A stretch of 64,000 nucleotides of DNA from assembly GCA_964291265.2 (NCBI GenBank), contig OZ219747.1:1056001-1120000 (forward strand), given 5' to 3'. Below the pieces are notes generated by a model. That model made no database searches. It worked only from the letters and a program-made list of their open reading frames with translations, and was not told the origin of the DNA. The DNA is from Alphaproteobacteria bacterium. Lineage in GTDB: Bacteria > Pseudomonadota > Alphaproteobacteria > SP197. The stretch's first letter is position 1; every line of letters starts with the position of its first letter. This document shows, piece by piece, positions 1-64,000 of this stretch. Both the position numbers and the translations under genes were made by a program.

Positions 1-789
1 TATGAGCGCCTGTACGCCGTGATCAACGAGATCACGGGCGAGGAACGCCGCGGGGCCGCAACGGACATGACGGTGAGGGAGGCGGCGCGGGCCTTCGTTC
101 GCTGGACCGCCTCACCGGCGCGCATGAACCGCGATGGGGCCGGAGTCGAGGAGAGTCTGGTCGTGGATATCGGCTCCGCGTTCCTGTTGGCGGAGTTCGG
201 GGTCGTCGATTATCCGGAGGGCAGTGGGTCCTGGCGCACCGAGGAGTGGTGGGGGGCGATGGCGCAAGCGGCGGGTCGAATTCGGGAGGACGATGAGGTC
301 GTCTTCCGGGCCGGCCAGCATGCGAGCGACGCTGTCGAATGGGTGTGGCACAAATCGCACGGGTACGGGACCTTTTCGGTCCTGGCCTCACGGGGCGCGT
401 TTGATCCCGAGTACTGGGAGTGGATGGAAGGGGCGGCGGGAGGGCGGTGGTCGCGGCCCGCGCCCTCCCTCCCCGCCGCTGCTCGGCGGATCACGGCGGA
501 CGCGCTGGATTTCCTGGCTCGGCCGGTGGCTGTTGATGACAACGGTGCGTGGCGGGGCCTGGCCAACCATCTCGTTCGGGAAGTCGCGGGTCTCGATCTG
601 GATGTCCCCGGGGTGCGCGAGGCCGTCGGGGCCGAGGGGGCGCTGTGGGCCGAGGATGGCGTGGTCTTCAGCGCCGAGACGTTCGTCGCGGATTTCGTCG
701 AGGGCACGCGTCGGCGGCTGGCGATGGGCGATCTGACGACGCAGCACACGCGGGCGATGAGCCTCGGCGAGTCGGCGCAACGCATCTGA
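1..789 (+). CDS. ArdC-like antirestriction protein, C-terminal zincin-like domain (5' end probably outside the window; HExxH apparently lost)
   Basis: The frame is open from position 1. 'VRWTASPARMNRD...EESLVVDIGSAFLLAEFGV...IREDDEVVFRAGQHASDAVEWV' follows the ArdC C-terminal pattern (HWTGH.SRL.R / EELVAELGAAFLCA.LG / L..D.RAIFRAAS.A..A..Y), recalled from memory. Confidence 0.6.
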   Translation, partial: YERLYAVINEITGEERRGAATDMTVREAARAFVRWTASPARMNRDGAGVEESLVVDIGSAFLLAEFGVVDYPEGSGSWRTEEWWGAMAQAAGRIREDDEVVFRAGQHASDAVEWVWHKSHGYGTFSVLASRGAFDPEYWEWMEGAAGGRWSRPAPSLPAAARRITADALDFLARPVAVDDNGAWRGLANHLVREVAGLDLDVPGVREAVGAEGALWAEDGVVFSAETFVADFVEGTRRRLAMGDLTTQHTRAMSLGESAQRI

Positions 790-791
790 CG

Positions 792-1427
792 ATGGCGAAA
801 CGCAAGGCGCGGGCGAAGCGCCGCGCCGCGGAACAGCGGGCGGCCCGCGAGCGCCGCCGCGATCTCGATCGCGATGCCGCGGCGCGGCGCGCCGTCACCG
901 CCGCCGCCACGGCGGCGAGGCGGGGAGCGGACGCGAGGCGGATGGGGCAACACGACGGTGCGGTCCTGCCGCTTGTCCGGGAGCTGCGGGAGGCCCGGGC
1001 CACCTGGCAGGAGATCGCCGACTGGCTCGACGACGCAGCCGTCAGCCCGCCCGGCGGGCGGGGCGGCGGCTGGTCGGCGACGGCGGTGTGGCGGATGGCG
1101 CGGCGCCACGGCCTTGCCGGACGGCGGCCGTCCGGGAGGGATGAGGACACGGAACCGCCGGTCGAACTCGAAGGCGGCCGGGTGAAGATGCCGGACGGCA
1201 GGGTCGTGCGGCCGATCGGGCCGCGGCAGGGCGTCGTGCAGCACGACGAGCTGGTGCTGTCCACGCTGCGGACGATGCGCCGCCGCGGAGCGAGCTGGCG
1301 GGAGATTGCGGAACACCTCGAGGCCGAGGGCGTGCTGTCTCCGGGGCGGCGCGATGCGCACATCCGCGCCCGGGGCTGGACCGCCGGCGCGGCCTGGCGC
1401 ATCGGCAGGCGTCACGGCATCGCGTGA
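792..1427 (+). CDS. Protein with two tandem recombinase-type (large serine recombinase DNA-binding-like) HTH repeats and no catalytic domain
   Basis: Internal repeats 'ATWQEIADWLDDAAVSPPGGRGGGWSATAVWRMARRHGL' and 'ASWREIAEHLEAEGVLSPGR...GWTAGAAWRIGRRHGI'. The ATG at 792 lies 2 nt after the upstream stop. Confidence 0.55.
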   Translation: MAKRKARAKRRAAEQRAARERRRDLDRDAAARRAVTAAATAARRGADARRMGQHDGAVLPLVRELREARATWQEIADWLDDAAVSPPGGRGGGWSATAVWRMARRHGLAGRRPSGRDEDTEPPVELEGGRVKMPDGRVVRPIGPRQGVVQHDELVLSTLRTMRRRGASWREIAEHLEAEGVLSPGRRDAHIRARGWTAGAAWRIGRRHGIA

Positions 1428-1434
1428 TGCCGCC

Positions 1435-1545
1435 CATATCGCCAACGCCTGTAGGCGTGCTCGAATTGGTGACACGTGCATCCGGCAGGGTATGTTCCTC
1501 CGGCCATCCGTATGCCTATCGAGCTCCTGGGAGGCCACCATGACG
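1435..1545 (+). pseudogene. C-terminal remnant of a PIN/VapC-type toxin
   Basis: Reads HIANACRRARIGDTCIRQ, then after a frameshift GYVPPAIRMPIELLGG. This matches the C-terminal 'HIANA...GY.PP.I.TP.EL.G' of a VapC subfamily. The N-terminus is absent. Confidence 0.55.
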
Positions 1546-1752
1546 AAACGTCCGCCTGACCCGATCATCGCCGAATTGTGGGCCGTGCGAGATGCCTACA
1601 CGGCACGCTTCGATCACGACGTGTCAGCGATGTTCCGCGACCTTCGGGCGCGGCAGGAGGCGTCCGGCCGAGAGCACATCAGCTTGCCGCCCCGCCCGCC
1701 GCGTCAGACCGCCGGCGACGGGAACGAGCGGGTGTTGCCTCGCGAGGACTGA
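1540..1752 (+). CDS. Small conserved protein usually found downstream of PIN toxins (putative antitoxin/partner)
   Basis: GGAGG RBS before ATG 1540. 'DPIIAELWAVRDAYTARFDHDVSAMFRDLRARQEASGREHISLPPR' resembles the recurrent DPIVEEVR..R..HA.RF..D family. Confidence 0.55.
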   Translation: MTKRPPDPIIAELWAVRDAYTARFDHDVSAMFRDLRARQEASGREHISLPPRPPRQTAGDGNERVLPRED

Positions 1753-1774
1753 ACGCTCGTCGCGGTGCGGGTCG

Positions 1775-2341
1775 CTATGTCGGCCGCAGCGCACCGGGTG
1801 CGCCGCCGTCTCCGGTGTTGTCGCGATGACCAGCTTCCAGGGTCAGATCCATCCGCGGGAGCAGGCGCCGCATGCCGGCGATGCGGGCCGCCGACGCGAT
1901 GGCAATGATTGCGACGGGCAGCACCATCACAGGAGAGCGCAACAGCATGTGCACCAGCCGCACGGCGATTGACTGGCGAAGGATGGATCTCAGGTCCTGT
2001 CTGATGTCGGCATCGGCCACATCTTCGATCGCCTGGATCAATTCGGAGTGCTCATCGCTCGGTGCGTCCAGGGCCATCACGCCCGCCAGCATCTCGCTGA
2101 ATCGGTCCTGGTGCGCGAATCGCAGGCATGTGTCGAAGTAGAGGCGGAGGCGGACATAGGCAGGATCAGTGAACTCCACTCTGCCGTCGGCTCCAAGGAG
2201 AAACAGACGGTCGCGCATGTCGAACAGCTGCTGGCGCAGGGCGGATATGCAAAGGCTCTGCCAGGGTCGGGCGAAGAACCAAAGCAACACGGCGGCACAC
2301 AGGAGCACTTCGACCGCCTGTGCAACAGTCTGCGCCGTCAT
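1775..2341 (-). CDS. Hypothetical membrane protein (N- and C-terminal hydrophobic helices)
   Basis: 188-aa ORF with a GGAAGG RBS; its ATG overlaps the upstream stop (ATGA). Central motif 'LRQQLFDMRDRLF...FTDPAYVRLR...RFAH'. Confidence 0.6.
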   Translation of the reverse strand: MTAQTVAQAVEVLLCAAVLLWFFARPWQSLCISALRQQLFDMRDRLFLLGADGRVEFTDPAYVRLRLYFDTCLRFAHQDRFSEMLAGVMALDAPSDEHSELIQAIEDVADADIRQDLRSILRQSIAVRLVHMLLRSPVMVLPVAIIAIASAARIAGMRRLLPRMDLTLEAGHRDNTGDGGAPGALRPT

Positions 2342-2739
2342 CCTTCCCTCCCTTCATCCGATGGGTTCGTGTCACCGGTCGACATCAGGCCGCTGCTCGT
2401 GACGCCGGGATCGAGTCGACGTTCCAGCATCTTCTTCTGCTCCGACATGTTCCTGACGGTCCTCTTGCGAACTTCCCGTTCACCGACGCCCCATATCAGG
2501 GCGCACACTGCCACAAACCACGGTGCGATTCGGTCCAGTGACGCGATGACACTGACAATTCCGGTCACCTCCGTCGACTTGCCTGCAAGTGAATCGATGG
2601 AAAGGTAAATGAAAAACGCGATGGCGGCCAGTGCGCCCCACTTGGCGATCAAGCGGACCGTGGAGAACAGCTCCCGCAAGAACACGAACCTGGTGAACGC
2701 CCGATCGCGTATCCCGTTGTTCTGGCGATCACCGTCCAA
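2338..2739 (-). CDS. Hypothetical 2-TM protein
   Basis: Two hydrophobic segments and a C-terminal 'ERRLDPGVTSSGLMSTGDTNPSD'. Translationally coupled to 1775..2341; GC looks lower than the flanks. Confidence 0.6.
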   Translation of the reverse strand: MDGDRQNNGIRDRAFTRFVFLRELFSTVRLIAKWGALAAIAFFIYLSIDSLAGKSTEVTGIVSVIASLDRIAPWFVAVCALIWGVGEREVRKRTVRNMSEQKKMLERRLDPGVTSSGLMSTGDTNPSDEGREG

Positions 2740-2978
2740 TGGAGGTGTGTCCCGAACTCGTTCGCAGGGAAGATGATGGCTGCGGTTTCACCTTGTTCGT
2801 GCTCCCGGCATATGCGCGAACCGAAACTGCGGTCCGCTCTGACCGCATCATGGTGCCGTCACCGCAGGGGCGCAACCCGTTCCTCATCCCCGGCAAGGGC
2901 GCCCGGGCCGTCCGCCGGGGAAGTACGAGTAGAGCGTTGCACGTGAACCTCCGACGCGGCGCGCTACCGTGGTGGGGG

Positions 2979-5900
2979 TCAGGGCGCGTTGATCCGCTCG
3001 CGGATCCGCTCCAGGCAGGGTTCGAGATCGCGGCTCAACTCCCGCGGGCTGAAGCGCAACACGGTCCAGCCCGCGCCCTCGACGTCACGGTCACGCTCTG
3101 CAAGTTCGTCCTTGCCGGGGCCGAAGGCCGCGCCGTCGTATTCGATGTCGAGCCGAACGCCGCCGTGTTCGACCGCGAGGCCGAGCCGGTGCGGGCCGAC
3201 CTCGACATCCTTCCTCACCGCGATCCCCTCATCGCGCAGGCGGTCGTGAAGCGCAAGCTCCAGGGGGCCGTGGAATCCCGATTTCTCGAGACGACGGGCG
3301 TAGCGCGCCAGCTCGCTGAGTGCGTTGTCGTGGGCGCGGCATGCCTTGATGTCTCCGACGATGACGAGGCGCTTTCTGGCGCGTGTGAGAGCGACATTGA
3401 CGAGGTTGCGATTGGCGGCGAAGCGCACCTCGGGTTCGCGGAGGTGACGGTCGATGACGGGCGAGAAATACATGACGTCCCTCTCGTCACCCTGGAACCG
3501 ATGGGCCGTGGCGGCCACCAGCTTCTTGGACCCGGTGAAGACGGGATCGGGTCCGAAGCGCTCTCTGAGGAGTTCTCTGATGAGTTCGGCCTGGGCCGCG
3601 AACGGCGTGACGACACCGACACTGCAGTCGTTGTCTCGGTAGGTCTGAAGGTCGCGCTTGATGGCCTCGATGACCTCCTCCGCTTCCTCCCGGTTCAAGC
3701 GGCTTCGCCCGTTGACTCCTCCCCTCTCGCTCCTGCCGTCGGTGTGAATCCATTCGAAGGGCTGCAGGGTCTTCGGCGGCGTGGCGGGGCTGCACAGTTC
3801 GAGATTGCCGGCGTAGAACTGCCTGCTTGAAAAGCCGATGATCGCGGCGTGCGAGCGGAAGTGCAGATCGAGGAGGATCGGGCCAGCCGGAACGCGGGAC
3901 CGGGCCAGTGCGAAGCAACTGGTGTGGATGTGGCTGAATTCATCGGCCTGGTCATCCGTCAGGCCGGACTTCTGCGCCAGGAGTCGCTCGCGGACGTCGC
4001 CGAGCGAGGCGATGTGGAGCAGCTGGTTGTCGTCCCCGACGATGAGGGCGCGCTTGCCGCGAACCAGAACCGGCAGCGCCGAGGCCACATCGCACTGGGA
4101 CGCTTCGTCGATGATGACAAGGTCGAAGAGCCCGCGTTCGAGGGGCAGGTTCGTCCGCACGGAGAGGTTGGTGACCGCCCACACGGGCAGGGCCGGCAGG
4201 GCCCCGGGCACGGCCCGCAGCGCGTTCCGGCGGGCGTCCTGGTGCGCCTTCGATTCGCGTGCATGGGACACCATGGTCTTGAGGGAGGCGACGAGCGCGA
4301 GCGCTTTCTGGCGCGCGGCGGGATTTCCGCGGCGGACTGCGTTCCATCGCGCCTCCAGAATCCCCAGGCCGGCCTCCTGGCGCGCGCGGTTGTGTTCGTG
4401 CAACCGGTCGTCGAACTGGTGCTTGTGCGGCAGGGTGCGAAGGCGGGCGTCGATCTCGTGGATGCGGAGGCGGTGGCGGGCGGCTGCCTCGAGGGCGTCG
4501 ACACGCTGCTCGAACGTGCGGAAGATGTTCCGGGGCGTCCGGGTGCGTCGCGGCTTGCCCTCGACAGGCGCCAGGCATGCCTTGATGTCATCGGCGGCGC
4601 CGAGAAGGTCGGCGAGGCGGGCCAGCGCCTGGTGGGCGCGCGCCAGGCGTCCTTGATGACGACGGCGCCTGGCGAACCACCCGAGGCGCGCGGAGAAGGC
4701 GTCGAGAGCCCGGCAGGCCTCTGCCCGGGCGGCGGCGAGCCGTGGCAGGTCCACGTCCGTGCGGGCGCCCGGCGGCAGGGCGGCAAGAATCGCCTCGCGT
4801 GCGGCCTCGCGGTCGGCGCGGTCGGCCTTGAGCTTGGTCCATTCATGCAGTTCCGCGCGGAGCGGACGAAGGGATTCCTCGACCCTGGCCCATGTCTCCT
4901 CGCCGTCGGCGGCGGCAACCTTCGGAGAGACCTGTTCGAGTGTGCGCTCGATGTCGGCGGCGACTTTGGCGCGCTCCGAGGCGAGGCGGGCGCGGACGGC
5001 GACGCACTGGGGCGAGGCGAGGCGCAGCCGGTCGACCACGACATCGACGGCGCGGTGGTTTTTGGACGCGATCAGCACGGTGTTGCGGCGCGCCACGGCA
5101 GCGGCCACGACATTCACCAGGACCTGGGACTTGCCGGTTCCCGGCGGGCCCGTCACCACCGTGAAGGCGTTCTCCATCGCCGAGTGGATCACCTTGTCCT
5201 GGTTGAGGGACGAGTCGGCGATGGTGGGATGGTGCGTCAGCGGCGGCAGAACGTCAGGAGACGCCTGGCCGAGAAGGACCGCGGCCGGACCTTCGGCGAG
5301 CATGTTGGGGTCCCCGGCGATCTTCTTGAGGTCTGCGATCAGGTTGTGCGTGGTGTGCCGGCCCGCGGACACCTTCATGACGACGCCGCTGTTGTGGATA
5401 TCCCCGGCTTGGTCTTCCTCGGTTTTGGGCAGGGGCAACAGCGCCGAGGTGTCGAGTTGCCTCAGGTCATCGATGCCCTCGTCCTCGAGGACGGCGAGAA
5501 GGGCGTCCGCTTGCACTTCCGGGGTGGCGGCCTCATCGACCTCGGCGCTGGCACGGACCGCCGCCATCACCTGACGGAGGGAATCCTCTCCAAGACCGAT
5601 GAGGGCGAGGGCGAACGGATTGAGTTCGACGCGCGTGTTCGATATCCCAAGCGTCCAGGCTCCGTCCGCTGCCTCGGCCTGGATCTCGGCGATCAGGAGG
5701 GGCGAGAACGAGAGACCTTTCTGGTCGACCTCGTGGTCGATGCCGACGGCGATGGGCCAGCCGACCGCCAGGGTGACTCCAGACTCCACCGCGCGCTGGA
5801 TCCACTGGTGTTCTTCCGACGTCTCGCGAATGACGGGGGTTTCGTGGAACGGGCTCGGCCTGTCGCGGAGGTCGATGTGTTTCTTGTCGTTGCGCTGGAG

Positions 5901-6065
5901 GCGGGACTCGAGGGCGGCTTCCGCCGTGACGCAGGCATGATAGAACGAGGCGATGGACGAGGGCGAAGCGGCGCCTGCGCCAGGGGCCCGGTCAACCCCG
6001 GTCTCGCGTCTTCCGCCGCCGGGCGCGTCGGGCCCGGACGAAGGGCGGGACGGATGTCTCGCCAC
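2979..6065 (-). CDS. Superfamily 1 (UPF1/DNA2-like) helicase with C-terminal DUF559/Vsr-like nuclease domain
   Basis: Walker A GPPGTGKSQ, DEASQ, VGDDNQL, HFRSH, FQGDERD and NVALTRAR. C-terminus 'LELALHDRL...EYDG...ERDRDVEGAGWTVLRF'. Start codon uncertain. Confidence 0.88.
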   Translation of the reverse strand: MARHPSRPSSGPDAPGGGRRETGVDRAPGAGAASPSSIASFYHACVTAEAALESRLQRNDKKHIDLRDRPSPFHETPVIRETSEEHQWIQRAVESGVTLAVGWPIAVGIDHEVDQKGLSFSPLLIAEIQAEAADGAWTLGISNTRVELNPFALALIGLGEDSLRQVMAAVRASAEVDEAATPEVQADALLAVLEDEGIDDLRQLDTSALLPLPKTEEDQAGDIHNSGVVMKVSAGRHTTHNLIADLKKIAGDPNMLAEGPAAVLLGQASPDVLPPLTHHPTIADSSLNQDKVIHSAMENAFTVVTGPPGTGKSQVLVNVVAAAVARRNTVLIASKNHRAVDVVVDRLRLASPQCVAVRARLASERAKVAADIERTLEQVSPKVAAADGEETWARVEESLRPLRAELHEWTKLKADRADREAAREAILAALPPGARTDVDLPRLAAARAEACRALDAFSARLGWFARRRRHQGRLARAHQALARLADLLGAADDIKACLAPVEGKPRRTRTPRNIFRTFEQRVDALEAAARHRLRIHEIDARLRTLPHKHQFDDRLHEHNRARQEAGLGILEARWNAVRRGNPAARQKALALVASLKTMVSHARESKAHQDARRNALRAVPGALPALPVWAVTNLSVRTNLPLERGLFDLVIIDEASQCDVASALPVLVRGKRALIVGDDNQLLHIASLGDVRERLLAQKSGLTDDQADEFSHIHTSCFALARSRVPAGPILLDLHFRSHAAIIGFSSRQFYAGNLELCSPATPPKTLQPFEWIHTDGRSERGGVNGRSRLNREEAEEVIEAIKRDLQTYRDNDCSVGVVTPFAAQAELIRELLRERFGPDPVFTGSKKLVAATAHRFQGDERDVMYFSPVIDRHLREPEVRFAANRNLVNVALTRARKRLVIVGDIKACRAHDNALSELARYARRLEKSGFHGPLELALHDRLRDEGIAVRKDVEVGPHRLGLAVEHGGVRLDIEYDGAAFGPGKDELAERDRDVEGAGWTVLRFSPRELSRDLEPCLERIRERINAP

Positions 6066-6074
6066 CCGAATGGC

Positions 6075-6347
6075 TCAGGCGGGTGGCGGCGCCAGGGCGC
6101 GCACGACCGCTTCCGGGTCGCTGTCGATCACCGTCAGCAGCACCCGCGTCGCCCGGCCGGGAACCCGGCGGCCCTGTTCCCAGTCCTGAACCGCCCGCGC
6201 ATCGAGCCCGAAGCGTTCGGCGAACCGGCGGCGGCTCAGGTTCATGCGCCGGCGCAGGGCGAGGATCCGGCCGGCCGCGGGATCGTCCACGATCCGACGC
6301 GCCAACGCCGCCTCGTTCCGCCGTCCGATTGTCAGGGTGTCAGCCAT
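6075..6347 (-). CDS. XRE-family HTH protein (HigA/YiaG-like antitoxin type), orphan
   Basis: 'ILALRRRMNLSRRRFAERFGLDARAVQDWEQGRRVPGRATRVLLTVIDSDPEAV'; GGGAGA RBS before ATG 6347. Confidence 0.8.
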   Translation of the reverse strand: MADTLTIGRRNEAALARRIVDDPAAGRILALRRRMNLSRRRFAERFGLDARAVQDWEQGRRVPGRATRVLLTVIDSDPEAVVRALAPPPA

Positions 6348-6665
6348 CGCGTGTCTCCCAGGGCAGGAACCCGAACACGGGCGAGCCTCGTCCGTGTTCA
6401 AGGAAGCGTGAGTATGCGGCTTTGCCGCATGACGCGCAACACCGGTGCGACGGCGGGCGAAGCCTGAGCCTTCGTGGACGGGAGGGGTCCTGCAGGTGAG
6501 CGTCGGTCGGCTGCCCTTCGCGGCCGGCGCCGACGGCCACGAAGGCAGGAGGCCGGGGCGGATGCCGCAAGGCTCGGGACACGCATCGCGGCGTGCCGTC
6601 TCCGGTCCGAAGGTCAAGGATGATCGGCCTGCCGATCACAAGGGGCATCCCCGGAGCGAAGACTC

Positions 6666-7400
6666 TCAGTGAAGGCGCCGTGTGGGGCGTCCGGTGCGGA
6701 AGTCGGGCAGCGTCGGCGCCGCCCGTTCGATGATGTCGATGAGGCGGGTCGGTTCGCCGGTCCTGGCGGCGTGGAGATCGCGCAGGGTGGCAATGGCGCC
6801 TCTCTCGAACGAGAGGATGGCCTGGTAGACCTCCGGGCGGACGTTCCCGGGGTCCTTGAGGAAGACCCGGGCGCAGCGCAGGTCCCAGAGCACCTCGATG
6901 ATCGACGTCTCGAAGCGGATGCACCAGTCCTCCACGCGGACGAGATCGTGGAGATCGTCGGTCCTGAGGTTGAGGAAGGCGTCAAGGATGCGCAGGTTGC
7001 GGTCATAGTCGGCGACGTAGCGCATGAATGTCTCGTGGAACTCCGGCGGCGTCCGGGTGGGCTGCGGGCGTCCGTCGAAGACGTCGTCGGCGGGGAGATC
7101 GGCGGCGCTGGCGAAGGGGTCGTCCTGGAGCGTGTCGTCGGTGTCGTCGGGTGTCATGGTCTCCCTCCAGGCCCGCAGCATCTCGACGAACCGGTCGGGC
7201 GCCTCGTCGGGTGCGAGTGTGCCGTCGGCGAGCAGCTCGTAGAGCAGGGACGCAGGCCCCGGAACCGTCCGCTCGCCGGCCTCCCAGCGGCGCACGGTTC
7301 GCTCGCCGTTCCCGGGGAGTCGGAACAGCGCCGCGAGCTGCGCGGCGGTGAGGCCTGCCGCCAGGCGGATGGTGCGGGCCTTGCTGGCGGCGGTCGTCAT
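6666..7400 (-). CDS. HTH (XRE-like) protein fused in frame to an unknown acidic/helical domain
   Basis: N-terminal 'RTIRLAAGLTAAQLAALF...ERTVRRWEAGERTVPGPA'. There is an internal in-frame GGAGGGAG-ATG at 7157. Confidence 0.6.
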   Translation of the reverse strand: MTTAASKARTIRLAAGLTAAQLAALFRLPGNGERTVRRWEAGERTVPGPASLLYELLADGTLAPDEAPDRFVEMLRAWRETMTPDDTDDTLQDDPFASAADLPADDVFDGRPQPTRTPPEFHETFMRYVADYDRNLRILDAFLNLRTDDLHDLVRVEDWCIRFETSIIEVLWDLRCARVFLKDPGNVRPEVYQAILSFERGAIATLRDLHAARTGEPTRLIDIIERAAPTLPDFRTGRPTRRLH

Positions 7401-7700
7401 GAGCCGGTCCTCTCCCCGGTGAAACGCCGGCCAGACGCCAGGCGGGCGTGTGATCCCGGATGCAGCGCCTCCGGGTGCCCGACCCTATCATCGAATGGGA
7501 CGCAGAGGCCATGCGGCCTGGCGCCAGGGCAGGACGCTCTTGCCGGGCGCGGCGCGGCGTTCCTCTTCAAGCGGTGGAGAGGGGTGCGCGAGGGCCTCGT
7601 CGACAGTAGAATGCGCCGCCATGTCCGAGGGCCTGACCACTGACCGGAAGAACCCGCTGCCGGCGCGGTCGTGTGCGCGGCGGCGCGGGGAGACGAGGCG

Positions 7701-7931
7701 ATGCGCCGCAGGACCGTGCCGGTGAGCGCGCTGGCGAGGTTCGCCGCCGATCCGCACGCGTTCTCGCGCCGCCGGACCCCGGCCATGGAGAAGGCGGCGG
7801 AGCACGGCATCCGCTGGCACGAGCAGCTGGGCCGCGGCCGGCCCGGGCCGGCGCCCGGATGGCGGGTGGCGGTTGCCGTCGCGCTCGTCCTCGTCGGCGC
7901 CGCGGCGGCGGCGCTGCTGCTGGCGCTCTGA
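7701..7931 (+). CDS. Small protein resembling the N-terminal part of a Cas4/RecB-like nuclease plus a C-terminal TM helix
   Basis: 'VPVSALARFAADP...TPAMEKAAEHGIRWHEQLG' followed by a hydrophobic tail; GGGGAG RBS. Confidence 0.5.
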   Translation: MRRRTVPVSALARFAADPHAFSRRRTPAMEKAAEHGIRWHEQLGRGRPGPAPGWRVAVAVALVLVGAAAAALLLAL

Positions 7932-7932
7932 C

Positions 7933-8409
7933 ATGATGGTGGGCCTGGAGGTCTGGCGCCCCGCCGTCGGTCTGGCGCTGATGGCGCTGCTCGCCGGCCT
8001 CGTCGCCTGGGTCGTCGCCCGCCGCAGGAGTTCGCGGGACATCGTCCGGCGCTGGGGACTGGATCCCGCCTCCTGCCGGGTGCTCACCAGCGATCTCGCA
8101 CGACACAGGTCCGCACCGTCCCTGGTGGCGGACGGCCTCGCCGGCTCGCCGGATGTCCTGATGCGCGAGAAGGCGGGCGGGGCCATCATCGTCGGCGAGG
8201 CCAAGAGCCGCCACTACCGTGGCCGGGTGGCGCCTCATGAGCGCTACCAGGTGACGCTCTACCTCGGCATGGCGAAGCGACTCTACCGGCGTCCCGTGCG
8301 CGCCATCCTGCTCTACGGCAATCACCGCCGGGTCGAGATCGCGTTCGACGAGGACCTCTACCAGCACCTCCTGCGGCAACTCCCGGCCTGCCGCCGCGCC
8401 ATGAGGTGA
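7933..8409 (+). CDS. Membrane-anchored PD-(D/E)xK nuclease, Cas4/RecB-like
   Basis: N-terminal TM helix, then GLAGSPDVL (motif II), IVGEAKS (motif III), QVTLY (QxxxY) and AILLYG. Confidence 0.72.
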   Translation: MMVGLEVWRPAVGLALMALLAGLVAWVVARRRSSRDIVRRWGLDPASCRVLTSDLARHRSAPSLVADGLAGSPDVLMREKAGGAIIVGEAKSRHYRGRVAPHERYQVTLYLGMAKRLYRRPVRAILLYGNHRRVEIAFDEDLYQHLLRQLPACRRAMR

Positions 8410-8780
8410 TCTGCTCACCGCCGCTCGACAGATATCGGGAAGAATCCTGGAGGCTCGTCAGTCCGGCCAGGTCGACTTGATCAGTGAGTCGCGGCGCATG
8501 TCCGCGAAACGTCTCTCGAGCGGGTCTCCATGACGCTTTGCGTGCACCGAATGGGCGGGTGGCGCGACCTGGCGGTGTTTCAGGCTGCCACACGCAAGGG
8601 ACTGTGGGCCATTCGACCGACAGCAGCGCCGCGAAACAAGGGTCGGCGGTTCGGTTCAACTCACGCGGCGCGGGGCTGAGAGCTGCGTCACTTCCGCGCC
8701 AGGGAGCACTCCCACGTGACCTCTTCCATGTCCACACCGTGCCATTCGATGGTATGGTCCAGCACCTGGAGGATTTGAGC

Positions 8781-10937
8781 ATGCCGGTCGATTACTCGAT
8801 GAGGATTTCTCGACTCACCGTCGACAAGCTGGGCGTCAAGCTCTACGACAAGGTCTCCGCCGTCATCGCCGAACTCATCGCCAATGCTTACGATGCCGAT
8901 GCCACCCAGGTGACGGTCCGGGCGCCGATGGGACAGTCTCTGGCGACCCGGGCCGGAGGTAAGGTGAAGGACAAGGGTTTCGACATCGAAGTCATCGATG
9001 ACGGCTTGGGCATGACGCCTCGGCAGGTGCAGAATTTCTTTCTCGTCGTCGGGGCCGAGCGGCGCAGCGACAGCAGTCGAGGCGACCGTTCACCCCGCTT
9101 CCGGCGCAAGGTCATGGGCCGCAAGGGAGTCGGAAAGCTGGCGCCCTTCGGTATCTGCAAGACCATCGAGGTGATCAGTGCCGGCGGCGATGGGGTCAAC
9201 GGCCACAGGCGCCAGTCCGGATCAACCGGCTACCTCACGTCCCACATCATCCTCGACTACGATGGCATCACGGCCCTCGGCGCCGAGCCCGACGAACGCT
9301 ACAGGCCGGCCGTGGGAGACCGCGACCAGAAACACTCGACGGAATCGGGAACTCGAATCATCCTGAGGAACTTCAATTACCGAAGGGTTCCCGAGCTTGA
9401 TGTCCTCAGCCGCCAGCTGGCCCAGCGCTTCGGCATCCAGTCGGCGGATTGGCGGATCGAGCTTCAGGACAACACGCAATCCACTCCGTCACCGGTGACG
9501 GTCGGCGCCTTCGAGATTCAGACAATGCAGAACACGAGGCTCTCGTTCAGACAGGACAGAACGGTGATCGGACCCGACGGCAACTCCGATACAGGACTCG
9601 CCGCCGGCTTCTGCCACGAAGGCGCCTTCTTTCCCGTCACCGGGTGGATGGCGTACTCGAAGAAACCCTACAGGGACGAACTCATGGCCGGCGTCAGAAT
9701 CTACTGTCGCGGAAAGATTGCTGCCCAGACGTCAATCTTCAACCGCCGAGCCGGCTTTACCGGAGAACACAGCATCCGCTCCTATCTCGTCGGCGAACTC
9801 CATGCCGACTGGCTCGACGAGGACGACGACCTGATCCAGACCGATCGGCGGGACATTCTCTGGTCGGACGAACTGGCCGCCTCCTTCCAGACCTGGGGCC
9901 AGCGCATCGTCAAGCGGATCGGAACCCTGTCGCGGGACCCCATGCGGACGACGACACTGGATCTGTTCCTTGAAGGGGGCGATGTCGACGCCCGCATCGA
10001 GAGCGCTTATCCGGCCGCAGATCAGCAGGAAATCCGCAACAGCGCCAGGGACATCGCCCGGTCATTCGGGCGCACGATCAGCCGCGGGGAAGTCGAGGAC
10101 CCTGGCGTCGTGAACGATCTGGTCGACCTGACGATCACCGTGGCGCCCCATGTCACGCTCAATTCCAAGATGAAGGAAGCAGTCGCCACCGCCGATACGA
10201 CGCTCTCTGTCCTGACATCACTCCTGCGCACGGCGCGATTGGCGGAATTGTCTTCGTTCGGCAGAATTGCGGAGGATCGCATCAAGGTCATCGACCGCCT
10301 CGAAGCCCTCAAGCACACCGCCGACACCGACGAGAACGACCTTCAGCGGTTGATCGCCGACGCCCCCTGGCTGATCAATCCCGAATGGGCCCCGGTGACC
10401 GAAAACCAGACTTTCGCCAGCTTGCGCCGAGAGTTCGAGAAGTACTACGAGAACAAGACCGGACAATCCATTTCATTGTCCGATTTCCGGGAGACGGGCA
10501 AACGACCGGACTTCGTCCTGTCCAACCAGGAAGGCACGGTGCAGATCATCGAGATCAAGAAACCCGGTCATCGATTGTCGAACCCCGAAATGGACAGGAT
10601 CGTGACGTATCACGACAACATGGAAGCCTTCCTCCGGGAACCCGGGCATGTCGACTTCTGCAAGCACCTTGCCGACTTCCACATCACGGTCGTGTGCGAC
10701 CATCTCGCGTTGACGGGCGCCCAGCGCGCCGCCTTCAATGGTTATCGCAACGAGAAGAGGATGACCCACTTGAACTGGTCAGCGTTTCTTCTGAAATCGG
10801 AACGAATGCACCAGGACTTTCTCGCCGAGGCTGGAACTCGCGGGAACGAACAGGATCGACCTGCTGGCCGGTTGCCCACCGTGCCAGGGTTTCACCAGCC
10901 TGACGGCAAAACACAGGGACAGGGAAGATCCCCGTAA
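8781..10937 (+). CDS. GHKL/MORC (HSP90-like) ATPase with C-terminal PD-(D/E)xK nuclease domain; the last ~35 aa are read out of frame from dcm sequence
   Basis: GGAGG RBS and ATG 8781. Motifs ELIANAYDADA, DDGLGMT, GRKGVGKLA and C-terminal 'RPDFVL...IIEIKKP'. Confidence 0.85.
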   Translation: MPVDYSMRISRLTVDKLGVKLYDKVSAVIAELIANAYDADATQVTVRAPMGQSLATRAGGKVKDKGFDIEVIDDGLGMTPRQVQNFFLVVGAERRSDSSRGDRSPRFRRKVMGRKGVGKLAPFGICKTIEVISAGGDGVNGHRRQSGSTGYLTSHIILDYDGITALGAEPDERYRPAVGDRDQKHSTESGTRIILRNFNYRRVPELDVLSRQLAQRFGIQSADWRIELQDNTQSTPSPVTVGAFEIQTMQNTRLSFRQDRTVIGPDGNSDTGLAAGFCHEGAFFPVTGWMAYSKKPYRDELMAGVRIYCRGKIAAQTSIFNRRAGFTGEHSIRSYLVGELHADWLDEDDDLIQTDRRDILWSDELAASFQTWGQRIVKRIGTLSRDPMRTTTLDLFLEGGDVDARIESAYPAADQQEIRNSARDIARSFGRTISRGEVEDPGVVNDLVDLTITVAPHVTLNSKMKEAVATADTTLSVLTSLLRTARLAELSSFGRIAEDRIKVIDRLEALKHTADTDENDLQRLIADAPWLINPEWAPVTENQTFASLRREFEKYYENKTGQSISLSDFRETGKRPDFVLSNQEGTVQIIEIKKPGHRLSNPEMDRIVTYHDNMEAFLREPGHVDFCKHLADFHITVVCDHLALTGAQRAAFNGYRNEKRMTHLNWSAFLLKSERMHQDFLAEAGTRGNEQDRPAGRLPTVPGFHQPDGKTQGQGRSP

Positions 10938-11715
10938 CGCGCTCGTTCTGGAGATGGCCCGCCTGGCCGAGGAAATTCGACCGCGGGCGATCATGATGGA
11001 GAATGTTCCCGGCCTGGCGCGCCGGGGCGGACTGCTGTGCGGTCGGGTGCGAGCGCGGCTCCAGGCACTCGACTATCGACTGACGGAGGGAGTCCTGCAG
11101 GTTGCCGACTATGGCGTGCCACAGTATCGGCGGCGTTTCGTCCTTCTCGCCGGCCGTGGTTTCGAGATTGCCTTTCCCGATGCGACTCATTCCGCCTCGC
11201 CAACCAGAAATCTTGCGCCGTGGCGCACGGTGCGTGATGCGATCAGGAACATGCCAGCCCCCCTTACCCTGGCAGAGGCCAGGGCAAGGGGACAGGTCGA
11301 GCGGTCCGACTGGCATGTCGTGCGCAAGCTTTCACGCGAGAACATCGAGCGCATCAAGGCGGCGAAGGCCGGCGAGACATGGACGCGCATTCCGGAGCAT
11401 CTCCGCCCCGCCTGTCACCGCGGCGGCTATGTCGGATTCACCAATGTGTACGGGAGGATGGTCTGGGACCGTCCGTCGCCCACGATCACCGGCGGATGCA
11501 CCACTCTGAGCAAGGGCCGCTTCGGCCACCCGCATGCCGATCGGACGATCTCCGTGCGGGAGGCCGCACTTCTCCAGACCTTTCCCCGGGACTACCGCCT
11601 TGACACACCCTTCATGGAGCACGTGTGCAACATGATAGGCAACGCATTGCCGTGCGATTTTGCGGAAGCTCTTTCGCGACGATGTCTCGAGGAACTTGAT
11701 GGCCGCAGTCGGTGA
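10831..11715 (+). pseudogene. dcm: DNA (cytosine-5) methyltransferase, 5'-truncated (motif I missing)
   Basis: The frame from 10831 reads LELAGTNRIDLLAGCPPCQGFT (motif IV), then ENVPGL, GVPQYRRR, REAALLQTFP and IGNALP. It is closed upstream by TGA near 10792 and has no FxGxGG SAM-binding motif. Confidence 0.85.
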
Positions 11716-11821
11716 GGCGCTTGACGAAGCGGTGGGTATCGAACGTGTCGTCATCCGACAGGCGTCCATGCCGTGCCACGTGACTTGGGCGCCCTCCTTC
11801 TTCATCGTCTGTCGTCCCGGT

Positions 11822-12580
11822 TCACCTGGACAGCTTGTCCATGATCGGCCGCGGCACGATCCGCCACGGGAAGCCGTTCCACTCCTCGCCCTCGAGCAAC
11901 CGGCCGCCGGACTTGGGGCGCGGACCGCCCCACTGCTTGAAGAAGAACGCCGTGTCGTCCCGCAGGCACTGATCGCGGATCTCGACAACCCACTCCTCGG
12001 ACATCGCTCTCGCCCCGGGGCCGCTCTCCCCGCCGACGATGGCCCACGCGACCCCCTCGAGACTGACAGCGCCGACGCCGCCGATCAGGGGTTCGAAGGA
12101 GACGAAACGCGCCGGCGAGGCAATCTGCTTCAGATGGTCGATCCGCGAGGCGTGGGCGCGGTCCTCGACCGATACGCCAAGCCAGATGTGCGACGGCAAG
12201 CCGGCATCGCCATAGCGCCTTGCGACATACCTTCGCATCAGTGAGCTGCGTTTCGTCAGCACCTGGTAGACGTGCCAGTCCGCCTCTTCCATCACGTCGA
12301 AGACCGAGTCGATGAAGGATGGCTCGATCTCCTTCTGAAACAGGTCACTCATGGAATTGACGAAGATCATCCTCGGCTTCTTCCATCGGCCGGGCTGCGT
12401 CAGGCGGGACGGCCACAGACGCAGGTCGAACCCCTGTTCATAGGCATGTCCGGCGACGCCCCGGAAACGCTCGGCGAAGCGCTCCGCGTAACAGTGGTCG
12501 CAACCCGGGCCGACCTTCCTGCACCCGGTCAACGGGTTCCACGTGGCGTCCGTCCACTCGATCCGGCTCTGGTCCGCCAT
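11822..12580 (-). CDS. DUF5131 / phage Gp37-Gp68 family protein (three-Cys motif, radical-SAM-like)
   Basis: 'SRIEWTDATWNPLTGCRKVGPGCDHCYAE', FVNSMSDLF, SFEPL, WAIVGGESG and FFFKQWGG. Confidence 0.92.
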   Translation of the reverse strand: MADQSRIEWTDATWNPLTGCRKVGPGCDHCYAERFAERFRGVAGHAYEQGFDLRLWPSRLTQPGRWKKPRMIFVNSMSDLFQKEIEPSFIDSVFDVMEEADWHVYQVLTKRSSLMRRYVARRYGDAGLPSHIWLGVSVEDRAHASRIDHLKQIASPARFVSFEPLIGGVGAVSLEGVAWAIVGGESGPGARAMSEEWVVEIRDQCLRDDTAFFFKQWGGPRPKSGGRLLEGEEWNGFPWRIVPRPIMDKLSR

Positions 12581-12723
12581 GGGCTTCTTCCTCGGTTCGG
12601 CATGGTCATGATAACGGACTCGCGAGTGGGGAACAAGGCAGGAACATGTGATCTGCGCCACTCCAGGGGTTCAGCTTGCGGCACGAATCCTGTGTCGACG
12701 GCCGATGACGGCGCCGGCGCGGG

Positions 12724-15700
12724 TCATGGTTCGCTGTCGGTCACGTGACCGGGGAGAATGCGCCGCGCCGCCTCGTTGATCCGGCCCATGACACCCGCCC
12801 TGCAGAGCTCCTTGCGGATTCGCGTCGACCTGGCGACCTGCCCCTTGCGCAGTTCGGCCGCCCCGGCCCTCGCGATCCAGTTCTTCGCCACCGCCTCGGC
12901 CTCGCAACACAACGCCGCGAGAGCCCTGTGGGACGTCCGCCGCGGGTTGAACGCGGGGACCGGCACCTTGCGCCAGGGATGCAGGTGAAAGTCGCGGCCG
13001 CTCTCGCGCGCCGCGCCGAAGGCGCGCTTCAGTCCCGAGGCGTTGAGGAGCGCCACCAGCCAGGCCGCCTCGTCTTCCGAATCCGCCTTCCACCAGTAGA
13101 GACTGTCACCAACGAGCGGGCCGCAGCCATCGACCCGGGAGGCCCGCATGATGTCACCGGACTTCGGGTAGAGCACGAATTGCCCGCCCGGCTGCGCCAG
13201 TCCGGGCAATTGCGCCGAGAGCCCGGATGAATAGTCGAACCTCTCGAGAAGGGTCTTCGGCGTCGACGTGCCCACCGTGACGTTCTCGCGATAGAGGGCA
13301 TCGAGCCTGTTCCAGAAGCCACACCGCTCCCCGGGGTTGTCGACCAGGCGGAGTCCGTCAGGTTCGACCGGGATGATGGCCCGTCCGCCGGGGCCCATGA
13401 AGAACGGGAGAAGATCGCCGGACTGACGAACCGAACGGACCCAGCCCACGGGCACGTCGCCCCGCTCGGGCTCGACCGCCGCCCACTGAAACTGCCTGGA
13501 CCGGGCCGTCACGACCCGCACCATGCCGGTGCTCGCCCCCTCCTTCTCGCTGTCCAGGAACGACAGGACCCTGGGCAGGATCGTCGCCCCCTGACGGAAC
13601 AGGCCATCGTACCGGGATGCCTTGTCCCGGAACACCTTCGGCGGCGCCCTGAACCGCAGCCTGCCCAGGACATGACCGGCCTGCATGTCCGGTTTCAGCG
13701 TGAAGCGCCCGGCCGCCGGATTGCGATCGACGACGATGATGTCGTCCGTCAAGTCCGTGAGACGCCGGCACCGGCGGATGTCGAACAGGACACAGCAGCG
13801 CCGCGCATCACCGCCGCCGAAGGGCTTCAGGGCCTCCAGGTCGAGAGCCTGACCCTGCGCCCTTTCCTTCCACCAGGTGCGGAACTTGTGCCAGTTGCCG
13901 CCTTTCAGGGCGGCCTTCCTGACAATCCAGGCGGCGGGGTCCCGCTGCGGATCGTCGAGGTAGAGCATGCGGCTGCGCTTGACGAAGAGCTGGGCGATGT
14001 CGAGATGGGGACCCTGCTTTCCGCCGATCCACAGGTCGATCTCCCGGCCCTTCGCGAACTCCTCCATCGTCGTCCTGCGGTCCGGCACCTGGATCTCGCT
14101 CATCTTGACCCATGGCGGGTTGGCGACGATCCGGTTGACCTTCCTCTCGGCGAGCCGCACCGGCCCGGTGATGTTGGTCATGTACCAGCCCCACACGCCG
14201 TTGCCCTCGTCGGTGATGACGCGCGACAGGTCCCGGTGAAACTCCTCGAGCGCGGCGCGGTCATCGCCAGTGACGGTCGCCAGGATGTCCGCCGCCAGCG
14301 GCCGACATGGCGCACCGCCGTGGCGCCTCCCGGCATGGCCGACCGCCGATTCCGTCAACCGCCGCATGTTGCTCGTGAAGTGCCGCGTCCTGGCGAAGGA
14401 CCGGGGCAGCCGCAAGCTGCCGCCACCCGGCGTCGAGAACAGGAAATGGTCGGGCGAATGCGTGAACAGCGATGGCGCCTCGTCCCTCTGGGCAAGCAAG
14501 GCGTCGCCCTGGAAGACACAGACGGCGGCGGCGCCGTCAGGCGGCTCGGCCGGCAGGGCCCGCAGGATCGTGGCGCGGCTGATCTCGGCGGCAATGGGAT
14601 GAATGTCGATGCCGTTCAGGAGACGCGCGACCGCACCCGCCTTGCGCGCGGGCGGCAGCGCCGCATCCTGGAAGGCGGGCGAGCGAAGCAGGCGCCGCGC
14701 CGCATGGTAGAGGAAGGTGCCCGACCCGCATGCCGGATCGAGGACACCGATCCCGTCCAGGGCGTCGGCCTCCACCTCGGCCAGGAGCGCAGCGGCAGCC
14801 GAGCGTTCGCACCAGGCGTCATCCAGGACCTCGTCGACCAGCATCTGCGCCAGCCAGTCGGGCGTGTAGTATTCTCCGAAGATCTTTCGGTCCTTCTCAC
14901 CGACAAAGGTCTCGTAGACGGGTTTCAGCACGTCACCCCGCCTGCGCCGCCACTCGTACTCGTGGATCGAGCCAAGCAGGCCGGCGGCCCACGTTCGGCC
15001 GGTGGCGCTGCCCAGAATCCAGGACACGAACCCGTCACGCAGGAGGGCGGCGGCCTCGGGATCCCTGTCCGGGCGGGACAGCGTGTGGACGACGCCGCGC
15101 GCCAGCGCCACCAGAAACGAGTGGCGCAGGAACAATTCGTGCTGGCCGTAGGGGTCCGCCGGCGCCATCGACGAGGTGCGGAGCATGTCCAGCCACAGGT
15201 CCATCTGGGTCCCGGCCACCCGGGCAGGGCGACCCGCAAGGCCGGCCCGGACATCCCGAAGGGCCGCAAGGTGGCCGGCGAAGAGAGCGCTCGGGTTGGC
15301 CGGAATCCAGGGCTTGCCGACAGGCCCGCGACCCGTGAGCGGGCGCAGCCTCGCCAGAAGTTCGGCGGCGGCGTGAGGCCGCAGGCCCCTGAAGATCGTC
15401 TCGCCGAGGCTTCCCTCCTCGTGCGCGTAGCGCCACGCATGCCACACCCGGCCGTCGGTGACGAGGCCAACCCACGCACGGGAGCGTTCCGCCTCGCCCT
15501 GGAAGGCGACCTGGCCCAGTTCCGCCGCAATCTCGCTCCTCAGATAGCGCTCGAGCTGCTGGCGCGGAGATTCACCGGTGGCGGCGTCCGCGGCGTCGGG
15601 ATCGTCGGCCCGGCCGACGCGCTTGGTCTCGATGAGGACGCGGCGGCGGGGGAGATAGAGATCCGCCGGCCCATGGTCCGTGGCATACGTGATGATGTTC

Positions 15701-15825
15701 TCGATGCCGAGGGCATCGAACAGCCGGGCGATGTTCTGCCGGATGTTGTCTTCCGGCGCCGCCACGGATGTCCGCAGGAGCCGGTCGGCGGCCTCCACGA
15801 CATGATCGCCGAGGACGTCCGTCAC
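12724..15825 (-). CDS. Type IIG/IIL-like fused restriction-modification enzyme (N-terminal PD-(D/E)xK nuclease, N6-adenine methyltransferase, TRD)
   Basis: 'ADLYLP...LIETKR', GEYYTPDWLA, VLDPACGSGTFL and IVANPPWV. The GTG start at 15825 overlaps the resolvase TGA. Confidence 0.85.
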   Translation of the reverse strand: MTDVLGDHVVEAADRLLRTSVAAPEDNIRQNIARLFDALGIENIITYATDHGPADLYLPRRRVLIETKRVGRADDPDAADAATGESPRQQLERYLRSEIAAELGQVAFQGEAERSRAWVGLVTDGRVWHAWRYAHEEGSLGETIFRGLRPHAAAELLARLRPLTGRGPVGKPWIPANPSALFAGHLAALRDVRAGLAGRPARVAGTQMDLWLDMLRTSSMAPADPYGQHELFLRHSFLVALARGVVHTLSRPDRDPEAAALLRDGFVSWILGSATGRTWAAGLLGSIHEYEWRRRRGDVLKPVYETFVGEKDRKIFGEYYTPDWLAQMLVDEVLDDAWCERSAAAALLAEVEADALDGIGVLDPACGSGTFLYHAARRLLRSPAFQDAALPPARKAGAVARLLNGIDIHPIAAEISRATILRALPAEPPDGAAAVCVFQGDALLAQRDEAPSLFTHSPDHFLFSTPGGGSLRLPRSFARTRHFTSNMRRLTESAVGHAGRRHGGAPCRPLAADILATVTGDDRAALEEFHRDLSRVITDEGNGVWGWYMTNITGPVRLAERKVNRIVANPPWVKMSEIQVPDRRTTMEEFAKGREIDLWIGGKQGPHLDIAQLFVKRSRMLYLDDPQRDPAAWIVRKAALKGGNWHKFRTWWKERAQGQALDLEALKPFGGGDARRCCVLFDIRRCRRLTDLTDDIIVVDRNPAAGRFTLKPDMQAGHVLGRLRFRAPPKVFRDKASRYDGLFRQGATILPRVLSFLDSEKEGASTGMVRVVTARSRQFQWAAVEPERGDVPVGWVRSVRQSGDLLPFFMGPGGRAIIPVEPDGLRLVDNPGERCGFWNRLDALYRENVTVGTSTPKTLLERFDYSSGLSAQLPGLAQPGGQFVLYPKSGDIMRASRVDGCGPLVGDSLYWWKADSEDEAAWLVALLNASGLKRAFGAARESGRDFHLHPWRKVPVPAFNPRRTSHRALAALCCEAEAVAKNWIARAGAAELRKGQVARSTRIRKELCRAGVMGRINEAARRILPGHVTDSEP

Positions 15826-16406
15826 GCGCGTTGCTCCTCGTCGCCGCCCGCCGCCCGGCCACGCGGCAGGCGGCGATAGAGCGTCGAGACGGAGACGCCG
15901 AAGCGGCGGGCGACCTGGGCGGCGGTGATGTCCGGATCGCGCAGCATCGCGCTCGCCTCCTGGAGGTCGCGATCGGTGAGGGCGCGAGGCCTCCCGCCGA
16001 CGCGGCCTTGCGCCCTCGCCGCCGCCAGGCCGGCCAGGGTCCTCTCGCGGATGAGTCCGCGCTCGAATTCGGCAAGGGCGGCGAAGACATGGAAGATCAG
16101 TCGTCCAGGCGCCGTCGTCGTGTCCAGGGCCTCGTTGAGGGACTGCAGGCCGCACCCTCGACCGTCCAGGGTCTCGACGGTCTCGATGAGCTGGCGCAGC
16201 GACCGCGCCAGGCGGTCGAGGCGCCACACGACGAGGGTATCGCCGTCCCGCATCCAGTCCAGGGCCGCCGCCAGCTGCGGGCGCCCGCGGTCGGCCCCGC
16301 TTGCCGACTCCTCGAAGATCCGGCCGCATCCGGCCTCGTCGAGGGCGCCGACCTGCAGCGCCGTGTCCTGCGCCACGGTGGAAACGCGGGCATATCCGAT
16401 CAGCAT
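15822..16406 (-). CDS. Serine resolvase/invertase (small serine recombinase with C-terminal HTH)
   Basis: MLIGYARVST, VVWRLDRLARS, AEFERGLIRERT, GRVGGRP and a C-terminal HTH 'VARRFGVSVSTLYR'. Confidence 0.95.
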   Translation of the reverse strand: MLIGYARVSTVAQDTALQVGALDEAGCGRIFEESASGADRGRPQLAAALDWMRDGDTLVVWRLDRLARSLRQLIETVETLDGRGCGLQSLNEALDTTTAPGRLIFHVFAALAEFERGLIRERTLAGLAAARAQGRVGGRPRALTDRDLQEASAMLRDPDITAAQVARRFGVSVSTLYRRLPRGRAAGGDEEQRA

Positions 16407-16409
16407 GAT

Positions 16410-16550
16410 CCCTCGCACAAACGACGGTTATTGCAACAGTCGCTCAACGCCCCGGTATCGTGGTCCCGAAAGGGCCGCGGAGTGTTGCAGAACTCATCGC
16501 AAAACCTCGAGTCGCACTATGGCCGATCGGAACGTTTTCGGGAAGGATGG
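16410..16550. promoter_or_regulatory. Putative res/promoter region of the resolvase
   Basis: AT-richer spacer upstream of the resolvase with an inverted pair TGCAACA (16432-16438) / TGTTGCA (16483-16489). Confidence 0.4.
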
Positions 16551-16553
16551 ATC

Positions 16554-16874
16554 TCAAGTCCTGTCGGTGTCGATATCGGCCACACCTTCGATCGCCTGGA
16601 TCAATTCGAAGTGCTCGCTCGGCACGGGGCGGTAGCCGCGGCGGACCTTGGTCTTGACGATCGTCTCGAGGGCGCGGATCGCCGAGGCCCGGTCCGCAAA
16701 GTGCGTCAGGCGCACGGTGCCCGCCTGGCCGATCCTGCCCCACTCGCGGAACAGGATGCAGCCGCCGAAGAGATCGCGCATGAGGGCCACGGAGTAGAAT
16801 CTCCAGACGTTGTCCGGTGGGTGGATGCGCTCCAGCCTGCAGGGCGCCGGGAGTGGCGGCGGCGGTGCGTTCAT
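16554..16874 (-). CDS. WGR domain protein
   Basis: 'RFYSVALMRDLFGGCILFREWGRIGQAG...KVRRGY' is a typical WGR signature; such genes are common next to traG in alphaproteobacterial mobile elements. Confidence 0.85.
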   Translation of the reverse strand: MNAPPPPLPAPCRLERIHPPDNVWRFYSVALMRDLFGGCILFREWGRIGQAGTVRLTHFADRASAIRALETIVKTKVRRGYRPVPSEHFELIQAIEGVADIDTDRT

Positions 16875-16927
16875 GAGGCTCACGTCGGGGCCGGATCCCC
16901 CGTCGCCCGGATGATCCGCGAGACGGC

Positions 16928-18151
16928 TCATGGCTCGTCGGCGGGCGCGGTGCCTCCCGCATCGACGGTGACGGCGCACCTGTTGCCGCGGTCGGCCGCG
17001 GCGTTGATGCACCGCGCGATCTCCTCGCCGGCGAGCTCCCACACGCGGTCCTTCCAGCCCAGGGTGTCGTTCGTCGGGTCGAGGAGCGTGTAGCGCTGCT
17101 GCACGACGACGCCCAGGGCGCCGGCGCAGAGGGTGACGACGAGGATCGAGACCCAGGCAAACCGGATGAAGGCGCGGCGCGGCCGGGCGGCAGCCTCGAG
17201 GAGCTCGTCGACGGCATGGCGCACCTCGTCCGCGTCGACGGGCGGCTCGGGCGGCGCCAGGGCCGGCGGTTCGCTGCCGCCCGGCGGCGGCGTGCGAGCG
17301 CCCTCATCCAGGATCTGCGGGGGTCTTGCGGGTCGGATGATCCCGACGATGCGGTCGAGGCGGGTCATGACTTCCTGGAACGCCTGCCATGCGGGAGGCA
17401 TCCCGGCATCGTCGCCCGCCGCGCCGCCCGCCAGGGCGATGGCGGCGGTGATGGTCTCGTTCTGCGCCTCCTGCGCCGTGCGGATGGCGCCGAGAGCCTC
17501 GAGGATCTCCGTCTGCCGGGGCGCGGGGTCCGGGAGGCGGGCGAGGCGCTTGTCGATCTTCGCGAGGAGGCGGAGGATCTTCTTCTCGCGCTTCGTTGGC
17601 GCCGGCGGCGAGGGTGGGAGAGAGGCGGCCGGTGTCCCGTGGTCGGCGGCCGGCGCGGGACCGGCGGCCGAGGCCGCCTCCGCGCCGGGGCCCTGGGCGG
17701 CAGGGCCGGCGTCATCGCCGCCGGCCGGCGCGGCAGCGGCTCCGTTCTCCCCGGCAGCCGGCGCGGCCTCGCCCCCGTCCTGCGGAGCGGCGGCGGGGTG
17801 CGCCTCGTCCTCGGCCTCCGGTTCGCCGGCGGCCTGCGCCCCGGCGCCCTGCCGGCCCGGCGGGGCCCCGGTGCTCCCTTCGTCTGTGGCGGGGTGGTCC
17901 TGCGGGTCGGACGGGGATGTCATGGTCTCCTCCTGCGCGGCGGCGTCGGCGGCGGGATGGCCGGGGACCAGATGGTCGATCCGGCGGGCGAGGGCCTCGA
18001 TCAGCTCCCGCGTCTCGCGGGCGCCGGTGGCCGCGGCGGCGAGGCGGGTGGCGTTGGCCTTCGACAGTTCCAGCATCTGGCCGATGCCGCGCTCGATGAT
18101 GTCCTCGATGGTGCGGGCGTCGGCGGGCGCCTCGTCCGGTTCGCTGCTCAT
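16928..18151 (-). CDS. Low-complexity hypothetical protein with C-terminal TM (mobilisation-region accessory, possibly DUF6118-like)
   Basis: GGAGG RBS, ATG overlapping the traG stop, an Ala/Pro-rich linker, a TM helix, then 'IARCINAAADRGNRCAVTVDA'. Confidence 0.5.
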   Translation of the reverse strand: MSSEPDEAPADARTIEDIIERGIGQMLELSKANATRLAAAATGARETRELIEALARRIDHLVPGHPAADAAAQEETMTSPSDPQDHPATDEGSTGAPPGRQGAGAQAAGEPEAEDEAHPAAAPQDGGEAAPAAGENGAAAAPAGGDDAGPAAQGPGAEAASAAGPAPAADHGTPAASLPPSPPAPTKREKKILRLLAKIDKRLARLPDPAPRQTEILEALGAIRTAQEAQNETITAAIALAGGAAGDDAGMPPAWQAFQEVMTRLDRIVGIIRPARPPQILDEGARTPPPGGSEPPALAPPEPPVDADEVRHAVDELLEAAARPRRAFIRFAWVSILVVTLCAGALGVVVQQRYTLLDPTNDTLGWKDRVWELAGEEIARCINAAADRGNRCAVTVDAGGTAPADEP

Positions 18152-18599
18152 GGCTTCCTCCGGGGAGTCTGCTCGTCCGCCGGGGCGGCGAGGCCGCCCG
18201 AGGCCTTGCGGATGACGAACGGGTTGGGGCGGCCGAGGCGGCGCACATCGGGCCGTTCCCAGTGGCGGGCGTGGAAGAGGTGGAGGGCGTTGCGCGGTAC
18301 CGTCTTGCCGGCGGCGATGACGTACTGCTCGTCCGGGCGCATGGTCATCAAATCGTCGGGCGGCACCAGGAACTCCCGCACCAGCTGCGTCGATTCCCCG
18401 GTCTGGACCTGGGCCGAGGACATCAGCGCCTGCTGTTCGGAGACCGTGCCGGACCGGCTCTCCGATTCGGCGACGAACGTGGTGTGTCCGATGGCCTTGG
18501 CGAAGTCCTCCGCGCCGCGCGCGTCGGTGCGCGGGAAGCCGAGGATCTGGATGACCTCGGCGAGGTCGATCAGCGTGCGCGTGGGATCCTTCCCCCAGG
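18148..18599 (-). pseudogene. traG: 3' fragment of TraG/VirD4-type conjugative coupling protein, truncated by the IS21 end
   Basis: 'WGKDPTRTLIDLAEVIQILG...AEDFAKAIGHTTF...REFLVPPDDLMTMRPDEQYVI' matches the TraG/TraD C-terminal pattern. The frame is cut exactly at IS end 18600. Confidence 0.7.
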
Positions 18600-18749
18600 T
18601 GTCGGCGGCGATTTAGAACGGCGGGATATTGGCGGAGAACCGCTCTTTTGGGCGCTGATCGTGTGAGTGGGTGACCACGACAGGAGAACGTGCGGCATTG
18701 GACGAAGGTCCGCCCGGTCTTTGTTTTCTGCCTATTGTTGGATCCCATT

Positions 18750-19100
18750 GGTCTTGCATTGACGTTGACGATGTCGTTCCGGTCGGCGTTTTCTGGCGTT
18801 CGGCGTTTGTGGAACGTGATGTGGGAGGGGAGCTTCAGGCTTTTGCGCGTGGTTTCGTTCTGGCGTTCTCCGGCCTCGTCGTGGTTCGTCGGGCGGGACG
18901 ATCTCGAGGCTGGAGAGCTGACGGTTTCTGTTGCGCTGGGCGAAGAGGCTGCGTGCGTTGCGGTTGCGGCGGCGCAGGGTGCGGCAGGCGTCGAGTGTTT
19001 TCGGGCGGATGCTGCGACCTGTGAGCCAGTCCGGCGGCGGATCGGGCGTTGCTGCGGCTCAGCGGCTGCGGCAGTCTCGTGATGTGGTGTCGTTTGGACG
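18750..19100 (-). pseudogene. Degenerate, internally deleted second copy of the Toprim cargo gene
   Basis: Aligns by eye with 19890-20010 and 20270-20470 (e.g. GACGTTGACGATGTCGTTCCGGTCGGCGTTTTC versus GGCGTTGACGACGTCGTTCCAGTCGGCGTTTTC). Confidence 0.75.
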
Positions 19101-19689
19101 GCCCGGGGGTTTCCCGGGGAGGCTGAGAGGCGCGTCGGGGTGAGACGTTCTCATTCCTGGATGGTAACGCGTGACCGCGTTCAAGGGTCTTGCGAGATTA
19201 CGTGTCCCTTCCGTAGCCGCGTGGCGGTTCGATGTCCTCGAGAGCCTCGATGTCGGCATCGGCGACGCTCTGCAGGCGTTCTCCGTAAGGCGTGTCACGG
19301 AGGGTTTCGGGGATGCTGTCGAGGCGGTCACGCCATTCGTCCTGCAGGGTGCGGCAGGCGTCGAGTGTTTTCGGGCGGATGCTGCGACCTGTAAGCCAGT
19401 CCGGCCAGCGGCTGCGGCAGTCTCGTGATGCGGTGTCGTTTGGACGGCCCGGGAGTTTCCCGGGGAGGCTGAGCGGCGCGTCGGGGTGAGACGTTCTCAT
19501 TCCTGGATGGTAACGCGTGACCGCGTTCAAGGGTCTTGCGGGATCACGTATCCCTTCCGTAGCCGCGTGGCGGTTCGATGTCCTCGAGGGCCTCGATGTC
19601 GGCATCGGCGACGCTCTGCAGGCGTTCTCCGTAAGGCGTGTCACGGAGGCTTTCGGGGATGCTGTCGAGGTGGTCACGCCATTCGTCCT
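18974..19689. repeat. Tandem duplication: 370-bp unit (18974-19343) and 346-bp unit (19344-19689)
   Basis: Both units start GCAGGGTGCGGCAGGCGTCGAGTGTTTTCGGGCGGATGCTGCGACCTGT. Unit 2 lacks ~24 bp, and the junction has GCAGGG microhomology. Confidence 0.9.
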
Positions 19690-19834
19690 GCAGGGCGCGC
19701 AGTTCGGCCACGGCGTCGTTCCAGCGTTGCGGTCGCGAGCGCCGGTCACGGTGCTTTGGGGTGTGGACGGGAGGGATGCCGGCCTTGCGCCGTTCCCGGT
19801 ATCGCCGCTGCTTTTCGGCGGGCGTGAGGGGCAT
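19544..19834 (-). CDS. Small conserved transposon-associated protein
   Basis: AAGGAG RBS. 'MPLTPAEKQRRYRERR...DRRSRPQRWNDAVAELRALQDEW...EDIEPPRGYGRD' is a family I recall from IS21/Mu-like elements of alphaproteobacteria. Confidence 0.7.
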   Translation of the reverse strand: MPLTPAEKQRRYRERRKAGIPPVHTPKHRDRRSRPQRWNDAVAELRALQDEWRDHLDSIPESLRDTPYGERLQSVADADIEALEDIEPPRGYGRDT

Positions 19835-19860
19835 GAGTGGTCTCCTTGTGACGGACGTGG

Positions 19861-20754
19861 TCATGATCTCGCTTGTGGTTCTTTGGTCCTGGCGTTGACG
19901 ACGTCGTTCCAGTCGGCGTTTTCCGGCGGTCTGCGTCTGTGGAACGAGACGTGGGAGGGGAGCTTCATCTTTTTGCGCAGGGTTTCGGCCTGTCGCTCTC
20001 CGGCCTCGTCGTGGTCCTGGGCGAGGACGATGGTCCTGACGTTGGGCAGGCTGCTTGCGGCGAGGCTGATCTGTTCGTGCTGTCTTCGCGAGGGTGCCCC
20101 GGCGGTGGAGAGGAAGGCGTGGCTGGGGGGACATTGGTCGATCTGGGCCAGGCTGAGGGCGTCGACGGCGCTTTCGGTGATGACGAGGGCCTCGAGGTCC
20201 GCGGCGGTTCCGGCGCGGACGGCGAACAGGCTTCGGGTTCCACCGGTGGCGAAGCGTTTCGGTCCGTCGGGGGGACCGATCTCGAAGCCGGTGAGCTTTC
20301 GCTTCCTGTTGCGATGGGCGAAGAGGACGCGTCCGTTGTGGTCGCGGCGGACCAGGGGGCGGCAGGTGTCGAGGGTCTCCGGGAGGATGCCGCGCCCGGT
20401 GAGCCAGTCCGGGGCCGCATCGGGCGTTGCCGCGGCCCAGAGGCTGCGGAAGTCGCGTGGCGCGGTGTCGGGTGCTGTGAAGCGGGTGCAGATGTCGGCG
20501 AAGGCCAGTCCGCGGTTGAGCATGAAGTCGATGACGGTTCCGTTGTCTTCATCGTTCTGGGTGTTGAAGTAGACCCAGTGTCCGTTGTTGAGGCACTTCG
20601 TGACGAGCTTCGGCAGGCCGGGTGCGCACAGGACGGGGTTGGCGCGTGTCGAGGCCTGTTCGTCGCGGACGTATCCCCAGTCGGCGGCGATGCGTTCGAA
20701 CGGCATGCGCTTGACGGCGTCGAAGTCGACGCGGCGGGGTTTATCGGGTTTCAC
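19861..20754 (-). CDS. Primase-like protein (DUF3991 + Toprim domain)
   Basis: GTG start overlapping the end of istB. Motifs 'HWVYFN...DNGTVIDF', 'LVITESAVDALS', 'VLAQDHDEAGE' and 'DWNDVV'. Confidence 0.8.
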   Translation of the reverse strand: MKPDKPRRVDFDAVKRMPFERIAADWGYVRDEQASTRANPVLCAPGLPKLVTKCLNNGHWVYFNTQNDEDNGTVIDFMLNRGLAFADICTRFTAPDTAPRDFRSLWAAATPDAAPDWLTGRGILPETLDTCRPLVRRDHNGRVLFAHRNRKRKLTGFEIGPPDGPKRFATGGTRSLFAVRAGTAADLEALVITESAVDALSLAQIDQCPPSHAFLSTAGAPSRRQHEQISLAASSLPNVRTIVLAQDHDEAGERQAETLRKKMKLPSHVSFHRRRPPENADWNDVVNARTKEPQARS

Positions 20755-21442
20755 GCCTGAGCCGCCAGGAGTCGCTGTCGATGGAGATGAGGGTTGCGTC
20801 GTGCATGAGCCGGTCGACGGTGCCGGCGATGCCGGAGGCGCTGGGGAAGACGCGGTCCCACTGGGCGAAGGCGAGGCTTGTCGTGACCATGGTCGAGCGG
20901 CGCTGATAGCGCCGCGAGACGATGGCGTAGAGGATGTCGGCATGGTGGCTTTCGAGGGTCACGTAGCCGATTTCGTCGAGGATGAGCAGGCGGGGCCTGG
21001 CGAGGATCGCGAGGCGGCGGCGCAGCTCGCTGCGCGAGACGGTCTCGGCGAGTGCCTCGAGCAGTTCCGGCGCCTTCTCGAAGCGGACGGTGTGGCCGTG
21101 CAGCAGGGCCTGGTGCGCCACGTTGGCGGCGATCATGGTCTTTCCGGTGCCCTGCCCGCCGACGAGCACGGCGTTGTCCGCACGGTCGACGAAGCCGAGG
21201 CCGAGGAGCGCTTCGACATGAGCCCGGCTGATGTCGCGCGGCCATGTCCAGTCGAAGTCCGCCAGGGGCTTGAAGGCGGGCAGCCGCGCCGCGGCGCGGC
21301 GGCGCTCGTGGCTGCGGGCCCTGCGGGCCTGTTCCTCGCCGCTGACCACCTCCTCGATCCATGCGGTCCCGGCGACCTCGTCCCAGCGTTCGACGAGCCC
21401 GTGGAGGCCGAGCGCCCGGGCACGCTCCCTGAGCTCGCTCAT
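20741..21442 (-). CDS. istB: IS21 helper ATPase IstB
   Basis: 'DFDWTWP', Walker A GGQGTGKT, LLILDEIGY and VDRLMHDA. ATGA overlap with istA. Confidence 0.93.
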   Translation of the reverse strand: MSELRERARALGLHGLVERWDEVAGTAWIEEVVSGEEQARRARSHERRRAAARLPAFKPLADFDWTWPRDISRAHVEALLGLGFVDRADNAVLVGGQGTGKTMIAANVAHQALLHGHTVRFEKAPELLEALAETVSRSELRRRLAILARPRLLILDEIGYVTLESHHADILYAIVSRRYQRRSTMVTTSLAFAQWDRVFPSASGIAGTVDRLMHDATLISIDSDSWRLRRETR

Positions 21443-22932
21443 GTCTTGTTCCTGGCGCTGGCTTCGGGCCTGTCGTAGGCGTCGAGAGCGGTCCCCCGCG
21501 GCGTCGTGCCACGGCCGCCGCGGCCGTCGTCGGCGATGCTGAGGGGCGGCAGGCCCTGCTCCCGGCGGCGCTCCTCGATGATGACGCGCACGGTTTCGGG
21601 GTGGCACGAGCCGCGCTCCAGCGCCGTGGCGACAGCCCGGTCGAGAGCGTCGGCGCCGTGCGCGTTGAGAAGCGTCTCCAGCATCCGGGCGCAGGAGGCC
21701 ACGTTGCGCCCGTTGGTCCCGGCGCGCGCCAGCATCTCCTCGGCCCGCGGCACGGTGCGCAGGACCCGGTCGCGGACGCTCATGGAGCGGGCCCGCCGCT
21801 TGCCCGCGGCGATCGCCCTGGCATGCTCCGGATCGGTGACGGCCTGCTTCCTGTTGTAGGAGCGTCGGTGGCGCGCGACCTCGTCGGCGCCGTCGAGGAT
21901 GCGAACCTCGTCGCGGTCGGCGACCAGCGTCAGCAGGGCCTTGGAGAAGCTACCCGGAACGCTGTAGTCGTTGGTGTCGAAGCGGGCGTGGCAGGTCTTG
22001 TCGATGCGCACCGGGCGGACCTCGTGATGCGGGAAGGGATCGGCGGGAAGGACGATCAGGTGCTCCCTCTCCCGGGCGAAGGCGTCCCGCACCAGGAGAC
22101 TGTCGTCGTCCGGCCAGGGCCGCTCCGCGGCGGCGCCGAAGCACCACTCCCGAACTGCGGCGTTGAGCTCGCCGAGCGGGACCGTGATGTCGCGCCCGGC
22201 GAAGAACCCGGTGCGCGCGAAGCGCACACGGCGTTCCACGCGGCCCTTCTCCTGCGGGCTCCTGGGCCAGGCGGCGCTCGGTTCGAAGGCATAGTGGGCC
22301 GCGAGGCCGAGCAGCATCGGATGATAGGTGACCGCCTTGCCGCGGCGCGTCACCACGGCACTCTTCAGGTTGTCGTACAGAAGCCTCCGCGGCACACCCC
22401 CGAATGCCGCGAAAGCCTCGACATGGCCTTGCAGGAAGCTGGCCATCCGCGCGTCGTGGAACAGGCTCAGGACAGTCTGGCGCGAGTAGCTGAGGGTGAC
22501 GAGAAGCCCCATGAGCCTGCGCTCCGCCCGGCCGATGCGGACCTTCCCGAACTCGGCCCAGTCAACCTGCGCCTGCTCGCCCGGAAGGAAGCTCAGCCGC
22601 AGCGACGGCTCGGGCCTCTTCACCGGCCTCAGCCCAAGGCGGCGCAGGTCGTGACGGAAGTGATCCTCGCCGCCGCGGTAGCCCAGAGCCACGACCTGTC
22701 GCCAGAGCGTGCTGGCCGGAAGGTCCGGCGACGCCTCAAGACGCTCCCCGAGGAAGGCAACGAAGGGGTCGATGAGCTTGGCCCGCGGCCGCCGCTCCTG
22801 CCCCGACGCCTTGAGCGCCCGCGTCACCGTGCCGTGGTGCACGCCGAGATGCCGGGCAATCGTCCCCACAGCCCAGCCCTCGGCCCGCGACAGCCGCACG
22901 ATCGTCGCCCGCGTGTCCTCGTCGATCGCCAT
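21439..22932 (-). CDS. istA: IS21 family DDE transposase IstA
   Basis: N-terminal HTH, PGEQAQVDW, LYDNLKSAV, EKGRVER and FDTNDYSVP. Confidence 0.95.
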   Translation of the reverse strand: MAIDEDTRATIVRLSRAEGWAVGTIARHLGVHHGTVTRALKASGQERRPRAKLIDPFVAFLGERLEASPDLPASTLWRQVVALGYRGGEDHFRHDLRRLGLRPVKRPEPSLRLSFLPGEQAQVDWAEFGKVRIGRAERRLMGLLVTLSYSRQTVLSLFHDARMASFLQGHVEAFAAFGGVPRRLLYDNLKSAVVTRRGKAVTYHPMLLGLAAHYAFEPSAAWPRSPQEKGRVERRVRFARTGFFAGRDITVPLGELNAAVREWCFGAAAERPWPDDDSLLVRDAFAREREHLIVLPADPFPHHEVRPVRIDKTCHARFDTNDYSVPGSFSKALLTLVADRDEVRILDGADEVARHRRSYNRKQAVTDPEHARAIAAGKRRARSMSVRDRVLRTVPRAEEMLARAGTNGRNVASCARMLETLLNAHGADALDRAVATALERGSCHPETVRVIIEERRREQGLPPLSIADDGRGGRGTTPRGTALDAYDRPEASARNKT

Positions 22933-22964
22933 GAACTCCCTCCCTTTGGTTCCTCAACGCCGCA

Positions 22965-23495
22965 TCACAGGTCCCTCAGCACCACATGCGTCACGACCCG
23001 TCCGCATCTGGCGCACCGAAGCGGCGATTCGCGTCGCTCTTGCGCCTTCACAACCGCAGGTAGGGAGGTCGGCAGCAGTCGGGAAGGGTGGTCCGTAACG
23101 ATTTCTTCAGAACCGGCGTCTCCAGACACCGCCGGAACGTCGCCAAGCAGCACCACAGCAGACGTCTGCGTGTCCATGATCTCGGCAACCATCGCCGCCC
23201 TGGCCTTCAACGCACGCGCCTCCTCCGCCTTGCGGAGCCGGTAACGCCGCTGGCGGTGACGGCCCGTCTCACGGCCCTTCAGCGTGCTCTGGTAGCGACG
23301 ACGCGACGCGCGGCGCCGCTCGATCCGGGACCGCTCCCTGCACTCCTTGGAGCAATACACATGCCCCCGGTCACACGACCGGCAGAGAACAACCTGCCGC
23401 TGACACCGCCTGCAGTTGAACAGTCGTCCTGTCGTGCACACCGTCCGTCTCGAGAGCGGGGGTGGACCCGGACGCAAAATGGCTCGACAATACAC
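22965..23495 (-). CDS. Cys-rich basic protein upstream of istA (putative Zn-binding); start may be ~23441
   Basis: 'RLFNCRRCQRQVVLCRSCDRGHVYCSKEC', an Arg-rich helix and C-terminal 'RCARCGR'. Confidence 0.65.
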   Translation of the reverse strand: MYCRAILRPGPPPLSRRTVCTTGRLFNCRRCQRQVVLCRSCDRGHVYCSKECRERSRIERRRASRRRYQSTLKGRETGRHRQRRYRLRKAEEARALKARAAMVAEIMDTQTSAVVLLGDVPAVSGDAGSEEIVTDHPSRLLPTSLPAVVKAQERRESPLRCARCGRVVTHVVLRDL

Positions 23496-23759
23496 GGGAG
23501 TTCGGTCCCCCGTGACCGGCTCGTCCGGGTGCTGCGCCGGGGGGCGTCACAACTCCGCCCGGCATCGCATCGCTCTTTCTCTTGATGCCGATCTAGCATC
23601 CACCCGGGGCGGCGGCAAAGACGCCGCCCCGGGACCGGACAACGCGACCCGCCCACAGGGAAGACAAACAATCCCGCGAGTGCCTCGGAACCGGAACCCT
23701 CCCGGCAACCGTCACCAAGACCGAAGCAGAGGTCGACGGAACCCGAACCGGACCAAAAC

Positions 23760-23851
23760 GACAATAGGAAAAGACGGCGGCGCTCGGGGAGACAACCAGC
23801 CGAACACTCAAACCACGACAACAGGACGTGACAATAGGACCTGACAACAGG
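23760..23851. repeat. Subterminal direct repeats GACAA(C/T)AGG, putative transposase-binding sites
   Basis: Copies at 23760, 23817, 23830 and 23843 (13-bp period for the last three). A related inverted copy, CCTATTGTT, lies at 18731 near the other end. Confidence 0.6.
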
Positions 23852-23919
23852 GAAGAAACACGACCCTGACAAAGCGCGGCAAATCGCCGAAATCCCGCCG
23901 TTCTATGCAGCCATCAACA

Positions 23920-24158
23920 ACGCCCTGCCAGATCTGCGAGACGGCGACCGTCAGCGTGGTGAGCAGGGCCTGGGCGTCGTTGCGCCGCTGGGTCTCGGTG
24001 GCCGAGTTGTAGAGCTGCACGGCGCCGATCAGGGTGGCGGCGAAGAGCGCCAGGCCCATCAGCACCTGGAAGAGCGAGATGCCGCGGCGGCGCCGGGCGA
24101 TGAGACGGCGGGCGAAGGCGCGCCGGGTGGTGGCGGGGAGCGGCAGGGTGGCTGTCAT
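23920..24158 (-). pseudogene. pilS: Second type IVb prepilin gene, truncated by the IS21 insertion
   Basis: Near-identical DNA to the 5' part of 24207..24794 up to ...QIWQGV, where IS end 23919 begins. Confidence 0.88.
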
Positions 24159-24206
24159 GGGATGGTCTCCTTGGTTCATGGGGTCGGGAAGCGGGGCGCG
24201 GGTGCG

Positions 24207-24794
24207 TCACTCGAAGGTGAAGGTGACGTCGTTGGCGCCGACGCCGTTGTTGCAGGCGGCGCGGATCCCGCCCGGGGTCATCGGCTGGGCGATGGTCGTG
24301 GAGCCGACCGCCACGCCGGCCAGCGCGCTGCTGCCGGCCGCCTGGCCGGCGTAGGGGTCGATCAGCATGGCGCAGTTCTCGTCGTCGAGGTTCTCGAAGA
24401 TGATGACGTACTCGGTGGTGGCGCCGCGGACGCGCACGCGGGCGCCGAAGGGGTGGCGGATCCTCGGGTTGCGGGCGGATTCATCGAGGGCCGATGAGGG
24501 AATGGCGCCGCGGGCGGCGAGATCCAGGACCATGTTCGTCGTGCCGTAGGTGGCGACGCCCTGCCAGATCTGCGAGACGGCGACCGTCAGCGTGGTGAGC
24601 AGGGCCTGGGCGTCGTTGCGCCGCTGGGTCTCGGTGGCCGAGTTGTAGAGCTGCACGGCGCCGATCAGGGTGGCGGCGAAGAGCGCCAGGCCCATCAGCA
24701 CCTGGAAGAGCGAGATGCCGCGGCGCCGCCGGGCGATGAGACGGCGGGCGAAGGCGCGCCGGGTGGTGGCGGGGTGCGGCAGGGTGTCTGTCAT
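24207..24794 (-). CDS. pilS: Type IVb major prepilin (PilS-like)
   Basis: Long basic leader ending RRRRG|ISLFQVLMGLAL, a hydrophobic helix, 'IRHPFG', a C-terminal Cys pair and terminal 'VTFTF'. Confidence 0.85.
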   Translation of the reverse strand: MTDTLPHPATTRRAFARRLIARRRRGISLFQVLMGLALFAATLIGAVQLYNSATETQRRNDAQALLTTLTVAVSQIWQGVATYGTTNMVLDLAARGAIPSSALDESARNPRIRHPFGARVRVRGATTEYVIIFENLDDENCAMLIDPYAGQAAGSSALAGVAVGSTTIAQPMTPGGIRAACNNGVGANDVTFTFE

Positions 24795-24824
24795 GGGATG
24801 GTCTCTCCTTCGGGCGGCGGCTGG

Positions 24825-25883
24825 TCAGATGGCGGTGGGCGCCTTGCTGGCGGCGTCCATGATGCTGAAGAGGGTCTGGATCATGGCGCCGATGATGACC
24901 GTGACGGCGAGCGTGAGGATCATGTTGAGGAGGGCGGCGCGGGCCTTCATCGTCGCCTCGGAACGCAGGACCCAGCGGTCGACGAAGCGGGCGAGCTTGA
25001 TCTCCCACCGGGGTATGTCGTCGAGGGCCGCCACCACCGGGATGAGCGCCGGGTCCGGAAAACCGTGACCCGAGAGCATCATCGCCCGGCCCATGCCGCG
25101 GCCGCTCGCCATGATCGTGCGGATGGTCTCGATGCGGTGACGGGTGTAAGGCGATGTCGCCTTCTCGAGGCGGGCGAAGGTGGCGTCGTTCAGATCGACG
25201 CCGGCGCGCAGGTACTCCAGGAGGACGAAGAGGAAGGCGGAGCCGACGATGGTGCGATAGATGCTGAACGGCGCGATCCGATCCAGGAAGGACCGTCCCG
25301 GCCCCTTCCACCGCAGCAGGACCTGGCGCAGGACGAGGGCGGCGAGGATGGCCGAGCCGATCAGCACGTGCGGGAAGGCGAAGAGCCACAGCGAGACGTC
25401 GCGGAAGACGGCGCCCAGGGGAGGCCAGCGGTCGTCGGGCAGGATCTCCTGGAACACCGGTATGAACCAGCCGCCGGCGCCCCACAGCATGAAGAGCACG
25501 GAGCCGATCAGCAGGGCGGGCAGCGCCAGGGCGGCCGTCACCGCCGCCGTCTGCCGCTGACGCAGATCGGCGACGCGCGCCGCCCCGGCGAAGAGGTGGG
25601 CGGCGTCGACCTCGCCGTAGGCCATGAAGATCATCGCCTCGGAGGCCGGGATCCAGCACGCCACCTCCGCGGCGAAGGCACCGCGCACCAGGGCGTCGCG
25701 CCAGTGGCGGATGATCCACGCCTCCTGGTTCCTGCCCTGGTCCCGCGCCGTCTGGATGGCGACCTCGAGGGCCGCCTCGATCGAGAAGTCGGCGTCGAGG
25801 AGATCGGCGAGAGTGGCGTAGAGGTCGATGCGCGCCCGCCGGCTGAGAAAGGCCCAGCAGAGGAGAGGCTTCCACCAGGTCAC
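24825..25883 (-). CDS. pilR: Type IV pilus inner-membrane platform protein (PilR/PilC/GspF family)
   Basis: GTG 25883 overlaps the upstream stop. 'RIDLYATLADLL..FSIEAAL', three TM regions and 'GHGFPDP' fit the T2SSF architecture. Confidence 0.85.
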   Translation of the reverse strand: MTWWKPLLCWAFLSRRARIDLYATLADLLDADFSIEAALEVAIQTARDQGRNQEAWIIRHWRDALVRGAFAAEVACWIPASEAMIFMAYGEVDAAHLFAGAARVADLRQRQTAAVTAALALPALLIGSVLFMLWGAGGWFIPVFQEILPDDRWPPLGAVFRDVSLWLFAFPHVLIGSAILAALVLRQVLLRWKGPGRSFLDRIAPFSIYRTIVGSAFLFVLLEYLRAGVDLNDATFARLEKATSPYTRHRIETIRTIMASGRGMGRAMMLSGHGFPDPALIPVVAALDDIPRWEIKLARFVDRWVLRSEATMKARAALLNMILTLAVTVIIGAMIQTLFSIMDAASKAPTAI

Positions 25884-26446
25884 AGGCTCTTCCTCCCCGC
25901 ACCGGGCGCGGCGATGCGCCAGGAGCAGGCCTCGCCGGACGGGATCGCGTGGAGGAAGGCGGTGAAGGCCTGGACGGGCGAAAGCCCGAGGCGGCGCGTC
26001 GCCATGGCAAGCCAGGCACCGTCCGCCGCGCCGGCCAGGGCGGCGGCGAAGTCGAGCGCCATGAACGGGTGCGCCGCCGTCATCGCGGGCCACCATGCCG
26101 GGAGACCGATCATTCCCGCCGTGGCGACCACGGCGAGGACGAGGCGGGCGTCGCCGTGCGTGCCGATCGGCACGATGCCGCCGGAGGCGGTGCTGCGGGA
26201 CCGGTGGAAGGCGATGGCGGCCAGGGCGGCGTAGAGGACGGGGATCCGGTACCAGGGCAGGTCTGCCGGCGGGGCGGCGGCGATGGAGACGAGCGCCATG
26301 ATGGCGATCAGGCCGGTCACGAGGAGGGAACGGGCGCCGTGGGCGAGGATGACGGCACGCTCTTCGCGCAGCCTGTCCTTGCCGATGGCCGGGCATGAGG
26401 GCCGGCGGATCGGGCCGAGGAGGGCGAGGAGGAGGAACCAGATCAC
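25880..26446 (-). CDS. Unknown membrane protein, repeat domain copy 4
   Basis: Motifs AHGARS, PIGTHGDAR, GAADGAW and CSWRI. GTGA-coupled at both ends. Confidence 0.7.
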   Translation of the reverse strand: MIWFLLLALLGPIRRPSCPAIGKDRLREERAVILAHGARSLLVTGLIAIMALVSIAAAPPADLPWYRIPVLYAALAAIAFHRSRSTASGGIVPIGTHGDARLVLAVVATAGMIGLPAWWPAMTAAHPFMALDFAAALAGAADGAWLAMATRRLGLSPVQAFTAFLHAIPSGEACSWRIAAPGAGRKSL

Positions 26447-27183
26447 GGCGCGTCCCCGGGGGATGAGGGCGCCGCGATCCGCCAGGTGCTGGCGTCGCGC
26501 TTGAGGGCCGTTCGCAGGAAGGCCAGGAGCGTCTGCGGGAACGTGAGCTTCATGCGGCGCATGGCGGTGGCGGTCCAGGCGCCGTCGGAGAGACCGGCGA
26601 GGCCCGCGGCAAGGAGCAGCAGGAAGAACGGGCCCGGGAGGAGCAACGAGGTCTCGGGCGAGGCGGCGAGGAAACAGAACGCGGCGATGGCGGCGATGAT
26701 GAAGCGCGAATCGCCATGGGTCCCGGGTGGTACGATGCCGCCGCAGGCGACGAGGCGGGACCAGGCGAAGCCGAGGGTGGCGCCGCCGGCCCAGGCGATC
26801 GGCGCATGGCGCCAGGCGAGATCCGCGTCCGGCGCCGCGGCGATGGAGACGAACACCATGACGGCAATCAGCCCGGTGACGAAGAGTGAGCGGGCGCCGT
26901 GGGCGAGAACGAGAGACTGATCGCCGAGTATCCTGTCTTCATCGATCGGCTTGAGGAGAGCGGGTTCGACGGGGTTGCGATCGTCAACGGCAGCGTGACC
27001 GCTGCGGTGGCGCTTGCCAGCCTCGGTGTGGCGCTCGGCAGCGACAACCCCGCTGTCAGGGTGCTCGCTGCGATCCTGTTCGTCACCACCGTCGTTGATT
27101 TTCTGCTCTGGTGGTGCGGTCTGGGCAGCATCGTCGAGTCTTTCACCGGGTGATCCCCGCCCGCTGGCGGCGGGTGCGGTCAC
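26443..27183 (-). CDS. Unknown membrane protein, repeat domain copy 3 (alternative in-frame start 27255 from a duplicated pilR 5' end)
   Basis: Motifs AHGARS, PPGTHGDSR, GLSDGAW and STWRI, preceded by an acidic N-terminal extension. Confidence 0.7.
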   Translation of the reverse strand: MTAPAASGRGSPGERLDDAAQTAPPEQKINDGGDEQDRSEHPDSGVVAAERHTEAGKRHRSGHAAVDDRNPVEPALLKPIDEDRILGDQSLVLAHGARSLFVTGLIAVMVFVSIAAAPDADLAWRHAPIAWAGGATLGFAWSRLVACGGIVPPGTHGDSRFIIAAIAAFCFLAASPETSLLLPGPFFLLLLAAGLAGLSDGAWTATAMRRMKLTFPQTLLAFLRTALKRDASTWRIAAPSSPGDAP

Positions 27184-27198
27184 GGGCCGGCCACCGGC

Positions 27199-27271
27199 GA
27201 TGCGCGCCCGGCGGTTGAGAAAGGCCCAGCTGAGGATGGGCTTCCACCAGGTCACAGGCTCTTCCTCCCCG
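27199..27271. repeat. 73-bp direct repeat of 25827-25899 (cassette end + pilR start)
   Basis: GATGCGCGCCCG..TGAGAAAGGCCCAGC..GGCTTCCACCAGGTCACAGGCTCTTCCTCCCCG is present at both positions with few mismatches. Confidence 0.9.
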
Positions 27272-28427
27272 GGCCGCGGACGCCGGCGATCGCTCCTCGC
27301 AGGAGCGCGACGAGCGCCTGGCGGAAGCCAAGGTCGAGGTGGCGCATGGCCATCGCGAGCCAGGCGCCGTCGGCGATGCCGCACACGACGGAGGCGACCA
27401 GCAGCAGGACGAACGGCAGCGGCGCCAGGCCCAGGGTGAAGGCCTCGGTGGCCGCCGGAATCAGCCAGGCGGGAGGTCCGTCCTCGACCGGCGCGGCAGT
27501 CTCGGCCGCCGACGGCAGCCCGTCGATCAGCTCGTCGACCCGGCCGTCGGGGATCGCGATGAAGAGCGCCATGGCGAGAAGGGCAAACACCACCCGGGAG
27601 TCGCCGTGGGCGCCGATGGGAATGGCGATGTCGGGGCGGCGGCGGCGGGCGAGGAAGGCGACCGCGGCAAACGCCGGCCAGGCGCCGGCGACGAGGAGCC
27701 AGGGCTGATCGATCGGCGGCGCGGCGATGAAGGAGACGGCGCCCATGGTCAGGACCGCCAGGGTGAGGACGAGGGAGCGGGTCCCGTGGGCCATGATGAG
27801 AGACGGGTCCGGGTGGACCTGCTCCAGCGGCGAGGCGAGGGCGGCCGGCGGCGCTGGCGAAGCGGATGGCGCCGGCGCCACCACGATCCGCCAGGAGCAG
27901 GCGCCAGGGAAGCGGACCGCCCGGGCGAACGCGGCGAGGGTGCGGAAGAACGGCAACTGCAGGTGGCGCATGGCCGCGCCGACCCAGGCGCCGTCGGCCA
28001 GGCCGCACAGGGCGGCGGCGATGAAGAGGAGAACGAACGAGGCGCCGGTGAGGATCAGCATCTGGACCGGCACGTCGAGGAGCGCCGGCGGGATGACGAG
28101 ACCCGCCGTGGCGGCGAGGGCGAGGACGAAGCGGGCGTCGCCGTGGGCGCCGAGCGGCACGACGGCGCCGCCGGCCGCCGTGCGGGACCATGTCCAGGCG
28201 AGGCAGGCGAGGCAGCCGTAGATGCCGGCGAGGACGATGCCTGGCAGCGCGGCGGCGGGAGTGTGCCAGGGCGGGTACGCCAGCGGATCGGTTGCCATGG
28301 CGGCCACCGCCATGACAAGAACGAGGCCGGTGACAAGGAGAGATCGGGCGCCGTGGGCGAGGATGAGAGACTGATCGCTGTGTATTCGCTCTTCATCGAG
28401 GCTCTGAGGGATGTCGAGGCGGGTCAC
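27252..28427 (-). CDS. Unknown polytopic membrane protein with two tandem repeat domains (copies 1 and 2)
   Basis: GTG 28427 overlaps the pilQ stop. Copy 1: AHGARS/PLGAHGDAR/GLADGAW. Copy 2: AHGTRS/PIGAHGDSR/GIADGAW. Confidence 0.75.
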   Translation of the reverse strand: MTRLDIPQSLDEERIHSDQSLILAHGARSLLVTGLVLVMAVAAMATDPLAYPPWHTPAAALPGIVLAGIYGCLACLAWTWSRTAAGGAVVPLGAHGDARFVLALAATAGLVIPPALLDVPVQMLILTGASFVLLFIAAALCGLADGAWVGAAMRHLQLPFFRTLAAFARAVRFPGACSWRIVVAPAPSASPAPPAALASPLEQVHPDPSLIMAHGTRSLVLTLAVLTMGAVSFIAAPPIDQPWLLVAGAWPAFAAVAFLARRRRPDIAIPIGAHGDSRVVFALLAMALFIAIPDGRVDELIDGLPSAAETAAPVEDGPPAWLIPAATEAFTLGLAPLPFVLLLVASVVCGIADGAWLAMAMRHLDLGFRQALVALLRGAIAGVRGPGRKSL

Positions 28428-30031
28428 GGTCCGGCCTCCCGGATGAGGCGCAGGCCCGGCGAGTCGTGCATGGCGTCGGCTTCCGGGATCTCGTCGGTGC
28501 GCGCGCCCTTGGCCAGGGCGTCGAGGGGATCGACGAGGCCGCGGGCGACGCTCCTCCAGATGCGCCGGGCGATGGGGACGCCGCCCATCTCCCCCGTCCA
28601 GTGCCGCCAGGCCGCGATGGGGTCGCGGCGGGCGACGTGGACGAGCCAGTCGGCGTCCGGGCGGATCATCTCCGCCACCACCTGCTGGCGCGTGTAGCCC
28701 GTCCAGGCCTGGCGGGCGATGGCGTTGGCGTCCGCGCGGCGGCAGGCGGCGCAGCCGGCGCGGTTGCGCCAGCGAGGCCGCGTGCCGAGGCGCTCGAGGT
28801 GGCGGGCGAGCCAGTCCGGCAGGGACCCCGCCGGCGGCTCGTGGAGGGCGCAGCCCTGGCAGAGCATGGGGAGCAGGGTCTGCTTCATGAGGAGCGCCAC
28901 GTTGCCTGGCTTGGTCAGGGTCGACGGCTCGACCCCCATGTCGAGCAGACGGAAGAGGATCGCGTTGGCGCTGTCGACGTGGATCGTCGTCCACACCTGG
29001 TGGCCCGTGTCGACGAACTGCAGGACCTGGCTCGCGGCGTCGTGGTCGCGGATCTCGGAGACCATGCCGGAGGCCGGGTGGACCCGGCAGAAGTGCATCA
29101 GCGCCCTCCTGAAGTGCATGGACCGCTCGTCCCCGGACCCCGATGTCGGCACGGCGATCTGCACGGCCCCGTCAATGCGGTACTCCACGGGGTCCTCCAG
29201 GGTGACGAGGTTGAGCTCGCCGCCGTGCTCGGCCTGCTGCAGGGCGAGGTTGACGGCAAGCGTCGTCGACTTGCCGTCGCCCGTGGAGCCGCCGAGGAAG
29301 ATGCCGCCCGAGAGCGACATCCTGACCTCGGCGAAGACCGCCGCCTCGGCCGCCTCGAACCCCAGCTTCTCCAGGGTCATGCCCGCTTCGAGCTGGTCGC
29401 GGTAGAAGAGGCGGCAGAACATGTGGTCGCCGCCCGGATCGTGCGGCCCCCTCTGGCAGCGCAGGCCGGAGACCGAGGGCGGCAGAGGCACCTCGCCGCC
29501 GGAGCGGATCGAGAACCCCTGGAACTCGCCCCGCTGGTAGGATGTCTGGGCCGAACCCTCGTCCTTGGCGTGGAAGAGATAGCCCATCAGCTGGCGGCCC
29601 TCCTCCCCGGGAATGGGATGGCCGAGCGCCAGCTTGGCGTCGTTGACGATGGCCGAGAGGCGGCACTCCACCCCGTCGTGCTCGAAGATGACGTCCGATG
29701 CCCGGGCCTGGGCGGCGTCGCGGAAGACCGCCGCGATCCTCCTCTTCAGATCCTCGTTCCCGGCCGTCGCCGGCCGGGCGAAGCGCCAGGCCCGGTCGAC
29801 GTCCTCGAGGGTGCCGGTCGTCTCCTGCAGGCGCTTCGGCACGCGGCCCTTGGCCTTGAGCTGACTGATGGCGCGGCGCAGCTCGGGATCGCTCTCGTAG
29901 CCCCGGGCGATGAGGCAGCGGCCGTCCGCCCGGATGGCGGCGATGCGATGCAGGCGGGCGTGGCCGGCGAGGAAGGGCACCGGGTGGTCCCCCTTCCCCT
30001 GGGGCGGCCGCTTGCGGAAGAGGTCGATCAT
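28424..30031 (-). CDS. pilQ: Type IV pilus assembly ATPase (PilQ/PilB/GspE family)
   Basis: Walker A GSTGDGKSTTL, TLEDPVEY, SEIRD, TGHQVWTTIH and two Cys pairs (CQGC, CAAC). ATGA overlap with pilP. Confidence 0.9.
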   Translation of the reverse strand: MIDLFRKRPPQGKGDHPVPFLAGHARLHRIAAIRADGRCLIARGYESDPELRRAISQLKAKGRVPKRLQETTGTLEDVDRAWRFARPATAGNEDLKRRIAAVFRDAAQARASDVIFEHDGVECRLSAIVNDAKLALGHPIPGEEGRQLMGYLFHAKDEGSAQTSYQRGEFQGFSIRSGGEVPLPPSVSGLRCQRGPHDPGGDHMFCRLFYRDQLEAGMTLEKLGFEAAEAAVFAEVRMSLSGGIFLGGSTGDGKSTTLAVNLALQQAEHGGELNLVTLEDPVEYRIDGAVQIAVPTSGSGDERSMHFRRALMHFCRVHPASGMVSEIRDHDAASQVLQFVDTGHQVWTTIHVDSANAILFRLLDMGVEPSTLTKPGNVALLMKQTLLPMLCQGCALHEPPAGSLPDWLARHLERLGTRPRWRNRAGCAACRRADANAIARQAWTGYTRQQVVAEMIRPDADWLVHVARRDPIAAWRHWTGEMGGVPIARRIWRSVARGLVDPLDALAKGARTDEIPEADAMHDSPGLRLIREAGP

Positions 30032-30849
30032 CCGCCGTCCCCGTTGCCGTGGGCGAGCGCCCAGTCGCCGGTCTCCGCGTGGCGCAGGCTCACTCCCGGC
30101 GGCTGCGCGGCGATGCGGATGACCTGCCAGCCGCCCGGCAGGTGATCGCCCTCGCGCACCCACCACACGCGGGCGCCGTCGGTCACCGCGGCGCGCATGT
30201 TCCCCGCCGTCCCCAGCATGGTCGACCAGGCGTAGGGCGGCGCCGGGTCCTCCTCCTCCTCGACCGCCTCCGGTTCGCTCTCCTGCAGGATGGTGGGCAG
30301 GGTCAGCTGCTCGAGGGCCTGGAGAGGAGGCGGCTCCGGGGCGATCACCGGGGATGTGTCGGCGGCCAGCGGCGCGGTGTCGGTCCCGGCCTCGCCGCGG
30401 GCCAGCACCGCCATCTGCAGCTCGGCCTCGAGGAGTGCGCCCACCAGCTGCTGGCGCTCCAGGCACAGGCGCAGCAGTTCGTCCTCCAGGGCCGCCGCCG
30501 CCAGGATGTCGTCCGGGGCCACGGCGGCGGCAAGGCGGGTTCTCAGGAAGTCGATGGCGCAGTCGGCCATCGGCGGGCCTTCCCCGGCGTCCGGGGCCGT
30601 CAGCATGGTGACGATGGCGGCGGTGGCCTCGTCGAGATCCGGCGCCGCCGGTTCCTGCGTCACCGGCTCTTCCTCAGGCTGAGCCGCGCCGATCACCGTC
30701 ACCTCCGCCTCCGCCGGTTCGTCCGGCGGCAACGGCAGGGGCAGCTGCTCCTCGGCGGCCAGCGGCGCGGCGAGGAGGGCGAGGACGAGGACCGCCGGCT
30801 TGATGACGCCCGCGGGCCGGGCGGCGGCATGGATGGCGGCGGCGGTCAC
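30028..30849 (-). CDS. pilP: Type IVb pilus biogenesis protein PilP-like
   Basis: Signal peptide, coiled region and C-terminal 'MLGTAGNMRAAV...VREGDHLPGGWQVIRI'. Position directly before the ATPase matches the R64 gene order. Confidence 0.7.
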   Translation of the reverse strand: MTAAAIHAAARPAGVIKPAVLVLALLAAPLAAEEQLPLPLPPDEPAEAEVTVIGAAQPEEEPVTQEPAAPDLDEATAAIVTMLTAPDAGEGPPMADCAIDFLRTRLAAAVAPDDILAAAALEDELLRLCLERQQLVGALLEAELQMAVLARGEAGTDTAPLAADTSPVIAPEPPPLQALEQLTLPTILQESEPEAVEEEEDPAPPYAWSTMLGTAGNMRAAVTDGARVWWVREGDHLPGGWQVIRIAAQPPGVSLRHAETGDWALAHGNGDGG

Positions 30850-30893
30850 CGGCTCATCCCGCGCCGGCCTCGTAGCCGGCGTGGGCCGCGAGG

Positions 30894-33334
30894 CAAAGGC
30901 ATTCGGATAAGTTTTTCCTGCGTTCGGATAAAAAAGTCCCCCGACTTCGGGTTTTGCCCGAAGCCGGGGGCCTGTCTGGCGGCTGGCGTTGGTGTCAGGC
31001 GGGTACCCGTTTCTGCCACTTGCTCCTTGGCTGCTTCGACTGCCGCACGTAGCTGCGCCCGGGCCTTTCGCGCTGGATGCAGCGCGAGAGCCCGGACATG
31101 ATCCGCCTGACGGACTGGACGACCATGGCGCTCTGTGCGAGGAACATGGCCTCGATCTCCTTGCCGACGAGGCGCAGGCTGTTGCGGAAGTTGGTGCGCA
31201 TGGCCGGCAGGTCGTCGCCGTCGTCGATGTCGTTGTCGCAGCGGTTCGCGAACTGGCGGGCGAGGGTGATGAGGACGAAGGCGGCGTAGAGTTCCTGGCG
31301 GACGCCGCGCCTGGACTTGGCGTGGAAGGCCTCGATCAGGAACTTGCCGGTCTTGTACATTTCCTCCACGCCCCAACGAGCATGATAGAGATCAGAGAGT
31401 GCGGGGACGGGATAGCGGCTGCCGTCGAGCAGGGAGGTCGCGATGTAGTACTCCGTGTCGGCATACCGGTACCTGACGAGGCGGACGCGCAGGGTCTTCG
31501 AGCGTAGCGCGGTCTCGTCCCTGGGGGCGTCGAGGGTGATGGTCCGGTCGTCCTCGCCGGAGGCGATGAAGGCGTCGAACACGGGGTTGGCGCCTTTCTG
31601 GATGCGGAACACGAAGTTGAGTTTGCGCTCCTGATGAGCGAGGGCCATGGCGAAGGAGTAGTAGCCCCGGTCGTAGACGATGACATCGCCTTCGGCAGCA
31701 TGGTCGAGGTGCACGAGGGCGGCTGCCCGCTCGTTCTCGTGGTCGAACAGGTCGAAGTCGATCGGGATGCGGTCATTGAGCCGGTAGAGTGTGCTGACCA
31801 TGCCCTGGGGGTAGTGGGCGCCGTCGCTCACACGATAGCCGTACTGTGCGAGTTCCCTGGGCAGGGTGATCTTCGAGCCGTCGACGGCGAGAGTCCTGTG
31901 ACCCTTCCACAGCGTGCACTCGGGACAGTGGGCGAGGATCTCCGCGTGCAGGCGCTTGAACGCGGCCTCGTCGAGCTTCTCCCGCGCCTCGCAGGCCGTC
32001 GATGCCGCCGGAGGCTCCGCCTGCGGCAGCTCGATGCCTGCGGCCTCGCAATGCTCCCAGAGTTCGCTGAGCGTGGTCCCGTAGCCTTGCCCGCGCGACG
32101 CGGCAACGAGGCGGAGCACGAACAGCATGATCAGCAGGCTGTTGAAGACCCGCCGACGTTTCTGCCAGCGCGCGTCCTCGCGTTCCGCAATCGCAACGGC
32201 GGCCGCAACAAGCGCCTCCCAGCGCTTCGAGAACCGCCGGTCGGCGATGGCGGACCGTCCCCGTTCAGCACGCGTCGCAGGCTTCTTCCTCGCCGCGCCG
32301 CTCTCCGAGCGCAGGATCTCGCGAGCACCCCGCTCAAGCGCCAGTACGTAGACCCCTTTGCGCGACTTGCCCCGGCCCGCGGTATCACCGATGCGTTGCC
32401 AGTTGGCCGCACGGTAGCACGAGGCCTTGAACCGGGTCTCGTCGACGAAGGTCTCGATGAGGACGGGACGCCAGCCGTGAAGACGCTCCCAGTCGTCGGC
32501 GAGGCGGCGCGTCGCCATGGCCAGGGCCGAGGACGCAAGGTTCTTCGAGACGACCCAGGGAAACACCAGGTACCTTGAATTGACCGTCATCAGGTGCCGC
32601 TTGCTGTCACGCCTGCGGTTCGTCCAGCCGATCCAGCGGTCCCGGCAGGGAAGTGTCTTCGTTGTCGCCTCGAACAGGATGCAGCCCAGCTTGCGCCCCT
32701 GCCTGTCGGTGACGAAGTAGCGGACATGCGCCCCGTAGGGGCGCTTGTAGCCGAGGTAATGATACCGGTCGACGAAGGCGTTCCACAGCTGCCGCCCCTC
32801 GGTGTCGGTGACGGGCTCGACGCGAAGCGGGCACAGTTCCGACAGCGGCGCCACGATCTCCGGCTGCGGGTCCGAGGCCGAGGTCCAGGCAGGGGGGCAG
32901 GTCATGTCGCGGACGTGGTCCTCGCGCAAGGGCGGCAAGGTCAGGATGCCGCAGCGCTCCAGGGTCTCCAGCATCCCGAGGCAGGCCCCGACCTTGTAGG
33001 CGCCCTTCGCCGTCTTCCAGTGCAGATGCTCGCAGATGGTCTTCGCCAGCTCGTTGCGGCTGTCATGGGGAAACATCTCCACGGTCTCCTGGGCATCCGC
33101 GATCTGCTGGCGGGTCAGGCGGCGGCCCGAGAAGGTGGTCGACGGCAGGGCGACGATTCGCTGGTCCATGAGTGCTTCCGCATCACCGATTCGGGGACAT
33201 CTTGCAAATCAGCGAATGCTTGTCAAGCAATGCGTGTGGAAAAACGTCCGAGAAAAGTAAAGTCCTTTATGTCAATGGGTTGACGGCGTAGGACAAGCCG
33301 CCGTTACATCGGCAGACATGCCCGAATACCATTG
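30894..33334 (-). mobile_element. IS4-family insertion sequence with 10-bp target-site duplication
   Basis: IRs CAAAGGCATTCGG (30894-30906) and CCGAATACCATTG (33322-33334). Flanking direct repeat GGCCGCGAGG at 30884-30893 and 33335-33344. Confidence 0.92.
30995..33169 (-). CDS. IS4 family transposase with N-terminal DUF4338 (DruA-like) domain
   Basis: N-terminal 'YHYLGY...RDRWIGW...NSRYLVFPWV..KNLAS...ETFVD..RF.ASCYRAANW'. DDE region 'LAVDGS', 'VYDRGY' and 'LYHARWGVEEMYK'. Confidence 0.88.
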   Translation of the reverse strand: MDQRIVALPSTTFSGRRLTRQQIADAQETVEMFPHDSRNELAKTICEHLHWKTAKGAYKVGACLGMLETLERCGILTLPPLREDHVRDMTCPPAWTSASDPQPEIVAPLSELCPLRVEPVTDTEGRQLWNAFVDRYHYLGYKRPYGAHVRYFVTDRQGRKLGCILFEATTKTLPCRDRWIGWTNRRRDSKRHLMTVNSRYLVFPWVVSKNLASSALAMATRRLADDWERLHGWRPVLIETFVDETRFKASCYRAANWQRIGDTAGRGKSRKGVYVLALERGAREILRSESGAARKKPATRAERGRSAIADRRFSKRWEALVAAAVAIAEREDARWQKRRRVFNSLLIMLFVLRLVAASRGQGYGTTLSELWEHCEAAGIELPQAEPPAASTACEAREKLDEAAFKRLHAEILAHCPECTLWKGHRTLAVDGSKITLPRELAQYGYRVSDGAHYPQGMVSTLYRLNDRIPIDFDLFDHENERAAALVHLDHAAEGDVIVYDRGYYSFAMALAHQERKLNFVFRIQKGANPVFDAFIASGEDDRTITLDAPRDETALRSKTLRVRLVRYRYADTEYYIATSLLDGSRYPVPALSDLYHARWGVEEMYKTGKFLIEAFHAKSRRGVRQELYAAFVLITLARQFANRCDNDIDDGDDLPAMRTNFRNSLRLVGKEIEAMFLAQSAMVVQSVRRIMSGLSRCIQRERPGRSYVRQSKQPRSKWQKRVPA

Positions 33335-34624
33335 GGCCGCGAGGTGGCGGCGCAGGAGGTCCCAGCGGTAGGCGGCGCGCGGGGCGATGCCGTCGACGGC
33401 GAGGACGAGGCGCCCGCGCGAGACCAGCCAGGAGCCGCCGACATCGTGGTTGACGCCGCGTACCGTGAGGGCGCCGCCCTCGGCGAAGCGGAAGATGGCG
33501 TCGCGGCCCATGTAGGGGAGGACGACATCGTCGTTCGCCGCCACCAGCCAGTCGGTCACGGCAAAGAGCGGATGGCGCTCGTCGGTGGCGAAGACCGGCA
33601 GGGCGTCGCCCGGGCGGTGGGCGTAGTCCCGGGTCGCCGGGAAGGTCTCCCAGTCCAGTTCGACACGGCGGGTGGCGGCATTCCACGCCAGGTGCCCGAT
33701 GTCGAGGATCTCGCCTGCCTCATCGACCGCCCACAGCTCGTCGCCCTCGGCGTGGAGCGCCAGGACGTACTCCCGGCCCAGGGCGTCGGTGACGATCGTG
33801 CCGTTGTTCTCCTTCAGCAGCGCGGCGAAGCGCAGCCGCGCCGCGTGCTCCGGATCGTCCGACAGCGCCGCTGTCGGTTCGGTCTCCTCGCCGGGGTGGT
33901 CGGCGCCGCGGAGCCGGTCGTGAATGTCGAACGGGCAGTGGGCCGGGAGTTCGGGGCGACCGGGAGCCTTGAAGCACCAATACCAGATGTCCCAGGGGTG
34001 CGCAGCGGCAACGCCGGTGTGGGTCGCCGGGAGCGACGTGTGGCGGTAGGGAGCATTCGGATCCTGGTCGAGGAGTTTCCAGATCGTCGGGTGGGTCTGC
34101 TTATTGTTGATGGGTACATGGTCCGGGATCGGCAGTTCCGGGCAGGCGTCCGCCATGAACCGCGGCCAGCTCTCCTGGACCCATCCGTCGGAGGAGAAAG
34201 ACCAGTAATCACCGCGTCCGGCGCGCCACTCCTCGACATGGAGACGCCCGGTGTCCGGGTTGTAGAACACCGGGGCGAGCGTGCCGTCGCGGTATTCCAC
34301 CGCTGCGGTCCAGCCCTCGCCTGATCGTGTGAACGGGCTGTGCGTCTGGTGAACTTCCGCCCGGTAGCGCCGCTTCTCACCCGTGCACTCCAGAATGTGA
34401 CCGTCCGGGTGGTGGTAGGTCGCGGAGGTAACGAGCCAGTGGCTCCAGTCTCCGGTCCATGCCTCGAACTGGATCGCAACCCGCCCGGCGAGGACCTCGC
34501 TGTAGAGTGCGGACGGCAGATGAGACCCCGGGTTCGGCGTGCGTTCGGCCACGCCGGTGGTCTTGCATCCGGCGAGGGCCATGAGGGCGGCGGCGAGCGG
34601 GGCGGCGAGAACGTGTCGAACCAT
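33272..34624 (-). CDS. Putative lipoprotein in the pilus operon; last 9 codons displaced by IS4
   Basis: AAGGAG RBS and lipobox 'ALAGC'. The original end (HAGYEAGAG-stop at 30854) lies beyond the IS. Confidence 0.7.
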   Translation of the reverse strand: MVRHVLAAPLAAALMALAGCKTTGVAERTPNPGSHLPSALYSEVLAGRVAIQFEAWTGDWSHWLVTSATYHHPDGHILECTGEKRRYRAEVHQTHSPFTRSGEGWTAAVEYRDGTLAPVFYNPDTGRLHVEEWRAGRGDYWSFSSDGWVQESWPRFMADACPELPIPDHVPINNKQTHPTIWKLLDQDPNAPYRHTSLPATHTGVAAAHPWDIWYWCFKAPGRPELPAHCPFDIHDRLRGADHPGEETEPTAALSDDPEHAARLRFAALLKENNGTIVTDALGREYVLALHAEGDELWAVDEAGEILDIGHLAWNAATRRVELDWETFPATRDYAHRPGDALPVFATDERHPLFAVTDWLVAANDDVVLPYMGRDAIFRFAEGGALTVRGVNHDVGGSWLVSRGRLVLAVDGIAPRAAYRWDLLRRHLAAQWYSGMSADVTAACPTPSTH

Positions 34625-34719
34625 GGTTTTTCTCCTTCGGGTTCCAGACGGCGGGATCACTATTTGTTCCCCTATTGTACCACCTTCCGGGAACCCCTCT
34701 TGGCGCGGGGTGTAAGCGG

Positions 34720-36204
34720 TCATCCGCGGCCCCGGTCGCTGTCGCCGCGGCCGATACCGCCGGCTGGCCCTTTGCCCCTGTCGCCTGGGCCCCCACCGCC
34801 GCCTCCCGTTGGGGAGTTGTTGACCGACCGGGCGTTGCGGAGGTCCTTGGCCGGCACCTGCCCCATGGTGTGGTAGTCGGCGCGGCCGTCGAAGTTGACG
34901 TCGATTCCCGAGTCCGGGTCGTTGCCGCCGCGGTCATTGCCGCCGTTGCCGCTGCTGGGGCAGCCGCCGCCCTTGTCGCGGTCGACGCACGGGGTCGGCG
35001 TGCGTGGCGGCGGTGGTGTCGGCGTCCGTGTCGGCGTCACGGTGGTCGTGTCGCCGCCGCCGCTGTTGCCGGTCGTCGTCACGCTCACCGTCACGACCGG
35101 TGGTGGAGGCGGCGGCGGTGGAGGCGGCGGCAGGCGGCAGCTGGTGGCGGTGGTGGTCCACGACCCGGTCGACACCAGGCGCGTCGTCGGCGCGGCGTCC
35201 CACGGCCACTGGCGGTTGAACCAGGTCAGCGTGCGCCTCTGGGTGCGGCTGCCGATGAACCCCGCCGCGCAGCCGACCGTGCGGCTGCTCGTGGTGGTGG
35301 AGGACCAGTCCCGCGGCACGGGCGGGGTCGGGTTCGGATCCGTCCAGCAGCTCGTCGAGACGAACTGCGGCGGCGTGCGCCAGGACTGGCCAGCGGCGGT
35401 GACGGCGCGCTGGCGCCGCCACACGGTCTCGCCGGTGAGGGTTCCCTGGTGCGGCGGTCCGGGCGTGAAGGTGCAGGGCTGGCGGAAGTGCACCCACTCC
35501 GTGTAGTCGGGCACGCAGTGATCGACGAGCAGGCGCCAGGCGCCGGGCACGGGGTTGCCGACGGCGGCGCCGCGGCCGTTGACCTCCTGGACGAGGTCGC
35601 GCACCCAGGCCTGGCCGGTGCCGTGGGTGGCGGCCGGGCAGGGCCGGTTCTGGCGCTCCGGCGTCAGCACCTGGCTGCGCACCGTGAGGGGATCGATCAC
35701 TTCTCCGGCCAGGGCGACGCGGCCCTCCGGCAGGGCGCCGGCCATGCAGGCCGGCAGGGTGACGCTGGCGCGGCCGAGGATGCCGCGGGCGGCGCCGGCC
35801 TCGAGCCAGTGGAGCGGCGGGACCGCGTCGTGGGTGCGCGCGGCCTCGATGTGGGGCGCGAGGCGGACCGCGCGCTGATCGGCGCCGACGCCCTTGAGGT
35901 CGGTGGCCGCGGCGAAGACGACGAGGACCTGGCCGCAGTAGAGCGCGCCGAGGCCGCGCTCCGTCCAGTCGGCCTGCCAGCCGGTGGCCGCGGGCGGCGT
36001 GGCGCCCGGCCACGCCGTCGGCGCGCTGGAGCGCAGGCGGATGTGATCCTCGAGGCGCTGCCAGGCGGCCTCGATGGTCTGCGCGTGGTTGAGGGCTTCA
36101 GCCGTGGCGGCCAGGGCTGTCGGCGCTCCTCCCAGGAAGCCTGCCAGGGCGGCGGCGAGGGCGGCGAGGCGGAGAGGCTTTGCGTAACCGTCAGGGGTCG
36201 GCAT
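34720..36204 (-). CDS. Exported Cys/Trp-repeat protein, candidate pilus-associated adhesin (PilV position/analogue)
   Basis: Signal peptide, three Cys...W...C repeats (e.g. 'SRTVGCAAGFIGSRTQRR...GSWTTTATSC'), a poly-Pro/Thr stalk and a Gly/Asn-rich tail. Confidence 0.6.
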   Translation of the reverse strand: MPTPDGYAKPLRLAALAAALAGFLGGAPTALAATAEALNHAQTIEAAWQRLEDHIRLRSSAPTAWPGATPPAATGWQADWTERGLGALYCGQVLVVFAAATDLKGVGADQRAVRLAPHIEAARTHDAVPPLHWLEAGAARGILGRASVTLPACMAGALPEGRVALAGEVIDPLTVRSQVLTPERQNRPCPAATHGTGQAWVRDLVQEVNGRGAAVGNPVPGAWRLLVDHCVPDYTEWVHFRQPCTFTPGPPHQGTLTGETVWRRQRAVTAAGQSWRTPPQFVSTSCWTDPNPTPPVPRDWSSTTTSSRTVGCAAGFIGSRTQRRTLTWFNRQWPWDAAPTTRLVSTGSWTTTATSCRLPPPPPPPPPPPVVTVSVTTTGNSGGGDTTTVTPTRTPTPPPPRTPTPCVDRDKGGGCPSSGNGGNDRGGNDPDSGIDVNFDGRADYHTMGQVPAKDLRNARSVNNSPTGGGGGGPGDRGKGPAGGIGRGDSDRGRG

Positions 36205-37441
36205 GGGTGATCTCCGTCAGCGGCGCCAGGGGTCGGGTCAATGCCTCGAAGACGCTCTCCAGGACGACGATCGGCGCCAGGGGCTGCGCCGAGAGGCGCC
36301 AGGTCCCGTCGGGCGAACGGGAGACTGCCGTCACCTCGAGTTCGGGGACCGCGGCTGCCGCCTGGCGCAGGCGGGCGAGCGATCCCGCGCCGGTCGCCGC
36401 GATGCGCCAGGCGCCGCCGTCGAGGGAGTAGGAGAGTTCCGAGGCCCAGGCGCCCACGTGGCGGTCGACCGCGGCGCGGAGCTCGCGGAAGACCGGCGTA
36501 TCCTCGCGCCATGTCTCGACGATGACGGGGTCGAGGGCCGTCACGGCCCAGGCCCGGGCCCCCTGGACCTGGCCGGCTCCCCGGCCGGGGAGGTGCACCT
36601 CCTCCATCAGCCGGCGGTTGATCGCGGGGTGGTGGCCGGCCTCCAGGGACCAGCGCAGCACCAGGGCCGGCCTCCCGGCGAGGCCGGGGAGCTGGTCAAG
36701 GACTGGCGTATCGGCAAGGCGGGCCTGGCACGCCGCCTCGTCGAGACGCCACCCCGGAAATCCTGGCGGGTGGGCCTGGATCGCCTCGTCGCAGAGGGCG
36801 AGGAACGCCGTGGTGTCCGTCACCGTCATCACCTGGCGCTCCTCGACCTCCGCCACTGGCGGAGGCTCCGGCGGAAAGAACATCTCCCACACCCGCGGAC
36901 CGAACTGCCAGGCGGCGATGCCGATCCCTCCCAGCACGGCGGCCGAGGCGATGATGCGCAGGGCGCCGCGAAGGCGGCTCGCCGTGGGCGCCGACTCCAG
37001 GCGCATCTCGTCGGTGATCTGCACCACGGAGAGATCGAGGGGCCGGGCGGTGTCGATGTTCAGCGGGCCGGACGCATGGCGCGGCTTCTCCGACTGCAGC
37101 AGGATGGAGGCTGCGTCCTCCGTCTCGAGACGGGACTCGGCCGGCCTTTCCTCCAGACGACTGGAGCCGCAGCGCACCACGGCGACCTTGCCGTCGTCGT
37201 CGGCGATCGCGGTGATCCAGTCCGGGCTGCCGATGGCGGCATGGACAGCCACGGCCAGGCTGATGGTCGCCGAGGGGTCGCCTTCGTCGGCGGCGGCGAA
37301 CCCCGTCTGGTGTGCGGTGTGGACGAAGGCCGCCGCGCCGAGTTCGCGCGCCGAGGCGGCGAGATCGCTCTCGCCGACGCGGGGCCGCCAGGCGAGGCCC
37401 GCGGCGAAGGTCGCGCCGCGAATGGTCAGCAGGCTGCTCAC
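36191..37441 (-). CDS. pilO: Type IVb pilus accessory protein PilO-like
   Basis: N-terminal 'GATFAAGLAWRP', a single central TM and 'GWRLDEAAC'. It follows the secretin with GTGA coupling. Confidence 0.7.
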   Translation of the reverse strand: MSSLLTIRGATFAAGLAWRPRVGESDLAASARELGAAAFVHTAHQTGFAAADEGDPSATISLAVAVHAAIGSPDWITAIADDDGKVAVVRCGSSRLEERPAESRLETEDAASILLQSEKPRHASGPLNIDTARPLDLSVVQITDEMRLESAPTASRLRGALRIIASAAVLGGIGIAAWQFGPRVWEMFFPPEPPPVAEVEERQVMTVTDTTAFLALCDEAIQAHPPGFPGWRLDEAACQARLADTPVLDQLPGLAGRPALVLRWSLEAGHHPAINRRLMEEVHLPGRGAGQVQGARAWAVTALDPVIVETWREDTPVFRELRAAVDRHVGAWASELSYSLDGGAWRIAATGAGSLARLRQAAAAVPELEVTAVSRSPDGTWRLSAQPLAPIVVLESVFEALTRPLAPLTEITHADP

Positions 37442-38994
37442 AGGACCTCCCCCGGGCGCTCGAGGATGCCCATGGGCGCCCCGGCCTCGGCGCGGATCAG
37501 GAGCACCTGCTCGGTGAGGACATCCTCGGAGGCCGTGCCGCCGAAAGGCAGGGGAACGTCGGCGTCGAAGGTGCCCGACCGGTCGCCGCTCGTGGCCCGG
37601 TCCCGGAAGCCGGTGATGACAAGGGTCTCGCCGCGCCCCACGCGCTGGGTGATCTGCACCGCGCGGTTGCCGAAGGATGGAAGCTGCAGGCGGAGAGCGC
37701 CGCCGGCGCCGCCGGCGGCGAAGACCTCGAAGGCCGGGCGGTCGACGATGGAGGCGAAGAGCCGCACCAGGACCTCGCCCGGCGCGACGATCTGGGCGGT
37801 GTAGGTCAGCGAGAAGCCCGAGGCGATGTTCCCGGGGATGAGGTTGGTCTGCAGCAGTCCGTCCTGCAGCGTGGTGCGGATCTCCTTGAGGTAGGCCCGC
37901 GAGAAGAGCTCGGTGAACTGGGCTGGCTGGGCGTTCAGCGACGGCAGGGTGGCGGTCAGCTCCCGCGACACCGTTCCCGCTTCCTGGAGGGCTTTAACCG
38001 CGGCGTCGAGGGTGTCGGCAGCAGGTCCGGGCTGGATGACGCTGATGTCGTTGCTGACGACGCTGATGCCGGCTGACGTGCCGAATACGCTCTCGAGGGC
38101 GCCGGCGATGCCGAGGTCGAAGGACCTCTGGTCGGTGAAGCGCACGGTGTAGACCGCGACGGTCAGCGTGACGGGCCGCAGGACCGTGCGGTTGAGCCAG
38201 TCCATGTAGCGGCGGGCGCGGTCGATGTCGCGAGGCAGGCCCGCGACGGTCATCGACGCCGTCGCCGGTGCGGCGGCGACCGTCGTGGAGGGATGGAGGA
38301 CGGCGACCAGCTGCTCCGTGATGTCGGTCCACGGGTCGTAGGTCGCCTCCGTCGTGATCGCCTGATCGGCGGTGTTGCCGGCCTCGCTCTCTCCGGCGGC
38401 GTCCGAGGCGGCAGTGGACCCGGACGCGGTCTGCACGCCGGCGAGGGCGTTCAGCCGGAAGACGACCGCCTCGGCGCGAACGACCATGATCTCGCCCTCG
38501 TCAGGGTCCCAGTGCCAGCGATAGCCCCGGGTCGCGGTCCAGGCATCGAGGAGAGCGTCGAGCGGTCCAGTCCAGATGCCTCCTTCCGGGAGGGCGGTCG
38601 GTGCGCTCTGGAAGGGATCCTCCGGCGCCTCGACCGGACGGGTGCCGGTGAAGCGCACGGGGACACCGGTGGCGGCCTCGATGGTGGCGGCGAGGTTGAC
38701 GTCGTCCGTGAGTCCGGCGAGCGAGAGCGACACCGCGTCCTCGGCCACGAGCTCGTCCGGGAGGGTCGGTGCCTCGTCCTCGATGACGGTGAGGCCCGTC
38801 CAGGGGCGCTCGGGGTCGACGGTCAGCACCGAGTATCCCGGTGTGGCGGATGGCGCCAGCTCCTCGATGATTCCGCTGACGTCCTCGGTGTGCTGGCGGA
38901 CACTTTCCGATCCGCCGGGGTCGAATGCGCTGCAGGCGGTCAGGGTCGCCGGCAAAGTGAAAATGAGGAGAAGGCGGACCGGGGAAACCGACAT
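37438..38994 (-). CDS. pilN: Type IVb pilus secretin lipoprotein PilN (BfpB-like)
   Basis: Lipobox 'TLTAC', 'WTGPLDALLD', 'LNAQPAQF', 'SGFSL', 'LQLP' and 'GETLVITGF'. Start could extend to 39069. Confidence 0.85.
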   Translation of the reverse strand: MSVSPVRLLLIFTLPATLTACSAFDPGGSESVRQHTEDVSGIIEELAPSATPGYSVLTVDPERPWTGLTVIEDEAPTLPDELVAEDAVSLSLAGLTDDVNLAATIEAATGVPVRFTGTRPVEAPEDPFQSAPTALPEGGIWTGPLDALLDAWTATRGYRWHWDPDEGEIMVVRAEAVVFRLNALAGVQTASGSTAASDAAGESEAGNTADQAITTEATYDPWTDITEQLVAVLHPSTTVAAAPATASMTVAGLPRDIDRARRYMDWLNRTVLRPVTLTVAVYTVRFTDQRSFDLGIAGALESVFGTSAGISVVSNDISVIQPGPAADTLDAAVKALQEAGTVSRELTATLPSLNAQPAQFTELFSRAYLKEIRTTLQDGLLQTNLIPGNIASGFSLTYTAQIVAPGEVLVRLFASIVDRPAFEVFAAGGAGGALRLQLPSFGNRAVQITQRVGRGETLVITGFRDRATSGDRSGTFDADVPLPFGGTASEDVLTEQVLLIRAEAGAPMGILERPGEVL

Positions 38995-39129
38995 GATGCG
39001 CCGCCGCAGCCGATCGGGGTTGACGGCAGCCGCCAAGTGGCGGATACTGACCATATCCAGCGTCGCCATTGGCTATGGCGTGGGGTTATGGGAGGCCGCT
39101 GATTGTTCGCGCCCTGCGGCCTGATGTCG

Positions 39130-39858
39130 TCAGCGGACCACTAGGGCGAGGGCAACGAGGACAAGCAGTACGGCGACGAGCCTGCGGAAGAATTGCTCCG
39201 GCACGCGTCCCGCGATCACCTGACCCAGGAAGGTCCCGGCGACAACGGGTGCTGCCAGCCGCAGGCATTCGTCGACGACCCGGTACGGGACGCCTTCCGT
39301 GATGCCCTGCAGGGCCAGGGCGGCCGGGTAGCAGACAAGAGCGACGACAAGCAGGGTGGTGCGTGTTTGCGCCTTCTTAAGTCCGGCAGCCGAGGCCCAG
39401 GCGGCAACCGGTGGGCCGGGCATGGCGAGTGTCACGGTCATGGCGCCGCTCGTCAGACCGGTCAGCATGCGACCCGTGATGCTGTTCCGACCGACGACGA
39501 TCCGGCGCTCGTGGACCCCTGTCGAAAGGGCGGCCATGGCCAGCACCGCCGCGGCGGCCCACCACTTGAGATCGGCCACCGTCGCTGTGGCGAAGGCGAG
39601 GGTGCCCACGATCAGCCCGGCAGCGGCGCCGCCAAGGAGGTGCTTGAGAAGGATCGGGTCAACTGCGTCGAGGGACCTGCGGACCAGGATCAGCGAAGGA
39701 ATGGTGGAAAGCACGATGGTCACCTGGATCGCTGCCGTATCGCCCATGGCGATCAGCAGGACCGGTCCGGCGATGATGCCGAACCCCATGCCTGTCGCGG
39801 CCTGGAGTAGCGCCGCCAGAAACACTACAGCGATGACGGCGAGCGCAACGGCCGTCAT
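39130..39858 (-). CDS. Sulfite exporter TauE/SafE (TSUP) family protein
   Basis: 'LQAATGMGFGIIAGP', 'SGAMTVTLAMPGPP' and about 8 TM segments. Confidence 0.85.
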   Translation of the reverse strand: MTAVALAVIAVVFLAALLQAATGMGFGIIAGPVLLIAMGDTAAIQVTIVLSTIPSLILVRRSLDAVDPILLKHLLGGAAAGLIVGTLAFATATVADLKWWAAAAVLAMAALSTGVHERRIVVGRNSITGRMLTGLTSGAMTVTLAMPGPPVAAWASAAGLKKAQTRTTLLVVALVCYPAALALQGITEGVPYRVVDECLRLAAPVVAGTFLGQVIAGRVPEQFFRRLVAVLLVLVALALVVR

Positions 39859-39874
39859 ACGGTTCTTCGGCGTG

Positions 39875-41500
39875 TCACCGGGATGCGGCCCGTTCCCTCA
39901 GGACGAACTTCTGTATCTTGCCGGTGGAGGTCTTGGGGAGTTCGCCGAACACCACGTGCTTCGGACACTTGAAGTGCGCCAGGTTGTCCCGGCAGAAGGC
40001 GATCAGATCGTCAGCCGTGGCCGTCATGTCGGGCTTGAGCGTGACAAAGGCGCACGGCGTTTCACCCCACATGTCGTCAGGACACGCGACCACCGCCGCT
40101 TCGGCCACAGCCGGATGGCGATAGAGAACACCCTCGACCTCGATGGTCGATATGTTCTCTCCTCCGGAGATGATGATGTCCTTGCTGCGATCCCTGATCT
40201 CGACATAGCCGTCCGGGTGGATGACCGCCAGATCGCCGGTGTGGAACCATCCGCCGCGGAAGGCCTCGGCGCTTGCCCGGGGGTTCTTGAGATAGCCGGA
40301 CATGGTGATGTTGCCGCGCATCATGATCTCGCCCATGGTCTCGCCATCCGACGGTACGGATTCCATGGTCTCCGGCTCGGCGACCATCATGGCCTCCTGA
40401 ACGGCATAGGTCACACCCTGGCGGGCCTTCCGGTCAGCCTGTCCGGAGGCAGGCAGGTCTTGCCATTCGGGGTGCCATGCACACACGGTCGCCGGTCCAT
40501 AGGTTTCGGTCAGGCCGTAGACATGGGTGACTTCGATGCCGCGGGCCGCCATGCGTTCAAGGACGGCGGCCGGGGGCGCGGCGCCCGCGGTCATCATCTT
40601 CACATGATGACGAATGCCCTGCCAAAGTGCCTCGGAGCCGGCCAGCATCATGTTCATGACGACAGGCGCGCCGCAGAGATGCGTAACCCCATGCGCTCCG
40701 ATGGCGCCCAGGATCGCCTCGGCGGAGAGTGTGCGCAGGCAGACGTGTGTTCCCGCCATGGCGGTCACGGTCCACGGGAAACACCAGCCGTTGCAGTGGA
40801 ACATCGGCAGGGTCCACAGATAGACAGGATGGTGCGGCATCGACCAGGTGATGGCGTTGCCGAGAGCGTTCAGATAGGCGCCGCGGTGGTGGTAGACGAC
40901 ACCCTTGGGGTTGCCGGTGGTGCCTGACGTGTAGTTCAGCGCAATCGGCTGCCACTCGTCGTCGGGCCCCGTCCAGTGACCTGTTTCCTCTCCCTCGGAG
41001 AGCAATTCCTCGTAGGTCAACTCACCGAGAAGCCGCCCTGCGCCGTGGGCTTGGGGATCGTCGATATCGACGACGAGCAGTCGGCGCCCGAGTCCGGCCA
41101 GGGCCTCGCTCACCGTTGGCGACAAGGTCCTGTCGGTGATGAGAACGCTGGCTTCACCGTGTTCAAGGATGAAGCGAATGGCGTCGGCGTCGAGACGGAT
41201 GTTGAGGGAATTGAGCACGGCGCCCGTCATCGGCACGGCAAGGCTCGCTTCGACGAACTCCGGCAGATTGGGCGCCATGATGGCCACGGTGTCGCCCCTG
41301 GCCACGCCACGCTTTTGCAACGCCGAGGCAAGTCTGCGACAGCGCCTGGCCGTGTCGCGCCATGTCCTCCTCAGCAGGCCATGGATCACGGCGATCCGGT
41401 CCGGCCATACCGCCGCCGTCCGGTCGAGGAACGACACGGGAGACAGTGGCACGTGGTTGGCGTCGTTGCGCCCTAGTCCTTCGGTCCAGATGTCAGCCAT
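39875..41500 (-). CDS. Acyl-CoA synthetase (DmdB / 3-methylmercaptopropionate-CoA ligase-like)
   Basis: ANHVPLSPVSFL, NYTSGTTGNPKG, LPMFHCNGW, YGLTETYGP and ELPKTSTGKIQKF. Confidence 0.88.
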   Translation of the reverse strand: MADIWTEGLGRNDANHVPLSPVSFLDRTAAVWPDRIAVIHGLLRRTWRDTARRCRRLASALQKRGVARGDTVAIMAPNLPEFVEASLAVPMTGAVLNSLNIRLDADAIRFILEHGEASVLITDRTLSPTVSEALAGLGRRLLVVDIDDPQAHGAGRLLGELTYEELLSEGEETGHWTGPDDEWQPIALNYTSGTTGNPKGVVYHHRGAYLNALGNAITWSMPHHPVYLWTLPMFHCNGWCFPWTVTAMAGTHVCLRTLSAEAILGAIGAHGVTHLCGAPVVMNMMLAGSEALWQGIRHHVKMMTAGAAPPAAVLERMAARGIEVTHVYGLTETYGPATVCAWHPEWQDLPASGQADRKARQGVTYAVQEAMMVAEPETMESVPSDGETMGEIMMRGNITMSGYLKNPRASAEAFRGGWFHTGDLAVIHPDGYVEIRDRSKDIIISGGENISTIEVEGVLYRHPAVAEAAVVACPDDMWGETPCAFVTLKPDMTATADDLIAFCRDNLAHFKCPKHVVFGELPKTSTGKIQKFVLRERAASR

Positions 41501-41578
41501 TGTGCGCACCTCTCGCCTAGCCCGTCCGATTTATCGCCGTCATCGGGATCATTGCAAGCGGGTGACGGACGCGGCACC

Positions 41579-43192
41579 ATGACGGTCATGCAGGTGCCAC
41601 GCACGACAAGACGGCCTCGCCACATCGTCGATACGTGGTACGACTCGGCGAGTGACGATCCGTCCGTCCTGCAGATCTGGGCCTATACGTCACGCCTTTC
41701 CTGTCGCGTGGGCGAGGTCATTGAACTCCATGTGTCGACGAATGCCGACACCTTTGACCTTGACATAGCGAGGGACGGTCTCGAAACCGTCCGGGTTCAC
41801 CGCGAACCGGACCTTGCCGGCGGCTGGCACGCGACTCCACGTGACGCCTCCGCCATCGGATGTGGCTGGCCGGTTGCCTGGCGCATGACCGTTCCCGCCA
41901 CCTGGAGGCCTGGCGGCTACATCATCACCCTCACGGCACGGCGCGGTGACGAGATGGTGACGTGCGATCACGTCGTTCTTGTCGGGCGATCACGTCATGG
42001 AGCGGCTGCGCCGCTGCTCTTGCTGGCGGCGACGCCGACCTGGGTTGCCTACAACGAGTGGGGTGGTTCGAATGCCTACGAGGGAGTCTCCGGCGCCTCC
42101 GGCGACCGGTTCTCGACACGTCTGAGTCTTCAGCGGCCGTGGTCGCGCGGCTTTGCGAGGTTGCCTGCCGGGGCGCCGCGAATCCTTCCCGCGATACCTC
42201 TGCCGCAAGGAACCACAGCGCGTTATCCCTGCATGGAATGGGCATGGTCGCACGGCTATTCCAAGAAGTACGCGTCCACCGGATGGGCAAGCTATGAGCG
42301 CCACATGGCGCGCTGGCTCGAGGCGGAGGGTCACGAGGTGGACGTGGCGGCGCTCCACGACATTCATGATGCGCCGGACCTGCTGGACCGCTACCGTTGC
42401 GCCGTTGTTGTCGGGCATGACGAATACTGGAGTCGGCCCATGCGGGATGCCATCGACCGGTATGTCGAGGCAGGTGGCAGGGTGGCCCGCTTTGGCGGAA
42501 ACTTCTTCTGGCAGATCAGGCTGGAGGACGAAGGCCGAACCCAGGTCTGCTACAAGTACGTCGCGACCGAGGAAGATCCCGTCATGGGGACGGCCCGGGA
42601 ACATCTTGCCACCACGTCATGGGAATCGCCCGCGGTGAACTGGCCCGGGTCCCGCACCTTCGGGGTCAACGGTTCGCAGGGAATCTATGCCGGTCTCGGC
42701 CACTGTGCCGGCCGCGGAGCCGGTGGGTTCACGGTCTATCGTCCGGACCACTGGGCTTTTGACGATTGCTGTGTTGGCTACGGCGATATCCTCGGCGGCG
42801 ACAGCAGGATCTTCGGTTACGAGGTCGATGGACTCGACCACGTGATCCGGGATGGACTTCCCCGGCCGGTTCCGGGGGAGGACGTACCCGATGATCTCGA
42901 GATCCTCGCCTTGGGTCCCGCCACCACCGTCGAGGCCGATTTCGGGCTGTGGGGAGAGGATCTCTACATCGCCGACCATGACAGGCGGTTCCTTGCCCGC
43001 ATGTTCCACGGTGCGGAAACACCCGAGGCGCTGGAGAAGGTGACACGAGGCAGTGGCATGATCGTCACGTTCTCCAGGGGGGCAGGCGAAGTCTTCACCG
43101 CCGCCACCTGCGAGTGGGTCAATGGTCTGCGCCTTGCCGACCCCGCCGTCTGCCAGGTCACCCGCAACGTCCTCAACCGCTTTCTCGCCTGA
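41579..43192 (+). CDS. N,N-dimethylformamidase large (beta) subunit family protein
   Basis: 'TWVAYNEWGG', 'LQRPW', 'GHDEYWS', 'GGNFFWQIR' and 'GYEVDG'. Confidence 0.82.
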   Translation: MTVMQVPRTTRRPRHIVDTWYDSASDDPSVLQIWAYTSRLSCRVGEVIELHVSTNADTFDLDIARDGLETVRVHREPDLAGGWHATPRDASAIGCGWPVAWRMTVPATWRPGGYIITLTARRGDEMVTCDHVVLVGRSRHGAAAPLLLLAATPTWVAYNEWGGSNAYEGVSGASGDRFSTRLSLQRPWSRGFARLPAGAPRILPAIPLPQGTTARYPCMEWAWSHGYSKKYASTGWASYERHMARWLEAEGHEVDVAALHDIHDAPDLLDRYRCAVVVGHDEYWSRPMRDAIDRYVEAGGRVARFGGNFFWQIRLEDEGRTQVCYKYVATEEDPVMGTAREHLATTSWESPAVNWPGSRTFGVNGSQGIYAGLGHCAGRGAGGFTVYRPDHWAFDDCCVGYGDILGGDSRIFGYEVDGLDHVIRDGLPRPVPGEDVPDDLEILALGPATTVEADFGLWGEDLYIADHDRRFLARMFHGAETPEALEKVTRGSGMIVTFSRGAGEVFTAATCEWVNGLRLADPAVCQVTRNVLNRFLA

Positions 43193-43199
43193 CAGTGGT

Positions 43200-43490
43200 G
43201 GCCCGGGATCCTGCCGTCGGGGCGGAACCGGAACCGCTCGCATATCGAGATCTTCGAAACGACATACCCCCGGGTCTTTCGACGATCTCTCGATCAAGTC
43301 CGGCAAGCTTCTGCGGGCCAGAGCTTCCCGCAGTCTGGGAACCCCGTAGTCGCCGTCGGCAAACACCCGCAAGACCTCCGGGGCCTTGCGCAGAAGATCC
43401 ACCAGAACATCCGCAGCCGCATCCCGATCCCTTATGTCGGCCGTATGAACCCCTCAGGTCAATCGGTGACCCCTCGGTGTCCACCGTCAG
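43200..43490 (-). pseudogene. IS5-family transposase remnant
   Basis: Frameshifted reading 'VDTEGSPIDLRVHTADIRDRDAAADVLVDLL...VFADGDYGVPRLREAL' resembles the IS5 'VDT.G.....VH.A.IQDRDGA...FADGGY.G' motif. Confidence 0.65.
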
Positions 43491-43606
43491 ATGACGCTTG
43501 GGACCCTTGATCTTCTTGCCCGCATCAAGACCAGCGAGGACCGCCGCATTCCGTCGTCTTGCACACCCAGTGTGTGTCGATCACCGCTGCCATGGGTCCC
43601 GTGTCT

Positions 43607-45106
43607 TCACAGCATCCCGCTGAGCCTGATGCGCTGGACCTTGCCGGAGGGGCCCCTGGGCAGGTCGGCGAGGACATGGATGCGCTCGGGAGCCCGGAAC
43701 GAGCCGAGCCTGGCACGGCAGTGGGCGATGAGGTCATCGGTGGTCACCGTCGCGCCCTTCACCAGGCAGACGGCGGCTTCGACGCGCTGGCCGTAGTCCG
43801 GGCAGGGTCTGGCGAACGCCGCTGCTTCGACGACAGCGGGGTGGGCGTGAAGTGCGTCATCGACCTCCTGGGGCGCGATGTTCTCGCCGCCCTTGATGAT
43901 GAGTTCCTTCTGCCTGCCGATGACATGAAAGTAGCCGTTTCGGTCCATGGAGCCGACATCGCCGGTTTTCAGCCAACCATCCTTTGTGAAGATGTCGCGG
44001 GTCGCTTCTCCGTCATCGAGATAGCCCAGCATGACATTGGGGCCCTTCACGGCGATTTCGCCCGTCTGGCCGGGTCTCCGCACGTGCCCCTCGCCATCGA
44101 TGATGGCCACCTCGTTACCGAAGGCCACGCCTGGCGAGCCGATCTTGCGCTTTCCGGGCGGAAGGGGGTTGGCGAGAATCTGGGCCGCGGTTTCGGTGAG
44201 TCCCATGGTCTCGACGAGCGCGATCGCGAAGCGAGCCTCGAAGGCCCTGTGGACTTCGGGAGGAAGCGCCGACGAAGCGGACCTCGCGAACCGCAGACGG
44301 CGCAACACCTCTTCATGCGGTTCGCTGTCGTGATGGAGAAGGCGCGAGACAATGGTCGGAACACAGGAAAACCAGGTGGCGCCATACCGGTGGCAGTCCT
44401 CCCAGAAGCGCTGCACGGAAAACCGCCGGCAGACAATCACGGAGCCGCCGGAAACGAGCGGTCCCATCAGCGTTACGCAGAGCCCGTTGATATGGTAGTG
44501 GGGGAGAACGCACAAACCCCGGTCGTCCGGTCCGAGCCGGTGGGCGCAGGCCGTGGTCCATCCGCCCGCAAGCAGGCTTCGATGGCTGTGCAGCACGCCC
44601 TTGGGCCGGCCCGTCGTCCCGCTGGTGTACATCAAAAGGGCCTCGTCATCGGGGGAGGGCGGCGCGTTGCGGGACGTTGGTGAATTGCCAAGCCCGTCGG
44701 CATCGACAACCGTGAGACCGGCCACTCCCGCGTCGTCGAAATCCGGCTCCGTTTCATGGTCGACAACGGCGAAGCGCGCGCCGCTGTGGCGCAGCGCGTG
44801 GTGGTGGGCGTCGGCACCGGCTGCAAGGTTCAAGGGCGTGGCGCGAAAGCCGCCGAAGAACAGTCCGAACAGGACGAGAATGGCCGCCCGCCCGTTGTGA
44901 AGGAACGTGACGACACTCTCGCCCCTGGTGGCGCCGGCAGCTGTCAGGGAACCGGCGACCGACTCCGCTCCCTCGAGCAGACCGCTCCATGTGAGATCGG
45001 GTGTTTCGTCTGGAAAGAGGTGGCTGACCTTGTCGGGTGTCCTGTGGGCGTGCCGTTCGATCCAGCCGCGGATCGTGCCGGACGGCGATTCATTTCCCGC
45101 AGTCAT
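43607..45106 (-). CDS. sauT: AMP-dependent CoA ligase, sulfoacetate-CoA ligase-like
   Basis: MYTSGTTGRPKG, LPHYHING, ETMGLTET and LPRGPSGKVQR. ATGA-coupled downstream of the sauS-like gene. Confidence 0.72.
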   Translation of the reverse strand: MTAGNESPSGTIRGWIERHAHRTPDKVSHLFPDETPDLTWSGLLEGAESVAGSLTAAGATRGESVVTFLHNGRAAILVLFGLFFGGFRATPLNLAAGADAHHHALRHSGARFAVVDHETEPDFDDAGVAGLTVVDADGLGNSPTSRNAPPSPDDEALLMYTSGTTGRPKGVLHSHRSLLAGGWTTACAHRLGPDDRGLCVLPHYHINGLCVTLMGPLVSGGSVIVCRRFSVQRFWEDCHRYGATWFSCVPTIVSRLLHHDSEPHEEVLRRLRFARSASSALPPEVHRAFEARFAIALVETMGLTETAAQILANPLPPGKRKIGSPGVAFGNEVAIIDGEGHVRRPGQTGEIAVKGPNVMLGYLDDGEATRDIFTKDGWLKTGDVGSMDRNGYFHVIGRQKELIIKGGENIAPQEVDDALHAHPAVVEAAAFARPCPDYGQRVEAAVCLVKGATVTTDDLIAHCRARLGSFRAPERIHVLADLPRGPSGKVQRIRLSGML

Positions 45107-46512
45107 CGGGCGCACCCGGCCCAGTAATCCGCGAACAGGTCCTCGAGCGAGGGCTCGTCCGGAGGAATGGTCCGGACCACCCTAGTGATGTTGAGGAAAT
45201 GTTTCCAGTGCAGGTTTTCGTCGATGGAGTTGCCGCCCCAACTGCCGCAGCCCATCGAGAGCGAGAAGGGAAGACCGTTGTCGAAGGAGCCGCCGGTGGC
45301 GATGGCGTGGGCCTGGTTGACGATGATGCGGCAGACCGGAAGCACACGTCCCAGTTCGACGGCGCGTTCATCGTGCGAAGTATGGAGTCCCACCGAGTGC
45401 CCGGCGCCCGCATGTGCCAGGATTCGCATGACGATGGCCCTGGCGTCGGCGAAGTCCCTGGCCCGGTAGAGTGCGGTGACGAGGGAGATCTTCTCGCCCG
45501 ATATCCGGTGCCGAGGCCCGGCATTCGCTGTTTCGACGGCGATGAATCGCGAATCGTCCGGAACCTCGTCTGCGAGTTCCAGAACATCGATCAGCACGCG
45601 GACGTCCCGTGCGATCGCTCGCGGATTCAGGCGGCCGCCAGGCCACAGGCGCTCGATGACATGGCACTCCTTCGTGGAATCCAGGATGGCGCATCCCTCG
45701 TTCCGGAGTGCCGCCGAAAAGACGTCGTAGAGGTCATCGACCACCACCAGGGCATTCTCCGAGGAACAGGAGGTGGCGTTATCAAAGGTCTTGGAGCGCG
45801 CGATCAGCCTCGCCGCTGTTTCGACATCGGCTGTCTCGTCGACAATGACCGGCACGTTGCCCGCGCCGACACCGATGGCCGGTGTTCCGGAGGTGTAGGC
45901 GCGTCTCACGTTGTCTTGTGAGCCCGTTGCCAGGGCGAGATCCACGGACTCGAGAAGTCTCCCGGTCCGTGCCTTGGTGGCGGGTGCCGGGATCATCTGG
46001 ACGAGATCGGGGTCGACGCGGGCCTTCGAGAACTGGTCGTGGATGTAGTCCAGCAGACGGCGGCACGCTTCGGTTCCCTTCGGCGATGGCGACAGGACGA
46101 TCGCATTGCCGCACTTGAGGGCATTGATGATGTTGTTGGCCGGAGTCGCGACCGGGTTGGTCGACGGGACAACGGCGCCGATCACGCCGATCGGCCGCGC
46201 GATCTCGGTGATTCCCCTCGCGGGGTCGTCGGCAATCACGCCGCATGTCGCGACATGTGCGATGTCGCGCATCAGACCGAGTGTCTTGCGGTGATTCTTG
46301 GTGACCTTGTCGGCGACATGGCCAAGTCCGGTCGAGCTGACTGCAAGTTCCGACAGGATCCGGTTGCGTTCCGGCTCCAGGAGCGCCCAGGCAGCCGCCT
46401 TGGCGGCCCTGTCGTAGCGCGCCTGTGTGGCGCCCGATTCGTAGCGCGCCTGGGCTGCCCGGGCCCGGGCCAGGAGATCGTCGACCAGAACGATGTCATC
46501 TTGATGGATCAT
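45103..46512 (-). CDS. sauS: Acylating sulfoacetaldehyde dehydrogenase-like
   Basis: 'DKVTKNHRKTLGLMRD', PSTNP, SKTFDNATSCSSEN, 'GGSFDNGLPFSLSMGCGSWG' and 'PSLEDLFADYW'. Confidence 0.8.
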   Translation of the reverse strand: MIHQDDIVLVDDLLARARAAQARYESGATQARYDRAAKAAAWALLEPERNRILSELAVSSTGLGHVADKVTKNHRKTLGLMRDIAHVATCGVIADDPARGITEIARPIGVIGAVVPSTNPVATPANNIINALKCGNAIVLSPSPKGTEACRRLLDYIHDQFSKARVDPDLVQMIPAPATKARTGRLLESVDLALATGSQDNVRRAYTSGTPAIGVGAGNVPVIVDETADVETAARLIARSKTFDNATSCSSENALVVVDDLYDVFSAALRNEGCAILDSTKECHVIERLWPGGRLNPRAIARDVRVLIDVLELADEVPDDSRFIAVETANAGPRHRISGEKISLVTALYRARDFADARAIVMRILAHAGAGHSVGLHTSHDERAVELGRVLPVCRIIVNQAHAIATGGSFDNGLPFSLSMGCGSWGGNSIDENLHWKHFLNITRVVRTIPPDEPSLEDLFADYWAGCAR

Positions 46513-46608
46513 GGTCTTTGCCCGCCCGCAAACGGGAACGGTAAGTGACCAGGACAGCGATGCAAACGTCTTCACTACGAGGACCCTGGGCTGAGACTTG
46601 GCGGTGTG

Positions 46609-46830
46609 ATGGCCGGGCGGCATGTCGACGTCGTTCACGTTGCAGGGCTGGCAGGCGTCTCGCCGGCCACCATGTCGCGCCCTCAACCACTCCTCACTCG
46701 TGAGAGCCGACACCCGGGCGAGGGTCAAGGCGACGGTAAGCGAATTGGGCTGCATCCGCAACCGCGCGGCGTGGTCCATCCATGGCAGGAGAAGCGGAGC
46801 CATCGGTTTCGTTGTTCCGATCGTTACCGT
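46609..46830 (+). pseudogene. LacI-family transcriptional regulator remnant (N-terminal HTH, frameshifted, truncated)
   Basis: 'VVHVAGLAGVSPATMSR', then a frameshift to 'ALNHSSLVRADTRARVKATVSELGCIRNRAA...RRSGAIGFVVP'. Confidence 0.8.
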
Positions 46831-46917
46831 GCGGTTGCCGGCAGCCGGGATCGGCGAGGCGGGGGCGGATGTCCTTCGCGAACTCGTGGCGTGCGATTCC
46901 AGGTGGCACCATCTGCC

Positions 46918-48249
46918 CTATAGAAGACGCCTGACGGTGCGCGACGCGACGACGTGGTGGTTCTTCACGTAGTCCTCATGGTTGCGCTCGATCGACCTGG
47001 GATCGTAGACATAGTTGACGAGAAAGCCTGCCGACTGGCGCAGGCGCTCGGTGGAGCGGTCGCCGAGCCAGTTGATCTGCTCGAGCCGCGCGCCGTTGCG
47101 CAGGTGGAATCGCGCCACGGCATCCAGGGGGTCGCTGCCGCGCTTGGCCTTCAGGAGATAGTACGCGATCATGCGTTCCAGAACGGGCCTGAGTTGACCC
47201 GCAATGGCCGCATCGTCCTGCCATCCTTCGTGGTCGAGGGCCTTGACGAGAGCCTGCTCGTCACCAGTCATGAGTCCGGCAGCGGTTCCCCCGGCCCTCT
47301 CCAACCATCCGCGGAACCCCGGTACGGGCGAGAGCGTCGCATAGGTATCAAGCCCGGGAAACTCGCGCGCCATGTCGAGCACGACCTGCTTGAGCAGGAA
47401 GTTGCCGAAGGAGATTCCCTTCAGTCCGGCGTGGCAGTTGTTGATCGAATAGAAGATCGCCGTGTCCGCATCCGCGGGGTCGATTTCCGTCCGGTCGGGA
47501 CCGATGATCGCGTCGATGTCCGTTGCGAGTCCTTGCGTCAGGGCGATCTCGACGAAGACCAGGGGATCGTCCGGCAAGGCGCCGTGGAAGAACGCGAAGC
47601 ATCTCCGGTCGCGAGCCAGGCGGCGCCTGAGATCGCCCCAGCCACGCATCTCGTGAACCGATTCGTTCTCGATGAGTTTCTCGAGCACGGCCGCGGGTGT
47701 CTGCCAGTCGATGCGGCGAAGTGTCAGAAAACCGCGATTGAACCAGGAAGCGAGGAGGTGGTGAAGGTCGAACTCCACAGCTTTCAGCGTAGGATCCCGG
47801 CGGACATCTTCCAGCAGATTGCTGCGCATGCGCACGAGCGCCTCGGTACCGTCCGGCGCCATGTTGAGACGACGGAAAAGCTCCTGGCGGGGCGGTTCCG
47901 CCGCTGCGACGAGACGCGCGTAGGTCTTGTCGTCACGCTGCAGGACATGGTCACGGGCACGATCGAGCACGGTATCGGGATCGACATGGTAGTTGTCGCG
48001 CAGTACGCGGAAGAAACCTCTCCTGGCACCGCGGTCCATGGCCTCGTAGGCGTCGAGCAGACGGCGCGCGAGCGCCGTGCCCGAGGCTTCGCCCCGTGTC
48101 GACAGCAACTCGCGGCACATGTCGTCCGGATTGCCGCCGATACCCCGTCCTTCCGCACCCACCCGCCGCAACAGCCAGTCGAGCCCGGCATCGGCCACGG
48201 AGTGAAGGAAGCTGTTGAATCCCGGCTTGTCCGGACTGGAGTTGCTCAC
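46918..48249 (-). CDS. Malonyl-CoA decarboxylase
   Basis: RGEASG, RQELFRRLN.AP, SWFNRGFL, FYSINNC, GISFGNFLLKQV, TLSPVPGF and ARFHLRNGA. Confidence 0.93.
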   Translation of the reverse strand: MSNSSPDKPGFNSFLHSVADAGLDWLLRRVGAEGRGIGGNPDDMCRELLSTRGEASGTALARRLLDAYEAMDRGARRGFFRVLRDNYHVDPDTVLDRARDHVLQRDDKTYARLVAAAEPPRQELFRRLNMAPDGTEALVRMRSNLLEDVRRDPTLKAVEFDLHHLLASWFNRGFLTLRRIDWQTPAAVLEKLIENESVHEMRGWGDLRRRLARDRRCFAFFHGALPDDPLVFVEIALTQGLATDIDAIIGPDRTEIDPADADTAIFYSINNCHAGLKGISFGNFLLKQVVLDMAREFPGLDTYATLSPVPGFRGWLERAGGTAAGLMTGDEQALVKALDHEGWQDDAAIAGQLRPVLERMIAYYLLKAKRGSDPLDAVARFHLRNGARLEQINWLGDRSTERLRQSAGFLVNYVYDPRSIERNHEDYVKNHHVVASRTVRRLL

Positions 48250-48589
48250 GGCTGGACACTCCTTCGCTCCCCTCCACCTTGGCACGCAGATCCCCGGGCG
48301 CAAGACCGCACGCTCCGGATTCGCAGCCGCGACAGCGCGAATTTCCGCGCCTTGGCGTCGACGGCTGCCGTGGGCGCCCTTTTGTGATTCACCGGCGAAC
48401 GAAGTCGGATGACTCTGTCGGACAGGGACCGGTCCATTCAACCCGATAGGTCCGGCTCACGTTTCATCATGGCTCCCGAGAGTCGGTTTTCCGCCATCCT
48501 GCTGAAGGCTGCCTCCACTGCCGGCGGCAGCATGCCTGCGTCGAGGGCTGAAGGAATTGTGCGAACGCGAGAGCCTCGGGATTCCCTGT

Positions 48590-48953
48590 TGTGCCGCCAT
48601 TCTTCGAGTGCCGTGCACTGAAGAGTGGCCTGTTCGTCCCGAACACGGAGCCCGAACCTTCTGTCGATCTCGACCCGCGCTCCGGTGACCTTGGCGGCAA
48701 AGCGAGCCTGGCAGCCGGCAGTCGCGGCGTCGTTCCTGACCGCCCGGACCTTGCGACGCGAACCTGACGTTCTCAACTGGACGCCCGCCGCGCCACCCTG
48801 CCAGTTCTCCCGCATGTCCTGTCGTCTCCGCATCGGATCGTCGAACGGTGTTTCCCGGTGCGTGGTGGCGCCCGGGAACAGCAGCACCACCCGGTCCGGC
48901 CCGCCATCGACCCAGGCGCGGCCATAGGCATCCGGCCAGTTCTGTTTCGTCAT
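48590..48953 (-). pseudogene. Degenerate SnoaL/NTF2-like protein
   Basis: 'YGRAWVDG.PDRVV.LF...ETPFDDPM...W' and 'VEIDR.F.LR...C..LEEW.H.RE' with apparent frameshift-derived segments and a run-on C-terminus. Confidence 0.55.
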
Positions 48954-49033
48954 CGATTCATCCCTCCTCCCCGGAGGGCCTGAGCACAAGAGGGAAGGGG
49001 TGGGCCTCCAGGAACCCTCCTCGCTTTTCTGCC

Positions 49034-50344
49034 TCAGCCGGCGCCGCCGAAGGAATTGGGCATGCCGTCGGCGAAGCGGCGAAAGCGGAAGGGCGTCAGG
49101 TCCACGGAGGGGGTCTGGCCTGTCGCGAGTTCGGCCGTCACGCGGCCTGCTCCCGGACCGATGCCGAATCCGTGGCCGCTGAACCCGGTCGAGAGATGGA
49201 ACCCGGGAACGCCGTCCACCGCGGAAATCACGGGAATGGCGTCGGGGGTGACGTCGATCAGGCCGGCCCAGGTTTCCTCGATCCCGACGTCAGAAAGGGC
49301 GGGAAAGGTCCGCAACAGGTTTGAGAAGGTCTCGATGATCACGTTCCTGTAGGGCTTCGGATTCATCACGCGGGTGGCCTCGAAGGGACTCGTGTCGTCG
49401 AGGGACCATCGCCTGCGGGTCATCATGTCACGCAGGCCTTGTCTCGACAGACGGAGTTTCAGGGCATTCTTCTCCTGGCGCCACGCGGGCATGAAGTCGC
49501 TCATCCAGCGAAGGGCATCGGGACCGAGATGGAAGTCGGCCTGGTAGCCGTGAGCCACCGTGTAACCGCCATCTTCCCTGCGTCTCAATGCAAGGTCGTC
49601 GGCCCAGATCGCCCCCTCGAACACGGACGGTGCTGGCGTGGTCCGCATCACGTTGTTCTGGATGCGAAGCTGGGGAAGGGCAATGTCGTGATTGCCACAG
49701 AAAAGCGATGACCAGATGCCTCCGGCGAGCACCACGGTCGAGGTGGCGGTGATGCCATGTTCCGTCACCACGCCGGCCACCCGGCCGCGCTTGAGATCAA
49801 GGCCCCGGACCGCGCATCCGGTGATGATGTGTCCACCGAGGCGTTCCGTCGCCCGCGCCAGTGCGGGAACCGCAAGGCGTGGTTCCGCACGGCCGTCTGT
49901 CGGCGTGTGGAGGGCTGCCCTGAACGGCCCCTTCATGTCGGGAACCAGCGCGTTCAGTTCCGCCTGCGACAGCAGCTTCGAACCCAGTTGGAACTCCCTG
50001 GCATGATCGACAAAAGCCTCGAAGGCAGCGATGTCATCATCATCCCTGGCGGTGTAGAGAACACCGTTCTGGTGAAACCCGACATGATCACCGATGTCGG
50101 CCTCCATTCCCCGCCAGATTCGCAAGGACTCGACAATGAGCGGAAGTTCCTCGGGCGCCCGTCCCTGCTGGCGAACGAAACCCCAGTTGCGACTCGACTG
50201 TTCTCCGGCAATCCGGCCCTTCTCGAAGAGGACGACCGGGATGTTCCGCTTGGCCAGGAAATAGGCCGTCGAAACGCCGATGATTCCTCCACCGATGACC
50301 ACGACCTCAGCCGATTTCGGTATCCGGTCGACTCCATCGGTCAT
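49034..50344 (-). CDS. FAD-dependent oxidoreductase (DadA/D-amino acid oxidase family)
   Basis: VIGGGIIG, EQSSRNWG, WAGLIDVTPD and GFSGHGFGIGP. Confidence 0.92.
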   Translation of the reverse strand: MTDGVDRIPKSAEVVVIGGGIIGVSTAYFLAKRNIPVVLFEKGRIAGEQSSRNWGFVRQQGRAPEELPLIVESLRIWRGMEADIGDHVGFHQNGVLYTARDDDDIAAFEAFVDHAREFQLGSKLLSQAELNALVPDMKGPFRAALHTPTDGRAEPRLAVPALARATERLGGHIITGCAVRGLDLKRGRVAGVVTEHGITATSTVVLAGGIWSSLFCGNHDIALPQLRIQNNVMRTTPAPSVFEGAIWADDLALRRREDGGYTVAHGYQADFHLGPDALRWMSDFMPAWRQEKNALKLRLSRQGLRDMMTRRRWSLDDTSPFEATRVMNPKPYRNVIIETFSNLLRTFPALSDVGIEETWAGLIDVTPDAIPVISAVDGVPGFHLSTGFSGHGFGIGPGAGRVTAELATGQTPSVDLTPFRFRRFADGMPNSFGGAG

Positions 50345-50383
50345 GAAGCGGACATCTTCGGCGTTTCTGCCGCGGCGGCGTCT

Positions 50384-50605
50384 TCAGGCCACGAGCGCGG
50401 GAATCTCCTCATCTTCGGGGAAGCGGCCGAGATCGAGTTTCGAGAACAGGACCTCATCTCCTCTGGTGATCTCGAAGGATCCGGTTCGTCCTCCAAAGAT
50501 CTCGACATCGCCGGCACCTGCACCGATGAGCTGATCCCTCGCACGGAGCGCTCGTGGCTCATAGTTTCAGGAACGGCAGTATTCAATTCTGATCGCTTCA
50601 CTCAT
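50384..50605 (-). CDS. SelT/SelW/SelH (Rdx) family selenoprotein with CxxU motif
   Basis: Hand translation: MSEAIRIEYCRS(TGA at 50569-50567)NYEPRALRARDQLIGAGAGDVEIFGGRTGSFEITRGDEVLFSKLDLGRFPEDEEIPALVA-stop. Rdx signature I.IEYC..[C/U].Y.PRA...G.FEI....LFSK...GRFP; purine-rich RBS upstream. Confidence 0.88.
50525..50566 (-). other. Candidate bacterial SECIS hairpin
   Basis: Immediately 3' of the UGA: AUGAGC...GCUCAU lower stem enclosing CUC-CGUGC-GAG. Folded by eye only. Confidence 0.5.
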
Positions 50606-50663
50606 GGATCTTTCCCGTTCCGACGACGTCATTCTAGATCACTGTCTCCCGATGATCCAGGGG

Positions 50664-53081
50664 TCAGCCGAGAAGGCGCGTGTTGTCGGGATCGAACGGC
50701 GCTTCAGGGGCGATGCGCGCCCGTCGCGGTTCCCCGAGAATCTCGACATGGAGCGAGGAGGACGCAAGGTCGATGCCAGGGTCGAGGTAGGCCAGCGCAA
50801 TCGACTGTCCCACATGGTGACCGAAGCCGCCCGAGGACACCGTACCCACCACCTCGCCGTTCATCAGGACGGGTTCGTTTCCCCAGGCGTCGGCATCATC
50901 GGCGTCGACGAGGAGGGTGCAAAGCCGGTAGCGGAGTCCCTGGTTGTGGGCCTTGAGAAGCGCATCACGGCCGATGAAGCCACCCTTGTCCATGGCGACG
51001 AAGCGCCCCAGCCGCGCTTCGAAGGGGGTCGTGTCTGCGGTGAATTCCGCGCCCCAGCGCCCGTAACCTTTCTCGAGCCGCAGGGAATCGAGGGCCCTTG
51101 CTCCGCAGGCGACGAGATCGAGGTCCGCGCCTGCCGCCGTCAGGGCGCAGTAGAGTGCCTTCAGGTTGTCCCGCCTCACATGGATCTCGTACCCGAGATC
51201 GCCCGTGAAGGAGATGCGCATGACGAAGGCCGGCATGCCGTCGATCTCCATGCGGCGCGCAGTCAGGAAGGGGAATGCGGCGTTCGAGACATCGTCAAGC
51301 GCGACTTTCCCAAGGAGTGTCCGGGCCCTGGGCCCGGCAATGGCAAAGCCGCCATAGTGTCTGGTTTCGCTCCGCAACCAGACATCATAGCGTGGCAGGA
51401 ACTGCGCGAAGTGGCGCATGTGGAAGGCCTCGGCGGCACCGGAGCCGATCAGCCAGAACGCCGCATCCGAGAGACGTGTCACGGTGAAGTCACCGATGAT
51501 CCCGCCGGCGGCATTGAGCATGGGCGCCAGGACCGTGCGTCCGAGTTTTCGGGGAAGCCGACAGGCCAGCAGATGGTCGAGGAAGGCGGCTGCGTCCGGA
51601 CCGTCGATCACGTAGCGGGCGAAGCCGGTGATCTCGATCATGCCGACGGTTCGGCGCAGAGCACGGCACTCGCGCCCGACGGCGGTGAACCAGTTGGGCC
51701 GGCGGAAGGAAGGAACGTCGCGCGCCTCCTCTCCTGGATGGGCAAACCACAGGGGACGCTCGAGACCGAAGGCGGCGCCGAAGACCGCGCCCTTGTCTGC
51801 CATGATGTCATGCACCGGAGATGTCCTCACCGGTCTTCCCGACTCGTGTTCCTCTTCCGGCCAGCCGATGGCGAACCGCTTCGAGTAGGTCTCCGCCGAA
51901 CGCGCCAGGACATAGGTCCGGTCCGCCCAGTTGCCGAAGCGGGTGACGTCGAGCGGCATCACGTCAAGCGGCGGCACGCCTTCGAGAATCCAGTCCGCCA
52001 GCGCCCAGCCCACTCCGGCACTCTGGGAGAATCCGGGAATCATGCCGGCGGCGACGAAGTGGCCCCGCTTGCCGGGGACGGGACCGACGAGGGCCGCGCC
52101 GTCGGGTGACCACATCATCGGCCCATTGACGACCCTCTTCACCCCGGCGGACCCGAGGCAGGGCACGATGGAGATGGCGGCCTCCATGTTAGCGGAGATG
52201 CGATCGAGGTCGTCCGGCAGGAGTTCCATGCCGAAGTCGTCCGGCGTGCCGTCAACGGCCCAGTGGACGCCTTCGCGCTCATAGCACCCAAGCAGCATGC
52301 CGGCGCCTTCCTGGCGCAGGTAGAATTCGCTGTCCTGGTCGCGGGTCAGGGGGAGTTCACCCTCCAGTGCGGCAACCTCGGCGATGTCGTCGGTGACGAC
52401 ATATTGATGTTCCATGGGGACGAGCGGCAGAGTGTAGTCGGCCATGGCCGCCACTTCCCTTGCCCAGAGCCCCGCGGCGTTGACGACCGTTTCGGCGACG
52501 ACCGTGCCCGCGGGCGTGGCAATGTCCCAGTCGCCGTCGCCGCGTCGGATGAAGCCGGTCACGGGCGTGTTCCTGGCGATGGCTCCGCCGGCCTGGCGCA
52601 CGCCCGCGGCGAAGGCTTGGGTCACTCCGGAAGGATCGACGTGGCCGTCCGTCGCTCCCCACATGCCGCCCAGAATCCGGCTGGTGTCGACGAGCGGGTT
52701 GAGCCGACGGATGTCATTCGGGCCGATGATCTCGAACTCCTGGCCGAGATAGCGCGCCCGCGCCCGCTGGATCTTCAGTTCGTCGAGGCGGTCAATGCTG
52801 GTGGCGAGGTAGAGTCCGCCGCAGCGATGCAGGCCGCAGGATTGGCCGGTCTCCTCCTCGAGGCTGTCGTAGAGCCTCAGTGAATAGTCCTGCAGGCGGG
52901 CAAGACTGGTGTTGGTGTGCATGGCGTGGACGTTGGCGGCGGCATGCCATGTCGACCCCGACGTCAGGTCGGCACGCTCGAGCAGCAGCACGTCCGAACA
53001 TCCGGCGCGGATCAGGTGCCATGCAATGGCGCAACCGACAACGCCGCCGCCGACGATCACGACACGGGCCTGGGACTTCAT
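50664..53081 (-). CDS. GcvT-family FAD-dependent oxidoreductase (dimethylglycine/sarcosine dehydrogenase-like)
   Basis: VIVGGGVVG, LTSGSTWHAA, DGHVDP, EHQY, GLERPLWF, RISFTGDLGYE and SLRLEKGY. Confidence 0.93.
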   Translation of the reverse strand: MKSQARVVIVGGGVVGCAIAWHLIRAGCSDVLLLERADLTSGSTWHAAANVHAMHTNTSLARLQDYSLRLYDSLEEETGQSCGLHRCGGLYLATSIDRLDELKIQRARARYLGQEFEIIGPNDIRRLNPLVDTSRILGGMWGATDGHVDPSGVTQAFAAGVRQAGGAIARNTPVTGFIRRGDGDWDIATPAGTVVAETVVNAAGLWAREVAAMADYTLPLVPMEHQYVVTDDIAEVAALEGELPLTRDQDSEFYLRQEGAGMLLGCYEREGVHWAVDGTPDDFGMELLPDDLDRISANMEAAISIVPCLGSAGVKRVVNGPMMWSPDGAALVGPVPGKRGHFVAAGMIPGFSQSAGVGWALADWILEGVPPLDVMPLDVTRFGNWADRTYVLARSAETYSKRFAIGWPEEEHESGRPVRTSPVHDIMADKGAVFGAAFGLERPLWFAHPGEEARDVPSFRRPNWFTAVGRECRALRRTVGMIEITGFARYVIDGPDAAAFLDHLLACRLPRKLGRTVLAPMLNAAGGIIGDFTVTRLSDAAFWLIGSGAAEAFHMRHFAQFLPRYDVWLRSETRHYGGFAIAGPRARTLLGKVALDDVSNAAFPFLTARRMEIDGMPAFVMRISFTGDLGYEIHVRRDNLKALYCALTAAGADLDLVACGARALDSLRLEKGYGRWGAEFTADTTPFEARLGRFVAMDKGGFIGRDALLKAHNQGLRYRLCTLLVDADDADAWGNEPVLMNGEVVGTVSSGGFGHHVGQSIALAYLDPGIDLASSSLHVEILGEPRRARIAPEAPFDPDNTRLLG

Positions 53082-53268
53082 GGAGACACTTCCGCAGAAG
53101 GAGACATTCGGGCCTTCACAAACCGGCTCACGAGGACCGCGTTCCGGCCATGCGCCAACAGGGCGTACAGTACAGAAGATCAGGACCCCGGCAACTCCCG
53201 TACCCTTGGACCGCGGCGGCCGGCCATCCGGCACGGTGCGGGGAACAGGTCAGGGCGAGCGGGGCAGA

Positions 53269-53997
53269 TCATGATCCTGGCGGGACATACGATACAGCGT
53301 CGGCGAGTGCGTCCACCAGGCGGGCGCGACTGGCCCCGTCACGGTCGTGGGGCGAGAAGGGTGGAACGATGGCATCGTACTCCCTCATGGCGAGGCGAAC
53401 CTCGCGGGCTTCCGCCGACGAATAGGATGTCCTCGTTCCGTCGCGCGTGAGCCATTTCAGACGCTCGACGGCGACAGTCTTGCGGGCAATGTTCCGGATG
53501 TCCCAGGAGTCATGGACGCAGATGCCCCATGTCCCGGCACGCCAGTTGGTCCAGACATATGTCTCGAAGTGAATGTCGAAACCCTGCTGGTGGATGGAGC
53601 CGTCATCAGCCATGAAACCCCCGTACGCGATGGCGGCGGCGCCATGGTGAACGAGACCCTCGAGAAAACCGTTGCGAAGCTCCTCCTTGAGCACCGGAGC
53701 GAGCTGTTGGGGGGAACTCTTGCTGAGGCGTGGCGCAATCGACAGGATCCAGGTGACGATGTCCGCTGCGAAGTACCGAGAGACGGTCCTCAGGGAGATC
53801 GTGTCGGCATCGCCGTTGATGTGGGCCCACATCTCCTTGCGGTGGCGACGTTGATAGCTGGCGCCAGGCATGCATCCGGCGGTGATCAGGTCCTCGAGGC
53901 GATCGGTTGTCAGTCCTGTCCTTTCCGCGATCTCCCGGAGCGACACGTAGCGCTCTTCAAGATAGGATTCGAGTTCGTCGGTAGTCCAGTTCGCCAT
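53269..53997 (-). CDS. Hypothetical protein, DUF6058-like
   Basis: 'YLEERYV...LITAGCMPGASY', 'GTWGICV' and 'PPFSPHDRDGASRARLVD' resemble DUF6058 from memory. Divergent from the ArsR gene. Confidence 0.6.
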   Translation of the reverse strand: MANWTTDELESYLEERYVSLREIAERTGLTTDRLEDLITAGCMPGASYQRRHRKEMWAHINGDADTISLRTVSRYFAADIVTWILSIAPRLSKSSPQQLAPVLKEELRNGFLEGLVHHGAAAIAYGGFMADDGSIHQQGFDIHFETYVWTNWRAGTWGICVHDSWDIRNIARKTVAVERLKWLTRDGTRTSYSSAEAREVRLAMREYDAIVPPFSPHDRDGASRARLVDALADAVSYVPPGS

Positions 53998-54013
53998 TTT
54001 TCAATCCGGATGG

Positions 54014-54057
54014 CTTGACATGTATATTTTATTGGATGGTGAAGTATGAATGTCAAG
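54014..54057. promoter_or_regulatory. AT-rich divergent promoter/operator with inverted repeat
   Basis: CTTGACAT (54014-54021) ... ATGTCAAG (54050-54057), so TTGACA occurs on both strands. Confidence 0.5.
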
Positions 54058-54741
54058 GCGACGATGATGACGGTCGGGTCGATGATCGGATCGCCGGCCC
54101 GGGCGGCGATGCTTGTCGCCCTTCTGGACCGGCGGGCGCTGACGGCTACCGAACTGGCGCGCCGGGCATCAGTTTCATCGGCTTCGGCAAGTCAGCACCT
54201 GGCGAAGCTCGTCGCATCGGGACTGCTGGTCGTCGAAAGGCACGGACGGCATCGCTACTATGCCATGGCCTCCGCTGACATCGCCTCGGCCCTCTCGACG
54301 CTCGAGAGCCTCGGCGCTCCTCTCCCCGAACCTCCGGCACCCAGGAAGTCGGCCGCGATTCACCGGGCGCGTCTGTGTTACGACCATGTTGCCGGCGGTC
54401 TCGGCGTCGGCATCACCGACGCCATGCTGAAAAACGGCTGGCTCGAATCGTCAGGCCGTGACTATCGGCTGACAGAATCGGGTGACACCTTCATGCGGCA
54501 CCTCGGCGTCGATGTCGATGGCGCCCGGGCGAGGCGGCGCCTCTTTGCCCGCGTATGTCTCGACTGGAGCGAACGCCGCGCACACCTGTCGGGGGCTCTC
54601 GGCGCCGCCCTCGCCACCCGGCTGTTCGAACTGGACTGGCTGGAGAGTTCCGGGCGCGGGCGCGAGCTCCGCGTGACCGCCGGCGGCGAGACGGAGTTCA
54701 CCCGCCTGTTCGGCATGACGATCGCGAGAGAGGGTGAGTGA
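54046..54741 (+). CDS. ArsR/SmtB family transcriptional regulator (extended type)
   Basis: 'PARAAML..LLD.RALTATELA', 'ASQHLAKL', 'GRHRYY', 'ARLCYDHVAG' and 'CLDWSERR.HL.G'. Confidence 0.9.
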   Translation: MNVKATMMTVGSMIGSPARAAMLVALLDRRALTATELARRASVSSASASQHLAKLVASGLLVVERHGRHRYYAMASADIASALSTLESLGAPLPEPPAPRKSAAIHRARLCYDHVAGGLGVGITDAMLKNGWLESSGRDYRLTESGDTFMRHLGVDVDGARARRRLFARVCLDWSERRAHLSGALGAALATRLFELDWLESSGRGRELRVTAGGETEFTRLFGMTIAREGE

Positions 54742-55029
54742 CCGCTGACGCCCCAAACGACAGGACCATTCTGTTGTCGTGATCGGCGCTGGACAACCGC
54801 GTCAGAGTGGCCGTTCTTGAATCTGGTGGCACCTTCTCGAGGTCGAAACCGGCATATCGACAACGAAATCCGGTCCCGAATGGACCTCCAGATCTGCCTG
54901 CAACGCCCCTCGTCGGACGAAGGAAGAGCCCTGCCCCAAACGGTTGTTCGAAAACGACGGAGCCTGTGCCATGGTACGAGGAGCGTCGCGGCAAACCCCT
55001 CCCACAGGAAACAGGACACGGATTGAACG

Positions 55030-56217
55030 ATGCGCCAGCCTCCTGTGCGCAGGCCGTCCCTGCCTGTCCTGGTGATGATCTCGTCGATCGGCCCCCTGGC
55101 GCTGCAGGTTCTGGTCCCGGCGATGCCCGGCCTGACCAGCGACTTCCACGCGGACTTCTCCATCACGCAGATGTCTCTCTCGGTCTACCTCGTCGGCATG
55201 GTGGCGGGACAGCTCGTCTACGGTTCGCTCTCCGACAGGTTCGGCCGCCGTCCGGTCCTCATGGCGGGACTGGTGGTCTATGTCGGCGGCACTCTCTTCT
55301 GCCTGGTGGCGTGGGACATCGTCGCGCTCATCATCGGCCGGGCGTTCCAGGCGCTCGGTGGCAGCGCCGGGATCGTGCTGGCGCGGGCCATCATCAGGGA
55401 CATCCACGATCGCGAAGGATCGGCGCAGCTGCTCGCCTATGTCACGGCGGGCATGATTCTCGCTCCGATGATCGGCGCCATCGCCGGCGGTTACCTCTAC
55501 GAGTGGTATGGCTGGCAATCGGTCATGCTGCTGGTACTGATCATCGGCGTTATCGTCACGGGTGTCTGCATCGTTGCCCTGAGCGAGACCAACACGAGGC
55601 GGACCTCTCGAACCTCGTTTCCGGACATGGCGAGGGATTGCGCGAGCCTCCTGCGCAAGCGCCAATTCCGGGGCTATGCCCTTCAGGTGGCCTTCACCAC
55701 GGCGTCGTTCTTCACGTTCCTGGGAGGCGCGTCGGCAGTGGCCGTGGTGGTCTACGGCCGCAGTCCGTCGGAGTACGCCCTGTGGTTCGTGTTGGTTTCG
55801 GGCAGCTACATGACCGGCAACTTCATCTCCGGGCGCATCAGCCGTCGAGTCGGCATCGACCGGATGATCACCATCGGGACCGCGTTTTCGTCCACGGCCG
55901 CTCTCGTCATGGTGGTGCTCTTCGTGTCCGGCTGGTTCGGGCTGGTGCACTTCTTCGTGCTGGCCGGCATGATGTCCCTGGGCAACGGTTTCAGCATGCC
56001 CAACGGCTTCGCCGGGATCGTCAGCATCGATCCCGGCCGCGTCGGCACGGCATCAGGGCTCTCCGGGGCCCTGCAGATGGGTCTGGGCGCCATCGCCATG
56101 ACCGTCGTCGGCCACACCCTGGCGGAAGACCCGATGCCGGTGATCGTCATCATGTTCGTCCTTGCGCTGCTGGCCCTGATCGCCCATTGGCATGGCACGA
56201 GAGGGGACGTACCTTGA
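55030..56217 (+). CDS. Bcr/CflA family MFS efflux transporter
   Basis: About 12 TM segments, 'GSLSDRFGRRPVL', 'GRAFQALG' and 'ARAIIRD'. Confidence 0.92.
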   Translation: MRQPPVRRPSLPVLVMISSIGPLALQVLVPAMPGLTSDFHADFSITQMSLSVYLVGMVAGQLVYGSLSDRFGRRPVLMAGLVVYVGGTLFCLVAWDIVALIIGRAFQALGGSAGIVLARAIIRDIHDREGSAQLLAYVTAGMILAPMIGAIAGGYLYEWYGWQSVMLLVLIIGVIVTGVCIVALSETNTRRTSRTSFPDMARDCASLLRKRQFRGYALQVAFTTASFFTFLGGASAVAVVVYGRSPSEYALWFVLVSGSYMTGNFISGRISRRVGIDRMITIGTAFSSTAALVMVVLFVSGWFGLVHFFVLAGMMSLGNGFSMPNGFAGIVSIDPGRVGTASGLSGALQMGLGAIAMTVVGHTLAEDPMPVIVIMFVLALLALIAHWHGTRGDVP

Positions 56218-56245
56218 AGGCGACGACGAACCGGGAGATGCGACC

Positions 56246-57217
56246 TTGAGAGCCTTGCTGTGTCACGCCTGGGGGGGCCCTGAAGACCTCGTCGTGAGCA
56301 ACGTGCCCGAACCCGAGCCCGGTCCCGGTGAAGTCGTCATCCGCGTCGAGGGCTGCGGGATCAACTTCGCCGATACCCTCATCATCCAGGGCACGTACCA
56401 GGTGAGACCCGAACACCCCTTCACGCCGGGCATGGAAGTGGCCGGCACGGTCCTGCAAACCGGGCCCGGGGTGGAGGACTTCAGTCCCGGAGATGCGGTC
56501 ATCGGCATGCCCGGTATCGGTGGCTTCGCCGAGCAGGTGGTATGCGAGGTTTCCCAGGTGATGCGACGCCCCGCGGGCATCGATGCCGTGACGGCCGCCG
56601 CCATTCCCATCGTCTACGGCACGGCGCATATCGGTCTTGCGCACCGGGGCATGCTTCGGCCAGGCGAGAGTCTCCTCGTGCACGGAGCGTCGGGCGGCGT
56701 TGGCCTTGCCGCGGTCGAGGTGGGCAAGGCCATGGGCGCCTTCGTCATCGCCACGGCGAGCAGCGCCGACAAGCTGGAGACGGCCCGCCGTCACGGCGCG
56801 GACCATGTCATCGACTATGGCGCAGGTGAATTCCGCAACGAAGTCAAGGAGATCACGAAAGGCGGTGCAGACGTCATCTTCGATCCCGTGGGGGGTGACG
56901 TCTTCGACCAGTCATTGCGCTGCATTGCCTGGGAGGGACGGTTGCTCACGATTGGATTTGCCTCGGGACGCATTCCCCAGGCGCCTGCCAACATCCTGCT
57001 GGTCAAGAACATCGCCGTCATCGGCGTTCACTGGTCCAATTACCGCGAAAGCCAACCCGAACTCCTCAACCGATCCTTCGACCGGATCTTCACGTGGATA
57101 TCCGACGGGACGCTGCGCCCGCTGGTCTCGAGGACCTGTACTCTCGGTGAGGCGCCGCAGGCGCTCGCCGACCTCGCCGGCCGCCGGGCCCGCGGCAAGA
57201 TCGTGGTCGCTCCCTGA
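56246..57217 (+). CDS. NADPH:quinone oxidoreductase family (MDR) protein
   Basis: GINFADTL, PFTPGMEVAG, HGASGGVG, DPVGG and IGFASG; probable TTG start. Confidence 0.92.
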   Translation: MRALLCHAWGGPEDLVVSNVPEPEPGPGEVVIRVEGCGINFADTLIIQGTYQVRPEHPFTPGMEVAGTVLQTGPGVEDFSPGDAVIGMPGIGGFAEQVVCEVSQVMRRPAGIDAVTAAAIPIVYGTAHIGLAHRGMLRPGESLLVHGASGGVGLAAVEVGKAMGAFVIATASSADKLETARRHGADHVIDYGAGEFRNEVKEITKGGADVIFDPVGGDVFDQSLRCIAWEGRLLTIGFASGRIPQAPANILLVKNIAVIGVHWSNYRESQPELLNRSFDRIFTWISDGTLRPLVSRTCTLGEAPQALADLAGRRARGKIVVAP

Positions 57218-57232
57218 CATGGCGAGGGAAAC

Positions 57233-58015
57233 GTGATGAAACATGAAGGCAAGGTTGCGGTGGTGACCGGAGCGGCCCAGGGAATCGGCCTCGCCTGCGC
57301 TGGACGGCTCGCGGGTGAAGGCGCTCTGGTCGTCATGGGAGACATCCAGGGGGAGAAGGTGGCCGGGGAGGCAGAGGCGCTGGGCGCCGTCGCCATGGCT
57401 ACCGATGTGTCGCGTCGCGACGACGTCGACGCCCTCGTCCGGTGTGCCGTGGACACGCACGGCAGGCTCGATATCATGGTCAACAATGCCGGTGTCGGTT
57501 TCAACGCCGGTGTTCTGGACATCGGAGAAGAGGATTTTGACCGCATCCTCGGTGTCAACCTCAAGGGTGTGCTGTTCGGATCCCAAGCAGCGGCGCGCGT
57601 CATGGTGGAGCAGGCATCCGGCGGCGCCATCGTCAACATGACCTCGGTCCAGGCCGAGCTCGCGATACCCAACAGTGTTGCCTATGGCGTCTCGAAGGCG
57701 GGGATCAATCAGCTGACCAGGATCTTCTCTGTCGCCCTGGCGCGCCACAATGTCAGGTGCAACGCCGTGGGTCCCGGTACCATCCTCACCGACATGGCGC
57801 GAGGCGCCGTCCTCTCCAGCGACGAGGCCTACCGGATGATCCTGTCGCGCACGCCTCTGGGTCGCCTGGGCGGGGCGGACGAGGTCGCCTCCGTCGTCTC
57901 ATTCCTGGCAAGCGACGATGCCTCCTATGTCACGGGCCAGATCATCTATCCCGACGGCGGCCGCATGCCGGTGAACTACACCGTGCCGGTGGAGGCTCTG
58001 CCCGCCCTCGACTGA
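57233..58015 (+). CDS. Short-chain dehydrogenase/reductase
   Basis: TGAAQGIG, NNAG, YGVSK and VGPGTI. Confidence 0.93.
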   Translation: MMKHEGKVAVVTGAAQGIGLACAGRLAGEGALVVMGDIQGEKVAGEAEALGAVAMATDVSRRDDVDALVRCAVDTHGRLDIMVNNAGVGFNAGVLDIGEEDFDRILGVNLKGVLFGSQAAARVMVEQASGGAIVNMTSVQAELAIPNSVAYGVSKAGINQLTRIFSVALARHNVRCNAVGPGTILTDMARGAVLSSDEAYRMILSRTPLGRLGGADEVASVVSFLASDDASYVTGQIIYPDGGRMPVNYTVPVEALPALD

Positions 58016-58019
58016 GGCT

Positions 58020-58420
58020 CGGTCCCGGCGTTCCTCGACCCCGACACGGATCATGACGATGCCATGGCCCCCTCGTGGCCGGATGCTGCCTCGACCTGCG
58101 GGGAATGACCACGGTCTTCGGCAACGCGACCGTCGCCGCGGCCAACATATGCAGGATTCCGGAACTCGCCGGACTCGCTTGCGTTCCCGTCGTCGCCAGC
58201 GTGGCCGCACCACTTGACGGTGCCTTCGTGCATGAAGCCGGAGGCCATGACCCGCCGCTACCGGCCAGTGGGCCCGTCGATGAACCGGCCGTGGACTTCA
58301 TGGTCCGCAACGTTGCTGCCACCACGGGACTCCTTCTCGTCGCCGCCGGCCCGCTCACCAGCATCGCCCGGGTCCTGACGTCCTTTCCGGGACCACGATG
58401 AGCGTCGGCATAGTCAACAT
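58020..58420 (+). pseudogene. Nucleoside hydrolase (IU-NH family) remnant
   Basis: Broken frames 'FLDPDTDHDDAMA', 'LDLRGMTTVFGN' and 'PAVDFM...LLVAAGPLTSIA'. Confidence 0.65.
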
Positions 58421-58816
58421 CGTTCCGATTGAATGCCGTGTCGAGGTTCCAGCGGCCCCTCCCACCTGCGAGACCGTCGATGTCCTTGCCGCGTTCATGT
58501 TCTCCCCGAAGCCTGTCAACGTGGATGTCACGATCACCAAGGGGTCCGGACCCTCTTCGAGCCGGGAGCGGGATTGTTCGCTCTCCATTCCCGCGCCGGG
58601 GAGATTGCGAGATCGACCGGTTTCGCAGCGGGCCGCGGCAGTTTCGGCTTGAGGGAGTGACGGCCATTTCACCGGTGCGCTCCACATTCCCGCACTCGAC
58701 TGCCTCGGACTCCGCGCTGATGCCGCCCACGCACGACGAGCCCATCTTCGCTTCCTCCCCGGTGTCCAGGGGGTGCCTTCTGGCCGGCCTCCTTGAGAAT
58801 CTCCGGGATGCGGAGT

Positions 58817-59935
58817 TCAACGCCCCGTGAACGGCAGGTCCGTGACCTCTCCGTCTCGCATGCCGTCGGGTGTGGCGACCGTGACAGGCGTTCCCGGATC
58901 CCAGGCGCTGCGCTCCATCATGGCAAGGGCGATGTTGGTGGCAAGGTCAGGTGAGAAGGCTGCCGATGTCACCTGTCCGGCCGTCGCGCCGGAGTGGAGG
59001 ACGGGCCAGGGCTCGACACAGCCCGGCGCTGCTCTTCCATCGAACCTGACGCCGCGGATGATCCTCACCGGTCCGCCCGAATCGCGGATGCGCTCGAGGG
59101 TGTCACGGGCGATGAATTCCACGGGTGATTCGAGATTCACGAATCGGTCGAGACCGCACTCGAAGGGATTGTTCTCCTGCGTCATGTCGTTGCCGTGCGA
59201 GAGCAGGGCTCCCTCGATGCGCTCGATGAGATTCGGACAGCCCGGTCCCACGCAGAGATCCTCGCCTGCGGCGAACAGGGCGTCCCAAAGGGCCTGTCCG
59301 CTGGCAGCATCGTCGATGTAGATCTCGAATCCGCCCTGCCTGGACCATCCCGAACGCGCCACCACGAATGCATGGCCGGCAAAGGGCAGTTGTGCAAAGC
59401 CGAAGAAGCGGATGTCGCGCACCTGCTCGCCGAGCACCCTCGACAGGAGGTCGTCGGCCCTGGGCCCCTGGACGGCGATGGGTCCGACACCCGGCTCGAA
59501 GACACGCGCGTCGAGACCCAGACCAAGCGCGAGCCCCTTGCCCCAAAGCGCGACGTCGGAATCGGCGAGGGAAATCCAGAAACGGTTTTCCGCCAGACGC
59601 AGGATGACCGGGTCATTGATCATGCCCCCCGTCTCGTCCACCAGGGGCGCATAGGCACACCGGCCCGGAGCCAGCCGGGAGATGTCGCGCGGCGTCATCA
59701 TCTGCACGAGGTGGGCCGCGTCCGGACCCACCACCTCGACTTGCTGTTCACAGCTGACGTCCCAGACCTGAACATGCCGTTTGAGGTGATGGTAGTCCTC
59801 CTCAAGCCCGCGGAAGAACGTCGGCAAGAGCATGTGGTTGTAGACAGTGAAACCGCCGACGCCCTGTGCCTCGATTCGTGACGAGAATGGTGTACGGCGG
59901 GTGCGGCGCGATATGGAGATCGCGGGTTCTTTCAT
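58817..59935 (-). CDS. dmdA: Dimethylsulfoniopropionate demethylase
   Basis: 'SRRTRRTPFS....GV.GFTVYNHMLLPT.F...HLK.HVQVWDVSCE', 'INDPV', 'ARSGWSRQGGFEI' and 'GPGCPNLIERIE' match roseobacter DmdA as recalled. Confidence 0.88.
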   Translation of the reverse strand: MKEPAISISRRTRRTPFSSRIEAQGVGGFTVYNHMLLPTFFRGLEEDYHHLKRHVQVWDVSCEQQVEVVGPDAAHLVQMMTPRDISRLAPGRCAYAPLVDETGGMINDPVILRLAENRFWISLADSDVALWGKGLALGLGLDARVFEPGVGPIAVQGPRADDLLSRVLGEQVRDIRFFGFAQLPFAGHAFVVARSGWSRQGGFEIYIDDAASGQALWDALFAAGEDLCVGPGCPNLIERIEGALLSHGNDMTQENNPFECGLDRFVNLESPVEFIARDTLERIRDSGGPVRIIRGVRFDGRAAPGCVEPWPVLHSGATAGQVTSAAFSPDLATNIALAMMERSAWDPGTPVTVATPDGMRDGEVTDLPFTGR

Positions 59936-60020
59936 GGTCCGGTTCCCGGAGGCGGAAAATGCAGGGCGATCGTGCTACGGTCGGTGATCGATGTATAGTG
60001 TTTCGCGAGTGGGACAGGAC

Positions 60021-60650
60021 ATGGTGAAGCTCGACATTCTCCAGAGGATCTACGAGTGCGGGAATCTCGACGAACTTCGGGAAATTTATGATTCCTGGGC
60101 CAACACCTACGATTCGACGATATCCGGGACGCTGAACTACCGCGGTCACGAATTCATTGTCGACGCAGTACGTCCCCATCTTGGCGACGACGCGAGAATT
60201 CTCGATGCCGGAGCCGGCAGCGGCATGGTCGGGCTGATGGCGTCACGGGCGGGATTTACCCGCGTCGACGCGATGGATCTCTCGATGGGCATGCTGGAGA
60301 TCGCGAGAGAGCGCGGTGTCTACCACGAGGTGCGCACCGGCGTTCTCGGCGAAACGCTGGACTATCCCGACAACACCTACGATGCCGTGCTCAGTTCGGG
60401 TGTTTTCACGCCTGGCCATGCGCCACCGACATCGTTCGACGAGATCATCCGCATCGTCAAGCCGGGAAGGCTTGTCTGCTTCACGCTGCGCCACGACCAG
60501 ACACCACTGGGGTTCATCGAGAAGTTCGATGAACTCACCGCGGCCGGATCGTGGCAGCGGGTGTGGGTGAGCGAGCCATTCCAGTCCATGCCCGGAGGTG
60601 AACCGGAGATCCGCCACCGGACCTGGCTCTTCCGGGTGGCGTCGGCGTGA
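60021..60650 (+). CDS. Class I SAM-dependent methyltransferase
   Basis: 'YDSWANTYD', ILDAGAGSG, DLSMGML and 'GVFTPGHAP'. Confidence 0.9.
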   Translation: MVKLDILQRIYECGNLDELREIYDSWANTYDSTISGTLNYRGHEFIVDAVRPHLGDDARILDAGAGSGMVGLMASRAGFTRVDAMDLSMGMLEIARERGVYHEVRTGVLGETLDYPDNTYDAVLSSGVFTPGHAPPTSFDEIIRIVKPGRLVCFTLRHDQTPLGFIEKFDELTAAGSWQRVWVSEPFQSMPGGEPEIRHRTWLFRVASA

Positions 60651-61327
60651 CGGGCGCGAACCCTGAGAGCGGATGCCCGGTTCGCATCTGGGATCGTCCG
60701 ACGCGGGTGTTCCACTGGATGCTCGTCGTCCTCTTCATCGTCTGCTATGTCAGCGGTGACCGTGGCCGGTTCGACATCCATGTCCTGGCTGGCCAGGCTT
60801 TGCTGATCCTTGTCGTAGCGCGGATCATCTGGGGGTTCGTGGGCAGTGATACCGCCCTGTTTCGCAGCTTCCTGCGACCCCCGGGGGAGGTCGTGGCCCA
60901 AGTCCGGTCCCTTGGCGAGCGCCGTCCCGGCCATGATGCCGGCCATAATCCCCTTGGCGGACTGTCAGTCGTCCTGATGCTGTTCGTTCTCGTCATCCAC
61001 ACGGCATCCGGGCTCTTCGCGGCGGATGTCGACGGATGGAACGAGGGACCGCTTTCGCATGCCGTCAGCTACGATGCGGCACGCAGCGCCTCGGGCGTTC
61101 ACGCCGTCACGGTCGACATCCTGCTCGTGCTTGTCGCCCTTCATGTCGCTGCAGTCGGATTCCACTGGCTCTACAAGCGTGACAACCTCGTCTTTCCCAT
61201 GATGACCGGTCGCAAGCACCTTCCTCCGGGTCACGATGTGCCGCGCCTCGCTCCGGATCTCCTGGCCCTTGTCACGCTCGCCGTTGCCGCATCAATCGTG
61301 ATCGGAGTGCTGAAAGCCGCCGGATAG
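60647..61327 (+). CDS. Cytochrome b (Ni/Fe-hydrogenase-type b/b561 domain)
   Basis: WDRPTRVFHW, RIIWGFVGS, GHNPLGG, LHVAAV and NLVFPMMTG. Confidence 0.9.
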   Translation: MTGANPESGCPVRIWDRPTRVFHWMLVVLFIVCYVSGDRGRFDIHVLAGQALLILVVARIIWGFVGSDTALFRSFLRPPGEVVAQVRSLGERRPGHDAGHNPLGGLSVVLMLFVLVIHTASGLFAADVDGWNEGPLSHAVSYDAARSASGVHAVTVDILLVLVALHVAAVGFHWLYKRDNLVFPMMTGRKHLPPGHDVPRLAPDLLALVTLAVAASIVIGVLKAAG

Positions 61328-61331
61328 ACGT

Positions 61332-61805
61332 TCAGTGGTCCTTGGCGCGGAAGACCGAGTGACACCCGCCACACCCGTCGCGTCCAAGGGCCTCGAAGGC
61401 TGCAGACTGCGAGGCGTCATCTCCCGAAGCCAGCGCCGTCTCGAGCATGGCCGCCCGCTCTCCCAGGAGCTGCGACGCCATCTCGAAGTCCGACCAGTTT
61501 TCCCAGATGGCATCGAGAGCGCCGGTTCGGGGAAGGGCATCGATGCCGGTCCCCGGAGGAAAGAGTGGTGGAATGGCCGTTGCGGCCTCCTTCAGGACAA
61601 CGGTTGCGGCCAGCGCCTCGCCGGCATCGTTGCGGCCGGACAGGAAGCCCTTGATGGTCCGCATGGACATTCCGAGCTCCTTCATGAGCACATGGCGTTC
61701 CTCGCTCAGTCTCCCGGCCTCCCCGAGGCTGACGGTGTCCTCTCCTGACCAGGCCGCGGAGCCCAGCATGATACTGACAACCATCGCCAGGATGATCGTA
61801 CGCAT
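61332..61805 (-). CDS. Cytochrome c' / c556
   Basis: Signal peptide, 'LFPPGT', 'AIWENWSDF' and C-terminal CGGCH. Confidence 0.9.
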   Translation of the reverse strand: MRTIILAMVVSIMLGSAAWSGEDTVSLGEAGRLSEERHVLMKELGMSMRTIKGFLSGRNDAGEALAATVVLKEAATAIPPLFPPGTGIDALPRTGALDAIWENWSDFEMASQLLGERAAMLETALASGDDASQSAAFEALGRDGCGGCHSVFRAKDH

Positions 61806-62082
61806 GTCCGGTTCCTCCTTGTCGTGGATGCGCAAGAGACTGGAACAGGTTGCCCGGGCCCTGCAAGTCCCGAACTTGTGGTGGACCCGAATCCGACCTC
61901 CAGCGGTGCGACACGGACGTCACGAGCCCGGGTCCGGGACCAGGGCGGGACTTGACCCGGTATCCCGATTGCGTGAATCGTGAGGCTTGTCAGGGCCACG
62001 GAGTCATGAACAAGACGGCCGACACGACCCCGGGCCATGGGCCCCGGCCAGCGGTGATTCGACAGGGCAGGGAGGTGCAGCA

Positions 62083-63543
62083 ATGAGCAGAGGCAGCACT
62101 GTCTTCGCTCTGATCGTTTCCGTGTCGCTCATCGTTGCGGCAGGCGTGCTCAACATGCTGGCAAGGCAGGGCGGCGAAGCGCTGCTCGCCGATGCGGTGG
62201 TGATGGCAACCGAGATTCGCGATGGCATGGAGGAGTCGGGGCCGTCGGCTGTCGACGGATCCCTCGAAACGATGTCTCGGTTGGTGGCAACCCTCGAGTC
62301 CGTTCCTGACCTTGCCGCCGAAATCGCGGGTGGCGTCGTTGCGTTGAGGGAGGGATTGCAACAGAGAGTTCTCGCGGCCGCTGACCTCCTTGATGCGGAA
62401 GCGGTGCTCATGCAGGCGATCGATGCCTGGACGTCGGCGGTTGAATTGGCGGCCGGCGAATCCGGAAGCAGGGCGGCGGAACTGGCCGGGCTCGTGGAGG
62501 GTATGGACCGGTATCTTGCCGGGACCGGATCCGCTCCGCCCCTTGATGCCGTACGTTCCCATGGCGATGTGACTCTTGTCGCGGCAGCTCGCAGGCTGAT
62601 GGCCGACAAGCGCACTCTTGATGAGCTGCATCGGGGGCTGACTGTCGACAGGCTGGTCGATGTTGCCGAGCAGCTTGTCATGTCCCTGGAGAACGAGCGT
62701 GCCAGCCGTGCGCTTGCCGTGCGCAGCTATGACGATGGTACGGTTGCTGCCCTCGGTGCTCTGGTGCTCTTCTGGGTTCTGCTTGGCATCCGCGGACGCC
62801 GCTGCAGCGAGCCAGTGCAACAGGCCGCGGATCCGGGAAGGGAAAGGCTGTTTTTCCGCGGTACGGCGGCGGCGGTGACGGTGCGGGCCCAACGCCTCGC
62901 TTCGCACACCAATGCTCTCAGACAGTCCCGCCAGAGACTTGGCAACGCCATCGCGGAGGCAGGACTCGACCGGTCGCTCCATGACGATGCTCCCCTTCAT
63001 CGGGAGGTCGAGGCGATGGACGATCATCTCGCCATGCTGCGCAACGAAGCAGGTGAGCTGTCGGCCTTGGGCAAGCGCCTGTGGACTCTCGTCGGGGAGG
63101 CGGAGCCACCAGCGCCGGCGGTCAGTATCAACGCGTGCATCGGAGAAGCTCTCGAGGCGATCAGTGCAGGCCACCGGACTCCCGTCGTGACGGAACTTGC
63201 CGATGTCGGAGATGTCAGGGGTGTGGCATCCGATATTGTCCTCGCCCTGACCGCCATTCTCGAAGGTATCCTCACCGCCCCCAGGGAATCGGGACCTGGA
63301 CACGGCGCCGTTCGCGTCTTCACCACGGCCGGTGATGATCAGGTGCATGTCACCATCACCGGAGGTGCTCCCCTTCCGCGGTTCTCGGAACATACGTTCA
63401 GGCCATGCGGCGCCTCCCACGAACTGGCGCTGGCCGTCGCTCTTCTCAGGCGCCATGGCGGACGTGTGACCCTGGGTTCATCCACCGCCGGAGAAGCCCC
63501 GGTACGCATATCCCTTGCCGCGGCATCGGGAGATCAGACATGA
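62083..63543 (+). CDS. Two-TM protein with a degenerate histidine-kinase-like C-terminus
   Basis: GGAGG RBS, two TM helices flanking a helical periplasmic region, and C-terminal 'VSINACIGEAL...LLRRHGGRVTLGS'. Confidence 0.55.
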   Translation: MSRGSTVFALIVSVSLIVAAGVLNMLARQGGEALLADAVVMATEIRDGMEESGPSAVDGSLETMSRLVATLESVPDLAAEIAGGVVALREGLQQRVLAAADLLDAEAVLMQAIDAWTSAVELAAGESGSRAAELAGLVEGMDRYLAGTGSAPPLDAVRSHGDVTLVAAARRLMADKRTLDELHRGLTVDRLVDVAEQLVMSLENERASRALAVRSYDDGTVAALGALVLFWVLLGIRGRRCSEPVQQAADPGRERLFFRGTAAAVTVRAQRLASHTNALRQSRQRLGNAIAEAGLDRSLHDDAPLHREVEAMDDHLAMLRNEAGELSALGKRLWTLVGEAEPPAPAVSINACIGEALEAISAGHRTPVVTELADVGDVRGVASDIVLALTAILEGILTAPRESGPGHGAVRVFTTAGDDQVHVTITGGAPLPRFSEHTFRPCGASHELALAVALLRRHGGRVTLGSSTAGEAPVRISLAAASGDQT

Positions 63544-64000
63544 AGGCGTTGCGCTTTCGGGTTCGCAACTATCGCAACATCGGGGACAGCGGCTGGGTGA
63601 CGCTCGACCCGGTCACGGTCCTTGTCGGACGCAACGAGTCGGGCAAGACCTCCCTTCTCAAGGCACTCAACAAGTTCAATCCCGGCACGGCGGAAGCCTA
63701 TGACGCTCAGCGCGAGTTTCCGCGAGACCGCTATACGCGCGACTACGTCCTGGCTGGTTCAACGGGTGCGGAGTGGCCGGTCTGTTCCATCGAGTTCGAG
63801 ATTCCGGTACAGCAGAAGAACGATATCGCGATCCTCCTGGGTCCGGACCGGGCAGCGCCCGAGACAGTTACCGTCACGCGCCACTACGACGGCTCTCTTG
63901 GTTTTTCCTACATGCCGCAGATCGGAGCCAAGCCGGCACAGCCAGTTCCCCTGATGGAGGTCCTTGAGGGCTTGACACTTGCGGACGACTCGCCACGCCT
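63540..64000 (+). CDS. ABC/AAA_15-type ATPase (OLD-like ATP-dependent nuclease family), partial
   Basis: Hand translation MKALRFRVRNYRNIGDSGWVTLDPVTVLVGRNESGKTSLLKALNKFNP..., open to the window end. ATGA overlap with the upstream gene. Confidence 0.85.
   Translation, partial: MKALRFRVRNYRNIGDSGWVTLDPVTVLVGRNESGKTSLLKALNKFNPGTAEAYDAQREFPRDRYTRDYVLAGSTGAEWPVCSIEFEIPVQQKNDIAILLGPDRAAPETVTVTRHYDGSLGFSYMPQIGAKPAQPVPLMEVLEGLTLADDSPR

What the first reader, a model, noticed from the sequence alone, without database searches (positions are those of the whole stretch)
25880..28427. Array of four paralogous unknown membrane domains inserted between pilQ and pilR of a type IVb pilus operon
Seen: three translationally coupled ORFs carry four diverged copies of a ~150-aa hydrophobic domain with invariant polar motifs AHG[AT]RS, P.G[AT]HGD[AS]R and G..DGAW, while the intervening TM sequences differ. 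Known: in the R64-type pil operon pilQ is followed directly by pilR, and I recognise no family with these motifs. Inference: this is an undescribed pilus-linked membrane family. Two conserved His plus two Asp suggest a metal site or catalytic centre. Diversified multiple copies suggest an allele-specific role such as entry/surface exclusion, immunity to a contact-delivered effector, pilus-phage resistance or pilin modification.
Basis: partly seen in the sequence, partly recalled or inferred. Interest (0 to 1): 0.78.

Follow-up and report, generated by a model that had tools for sequence, protein, structure and literature searches.

The report
Pilus-operon cassette hiding an antisense gene
Four diverged copies of an unnamed membrane protein sit in a swappable slot of a pilus operon on a mobile element, and one copy overlaps, on the opposite strand, a conserved hydrophobic reading frame that is likely a small gene, a layout that would fit a toxin with a growing collection of antidotes.

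Summary
In detail: three coupled ORFs between pilQ and pilR carry four copies (38-47% identical) of a predicted four-helix membrane domain with no Pfam, NCBIfam or PADLOC family. The metal-site idea fails: across 38 homologues the second His is kept in only 14, while Arg84 and Asp124 are invariant. The insert is optional (4 of 10 same-genus pil operons have it), holds 1-4 copies, and its copies group by allele type across genomes, so near-identical operons carry different inserts. New here: the hydrophilic leader of 'long' copies overlaps, codon for codon, a 79-84-codon hydrophobic antisense ORF (window 26899-27153, +) whose stop is kept at the same place in five loci. A sister strain lacks ORFs B and C but has a long A1 with the stop where predicted; the window's A1 has lost that leader in frame. 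Each pilQ-pilR slot keeps at most one antisense ORF but gathers domain alleles, as immunity arrays do. Best reading: a likely small membrane toxin with stacked antidotes (0.35); exclusion or pilus-accessory roles remain open. Expression and function are untested, and substitution patterns do not single out the antisense frame.

The parts
28424..30031 (-). pilQ, pilus assembly ATPase; its stop overlaps the start of ORF A
   Evidence: PF00437 E 3e-40; junction
27252..28427 (-). ORF A, 391 aa: two fused domains, A1 (about 27870-28403) and A2 (about 27255-27839, subtype with a 30-35 aa insertion in the second outer loop)
28353..28420 (+). Remnant first 22 codons of A1's antisense ORF; a 210-nt in-frame piece is missing at 28420/28422 relative to the strain in run X3
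   Evidence: (211 letters in place of 1)
27198..27285 (-). First copy of an 88-nt repeat: end of a domain gene plus the first 19 codons of pilR, now fused in frame to ORF B; upstream edge of the 1372-nt B+C module
   Evidence: D10, 88% identical, spacing 1372; X3 contig skips 25839 to 27212
26443..27255 (-). ORF B, 'long' form: hydrophilic leader of about 95 codons (probable own start GTG 27183, preceded by a pilQ-end-like remnant) plus one four-helix domain
26899..27153 (+). Nested antisense ORF, 84 codons, two hydrophobic segments; starts on the complement of the AHG His codon and stops on the complement of a TCA at codon 11 of the long form; likely gene, expression untested
25880..26446 (-). 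ORF C, 188 aa, short form, one domain; type found last in the array in G013 and L028 as well
25826..25913 (-). Second copy of the 88-nt repeat (end of C plus true pilR start)
24825..25883 (-). pilR, inner-membrane platform protein
   Evidence: PF00482 E 3e-7
24207..24794 (-). pilS, major pilin; its first 250 nt are repeated at 23920-24169 (99%)
   Evidence: PF08805, PF05307; D2
30028..39069 (-). Upstream pil genes: pilP (30028-30849), an inserted DruA/DDE transposase, an unnamed lipoprotein-like ORF (33272-34723), an unnamed 494-aa ORF (34720-36204), pilO-like (36191-37441), pilN (37438-39069)
   Evidence: the two unnamed ORFs have no family hit

Best explanation
The insert is a swappable cassette of a type IVb pilus operon on a conjugative-type integrated element, in which the four-helix membrane proteins likely act as allele-specific antidotes and the nested antisense ORF likely encodes the small membrane toxin that they would neutralise. 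Shown: the slot is optional and hypervariable, holds one to four domain alleles of different types, and holds at most one intact antisense ORF. Shown: modules arrive with a duplicated piece of the downstream gene, and leaders are lost in frame while the domain is kept. Inferred: the antisense ORF is translated from its own transcript into a helical-hairpin inner-membrane peptide. Inferred: the peptide harms a cell that lacks a matching antidote, either after loss of the element or when a sister element with another allele enters or makes contact. Inferred: when a new long module is captured, the older toxin is deleted and its antidote kept, which widens protection and builds the array. The conserved Arg and Asp residues are predicted to form a structural polar core on the cytoplasmic face, not a metal site.
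For: Optional: 10 of 33 family genomes have this pilR, 4 of 33 have the domain, and pilQ abuts pilR in the other 6 of 6. Hypervariable: G013 and L029 have almost identical PilQ (branch lengths 0.006 and 0.018) but three copies versus one of another type; L028 versus L031 likewise. The four window copies fall in four different places of a 39-row quick tree; B, C and A2 each group with alleles from other genomes; this is the criterion PMC5361080 (section 13 read) uses for immunity arrays built by capture, not duplication. Antisense ORF: 84 codons without gaps in G000, G013, G005, L028 and 79 in L029, all ending in TGA on a sense TCA at codon 11; TCA is 5.7% of Ser codons and 0 of 196 conserved 4- or 6-codon columns of pilQ/pilR keep a rare codon in all five loci. 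Codon use over the leader favours the antisense strand (0.6-1.4% tail of real-gene windows for G000, G013, G005); only 42 of 13,922 open antisense windows of real genes are as hydrophobic. Natural experiment: a contig of run X3 (94-98% identical) skips exactly the 1372-nt B+C module and has 210 more bases in frame at the A1 start, with TGA at letters 4-6 of the last 30, codon 85 as expected. One allele is long and first in L028 but short and second in G013. Topology by charge: mean K+R 3.0 and 4.3 in the inner loop and tail versus 0.3-0.5 in the outer loops; four long helices at mean pLDDT 85. Four-pass inner-membrane immunity proteins are known for colicin A-type toxins (PMC10906532, passages).
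Against: No toxicity, expression or partner test exists. Substitutions do not single out the antisense frame: amino-acid identity 27% antisense versus 29% sense, silent changes 47 versus 55, and the most variable codon position is the sense third position. Any hydrophilic leader gives a hydrophobic antisense frame, and such frames are usually open in GC-rich DNA (13,922 of 18,298 windows). Only 3 of 5 antisense ORFs reach two segments at hydropathy 1.6. G005 keeps an intact antisense ORF on a copy whose own domain is cut to one helix, which a strict cognate antidote model would need its neighbours to cover. G009's long leader has no TCA stop and a weaker signal, and 6 of 16 long proteins have no Ser at offset 78 or 84. 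In the window the long copy is third, not first as the displacement model expects. The antisense ORFs have no homologue outside these loci (4 hits), and no delivery signal is evident. Leader loss rests on two events only. The X3 insertion was seen only by length and its last 30 letters.
Confidence: 0.35

Rival explanations
2. Pilus accessory: the domain binds PilR or PilQ on the cytoplasmic face and tunes or blocks pilus assembly (for example against pilus-binding phages); the antisense ORF is a separate small membrane protein or a regulatory transcript.
For: Tight translational coupling between pilQ and pilR in all loci; the conserved residues face the cytoplasm, where PilQ and PilR meet; the second site in G013 is also next to a secretion ATPase gene.
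Against: Dispensable in 6 of 10 operons; different allele sets on near-identical PilQ/PilR argue against a fixed partner surface; does not explain one antisense ORF per slot.
Confidence: 0.2
3. The antisense ORF is a shadow of a disordered hydrophilic leader, and the array grows nearly neutrally by recombination between co-resident elements at microhomologies in pilQ, pilR and traJ ends.
For: Ambiguous substitution pattern; duplicated flanks at both insertion sites (88 nt at pilR, 139 nt at traI/traJ); mosaic C-terminal tails between alleles; truncated copy in G005.
Against: Rare-codon stop kept at one position in five loci and found where expected in X3; gap-free length at 27% identity; low sense GC3; domains stay intact and in frame at 38-47% identity.
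Confidence: 0.15
4. A membrane enzyme with a His/Asp metal site or a GxGD-like aspartyl protease centre that processes or modifies pilin.
For: G..GD.R resembles the GxGD motif of prepilin peptidases (motif recalled, not from a call); Asp124 and Arg84 are invariant in 38 of 38 rows and lie on one face.
Against: His80 14 of 38, His19 26 of 30, Asp82 replaced by Glu or Ala in 4 of 38; no peptidase family among 36 members scanned at E up to 1; hhalign to R64 PilU 0.1%; G013 has a separate peptidase-like ORF downstream of pilS (label by sequence and position); optional and multi-allelic.
Confidence: 0.07

Closest known systems
T6SS effector-immunity arrays of Vibrio cholerae (PMC5361080; abstract and section 13 read)
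   Same: Arrays of alleles that group across strains, not within a genome; capture of new modules by homology-helped recombination; old protective gene kept while its partner is lost.
   Different: No T6SS, VgrG or Rhs gene here; the slot is in a type IVb pil operon; the putative partner is an 84-codon ORF nested antisense inside the protective gene; the newest module is third, not first, in the window; no function shown.
Colicin A-type immunity proteins (PMC10906532, passages)
   Same: About 170-190 aa, four transmembrane helices, inner membrane.
   Different: No sequence match to any colicin immunity family in Pfam; no colicin gene near; multi-allelic array.
ExcA entry exclusion protein of IncI1/IncL plasmids (PMC12365149 and PMC12282955, passages; R64 record)
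   Same: Inner-membrane accessory of an MPF_I transfer system, variable between related elements.
   Different: ExcA follows traY, is single-copy, and has its hydrophobic segments in the first 80 residues followed by a polar domain; no profile similarity; this family sits in the pil operon.
R64-type thin pilus operon with MPF_I (Dot/Icm-like) transfer region
   Same: pilN, O, P, Q, R, S order; relatives carry TraI, DotH/IcmK, DotI/IcmL, a TraJ-like ATPase and a coupling protein.
   Different: Chromosomal and tRNA-adjacent in an uncultured Alphaproteobacteria genus; extra genes between pilO and pilP and between pilQ and pilR; the window's copy has lost the tra region.

Membership tests
Prepilin peptidase (A24, GxGD) | Profile match to the family | tested here: not met
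   No such Pfam or NCBIfam hit at E up to 1; hhalign to R64 PilU 0.1%
Prepilin peptidase (A24, GxGD) | Two invariant Asp, the first upstream of GxGD (definition recalled) | tested here: not met
   Asp of G..GD.R is Glu or Ala in 4 of 38; the invariant Asp124 lies downstream
His/Asp membrane metalloenzyme | Invariant His ligands | tested here: not met
   His80 14 of 38, His19 26 of 30
His/Asp membrane metalloenzyme | Ligands cluster in 3D and bind metal | not testable with these tools
ExcA (IncI1/IncL entry exclusion) | Sequence homology to ExcA | tested here: not met
   hhalign 0.2%; no NCBIfam hit for A, B or C; no tblastn hit in 72,556 plasmids for B or P0038
ExcA (IncI1/IncL entry exclusion) | Gene directly after traY | tested here: not met
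   TraY-like gene runs into the coupling-protein gene in 9 of 9 elements; family copies lie at pilQ/pilR or traI/traJ
ExcA (IncI1/IncL entry exclusion) | Blocks entry of the cognate element | not testable with these tools
   needs mating assays
Colicin A-type immunity protein | Four transmembrane helices, about 20 kDa | tested here: met
   four long helices, hydropathy and charge pattern
Colicin A-type immunity protein | Homology to known immunity families and an adjacent colicin gene | tested here: not met
   no hit in Pfam, PADLOC; neighbours are pil genes
Polymorphic toxin-immunity array | Alleles in one genome group with alleles of other genomes | tested here: met
   quick tree of 39 rows; G005's two copies are both of the loop subtype, an exception
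Polymorphic toxin-immunity array | One intact toxin gene, older ones truncated with immunity kept | tested here: inconclusive
   At most one intact antisense ORF per slot and two leader losses, but the ORF is not shown to be a toxin and G005 shows the reverse truncation
Polymorphic toxin-immunity array | Toxicity and allele-specific rescue | not testable with these tools
   needs expression tests
Any solved membrane fold (MFS half, MAPEG, DMT) | Clear structural match | tested here: inconclusive
   see Tried and rejected

The most novel reading that the evidence does not exclude
A new kind of conflict module in which a small membrane toxin is encoded antisense, codon for codon, inside the leader of its own antidote gene, so that both travel as one unit and a single in-frame deletion disarms the toxin while keeping the antidote; conjugative elements stack these antidotes inside the pilus operon to survive or repel sister elements.
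Probability: 0.25. Interest if true: 0.85.

Novelty: new variant of a known kind. Interest (0 to 1): 0.62.

Why it matters
If true, it gives a compact, testable case of a fully nested sense-antisense gene pair in bacteria with a visible evolutionary logic, and a new specificity system for Dot/Icm-like conjugative elements that lack the usual excA. Even if the toxin reading is wrong, the family is unnamed, has matched natural alleles, and a sister strain supplies a ready comparison. Its narrow known range (one genus among the genomes searched, plus a few unplaced distant proteins) limits the reach.

Tried and rejected
Family libraries: Pfam, NCBIfam, PADLOC (106, 0 of 38 members), PHROGs (107, one unnamed family in 2 of 38 at E 0.002), PDB sequences (30, none at E 10). 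ESM Atlas: best 0.80 for ORF C and for an antisense protein, leads only. Fold searches with the domain model: no Foldseek match at E 0.001 in PDB or BFVD (51, 52); VIA-align best Z 9.5 (rmsd 3.8, 151 aligned), mostly MFS halves, below the level of about 13 the tool gives for helical bundles; this neither names nor excludes a fold. Complex prediction of domain B with the antisense protein: no answer, score 0.00, neither for nor against. A fold of the full long form was queued and had not finished; no result is used. Sequencing runs: no RNA holder listed. Viral contigs, plasmids: no relatives. Class-wide search: 1 of 301 genomes, but only up to 9 candidates per genome were scored. P0036 is an IPT-like repeat protein and was dropped as a false hit; P0004, P0035 and P0022 were left out of alignments A2 and A5, and rows of 130 aa or less out of the tree. 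Sigma-70 and terminator scan: none, expected about none. A close-pair test of the two frames failed because P0025 and P0047 are not from one locus (72 of 78 positions compatible). Co-occurrence with the lipoprotein-like ORF 33272-34723 is not strict: it is in 9 of 33 genomes, including ones without the insert. No DNA context could be had for the distant group P0037-P0042. Earlier scan findings: none. Literature: searches found no paper on this family, slot or nested layout; the library lacks most subscription journals.
Full report
Observation. Between pilQ (PF00437) and pilR (PF00482) lie three minus-strand ORFs with overlapping stop and start codons: A (391 aa), B (270 aa) and C (188 aa). An AlphaFold model of domain C from 36 sequences has mean pLDDT 85 with four long helices and two short C-terminal ones. 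Lys and Arg concentrate in the N-terminal segment, the second loop and the tail, which puts these, and the conserved polar residues, on the cytoplasmic side (inferred).

Family. Protein searches returned 42 family sequences in all, 3 of them the window's own (P0036 dropped as a false hit). None matches a Pfam, NCBIfam or PADLOC family above noise. In 38 aligned rows Pro76, Gly81, Arg84 and Asp124 are invariant; His19 is His in 26 of 30, His80 in 14 of 38, Asp82 in 34 of 38. The two-His site is therefore not a family feature. Profile comparison with R64 PilU, ExcA and TraX gives 0.1-0.2%.

Setting. Relatives are Alphaproteobacteria MAGs; the order holds one family of 33 genomes, and the domain is found in 4 of them, all in one genus. 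In G013 the pil operon is followed by TraI, a TraJ-like ATPase, DotI/IcmL, DotH/IcmK and a coupling protein (Pfam), with TraU-, TraW- and TraY-like ORFs named by size and position only. G005 and G009 have a tRNA just upstream of pilN, and the window's high-GC island starts near a tRNA-Arg about 23 kb left of the window. So this is an integrated MPF_I-type element (inferred). In G000 the transfer genes are not found except the 3' end of the coupling protein; an IS21 sits after pilS.

The slot is optional and hypervariable. Ten of 33 genomes have this pilR; in the six without the domain, pilQ abuts pilR. Those six form one group in the PilR tree (83/98, not starred) but not a resolved group in the PilQ tree, so presence may reflect a single gain or loss. 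Copy number is 4 in G000, 3 in G013, 2 plus a truncated one in G005, 2 in L028, 1 in G009, L029 and L030/L031. G013 and L029 have almost identical PilQ but unrelated inserts, as do L028 and L031, and copies group by type across genomes in a quick tree of 39 rows (the careful tree did not finish). G013 has one more diverged copy between traI and traJ, flanked by a 139-nt duplication of the traI end and traJ start.

How the window's array arose. An 88-nt repeat spaced 1372 nt brackets B and C. A 3146-nt contig of run X3, 94-98% identical to the window, skips exactly that stretch. B's probable own start (27183) is preceded by a remnant like a pilQ end. B+C is thus likely the whole insert of a second element, captured at codon 19 of pilR. 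Run X1 matches the window without differences and may be its source, so it is not independent.

The nested antisense ORF. Long copies have a hydrophilic leader of about 95 codons with low third-position GC. On the other strand, in the same codon register, an ORF starts on the complement of the AHG His codon and runs 84 codons in G000, G013, G005 and L028 and 79 in L029, ending in TGA on a sense TCA at codon 11. TCA is 5.7% of Ser codons; in pilQ and pilR of the same five loci 0 of 196 conserved columns keep a rare codon throughout, and 0 of 35 codons in conserved Ser columns are TCA. Hydropathy of residues 25 onward is 1.37-1.55, reached by 42 of 13,922 open antisense windows of real genes. 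Codon log-odds put the G000, G013 and G005 leaders in the 0.6-1.4% tail, G009 and the traI/traJ copy at 3-4% (the model was trained on G000 ORFs picked by GC pattern). The X3 contig has 211 letters in place of 1 at the A1 start; I expected an intact ORF (note) and the last 30 letters show TGA at letters 4-6, codon 85 (arithmetic printed afterwards). Against: identity is 27% in the antisense and 29% in the sense frame, silent changes 47 versus 55; G009 lacks the stop; 6 of 16 long proteins lack a Ser at offset 78 or 84; only 3 of 5 ORFs pass a two-segment threshold. I put the chance that it is a translated gene near 0.7 (judgement).

Pattern. Each of 8 slots seen (seven loci and the X3 strain) has at most one intact antisense ORF: one in G000, G013, G005, L028, L029 and probably X3, none clear in G009, none in L030/L031. 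The window's A1 and G013's second copy keep only the first 15-22 antisense codons while the same or a near allele is long elsewhere. No slot has the ORF without an intact domain, though in G005 the ORF's own domain is truncated.

Mechanism. The pattern matches how immunity arrays grow by capture with loss of the old effector (PMC5361080, abstract and section 13 read), and four-pass inner-membrane immunity proteins exist for pore-forming colicins (PMC10906532, passages). I therefore commit to a small membrane toxin with stacked antidotes at 0.35. Exclusion (0.2) draws on the absence of a gene after the TraY-like ORF in 9 of 9 elements and on known inner-membrane exclusion factors (PMC12282955 and PMC12365149, passages), but elements without the insert lack such a gene too. 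A pilus accessory (0.2), a shadow ORF with neutral accretion (0.15) and an enzyme (0.07) follow. All functional steps are inference.

Novelty. Five literature searches and three look-ups of earlier scan notes found nothing on this family or layout; other papers were seen only as search listings, and no supplements were read. It is not a member of any family tested. It likely works like a known kind of array, with an arrangement I could not find described. Verdict: real, unnamed, new variant of a known kind, interest 0.62.

Noticed in passing
window 23920-24169 and 24556-24805: The first 250 nt of pilS are repeated at 99% identity just downstream; the second copy is cut off next to an IS21 region, where G013 continues with further pil and tra genes.
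   Followed up: partly
window 33272-34723 (-): Unnamed 483-aa lipoprotein-like ORF between the 494-aa ORF and pilP; about 50% identical copies at the same place in G013, G009, G005, absent there in G008, and up to three matches elsewhere in G012. No Pfam or NCBIfam family.
   Followed up: partly
window 34720-36204 (-): Unnamed 494-aa ORF after pilO with a conserved first 350 aa and a variable, Cys- and Pro/Thr-rich tail; position suggests a minor pilin or adhesin, label unverified.
   Followed up: no
window 30995-33169 (-): DruA-like domain fused to a DDE transposase, inserted in the pil operon between the lipoprotein-like ORF and pilP; may affect transcription of pilP-S.
   Followed up: no
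window 2979-16418: Cargo of the island: SF1 helicase with a C-terminal nuclease-like domain, HATPase plus C5 methylase, DUF5131, N6-methylase fusion, resolvase, WGR protein; looks like restriction and defence cargo.
   Followed up: no
window 18148-18600: Only the 3' end of the coupling-protein gene remains (89% identical to G013); the tra region was not found in G000, yet pilN-pilS and all four domain copies are intact.
   Followed up: partly
L012 17388-18419 (-): Diverged family copy between traI and traJ of G013 with a 139-nt flank duplication and a 97-codon antisense ORF of weaker signal.
   Followed up: partly
P0037-P0042: Distant subgroup (19-25% identity) with long leaders and a shared Ser 78 residues before the His position; one lies on a 3.9 Mb contig; host and context unknown.
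   Followed up: partly
P0004, P0011, P0025 versus L029: A second two-domain fusion (P0004) and mosaic C-terminal tails suggest crossovers in the conserved ADGAW-coding stretch.
   Followed up: partly
L055 8947-8948 (G008): pilR is split by a frameshift in G008; G005 has several apparently frameshifted tra genes, either decay or assembly error.
   Followed up: no
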